Source: Gemmatimonadota bacterium
GTDB lineage: Bacteria; Gemmatimonadota; Gemmatimonadetes; Longimicrobiales; Gaopeijiaceae
Direction: 5' to 3'
DNA length: 16,164 bases
Assembly (NCBI GenBank): GCA_039589315.1
Contig: JBDHHQ010000132.1
Span: 1-16,164, forward strand
Of this stretch, positions 1-16,164 are shown piece by piece (the stretch's first letter is position 1; each line of letters opens with the position of its first letter). The notes below the pieces were generated by a model. That model saw nothing but the letters and a program-made list of their open reading frames with translations. It was not told the origin of the DNA and did not search any database. Both the position numbers and the translations under genes were made by a program.

Positions 1-269
1 CGCACGCCGGGAGCTCCGCCCAGCGCGTCCACCTCGAGGCCCGAGTCGTCCGCCACGGTGGGCCGGCCGCTCCTCTCGAAGAAGTAGCGGGCCTTGGAGC
101 GGGCGTTCTCCTCGAACGTGTCGTACGGCTCCAGCTCCTCTTCGGCCGGATCGTACGGCACGCCGGCGGCCTCCAGGTCGATGACGGTCAGGTCCGGGAC
201 GGACCTCAGGATCGCACGGATCTCGCGCAGCTTGTGGGCGCTGCGGGTTGCAAGGACGAGCTCCGTCAC
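1..269 (-). CDS. rdgB: Non-canonical purine NTP (dITP/XTP) pyrophosphatase, RdgB/HAM1 family; 5' part only, runs off the window edge
   Basis: Not in the ORF track. Manual translation from GTG at 269 gives MTELVLATRSAHKLREIRAIL...EPYDTFEENARSKARYFF...PTVADDSGLEVDALGGAPGV, containing the HAM1 motifs ATxxxxKxxE, TFxENAxxKA and ADDSGLxVDALxGAPGV. It lies directly downstream of rph, a common pairing. Confidence 0.95.
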   Translation of the reverse strand, partial: MTELVLATRSAHKLREIRAILRSVPDLTVIDLEAAGVPYDPAEEELEPYDTFEENARSKARYFFERSGRPTVADDSGLEVDALGGAPGV

Positions 270-324
270 GAGGCGCGTCTACCGCGAGTCGAGACGAGGC
301 CGCCGACTCGGGTGCCCGACCCCA

Positions 325-1047
325 TCACCGGGCTTCGGCCAGGGCCTGCTCCTGGGCACGGACCAATTGGCCGATCCCCCGGAGGGCCAGGTCCAGGAGC
401 ACGTCCAGCTCGGCACGCTCGAAGGGGTGTCCCTCGGCGGTCCCCTGCACTTCGATGAACCGCCCCCGGCCGGTGCCCACCACGTTCATGTCCACCTGGG
501 CCGACGAGTCCTCCCGGTAGTCCAGGTCCAGGACCGGGACCCCGTCGACCAGGCCTACGCTGACCGCCGCCACCGGCTCGATCAGGGGATTCCTGGGCAG
601 AAGCCCTTCGCCCACCAGGCTCGAGAACGCCTGCGACAGGGCGACGTAGCTTCCGGTGATGGCGGCGGTCCGGGTGCCGCCGTCGGCCTGGAGCACGTCA
701 CAGTCGACCTGAACGGTCAGCGGCCCCATCGCGCGCATGTCCGTCACGGACCTGAGCGACCGGCCGATGAGGCGCTGGATCTCCTGGGTGCGCCCCCGGG
801 CGCCGGTCCGTTCCCGGGACGTACGCGTGTGCGTCGCCCGAGGCAGCATCCCGTACTCGGCCGTCACCCATCCGGCGCCGCTGGCCTCGCGCCAACGCGG
901 CACACCCTCCTCCACGCTCGCCGTGCAGAGCACCCGGGTGTCCCCGCACGAGATCAGGCACGATCCTTCGGCGTAGGGCGCGGCGTGGAGCTCGAGCTGG
1001 AGCGGCCGGAGCGTGTCGGCCGGACGAGAGCGGGATGGTGGGTTCAT
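325..1047 (-). CDS. rph: Ribonuclease PH (tRNA nucleotidyltransferase)
   Basis: 240 aa with RNase PH motifs [65 protein letters not shown] and [10 protein letters not shown]. The ATG overlaps the upstream gene's stop (ATGA). Confidence 0.97.
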
Positions 1048-1532
1048 GCCTTGTTCCGCAGTTGCTGGAGGAGCGATGTGGTCGAGTAACCCGGGACGAA
1101 CGGAATGGTGAGCACCTCTCCGCCGGCCGCCCGCACCTCGTCCCCGCCCACGATCTCATGGATCTCGTAGTCCCCGCCCTTCACCAGGATGTCCGGCAGC
1201 AGGTCGCTGATGAGGCCGTGGGGCGTGTCCTCGTCGAAGAGCGTGACGGCGTCCACGCTGGCCAGGGCCGCCAGCACTACGGCCCGGTCTCCCTGAGCCA
1301 CCAGGGGGCGCGAGGGTCCCTTGAGGCGCTGTACGGAAGCATCGGTGTTCACGCCCACCACGAGCGCGTCGCCCAGCCGGCGGGCGGTGTCCAGGTAGCT
1401 CACGTGGCCCGGATGGAGCACGTCGAAGCACCCGTTCGTGAACACCAGCCGAAAGCTCCGGGGACGCCCGAAGCGGTGGAGCAGCGCGGCCCGGTCCAGC
1501 ACCTTGGCGTCCGGTGGGAGGGGCGTGGTCAT
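1044..1532 (-). CDS. rfaE2: D-glycero-beta-D-manno-heptose 1-phosphate adenylyltransferase (stand-alone RfaE domain II / HldC type)
   Basis: 162 aa with [18 protein letters not shown] (HxGH nucleotidyltransferase motif), [35 protein letters not shown] and GYSTT. Confidence 0.93.
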
Positions 1533-1623
1533 GGGGACTGCGCGGGCCCGTTCGCGGTCGGGTCGGGCCGCCGGGCGCCAGGGGCGTCGCGAGGGGCCGG
1601 TCGGTCGTGGGGCGGCGTCACGG

Positions 1624-2565
1624 TCACGACGATGCGTCGGCGTGGGCCGCGGCCTCGAGGCTCTGCTCCAGGATCTCCCGGGCGCCCTGCTCGTTCAGGC
1701 GCTGCGCCACCCGCTCTCCCAACCCCTCGGGTTCGGACAGATCACCGGTGAGGTCGGCCCGCACCATGTGCCGCCCGTCGGGGCTCGCCACCATGGCCCA
1801 GCCCCGGATCCCGCCCCCATAGGGCAAACCGATGGCGCCCACCAAGGACGACGCCTCCGCGCCCAGGGCGGCGACCACGCTCCTCTCGAACGCCACGGCC
1901 GCTCGGGTGTCGCCGTCGTCGAGCGCGGTGATCACGTCGAGCGTCTGCTGATCGGCCGCCCGCGTGACGACGCCGACGGCCCCCTGTCCCGGCGAGGGGA
2001 TCCACGCCGTCTCGTCGAGAGCGTGGGCGGCCCGTGCGGACAGGCCGAGAAGGCGGAGGTCCGCGCCGGAGACCACGGTGGCCTCGGCGTGGCCCTCGTC
2101 CACCCGCCGCAGGCGCTCGTCCAGGCCGTCCTCCCAGTCGCGGACGTCGCAGTCGGGCCGGAACGCGAGGGCCAGGGCCCGCGTGCGGGGTGAGGCGACG
2201 CCCAGGACCGATCCTCGCGGTAGCCCGTCCAGTGAGGCGGACCGGTCGCCCGTCATCACCAGGAGGTCACCGACGCTGGTGCGGGGCAGAACGGCCGCGA
2301 GCATGAGCCCGCTGTCGAGCTCCGCCGGCACCTGCTCCATGCCGACCACTGCCGCGTCCACCTCTCCCTGCGCGAGGGCGTGCCGGATCGGGGTCGCGCA
2401 GGCGCCATTGGCCGCGGGACCGGAATTGCCCCCCAGCGTTCCCGCCTCAGCCAGCAGCCAGACCTCGACCGGACCGATGCCCGCGGCCTCGAGCGCGGAC
2501 CTCACCAGGCGGCTCCTCGCCACCGAGCGAGGTGTTCCGGCGCAGCCGAGGGTCAGCTTGGTCAT
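1624..2565 (-). CDS. Porphobilinogen deaminase (HemC)-fold protein lacking the catalytic residues; probable pseudoenzyme
   Basis: 313 aa from the ATG at 2565, i.e. the C-terminal half of the 648-aa track ORF. Colinear with HemC along its length: GEVDAAV, PRxxxx[36 protein letters not shown], [18 protein letters not shown]. The HSxKD and GGCxxP motifs are absent. The start is inferred from homology and the RBS is weak. Confidence 0.85.
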
Positions 2566-2652
2566 CCGAAGGGCAGCCTGGAGATGGAGGGGTGACCCGG
2601 CGGTGCGCGAGTCGTACCGATCCGTGGTCAGGACGGGCTCATGGGGCGCCGG

Positions 2653-2681
2653 AAGATATTGGCGGCGTGAGCAACCCTCAA
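2653..2681 (-). promoter_or_regulatory. Candidate sigma70-type promoter for the hemC-like/rfaE2/rph/rdgB run
   Basis: The minus strand reads TTGAGG (2681-2676), a 17-nt spacer, then TATCTT (2658-2653), in a locally AT-richer intergenic patch. Confidence 0.4.
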
Positions 2682-2703
2682 GGTATCCTGAATCCGCGCC
2701 CAC

Positions 2704-2733
2704 TTGATAACCCGTGGCAGAGGAGGGCAATAT
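2704..2733 (+). promoter_or_regulatory. Candidate sigma70-type promoter for the mrp operon
   Basis: TTGATA (2704-2709), an 18-nt spacer, then CAATAT (2728-2733). The -10 match is weak. Confidence 0.25.
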
Positions 2734-2808
2734 GTGCGGCGCTTTTCCGTGCAGACCGGACCCGCCCCCCCGTCGATCCACACCGAGACCGAGGAGTCGG
2801 CACCAGCG

Positions 2809-3294
2809 GTGATAGGATACCTGAGGCTCGGGCTCGCGCTGGCTGTGGCGTGGGTCCTGCTGTCCAACCACTTCCAGCCCCTGCTCCTCTCGCTGGGCGC
2901 CGTGTCCGTGGTGGTGGTCGTCTGGGTGGCCTACCGCATGCGCCTCGTGGACGACGAGGGCAACCTCACCGCCCAGGTCGATGGCCTCAAGCTGATGCTG
3001 TACTGGCCGTGGCTCGTCTTCGAGATCGTCAAAGCGAACTTCCACGTGGCGGCCAGGATCGTCGCGCCGAGGGTCCGCATCGCACCGCGGCTCGTCACCG
3101 TCCCCGCGCCGCAGCGCACCGCCCTGGGCAAGGTGATCTACGCCAACTCCATCACGCTCACGCCCGGGACCGTCTCCGTGATCGTGGACGAGGCCGAAGA
3201 GACGATCCTGGTCCACGCCCTCACCGAGGCCAGCGCCCGGGACCTCCAGACCGGCGCCATGAGCCGGCAGGTCCAGTCCACCGAGAAGGGCTGA
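2809..3294 (+). CDS. mrpE: Mrp/Mnh Na+/H+ antiporter subunit E
   Basis: Probable GTG start at 2809 with GAGGAG at 2791-2796; 161 aa. Motifs WVLLS, YWPWLVFEIVKANFHVA, YANSITLTPGTVSV and ILVHALT are typical of MrpE. Confidence 0.92.
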   Translation: MIGYLRLGLALAVAWVLLSNHFQPLLLSLGAVSVVVVVWVAYRMRLVDDEGNLTAQVDGLKLMLYWPWLVFEIVKANFHVAARIVAPRVRIAPRLVTVPAPQRTALGKVIYANSITLTPGTVSVIVDEAEETILVHALTEASARDLQTGAMSRQVQSTEKG

Positions 3295-3297
3295 CCC

Positions 3298-3567
3298 ATG
3301 TTCGCCATGACGGTGACCGCGGTGCTCGTGACCATGGCTCTGGCCCTGGCCCGGGCGTGGCGCGGGCCTACCGTCTATGACCGCATCCTGGCGGTGAACT
3401 CGTTCGGCACCGCCACCGTGCTCTTCATCGCCGTCTACGGCTTCCTCACAGGCCGGCCCGACTTCCTGGACCTGGCCCTGCTCTACGCCCTGATCAACTT
3501 CATCGGGACCTTCGCCATCGTCCGGTACTTCCTGTACGGCAACTACGCTGATTCCGAGGAGACCTGA
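3298..3567 (+). CDS. mrpF: Mrp/Mnh antiporter subunit F
   Basis: 89 aa with 3 TM segments; motifs GPTVYDRILAVN and LDLALLYALINFIGT. Confidence 0.93.
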   Translation: MFAMTVTAVLVTMALALARAWRGPTVYDRILAVNSFGTATVLFIAVYGFLTGRPDFLDLALLYALINFIGTFAIVRYFLYGNYADSEET

Positions 3568-3572
3568 CAACC

Positions 3573-3893
3573 ATGGCGATGATCCTCGACGTCTCGAGCT
3601 GGGCGCTGCTGGCCGTGGGGTCGCTGTTCTGCGTGATCGGCGGCGTGGGCCTGATCCGTATGCCCGAGTTCTACTCCCGCGTGCACGCCTCGGGGCTCAC
3701 GGACACCATGGGCGCGGGCTGCGTGCTCCTCGGGCTGGCGCTGCAAGCGGGGTTCAGCAACGTGACCGTCAAGCTGATCATCATCCTCGGCTTCCTGCTG
3801 ATCACGAGCCCGACGGCCGCCCACGCTCTGGTGAACGGGGCCTATACCCACGGACTGCCTCCCCAGATCCAGAACGAGGAGGGCGAGTCGTGA
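3573..3893 (+). CDS. mrpG: Mrp/Mnh antiporter subunit G
   Basis: 106 aa; motifs GLIRMPEFYSRVHA, DTMG and ITSPTAAHAL. Confidence 0.93.
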   Translation: MAMILDVSSWALLAVGSLFCVIGGVGLIRMPEFYSRVHASGLTDTMGAGCVLLGLALQAGFSNVTVKLIIILGFLLITSPTAAHALVNGAYTHGLPPQIQNEEGES

Positions 3894-4612
3894 CCACCCT
3901 GGTCACCGTCCTCCTCCTGGCCATGCTCGCCGGGACGGCCATCACCATCGCGCGGGTACGGGGCGTCTTCGTGGCCGTGATGCTCACCGGGATCTACTCG
4001 CTGCTGAGCGCGAGCTGGATGCTCGTGCTGGACGCGCCGGACGTGGCCTTCACGGAGGCGGCGGTGGGGGCCGGCGTGGCCACCGTGCTGATGCTGAGCG
4101 CCCTGGCGCTCACCACGAACCAGGAGCGCCGGCCGGACCGTCCCACGATCCTGCCCCTCGTGGTCGTGGTGCTCACCGGCTCCGTCCTGGTCTATGGCAC
4201 GCTGGACTTGCCCAGTATCGGGGACCCCCTGGCGCCGGCCCAGCAGCACGTGGTGCCCCGCTACCTCCACGAGTCCCCTCACGAGATCCAGATCCCCAAC
4301 GTGGTCACCTCCGTGCTGGCCAGCTACCGCGGATACGACACGCTGGGCGAGACCACCGTGATCTTCACCGCCGGGCTCGGCGTGATCATGATCCTGGGCG
4401 GCGCGCAGCAGGTGCTCAGCTGGCAGCGGAGCCGTCGGCGCGAGGACGAGGAGGGGGCCATCGAGTTGGACGACTACACGGCGGCGCCCCTCCCCGAGCC
4501 CCGGGACCCGATACGGCCCGAGCACGGCTGGGACGCTCGGGGCGAGGCCGCCGCGTCCGGAGGAGAGGGCGCCGGAGACGATGAGGGTGCCGCGCCCGAG
4601 GAGGACGCATGA
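3890..4612 (+). CDS. DUF4040 plus MbhE-like protein (stand-alone equivalent of the MrpA C-terminal region) with an acidic C-terminal tail
   Basis: 240 aa; APDVAFTEAAVG (DUF4040/MbhD-like) followed by PNVVTSVLASYRGYDTLGE (the MrpA C-terminal/MbhE-type NxVxxIxxxxRxxDTxxE motif). GTGA overlap with mrpG. Confidence 0.88.
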   Translation: MTTLVTVLLLAMLAGTAITIARVRGVFVAVMLTGIYSLLSASWMLVLDAPDVAFTEAAVGAGVATVLMLSALALTTNQERRPDRPTILPLVVVVLTGSVLVYGTLDLPSIGDPLAPAQQHVVPRYLHESPHEIQIPNVVTSVLASYRGYDTLGETTVIFTAGLGVIMILGGAQQVLSWQRSRRREDEEGAIELDDYTAAPLPEPRDPIRPEHGWDARGEAAASGGEGAGDDEGAAPEEDA

Positions 4613-5031
4613 ACCACCTCATCGTCCCCCGGGTCATGGCCAAGATCATGATCCCGTTCATTCTGCTGTATGCCTTCTACGTGCAGTTCCACGGGGACTA
4701 CTCGCCCGGAGGCGGCTTCCAGGCCGGCGTCATCTTCGCGGCGGCGGTCATCCTCTATACACTGATCTTCCGCGTCGCGGAGGCGGAGCGCGCCGTGCGG
4801 CCGAGTGCGGTGCGGGTGATCGGGGCCCTGGGGCTCTTGCTCTACGCCGGCGTGGGCGTGGTCACCCTGTTCAAGGGAGGGGCGTACCTCGAGTACGGCG
4901 TCCTGAAGCACGATCCCGTGCATGGCCAGCACCTGGGCATCCTGCTGGTGGAGCTCGGGGTCGGCGTCTGCGTGGCCGCCATCATGATCTCCATCTTCTA
5001 CGCCTTCGTGGATTTCCTGCGCGCCCAATGA
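4609..5031 (+). CDS. mrpB: Mrp/Mnh antiporter subunit B
   Basis: 140 aa; HGDYSPGGGFQAG (MrpB PGGGF motif) and ELGVG. ATGA overlap with the previous gene. Confidence 0.93.
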   Translation: MNHLIVPRVMAKIMIPFILLYAFYVQFHGDYSPGGGFQAGVIFAAAVILYTLIFRVAEAERAVRPSAVRVIGALGLLLYAGVGVVTLFKGGAYLEYGVLKHDPVHGQHLGILLVELGVGVCVAAIMISIFYAFVDFLRAQ

Positions 5032-5420
5032 GCGTCTCCGAGCTGGCACTTCGCTTCCCCGTCCTCGCGGTGATCCTGGGGCACTACAACTACTGGATCG
5101 TCATCGTGTTGATGATGACGGGGTTCTACGTCGTCATCTCCCGGGACAACCTCATCAAGAAGATCATCGGGCTGAACATCTTCCAGACCTCGGTCTTCCT
5201 CTTCTACATCTCGCTGGGCAAGGTGGACGGGGGCACGGCGCCGATCCTCGCAGACGGCTTCGAGGTCTACGCGAACCCGCTGACGAGCGTGCTCATCCTG
5301 ACGGCCATCGTCGTGGGCATCGCCACCACGGCCGTGGGCCTCTCGCTGGTCGTGCGGATCCACGAGGCGTACGGAACCCTCGAGGCGGACGACATCGATC
5401 AGCTGGACGCAGAGCCGTGA
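5028..5420 (+). CDS. mrpC: Mrp/Mnh antiporter subunit C (NuoK-like)
   Basis: The ATG at 5028 overlaps the mrpB stop (ATGA). Motifs NLIKKIIGLNI, APIL, NPLTSVLILTAIVVG and YGTLE. A slightly later GTG start is possible. Confidence 0.92.
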   Translation: MSVSELALRFPVLAVILGHYNYWIVIVLMMTGFYVVISRDNLIKKIIGLNIFQTSVFLFYISLGKVDGGTAPILADGFEVYANPLTSVLILTAIVVGIATTAVGLSLVVRIHEAYGTLEADDIDQLDAEP

Positions 5421-6898
5421 TCGAGCAGAACCTGCCGATCCTCCAGATCATCGTGCCGTTGATCGCGGCGCCGCTCTGCCTGCTGCTCCCTCGCCGTCAG
5501 ATCGTCACCGCGTTCGCAGTGGCGGTCACCTGGCTCACGTTCTTCATCTCCCTGTGGCTCCTGCAAATGGTGCTCCAGGGCGACGCCATCTCGTACGAGC
5601 TCGGCGGGTGGGCGCCGCCGTGGGGCATCGAGTATCGGGTGGATCTGCTCAACGCGTTCGTGCTGGTGCTGGTCTCGGGCATCGGAGCCTTCGTCATGAC
5701 GTACGCGCCACCGAGCCTGTCGGTGGAGATCAGGTACGGGGCGTACCGCATGTTCATGGCGATGTACCTGCTGTGCCTGGCGGGGCTCCTGGGCATCGCC
5801 ATCACGGGCGACCTCTTCAACGTCTTCGTCTTTCTCGAGATCTCGGCGCTGTCCTCGTACGTGCTGATCAGCATGGGCAAGGACCGCCGCGCGCTGCCCG
5901 CCGCCTATCGCTACCTGATCATGGGCACGCTGGGGGCCACGTTCATCCTCATCGGCATCGGCCTGCTGTACGCCATGACGGGCACGCTGAACATGGCGGA
6001 CATGCACGAACGGCTCCCGGCGGTGACCGGCACCCGAGCCGTGGTCGCCGCGTTCGGATTCCTGACCGTGGGGATCAGCCTCAAGATCGCCCTGTTCCCG
6101 CTGCACCTGTGGCTGCCCAACGCCTACGCCTACGCACCCTCGGTCGTCACGGCGTTCCTCGCCGCCACCGCCACCAAGGTGTCGGTCTACGTCCTGATCC
6201 GGGTGTTCTTCTCGGTCTTCGGCGTCGAGTTCTCGTTCCAGGCCGAGCCGCTCTCGATGGTGTTGATGTTCCTGGCCCTGATCGGCGTGGTGAGCGCGTC
6301 ACTGGTGGCCGTCTTCCAGGACGACGTCAAACGGCTGCTCGCGTACTCGTCGGTCGCCCAGATCGGGTACATGGTCCTGGGGGTCAGCATGGCCACCGTG
6401 ACCGGCCTCACGGGGGGAATCGTCCACCTGTTCAACCACGGGCTCATGAAGGGCGCCCTGTTCATGGCCATGGGGGCCATCTTCCTGCGGGTCGGCTCGG
6501 TCCACATCTCCGACATGAGGGGGCTGGGACGGGAGATGCCCATCACGATGGCCACCTTCGTGATCGGCGGGCTGGGCCTCGTCGGCGTGCCCCTCACCGT
6601 GGGCTTCATCTCCAAGTGGTACCTGGTGCTGGGCGCCCTGGAGCTGGGCCTGTGGTGGATCGCCGTGATCATCCTGGTCAGCTCGCTCATCGCCCTGGTC
6701 TACGTCTGGCGGGTGGTGGAGGTAGCCTACTTCGAGGAGCGGCCCGAGGGGCGTGCGCCGTTGCAGGAGGCGCCGGCCGCCATGCTGATTCCCATGATGG
6801 TGCTGGCCGGCGCCACGATCGTCTTCGGCGTCACCACGGACTTCACGGCCGGCGTGGCGGCGGCCGCGGCTCGCGCACTGATGGGGGTCGGTCCGTGA
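5417..6898 (+). CDS. mrpD: Mrp antiporter subunit D (NuoM/N-like), copy 1
   Basis: 493 aa; GGWAPPWGIE, GDLFNVFVFLEI (TM5 Glu), LKIALFPLHLWLPNAY (TM7 Lys), TATKV (TM8 Lys), KRLLAYSSVAQIGY and GFISKW (TM12 Lys). Confidence 0.93.
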   Translation: MIEQNLPILQIIVPLIAAPLCLLLPRRQIVTAFAVAVTWLTFFISLWLLQMVLQGDAISYELGGWAPPWGIEYRVDLLNAFVLVLVSGIGAFVMTYAPPSLSVEIRYGAYRMFMAMYLLCLAGLLGIAITGDLFNVFVFLEISALSSYVLISMGKDRRALPAAYRYLIMGTLGATFILIGIGLLYAMTGTLNMADMHERLPAVTGTRAVVAAFGFLTVGISLKIALFPLHLWLPNAYAYAPSVVTAFLAATATKVSVYVLIRVFFSVFGVEFSFQAEPLSMVLMFLALIGVVSASLVAVFQDDVKRLLAYSSVAQIGYMVLGVSMATVTGLTGGIVHLFNHGLMKGALFMAMGAIFLRVGSVHISDMRGLGREMPITMATFVIGGLGLVGVPLTVGFISKWYLVLGALELGLWWIAVIILVSSLIALVYVWRVVEVAYFEERPEGRAPLQEAPAAMLIPMMVLAGATIVFGVTTDFTAGVAAAAARALMGVGP

Positions 6899-8442
6899 CC
6901 GGCGAGATGGCCATCGCCCTGGCCCTGGTGCTGCCCCTCTTGTGCGCCCTGGTGGTGGGTCGGCTGGACGCATCGCCCAACGTCCGGGAGGCCGCGAGCC
7001 TGATCACCGGAGGGCTCCTGTTCGGCACGGTGCTCGAGCTCCTGCCCCTGGTACAGGGAGGCGGCCGGCCAAGGCTGGACGTGCTGGAGGTGCTCCCCGG
7101 GCTGTCGCTCGCCTTCGAGGTGGAGCCCCTGGGGATGCTGTTCGCCATGGTGGCGTCGGGCCTGTGGATCGTCACCACCGCATATGCCATCGGCTACATG
7201 CGGGGCCACCACGAGGCCAACCAGACCCGCTTCTTCACGTACTTCGCCGTGGCCATCTCGGCGACCATGGCCGTGGCGTTCGCGGCCAATCTCTTCACCC
7301 TGTTCGCGGCGTACGAGCTCCTGACGCTGTCCACCTATCCGCTGGTCACGCACCACCAGACCGACGGGGCCCGGAGGGCGGGCCGAGTGTACCTGGGGAT
7401 CCTCCTCAGCACGTCGGTGGGCCTCCTGCTCCTGGCCGTGATCTGGACGTACTTCGCCGCCGGAACGCTGGAGTTCCAGCCCGGAGGGATCCTCGCCGGG
7501 AGGGTGGAGGGGTGGCAGGTGGGGTTGCTGTTGGCGCTGTACGCCTTCGGCACGGGCAAGGCGGCCCTCATGCCGTTCCACCGCTGGCTGCCGGCCGCCA
7601 TGGTGGCGCCCACTCCGGTGAGCGCCCTGCTCCACGCGGTGGCGGTGGTGAAGGCGGGCGTGTTCACGGTCACCAAGGTCGTGGTCTACGTCTTCGGCAT
7701 CGAGCTGCTGTCCTCGTCGGGCACGAGCATCTGGCTCATGTACGTGGCGGCCTTCACCATCCTGGCGGCGTCCGTCGTGGCCATCATGAAGGACAACCTG
7801 AAGGCCCGGCTCGCCTACTCGACCATCAGCCAGCTGTCGTACATCGTCCTGGGGGCCGCGCTGGCCAACGCGTCGGGGATCCTGGGCAGCGGCATGCACA
7901 TCGCCATGCACGCCTTCGGCAAGATCACCCTGTTCTTCTGTGCCGGCGCCATCATGGTGGCGGCCCACAAGACCAAAGTGAGCGAGCTCGACGGCATCGG
8001 CCGGACCATGCCCGTGACCATGACGGCTTTCTTCATCGGTTCGCTCAGCATCATCGGGCTGCCGCCCTTCGGGGGCGCTTGGAGCAAGTGGTTCCTGGGG
8101 CTGGGTGCGGTGGACGCTCATCAGACCGTCTTCCTTCTGGTCCTGATGGCCAGCTCGCTCCTGAGCGTGGCGTACCTCATGCCCATCGTGGGACGGGCGT
8201 TCTTCCTGGAGCCGGCGGAGGCGGCAGCGGGCCATGCGCACGCTGGCGCGAACCCGGGCCACGGTCAGAGGTCGGAGACCGACCCGACCGGGGCCACCGA
8301 TCACGGTCACGATGGCTCCGGGATCCATGAGGCCCCCATGTGGATGGTGGTGCCGCTGTGCATCACGGCCGTGGGCACGTTGGTGCTCTTCTTCATGGCG
8401 GACGCGATCTACGCGCTGCTCGCCCCCCTCGTGGTGCCGTAG
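6895..8442 (+). CDS. Antiporter-like subunit of the MrpA/NuoL type (core membrane domain only, about 515 aa)
   Basis: The GTG at 6895 overlaps the previous stop (GTGA); this is the C-terminal part of the 962-aa track ORF. YELLT, GKAALMPFHRWLPAAMVAPTPVSALLHA (NuoL/MrpA signature with TM8 His), LKARLAYSTISQLSY and GAWSKW. Confidence 0.9.
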   Translation: MTGEMAIALALVLPLLCALVVGRLDASPNVREAASLITGGLLFGTVLELLPLVQGGGRPRLDVLEVLPGLSLAFEVEPLGMLFAMVASGLWIVTTAYAIGYMRGHHEANQTRFFTYFAVAISATMAVAFAANLFTLFAAYELLTLSTYPLVTHHQTDGARRAGRVYLGILLSTSVGLLLLAVIWTYFAAGTLEFQPGGILAGRVEGWQVGLLLALYAFGTGKAALMPFHRWLPAAMVAPTPVSALLHAVAVVKAGVFTVTKVVVYVFGIELLSSSGTSIWLMYVAAFTILAASVVAIMKDNLKARLAYSTISQLSYIVLGAALANASGILGSGMHIAMHAFGKITLFFCAGAIMVAAHKTKVSELDGIGRTMPVTMTAFFIGSLSIIGLPPFGGAWSKWFLGLGAVDAHQTVFLLVLMASSLLSVAYLMPIVGRAFFLEPAEAAAGHAHAGANPGHGQRSETDPTGATDHGHDGSGIHEAPMWMVVPLCITAVGTLVLFFMADAIYALLAPLVVP

Positions 8443-8521
8443 AGGCGGCCATGAGGAATCGGGCGCGATGGACCGTTGAGGGACCGGGGCGAGCGGCCAC
8501 CGTGAGAGACGGGGGTCGCCC

Positions 8522-8791
8522 ATGGAGAACGAGGAGTCACGCGTGAGGACCGACCGCAAGCGGTGGCTCGACGACCCGGCCAACGTCCGGAAGGTCTACA
8601 TCGGGCTCTGGGTGATCAGCCTGGTGCTGCTGGCCCTGGACCTCGTCTACGAGAAGCACGCCCACTACCCCGCCGAGGAGCTCTTCGGCTTCTACGCCTT
8701 CTTCGGGTTCCTGGGCTTCGCGGGTCTGGTCATGGGCGGCAAGCTGCTCCGGCGCTTCGTGAAGCGCGACGAGGACTACTATGACCGGTAG
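8522..8791 (+). CDS. Small two-TM membrane protein inside the mrp operon, function unknown
   Basis: 89 aa with two hydrophobic segments, N-terminal WLDDPANV and C-terminal KRDEDYYD. Codon style matches the operon and it overlaps the next gene by 11 nt. Confidence 0.8.
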   Translation: MENEESRVRTDRKRWLDDPANVRKVYIGLWVISLVLLALDLVYEKHAHYPAEELFGFYAFFGFLGFAGLVMGGKLLRRFVKRDEDYYDR

Positions 8792-10487
8792 CCCCTTCGT
8801 GGAGATGCTTCCCCCGGGTGCCATCCTGGTGCTGGGCGCCCTGCTGATTCCCCTGCTCCGGGGACGCCTCCGCTCGGCCTACATGCTGCTCCTGCCCGTA
8901 CTGGGGCTCGTCCAGCTGCTCCTGCTGGCGCCCGGCGAGTACCTGGCCTTCCGCATCTTCGACTATGACCTGACGCCCGTCCGAGCGGACCGGCTGTCGC
9001 TGCTGTGGGGCTACATCTTCCACATCGCCGCGTTCGTCATGGTCATCTTCGCCCTGCGCGTGAAAGGCGCGGGCGAGCACGTTGCCGCGCTGACGTACGC
9101 GGGCGCTGCCGTGGGCGCGGTCTTCGCGGGCGACCTGGTCACGCTCTTCGTGTTCTGGGAAGGCACGGCCATCGCGTCCGTCTTCCTCATCTGGGCCACG
9201 CGGACCGAACGCGCCTACCACGCGGGGATGCGCTACCTGATCATCCAGGTGGGCTCGGGCGTGCTGCTGCTGGCGGGGGCGCTCGTGCGGGTGTGGGAGA
9301 CCGGGTCCCTGGACTTCGACTTCATCGGCCTGGACGGTGCCGGCGGCCTGCTCATCTTCCTGGCATTCGGGATCAAGGCGGCGTTCCCGCTCCTCCACAA
9401 CTGGCTGCAGGACGCCTATCCCGAGGCCACGGTGTCGGGCACGGTATGGCTCAGCGCGTTCACCACCAAGCTGGCCATCTACGCCCTGGCCAGGGGCTTC
9501 CCGGGGACCGAGATCCTGATCCCCATCGGGACGCTGATGACGCTGTTCCCGATCTTCTTCGCCGTCATCGAGAACGACTTCCGCCGGGTGCTGGCGTACA
9601 GCCTGAACAACCAGCTCGGCTTCATGGTCGTGGGTATCGGTGTGGGGACCGAGCTCGCCTTGAACGGAACGGCGTCCCACGCCTTCGCCCACATCATCTA
9701 CAAGGCGCTGCTCTTCATGTCGATGGGGGCCGTGCTGTACCGAACCGGGACCATCAAGGGCTCGGACCTGGGCGGGCTGTACAAGTCCATGCCCTGGACG
9801 GCGACGTTCTGTGTCGTGGGCGCGGCGTCCATCTCGGCGTTCCCGCTGTTCAGCGGCTTCGTGAGCAAGTCGCTGATCCTGACGGCCACGGCCGAGAACC
9901 ACTACACGTTGTACTACTTCCTGCTGATCCTGGCGTCGGCGGGTGTGATGGAGCACTCGGGGATCAAGATCCCGTTCTTCACCTTCTTCGGCCACGACTC
10001 GGGGATCCGGGTGAAGGAGGCGCCCAGGAACATGCTGGTGGCCATGGGGATCCTGGCGTTGCTCTGCATCGGGATCGGCGTGTATCCGCAGCCGCTCTAC
10101 GACATCCTGCCCTTCCCCGTCGACTACGAGCCCTACACCATGACGCACGTGGTCACGCAGCTCCAGCTGCTAGTCTGGGCGGCACTAGCGTTCGCGGTGC
10201 TCAAGCGGTACAGCCTCTATCCCGCGGAGCTGCCTTCCACGAACCTGAGCACCGACTGGGTCTACCGGAAGCTGTTCCCGGCCGGCTGGGGCTACGCCGT
10301 GCGCGTGGGCGGTGGGGCCTGGACCCAATTCAAGGGACGGGCGACGCGCCGCACCGTTGGCTTCCTGGAGACGCTACACCGCTACCATGGGCCCCGGGGC
10401 ATCCTCGCGCGGACGTGGCCTGCCGGCAGCATGACCCTCTGGGTGGCGATCCTGCTGCTGGTGGTGCTGGTGGTGTTCTACCTGTGA
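8781..10487 (+). CDS. mrpD: Mrp antiporter subunit D family protein (third antiporter-like subunit) with C-terminal extension
   Basis: 568 aa; GDLVTLFVFWE, IKAAFPLLHNWLQDAYPEAT, FTTKLA, RRVLAYSLNNQLGF, HAFAHIIYKALLFM and GFVSKS, followed by DWVYRK, a basic amphipathic stretch and a final TM. Confidence 0.92.
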   Translation: MTGSPFVEMLPPGAILVLGALLIPLLRGRLRSAYMLLLPVLGLVQLLLLAPGEYLAFRIFDYDLTPVRADRLSLLWGYIFHIAAFVMVIFALRVKGAGEHVAALTYAGAAVGAVFAGDLVTLFVFWEGTAIASVFLIWATRTERAYHAGMRYLIIQVGSGVLLLAGALVRVWETGSLDFDFIGLDGAGGLLIFLAFGIKAAFPLLHNWLQDAYPEATVSGTVWLSAFTTKLAIYALARGFPGTEILIPIGTLMTLFPIFFAVIENDFRRVLAYSLNNQLGFMVVGIGVGTELALNGTASHAFAHIIYKALLFMSMGAVLYRTGTIKGSDLGGLYKSMPWTATFCVVGAASISAFPLFSGFVSKSLILTATAENHYTLYYFLLILASAGVMEHSGIKIPFFTFFGHDSGIRVKEAPRNMLVAMGILALLCIGIGVYPQPLYDILPFPVDYEPYTMTHVVTQLQLLVWAALAFAVLKRYSLYPAELPSTNLSTDWVYRKLFPAGWGYAVRVGGGAWTQFKGRATRRTVGFLETLHRYHGPRGILARTWPAGSMTLWVAILLLVVLVVFYL

Positions 10488-10520
10488 TGCCTCGCCCAGC
10501 TGGCGTGACCCGTCGACGAG

Positions 10521-10540
10521 GCGGAGGTGCACGCCTCCGC
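10521..10540. terminator. GC-rich hairpin between the convergent mrp and lptE genes; possible bidirectional terminator or 3' stabilising stem
   Basis: GCGGAGG-TGCACG-CCTCCGC is a perfect 7-bp stem 2 nt from the lptE stop. There is no U-tract on either strand. Confidence 0.4.
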
Positions 10541-10542
10541 TC

Positions 10543-11055
10543 CTACCAGTTCGACTGGGCCCCGTCGATGATCTGCTGCACCAGCAGATCGATGGCTTCG
10601 ACGCGGCCCACCTCCTCGGTCTCCGATCCCTCCAGGTACTGACCTCGCGCGGTGAGGTTCGAGCTTTCCCAGAGGACCACGTTCTCGACCAGATCGACGA
10701 TCTCTTCGCGCTGAAGCACCTCGGCCCGGGTCTCGTCGGCACCCGGCCTATAGAGAGGAGCCGTCAGCTCGTAGCGCCGGATCGTGCCTCGCACCACGGC
10801 GTCGGCGTTCTCTTCGGCCGCGTTCTGGACGCCGAGGGCGCGTGTGAGATCCCGCAGCATGACCTGGTGGATTTCCTGCGTGAGCTCGAAACGCACCGTC
10901 TCGTTATCGAAGGGCAGGACGGCCACGGAGTTCACGTGCTCAGGCGGGAAGCTGCCCGCCTGGAAGGAGTAGTTGCACCCTGCCAGGGTCGCCACGGCCA
11001 ACGTGGTGGCGAGCCCAACCGTCCAACGGGTCTGTGGCGCCCGGAACACGGTCAA
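10543..11055 (-). CDS. lptE: LptE-family (LPS assembly) outer-membrane lipoprotein
   Basis: Probable TTG start at 11055 overlapping the upstream TGA (alternative GTG at 11049); 170 aa. Lipobox LAGC followed by YSF, then SVAVLPFDNET, ADAVVRGTI, VLWE and a C-terminal helix ending in W, matching the pattern of non-proteobacterial LptE proteins. Confidence 0.78.
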   Translation of the reverse strand: MTVFRAPQTRWTVGLATTLAVATLAGCNYSFQAGSFPPEHVNSVAVLPFDNETVRFELTQEIHQVMLRDLTRALGVQNAAEENADAVVRGTIRRYELTAPLYRPGADETRAEVLQREEIVDLVENVVLWESSNLTARGQYLEGSETEEVGRVEAIDLLVQQIIDGAQSNW

Positions 11056-11792
11056 CGTGCGTCGAGCCAGATATCCGGCGGATACACGTCCACGTGCTCG
11101 TAGACGTCGAGCGTCAGAGTGAGCTCGCGAAACTCGCCCAGGTTCCGGTACACCGTCTCGTGGGGGAAGGGATGCTCGGACGAGGCCTCGATGGCGACGA
11201 CCTCGGCCACGTTGCCACGCCGCAGCAGCTCCACCTCCGTCACTTCGTCGTCGGTCAGGTGGTACCGAACCTCCTCGCCCCCGTCGTACCCGTAGCTGAG
11301 CCGGATCTGATCGTCTCCCTCCGATTCGCCGCCGTTCAGGTAGCCCAGAGTACCGGGACGGAACACGCCCAACGAGGCCCACAGCAGGGCCGGAGGCGGC
11401 ACGATCTCCTGGCTCTCCACACCGGGAGGCAGCCGCAGCACGTCGTCGACCAACGCCGCCCGGAGGACCGTCTCGCCATTGCCCGTGAACAGGTCCAGGC
11501 GCGCCTTGTACGGGGGCTCCATGCGAACCACGCCGCGACCGCTGGTGCGGGAGCCGGATTCGTTCAGGCTCCAGTCGAACAGGATGCGCACGGGCTCCTG
11601 GAGAATGGTCCTGAGGCGGACGTTGTCCGCGACGCCAACGGCGTCGATGGGCTCCGGAGGAGGTGGCGGTGGCGCCCCGGAGCAGCCGAAGGCCGCGAGC
11701 GCCAGGATCGCACCCCAAAGGGCGCCGGAGCCGGAGGAGGCGGGCCTCCGGGCTGTGGCGGCCTGGTCACGGCCGCTCGAGACTGCTGTCAT
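11052..11792 (-). CDS. Hypothetical lipoprotein, beta-rich, possibly LolA/LolB-like fold
   Basis: 246 aa; hydrophobic segment with lipobox AFGC, a poly-Pro linker (APPPPPPEP), then GRGVVRMEPPYKARLDLF. The start overlaps the upstream stop (TGATG). The fold assignment is tentative. Confidence 0.75.
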   Translation of the reverse strand: MTAVSSGRDQAATARRPASSGSGALWGAILALAAFGCSGAPPPPPPEPIDAVGVADNVRLRTILQEPVRILFDWSLNESGSRTSGRGVVRMEPPYKARLDLFTGNGETVLRAALVDDVLRLPPGVESQEIVPPPALLWASLGVFRPGTLGYLNGGESEGDDQIRLSYGYDGGEEVRYHLTDDEVTEVELLRRGNVAEVVAIEASSEHPFPHETVYRNLGEFRELTLTLDVYEHVDVYPPDIWLDAR

Positions 11793-14700
11793 CAGAAATT
11801 GAATCCGAAGAAGAAGTCGACGAAGGTCGAGTTGAATTCCTTGCCACGGTCGTAGATGAGTGGCGCTTCTTCGCCGATGGCGAAGCGCTTGCCGACGTCC
11901 AGGCGAAAGACCAACGCGTACGCGAGGCTCAGACGGAAGCTCACGCCGTACGATCCCCAGGAACCTTCGGGGCGCTGGCCCTCGAGCCAGCTCTGGCCGA
12001 TGTCCGTGAACAGCGCGCCCTGGATCCCCGGAAATCTAAGGTTGCCGAAGGGGAGCTGGAAGGCGATCTGCCGGAAGAGGGGGAATCGCCACTCGGCGTT
12101 CAGGAACCACACCCGGCTGCCGGCGAGGCTGTAGCGGGGATAGCCACGCAGACGATGCGTGCCTCCGAGGACTGCTCGGCTGGGAATGGCCCCGCCGCTC
12201 CAGTAGCCGAATCCGCGCAGGGCGATGGCGCTGAACATGGACGTCCGGATGTAGCGCCGGTAGTCGGCCATGACCACGAAGCTCTCGGGGCGGGCCCGGG
12301 AGAGATCGGTGATGAGCCCCATGGTGATGTTGTACCGCTCGCCGTCCAGGGGTCCGGTCGGGAGCCACAGCGTGTTGTCCTTGACGTACGTGACGAAGTT
12401 GCGACTCAGGACGGCCTCGCGGGTGAGGTCCCGCGGATCGGCTCGGAGGTCGGGCGTCACGAAGTCGGGCTGGTCGTAGCGGTTGGAGCGCTCCACGCCG
12501 AACTGGAACTCGAGGCGCCGGTATTTCGAGAACGGGTAGGAGGCCATGAAGAAACCGCCCCAGGTCTCCTCGAAGAACCGGTTGAACCCCACGTCCCGGA
12601 ACTCGCCCCGGAACCGGAAGACGCCGCCGCCGAGGTTGAGGCGATGGCTGAGGTTCAGGTAACGGAGCTGGCCCGCGAAGGCGTCGCTCAGCCTGCTGAA
12701 GCCGTTGGATTGGGCTGCGGCGACGCTGGCGAAGAGCATGTGGTTGCCCAGCATGTCGCTGGCCAGGAACTGGACGCCCTGCGCGGACCCCAGCCCGGGG
12801 GCGATCATGGCGTCGCCTCCGGCGAAGTCCAGCGAGAAGGACTTCCAGTGCGAGTAGTCCGTGGACTCGGTGTCCTCGTTGATCTCGGCGTCCAGCTCTT
12901 CCCAGCGCCACGTCGTCGTGGTGTCGTAGGCGGCGTCGGCCAGAAGACCGGGTGAGGCGATGGCCCCTCCGGAGCCTCGCGGCGCAGTGGCGGGGTTGCC
13001 GGCCGCCGCGCCGACCCCGTGGGCGCCTGGCTCCTCGAGCTCGCGGCCACCGCTCGCGGCCTCCCCCGCACCGTCCGTTGAATCCCCGCTGCCGTTCGTA
13101 GGCGGGTTCGGCCCGGCGGGCACGCCGTCGCCCGCTCGCGCCGCCGCGGGATCCCCGTTGCGAGCCGTCGCCCCGCCCAGCGTCCCACGAGGACGTCTCC
13201 CAGGTGCCTCCAGTCCGAGGGCCCCGCTCCGGGGGACGCCGTTGAAGGCCAACGTCCCCGCCGGCATGCTCAGGGCGATTCGCTCACCCGGCCGATTGTC
13301 CTCGTCGGGCCGGTACTGGAAGATCTGCCACGTTCCGTCGTGATAGCCGGTAAACACCAGGCTCTCGTCGTCGGGCAGCCACTCTGGATCGAAGGCGCCA
13401 CCGGTGAACTGGGAGATGCGCTCGCCTGCCCCGTCCGGACCGACGGCGTAGATCTCGTAGAGCCCCGACCGATCGGAGGAGAAGGCCACTCTGGAGCCGT
13501 CGTGGGACCAGCGCGGGTGCTGATCCTTCCACGGACCGTACGTCAGGTACGAGATGTCCCGGCTGTCCATATCCAGGACGAACAGGTTCTTGGATCCGTC
13601 CGCTCCGAAGGGCGTCCGGTCGCTCGAGAACACGATGGATCGCCCGTCGGGGGACCAGTCGGCGTCGTCGTCCTCGTAGACGTCCTGGGTGAGCGGCACG
13701 CGGGTCCCGGTCTCGAAGTCGAGATGGTACAGGTCTGCCGGGCCACGGGCCGACAGACCCGTAAACACCACGCTACGCCCGTCAGGGGCCCACGCGGGGG
13801 ATCGCATCCCGGCCAGATCATCCCACTGGTAACGGCCGACGACCCGCTCCTCGGCCAGGTTCCACAGGAAGAGGGCGTCGGTCTCGTGGAACTTGGCCAC
13901 GACGGCCAGGACGCCGTCGTCCGACAGGTCCATGCGCGAGTCCATCAGGTGGAACGACTGGAACTCGGCCCGTCGCTCCGACTCCACCACCTTGCGAACG
14001 GGTTCGGGCGCACCGGAAAGGCGCGTCTCGTACAGCGCCGGAAAGCCGGTCCGGGGTGAGATGAAGAACAGGTGCGGTATGGTGTCACCCGGCACGAGCC
14101 CCACCTGAGGCTTCAGGCTGGGTGCGGTGGCGATCAGCGAAGCCGCCACGTCGGTGGGCGGGCGATCGGCATACAGGGGGAAGTACTTCTGCTCCAGGCT
14201 GTACCGCCACTCGCGGTCCAGCTCGTCCATGGTCATCCCGTACACCCAGGCGAACGCTTCCTCGAAGGACTCGTACTTCCAGATGCTCTCGTAGATCTCG
14301 GCGACGTGCTCCTCGCCGAACCGCTCCTCGAGGAAGTGGAAGAGCGAGCCTCCCAGCGGATAGGCCAGGAAGCCCACGGAGTACGTGAACTGCTTCAGGG
14401 TCGGCAGGTCCCCGGACAGCACCAGGTCCCGGATCACCATCTCGTCATCGCTGTCCTGGGGGCTCGACCAGTACTCGGCCAGCCCTTCCTGCCACCAGAA
14501 CGGGAACCACGCGCCTCGCACGCTTCCGAAGAGGGCGTCGACCTCGCTGAGCCGGGACAGGTGGAAGACGTGGACGAGCTCGTGGCGGACGGTGTGCCGG
14601 AACTGGGCGTAATTCCCGCGGAACGGAATGGCCACCCGGCGCTTGAGGAACTCGGTGAAGCCGAGGACGCCCTCGGGGATGAAGCCCGCCGTGAGGTTGG

Positions 14701-14989
14701 TCTGCTCGAAGTGGTTGTGGGACGAGTAGACCACCAGCGGGATCCGGCGGAACGGATGGTGACGGAAGCGCTGCTCGAGCAGGGCGTAGCTCTCCTCGCC
14801 GTAGACCAGGGCCAGCCGCGCGATCTCCTCTTCTTCGGGATAGTAGTAGACGTCGATGTGCTCGCCCGAGAGCACCTGCCAGTCGAAGCTGGAGTACTGG
14901 ATCTTGTTCTTGCCGTACTGGACGGTCTGGGCGGCGAGGGGCGCCGGCACGAGGAGGGCGATGAGAATCGGGATCGCTCTGAACTTCAT
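11792..14989 (-). CDS. Omp85/BamA-superfamily outer-membrane protein with N-terminal gluzincin-like metallopeptidase domain and TolB/PD40 beta-propeller repeats
   Basis: Probable ATG at 14989 (1065 aa). Signal peptide MKFRAIPILIALLVPAPLAA; HELVH...EGLAEY; PD40 repeats (PAWAPDGRSVVF, ADWSPDGRSIVFSSDR, PRWSHDGSRVAFSSDR, PEWLPDDESLVF); barrel with LGG..RLRGY, NAEWRFP, LFTDIG and a C-terminal FFFGFNF. Confidence 0.9.
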   Translation of the reverse strand: MKFRAIPILIALLVPAPLAAQTVQYGKNKIQYSSFDWQVLSGEHIDVYYYPEEEEIARLALVYGEESYALLEQRFRHHPFRRIPLVVYSSHNHFEQTNLTAGFIPEGVLGFTEFLKRRVAIPFRGNYAQFRHTVRHELVHVFHLSRLSEVDALFGSVRGAWFPFWWQEGLAEYWSSPQDSDDEMVIRDLVLSGDLPTLKQFTYSVGFLAYPLGGSLFHFLEERFGEEHVAEIYESIWKYESFEEAFAWVYGMTMDELDREWRYSLEQKYFPLYADRPPTDVAASLIATAPSLKPQVGLVPGDTIPHLFFISPRTGFPALYETRLSGAPEPVRKVVESERRAEFQSFHLMDSRMDLSDDGVLAVVAKFHETDALFLWNLAEERVVGRYQWDDLAGMRSPAWAPDGRSVVFTGLSARGPADLYHLDFETGTRVPLTQDVYEDDDADWSPDGRSIVFSSDRTPFGADGSKNLFVLDMDSRDISYLTYGPWKDQHPRWSHDGSRVAFSSDRSGLYEIYAVGPDGAGERISQFTGGAFDPEWLPDDESLVFTGYHDGTWQIFQYRPDEDNRPGERIALSMPAGTLAFNGVPRSGALGLEAPGRRPRGTLGGATARNGDPAAARAGDGVPAGPNPPTNGSGDSTDGAGEAASGGRELEEPGAHGVGAAAGNPATAPRGSGGAIASPGLLADAAYDTTTTWRWEELDAEINEDTESTDYSHWKSFSLDFAGGDAMIAPGLGSAQGVQFLASDMLGNHMLFASVAAAQSNGFSRLSDAFAGQLRYLNLSHRLNLGGGVFRFRGEFRDVGFNRFFEETWGGFFMASYPFSKYRRLEFQFGVERSNRYDQPDFVTPDLRADPRDLTREAVLSRNFVTYVKDNTLWLPTGPLDGERYNITMGLITDLSRARPESFVVMADYRRYIRTSMFSAIALRGFGYWSGGAIPSRAVLGGTHRLRGYPRYSLAGSRVWFLNAEWRFPLFRQIAFQLPFGNLRFPGIQGALFTDIGQSWLEGQRPEGSWGSYGVSFRLSLAYALVFRLDVGKRFAIGEEAPLIYDRGKEFNSTFVDFFFGFNF

Positions 14990-15031
14990 GCTACCGTATC
15001 GCCAGCCCGAGTGTGGGTGGGGGCCTACCGG

Positions 15032-15060
15032 ACAATGGCGGACTCCGGGTCCACCGGCAA
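15032..15060 (-). promoter_or_regulatory. Candidate sigma70-type promoter for the Omp85-lipoprotein-lptE unit
   Basis: The minus strand reads TTGCCG (15060-15055), a 17-nt spacer, then CATTGT (15037-15032), about 40 nt upstream of the ATG. Confidence 0.35.
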
Positions 15061-15159
15061 GACACGGGACGGCCCGCGCCGGGATCCTCCTGGGTCGGGC
15101 CTCCACCTCTCTTCTACGGTACCGCGGCACCAGGCTTTCGGTCCGCCCGCGTCACACCC

Positions 15160-15188
15160 CTGGCAAATCCGACGCCGTCGCTTAGGTT
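15160..15188 (+). promoter_or_regulatory. Candidate promoter for lpxH, possibly giving a leaderless mRNA
   Basis: CTGGCA (15160-15165), a 17-nt spacer, then TAGGTT (15183-15188), ending 8 nt before the ATG at 15197. No clear SD sequence. Confidence 0.35.
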
Positions 15189-15196
15189 GCTGCGCC

Positions 15197-15934
15197 ATGC
15201 CCCACCGCCCGGTCTTCATCATCAGTGACGTCCACCTGGGTGCCGTGCCCCGCGCAACCGAGCTGGCCCTCTGCCAGTGGCTCGAGCACGCCGGCGACGC
15301 GGCGTCCCGCGTGGTCATCAACGGCGACCTCTTCGACTTCTGGTTCGAGTACGGGACGGTGATTCCGCGGGGGCACACGCGCGTCCTCGGCGCCCTGGCC
15401 CGTCTCGTCGACGGCGGCGTTCCCGTGGACTTCATGGGAGGCAACCACGATTGGTGGGCCGACTCCTACCTGTCCAACGAAATCGGGCTGACGATCCACA
15501 GAGAGCCCGTGATCCTGGAATTGGCCGGTCAGCGGGTGCTCCTCGCCCATGGAGACGGGTTGGGAGCCGGTGATCTCGGGTATCGGATGCTCAGGTTGGT
15601 CTTGCGAGGCCGGGCCACTCGCTGGGCCTTCCGGTGGCTCCACCCGGACCTGGGTGCCCGGGTGGCCAGGAGGGTCTCCAGAACCGAGGTGCGGGGTGGT
15701 GAGCCCGACGAGCGCGAGCTGGCCCGGGGGCGGTTCCTGCGGGACTGGGCCGTAACCCGATTGGAGGGGTCCAGTGACGTGGACCACGTCCTGCTGGGTC
15801 ACTCCCACCTCCCCGAGCGCATCGAGGTCGCCCCGGGCCGGTTCTACGTCAACGGGGGGGATTGGGTGCGCCACCGCACGTACGTGGTGCTGGCACCGGG
15901 CCAGGCACCGGTGCTCGAGGAGTGGGTGGCGTAG
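15197..15934 (+). CDS. lpxH: UDP-2,3-diacylglucosamine diphosphatase (LpxH-type calcineurin-like phosphoesterase)
   Basis: 245 aa from the ATG at 15197; ISDVHLG, NGDLFDFWFEY, GGNHDWW, LAHGDG, LGHSHLP and YVNGGDW. Confidence 0.88.
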   Translation: MPHRPVFIISDVHLGAVPRATELALCQWLEHAGDAASRVVINGDLFDFWFEYGTVIPRGHTRVLGALARLVDGGVPVDFMGGNHDWWADSYLSNEIGLTIHREPVILELAGQRVLLAHGDGLGAGDLGYRMLRLVLRGRATRWAFRWLHPDLGARVARRVSRTEVRGGEPDERELARGRFLRDWAVTRLEGSSDVDHVLLGHSHLPERIEVAPGRFYVNGGDWVRHRTYVVLAPGQAPVLEEWVA

Positions 15935-15936
15935 GG

Positions 15937-16164
15937 CTACCCGCCCGGACCCTGGACGGGCAAGCGGATGCCCACGAGCAGCCGGTTTTCAGGCAGCACC
16001 TCCAACGTCAGCGGCTCCGGAAATTCCATCAGGTGAGCGGAGACGAACGCGTCGGCTCCGCTGAGCAGCAGGATGAAGATCCCCAGGGCGGCCCAGTCCT
16101 GGACCTGTTGCGACCGGGTGTCCCTGAGCTCCTGGGCCTCCTGGACCCGGGGATCCTCCTCCAC
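15937..16164 (-). CDS. 3' end of a hypothetical membrane protein, DUF5683-like
   Basis: The frame is open from the window edge; it encodes ...DWAALGIFILLLSGADAFVSAHL..., resembling the DAxVxAHL motif after a TM helix. Convergent with lpxH with a 2-nt gap. Confidence 0.6.
   Translation of the reverse strand: MEEDPRVQEAQELRDTRSQQVQDWAALGIFILLLSGADAFVSAHLMEFPEPLTLEVLPENRLLVGIRLPVQGPGG

What the first reader, a model, noticed from the sequence alone, without database searches (positions are those of the whole stretch)
1624..2565. Intact HemC homologue that has lost its active site, with a charge-reversed cleft: candidate repurposed pseudoenzyme
Seen in sequence: an uninterrupted 313-aa ORF colinear with porphobilinogen deaminase. 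By-eye comparison with E. coli HemC as I recall it gives these changes. The cofactor-attachment GGC(242)QVP becomes AEA(238)SSL (codon 1852-1854). The catalytic HSMK(83)D(84)VP becomes VGME(77)Q(78)VP (2332-2337). TR(11)QS becomes CAGT, GKGLF becomes ANGAC, SSLRR(132) becomes ASPRT, LR(149)GNV becomes WE(145)DGL, and LKR(176)L becomes LRLL. Structural motifs (PxxGQGA, ER, PDG, GAREIL) are kept. Established: the Cys, the Asp and these Arg/Lys residues are needed for dipyrromethane cofactor binding and pyrrole polymerisation, and HemC domains 1-2 have a type II periplasmic-binding-protein-like fold. Inference: selective loss of functional but not structural residues, with no stops or frameshifts, points to a retained fold with a new role. 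The basic-to-acidic swaps suggest it binds something other than polyanionic pyrroles. No other hem genes are in the window.
Basis: partly seen in the sequence, partly recalled or inferred. Interest (0 to 1): 0.8.

Follow-up and report, generated by a model that had tools for sequence, protein, structure and literature searches.

The report
Dead haem enzyme kept under selection
This gene is a copy of the haem-building enzyme HemC that has lost the residues its reaction needs, yet stays intact and under purifying selection in dozens of related bacteria, including many in which no haem pathway was found, so it likely has a second, non-enzymatic job, predicted to use a conserved patch on its third domain.

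Summary
Observation confirmed. The 313-aa ORF (1624-2565, minus strand) is a HemC homologue lacking the catalytic Asp, the cofactor Cys and 13 of 16 pyrrole-binding residues. It is the native hemC (order hemC-rfaE2-rph-rdgB) of one Gemmatimonadota family. Degenerate but intact copies sit at this locus in 58 genomes of 14 genera, with dN/dS 0.10-0.25 in the 7 unsaturated pairs (0.15 for this gene). hemB was not found in 21 of 21 genomes holding only this copy. It was present in 25 of 25 that also have a second hemC, as this species does. The 'charge-reversed cleft' is overstated: net charge falls from +6 to 0 and the acidic swaps are not shared across the family. What is conserved is a likely exposed, Arg-rich patch on the domain-3 sheet, already present in active orthologues. 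Best reading (0.55): a moonlighting binding role that outlived catalysis. The partner is unidentified; RNase PH and RfaE2 are not obligatory. The gene is dispensable (clean deletions in 6 of 6 checked). Not found in print (10 searches). This scan has noted similar dead HemCs on other DNA.

The parts
1624..2565 (-). hemC* ORF, 313 aa, catalytically degenerate native HemC orthologue
   Evidence: dN/dS 0.147 against G001
2332..2337 (-). E77/Q78 in place of K83 and the catalytic D84
1852..1854 (-). A238 in place of the cofactor-attachment C242
2131..2133 (-). E145 in place of R149 (shared by the three genus-level sequences only)
2113..2187 (-). stretch holding two kept basic cleft residues, R127 (=R131, codon 2185-2187) and R151 (=R155, codon 2113-2115)
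2401..2445 (-). former lid loop, residues 41-55, pLDDT under 50; residues 42-54 identical in G000 and G001 despite 6 synonymous changes; largely deleted in other genera
1741..1842 (-). domain-3 beta-sheet (residues 242-275) carrying the family-specific conserved patch R254, W256, H266, R269, D271, T273
1687..1689 (-). Q293 (Arg in 56 of 59 degenerate copies), counted with the patch
2653..2681 (-). weak sigma70-like promoter candidate (two hexamers, 17-nt spacer, 8 of 12 consensus), both hexamers identical in G001; picked by eye, below the scan's threshold
1044..1532 (-). rfaE2 (heptose 1-phosphate adenylyltransferase), downstream neighbour in 57 of 58 loci; not obligatory
325..1047 (-). rph (RNase PH), neighbour in 52 of 58 loci; not obligatory
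1..260 (-). rdgB (Ham1 family) 5' part, cut by the contig end

Best explanation
This is the family's own hemC gene, which has lost its catalytic Asp, its cofactor Cys and most pyrrole-binding residues but is still kept as an intact protein-coding gene under purifying selection, likely because it has a second, haem-independent job as a binding or adaptor protein, predicted to work through an exposed Arg-rich patch on the domain-3 beta-sheet. Shown: loss of the residues, orthology by gene order, dN/dS far below 1, retention both with and without a detectable haem pathway, and conservation of the domain-3 patch, also in active orthologues at the same locus. Inferred, in order: (1) the ancestral HemC at this locus gained the patch while still active (moonlighting); (2) the enzyme job was then dropped (pathway lost) or handed to a second hemC in a hem cluster; (3) the cleft decayed while the fold and patch stayed. 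The partner is not identified. My odds: enzymatically dead 0.97; selected as a protein 0.97; positive non-catalytic function 0.75; acting through the domain-3 patch 0.55. Of that 0.55, about 0.3 is a protein partner or self-association and 0.25 an RNA partner such as tRNA or rRNA.
For: Residue loss is selective (3 of 16 against 30 of 49, p 0.004), and 0 of 59 degenerate copies keep both D84 and C242. Papers report that Asp84Ala/Asn cannot make product and that Cys242 carries the cofactor (PMC7959689, PMC8561815). All 58 degenerate loci lie next to rfaE2 or rph and none next to a hem gene; 25 of 26 active positional orthologues share that context; 21 of 22 other active copies lie in hem clusters. 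dN/dS is 0.147 at dS 0.84 (p 2e-24) and accrued after the loss, because G000 and G001 share the derived residues. All 18 degenerate pairs have dN/dS of 0.25 or less. hemB was not found in 21 of 21 genomes with only the degenerate copy (17 at least 90% complete, 2 single-contig) and was found in 25 of 25 two-copy genomes. The domain-3 sheet is the best-conserved long block between genera (identity 0.48 against 0.33 in hem-cluster enzymes) and changes least in close pairs (0.10 against 0.16-0.25 elsewhere). R254 is invariant in 74 of 74 family copies against 52 of 262 other HemCs. At least 6 of 7 patch residues occur in 58 of 59 degenerate copies, 12 of 15 active family orthologues, 1 of 22 hem-cluster copies and 5 of 262 others. 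These positions are polar and variable in ordinary HemC, as expected of an exposed face.
Against: The patch was defined after looking at the data, and relatives are not independent. Surface exposure is inferred from residue patterns, as no coordinates were available; the patch could be a lineage-specific internal brace (W188 is at a position hydrophobic in 93% of ordinary HemCs). The gene is dispensable: 6 of 6 checked genomes with rph but no match show a clean deletion, and one copy (G266) is frameshifted. dN/dS is higher than that of the 11 neighbouring genes (0.010-0.072), so constraint is relaxed. No partner was found: rph is missing in 4 of 4 genus-g72 genomes, rfaE2 in G081 and G162, and rdgB is in 38 of 38 genomes tested whether or not they carry hemC*. 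Similarity of domain 3 to dsRBD and HPF folds is only Z 4.7-5.8. There is no expression evidence.
Confidence: 0.55

Rival explanations
1. Trapped relic. The gene has no function of its own but sits in an expressed operon, so stops and frameshifts are removed (polar effects on rfaE2-rph-rdgB) and misfolding mutations are removed (toxicity). It persists until a clean deletion occurs.
For: Clean deletions in 6 of 6 checked genomes; one frameshifted copy; in-frame loss of the lid loop; stop and start codons overlap the next gene in several loci; relaxed dN/dS relative to neighbours; many kept residues are the structural ones of all HemCs.
Against: All 58 intact loci stay at about 260-330 aa over 14 genera with no domain-scale shrinkage. 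An invariant R254 and T/S273 at positions variable in other HemCs are not expected from foldability alone. In G000 and G001 the gene is first in its operon and 91 nt from rfaE2 in G000, yet dN/dS is still 0.15.
Confidence: 0.2
2. Small-molecule binder. Domains 1-2, a type II periplasmic-binding-protein-like fold, now bind a new ligand in a re-tuned cleft.
For: Domains 1-2 match solute-binding proteins at Z 9-11. R131 is kept in 53 of 59 and R132 in 46 of 59. In this genus domain 2 is the most constrained part (dN/dS 0.10) and the lid residues 42-54 are unchanged.
Against: There is no shared new cleft chemistry: charge ranges from -2 to +6, domain 1 is the least conserved region (0.27), and the substituted residues differ even between G000 and G001 at F62, S81, K83, D84 and C242.
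Confidence: 0.12
3. Helper or regulator of tetrapyrrole metabolism, for example a haem- or porphyrin-binding chaperone or a partner of Hem enzymes.
For: A paper title reports haem binding to Vibrio cholerae HemC (title only, in the reference list of PMC7959689). Haem auxotrophs would still need to handle haem (inference).
Against: It is kept in 21 genomes in which hemB was not found and is never next to hem genes (0 of 58). No Cys or His is invariant in the degenerate alignments.
Confidence: 0.08
4. Still an active HMBS using substitute residues, or else a recent neutral pseudogene.
For: Databases name relatives hydroxymethylbilane synthase. The other hemC in this assembly is broken.
Against: No Asp or Cys at or near the catalytic positions in this protein. 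The break in the other hemC is in one contig only; an intact 311-aa version is recorded on 6 contigs. dN/dS rejects neutrality.
Confidence: 0.05

Closest known systems
Hydroxymethylbilane synthase / porphobilinogen deaminase (HemC, EC 2.5.1.61; PF01379 + PF03900; TIGR00212; PDB 1ah5, 1pda, 5h6o)
   Same: Homologous over its full length, about 29-30% identical to the E. coli enzyme; predicted three-domain fold with TM 0.86-0.88, Z 38; direct orthologue of active HemCs in the same family (40-45% identical).
   Different: Lacks Asp84, Cys242 and 11 more of the 16 ligand-contact residues; below the TIGR00212 cut-off; kept in genomes without hemB; carries a family-specific domain-3 patch.
Type II periplasmic-binding-protein fold (GlnPQ SBD, BvgS VFT, Bug/TctC, LysR effector domains)
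   Same: Domains 1-2 align at Z 9-11, rmsd 3.3-5.7 over about 180-225 residues.
   Different: This is the fold all HemCs share. No signal peptide is evident at the N-terminus, domain 3 is present, and no conserved ligand pocket was found.
dsRBD-like and HPF/RaiA alpha-beta-beta-beta-alpha domains; RtcA insert and PmbA/TldD domains
   Same: Domain 3 modelled alone matches them at Z 4.7-7.3.
   Different: These scores are in the range of a common arrangement; no sequence similarity; RNA binding is untested.
Other catalytically dead HemC homologues noted by this scan (e1-7906343, e1-5106208, e1-2876566, e1-895045)
   Same: Reported as intact, selected HemC look-alikes without the catalytic residues, some in genomes without a haem pathway (AI notes, unchecked).
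   Different: Other lineages and other neighbours (serS, hemA). No sequence look-alike was found in the scan's index. Not tested here.

Membership tests
HemC sequence family (PF01379/PF03900) | PF01379 above gathering cut-off | tested here: met
   104.8 bits against 22.1
HemC sequence family (PF01379/PF03900) | PF03900 C-terminal domain above gathering cut-off | tested here: not met
   21.3 bits against 26, although the domain-3 model matches HemC domain 3 at Z 15.5
HemC sequence family (PF01379/PF03900) | Three-domain HemC fold | tested here: met
   pLDDT 88.8, TM 0.86-0.88 to solved HemCs; the alignment used was mostly canonical HemC (21 of 24 rows), so this is a prediction
Active hydroxymethylbilane synthase (TIGR00212 equivalog) | Score above the curated cut-off | tested here: not met
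   147.3 against 164
Active hydroxymethylbilane synthase (TIGR00212 equivalog) | Catalytic Asp84 | tested here: not met
   Gln78
Active hydroxymethylbilane synthase (TIGR00212 equivalog) | Cofactor-attachment Cys242 | tested here: not met
   Ala238
Active hydroxymethylbilane synthase (TIGR00212 equivalog) | Basic and polar pyrrole-binding residues | tested here: not met
   3 of 16 kept
Active hydroxymethylbilane synthase (TIGR00212 equivalog) | Dipyrromethane cofactor and activity on porphobilinogen | not testable with these tools
   needs purified protein
Pseudoenzyme | Enzyme homologue lacking catalytic residues | tested here: met
Pseudoenzyme | Maintained as a protein by purifying selection | tested here: met
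   dN/dS 0.147; 18 of 18 pairs at 0.25 or less
Pseudoenzyme | Expressed, inactive by assay, with a demonstrated non-catalytic function | not testable with these tools
   no expression or bench data
Solute-binding protein (type II PBP) | Conserved ligand pocket between domains 1 and 2 | tested here: not met
   cleft residues and charge vary across 59 copies; a genus-specific pocket is not excluded
dsRBD / HPF RNA-binding domains | Fold similarity clearly above background | tested here: inconclusive
   Z 4.7-5.8
dsRBD / HPF RNA-binding domains | RNA binding | not testable with these tools
   needs a binding assay

The most novel reading that the evidence does not exclude
HemC has an unrecognised second job. 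Its domain 3, which has a dsRBD/HPF-like topology, binds RNA (tRNA or rRNA) or a partner in RNA metabolism. In this Gemmatimonadota family that job has outlived the enzyme, possibly more than once, leaving natural separation-of-function alleles. The dead HemCs that this scan noted in other phyla would be repeats of the same event.
Probability: 0.2. Interest if true: 0.85.

Novelty: new variant of a known kind. Interest (0 to 1): 0.62.

Why it matters
HemC is treated as a single-purpose monomeric enzyme and its presence is used to call haem synthesis in genomes. Here a family-wide group of proteins, often annotated as hydroxymethylbilane synthase, lacks the residues for the reaction, which can mislead pathway calls; hemB was not found in 21 genomes where this is the only hemC match. 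The family contains active, dead and deleted versions at one locus, with a candidate surface shared by the active and dead forms. That makes a second function of HemC directly testable with a handful of point mutants.

Tried and rejected
Charge-reversed cleft: rejected as a family trait. Neutral pseudogene: rejected. RNase PH or RfaE2 as obligatory partner: rejected; RdgB is uninformative, present in 38 of 38. Link to the mrp operon: not constant, several loci have lptE directly upstream. Horizontal origin of the C43 hem cluster by GC3: not supported, its 0.80-0.87 lies within the genome's range (10th-75th percentile 0.79-0.88). Longer N-terminus from an upstream GTG: a 1-nt indel in G001 breaks that frame. 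Number of origins: trees need 4 changes (rph+rfaE2) or 2 (HemC), but AU tests do not reject one origin (p 0.505; p 0.262), so this is unresolved. Degenerate copies outside the family: none among 17 loci checked from other families of the class, a small part of the 147 of 201 genomes with matches. The metagenome contig scan found nothing. No Rfam match in 1-4000; no promoter or terminator at the scan's threshold. Atlas search with domain 3 alone gave only hits under 0.9. Complex prediction (homodimer) was not available, so self-association is untested. The mrpE row was in the wrong frame and was dropped. Paper searches returned 0 papers; one returned one whose pseudoenzyme is TrpC-TrpF; two returned HMBS structure papers and unrelated ones.

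Full report
OBSERVATION. The ORF at 1624-2565 on the minus strand is uninterrupted and gives 313 aa. It matches PF01379 (104.8 bits) and, below cut-off, PF03900 and TIGR00212 (147 against 164). I took 16 ligand-contact residues from Table 2 and the text of PMC7959689 plus the cofactor cysteine (passages read; PMC8561815 passages; no supplements read). I placed them on the family alignment by motif. The papers give the E. coli numbers Asp84, Arg149, Arg155 and Cys242; the other E. coli labels and the motif placement are recalled. This protein keeps 3 of the 16 (S129, R131, R155) against 30 of 49 other positions at least 90% conserved in 48 canonical HemCs (Fisher p 0.004). PMC7959689 states that Asp84Ala and Asp84Asn cannot form product and that the enzyme is a monomer. 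The AlphaFold model has mean pLDDT 88.8 with a low-confidence lid at 41-55 and matches HemC structures at TM 0.86-0.88; 21 of its 24 alignment rows were canonical, so it shows compatibility with the fold and not more.

WHAT THE GENE IS. A 78% identical locus is titled a Gemmatimonadota bacterium (L069), and the Atlas cluster of a relative is mostly Gemmatimonadota. The order hemC-rfaE2-rph-rdgB is conserved across the order, and relatives carry fully canonical HemC there, so this is the native hemC and not a stray paralogue. The genome also has a hemA-C-D-B-Q-E-H-Y-L cluster on contig C43 (gene names from my reading of the translations, with hemA, hemB and hemC confirmed by family searches). 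Its hemC is split by a short deletion in this assembly, but that fragment is recorded on one contig only, while an intact 311-aa protein, 100% identical over 99% of the fragment, is on 6 contigs. The species therefore likely has a working HemC elsewhere. In the congener G001 (94% complete) neither hemA nor hemB was found.

A FAMILY-WIDE PATTERN. Of 251 family genomes, 209 match TIGR00212 and 184 pass the cut-off. I followed 24 genomes with weak best matches and 40 with several matches. This gave 58 intact degenerate loci in 14 genera plus one metagenome protein (59 sequences keeping at most 8 of the 16 residues). Left out of that count: G265 and G102 (cut by contig ends), G266 (frameshifted), G014 (run of N) and canonical fragments. 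Two more copies were found later (G081, G153). None of the 59 keeps both D84 and C242; all 58 loci adjoin rfaE2 or rph and none a hem gene, while 21 of 22 non-positional active copies lie among hem genes. hemB was not found in 21 of 21 genomes whose only hemC match is the degenerate one (G265 and G266 included; 17 are at least 90% complete; G079 and G124 are single contigs). It was found in 25 of 25 two-copy genomes, 12 of 15 genomes with an active positional copy, and 3 of 18 genomes without a TIGR00212 match. Among 17 loci checked from other families of the class none was degenerate in this way. G037 and G056 are unpublished; they are 2 of the 11 outgroup canonical rows (G056 also in 64, 79), and no conclusion depends on them. 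G037, G287, G290 and G380 are also in the tallies.

SELECTION. With a pairwise codon model that I wrote (GY94, F3x4), dN/dS between G000 and G001 is 0.147 at dS 0.84 (p 2e-24 against 1), with no gaps over 304 codons; 11 neighbouring genes give 0.010-0.072. Both genomes share the derived residues, so this constraint acted after catalysis was lost. All 18 degenerate pairs give 0.25 or less; the 7 with dS under 2.2 give 0.10-0.25, the rest are saturated, and pairs are not all independent. The gene is nevertheless dispensable: 6 of 6 genomes that have rph but no match show a clean deletion at the locus; four others lack rph too. Whether the loss of catalysis happened once or several times is open.

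WHERE THE CONSTRAINT LIES. The cleft is not rebuilt. The summed charge of eight cleft positions is +6 in 46 of 48 active enzymes, 0 here, +1 in G001 and -2 to +6 over the 59. Five former ligand positions differ between G000 and G001, and the lid is mostly deleted outside this genus. Only R131 (53 of 59) and R132 (46 of 59) persist. By contrast the domain-3 sheet (242-275) has inter-genus identity 0.48 among degenerate copies, the highest of the long blocks (the 10-residue hinge is 0.56), against 0.33 in hem-cluster enzymes, where it is the lowest. It has the fewest amino-acid changes in 7 close pairs (0.10 against 0.16-0.25) with normal synonymous change. Of the 20 positions with the largest gain in conservation over ordinary HemC, 13 fall in 242-295 (54 of 273 positions; nominal p 5e-6, window chosen afterwards). 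R254, W/R256, R/H266, R269, D/E271, T/S273 and R/Q293 are polar and variable in ordinary HemC, which suggests an exposed face (inference). At least 6 of the 7 are present in 58 of 59 degenerate copies, 12 of 15 active family orthologues, 1 of 22 hem-cluster copies and 5 of 262 other HemCs. The patch therefore predates the loss of catalysis.

MECHANISM. The simplest account is moonlighting followed by separation of functions: the ancestral HemC at this locus gained a binding surface on domain 3, the enzyme job was lost with the pathway or passed to a second hemC, and the fold was kept to present that surface (0.55). The partner is not identified. RNase PH is missing in 4 of 4 g72 genomes and RfaE2 in G081 and G162, which all keep the gene; rdgB is everywhere. 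Domain 3 alone (pLDDT 96.9) resembles PmbA/TldD and RtcA domains (Z 6.3-7.3) and dsRBD and HPF domains (Z 4.7-5.8), which is a lead toward RNA binding only. The main rival is a trapped relic held by polarity and misfolding costs (0.2); then a re-tuned ligand cleft (0.12), a haem helper (0.08), and residual activity or neutrality (0.05).

NOVELTY. Ten searches of the paper library found no description of a HemC pseudoenzyme; the library lacks most subscription journals. The scan's own notes list dead HemCs in other lineages; I could not test them and do not count them as support. Pseudoenzymes are a known kind, so this is a new variant of a known kind. Interest 0.62: the finding is real, family-wide and testable, but the function is inferred and the gene is dispensable.

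Noticed in passing
G000:C43, L004:3050-12668 (minus strand): Full hemA-C-D-B-Q-E-H-Y-L cluster; hemC is split by a short deletion with frameshift in this contig only, with an intact version on 6 other contigs (strain variant or assembly error).
   Followed up: yes
window 2704-10487 (+): The mrp Na+/H+ antiporter block is inverted relative to hemC* in G000, G001 and G087 but co-directional and directly upstream in most other family loci; it includes three MrpD-like subunits and a small 89-aa gene.
   Followed up: partly
L037:922-1658 (G001): rph appears frameshifted near codon 180 while still 94-97% identical to G000; possibly an assembly error.
   Followed up: no
L092 (G266): A degenerate hemC copy split by a frameshift with about 12 positions missing, in a genus where other members lack the gene cleanly.
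   Followed up: partly
L200, L201 (G405, G409): HemC in hem clusters of another family that keeps 14 of 16 ligand residues but matches only up to about the end of domain 2, with a gap at the cofactor cysteine.
   Followed up: no
Atlas hit 3: A cluster of 291 proteins of about 290 aa, mostly Bacillota, with PF01379 but no PF03900; possibly another degenerate HemC family.
   Followed up: no
P0068, P0185, P0069, P0190: Unrelated full-length HemC homologues keeping only 7-10 of the 16 ligand residues.
   Followed up: no
G072, G077, G078, G123 and genus g70: Near-complete genomes with no hemC-like match (0 of 19 in g70); the four named also lack rph and hemB.
   Followed up: partly
window 10543-15934: lptE-like gene, a 246-aa putative lipoprotein without Pfam match, a large peptidase-MA/PD40 protein with a likely beta-barrel end, and a metallophosphoesterase; this block lies directly upstream of hemC in many relatives.
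   Followed up: partly
L004:12676-13305: A 209-aa membrane-like protein upstream of hemA with three paralogues elsewhere in the genome.
   Followed up: no
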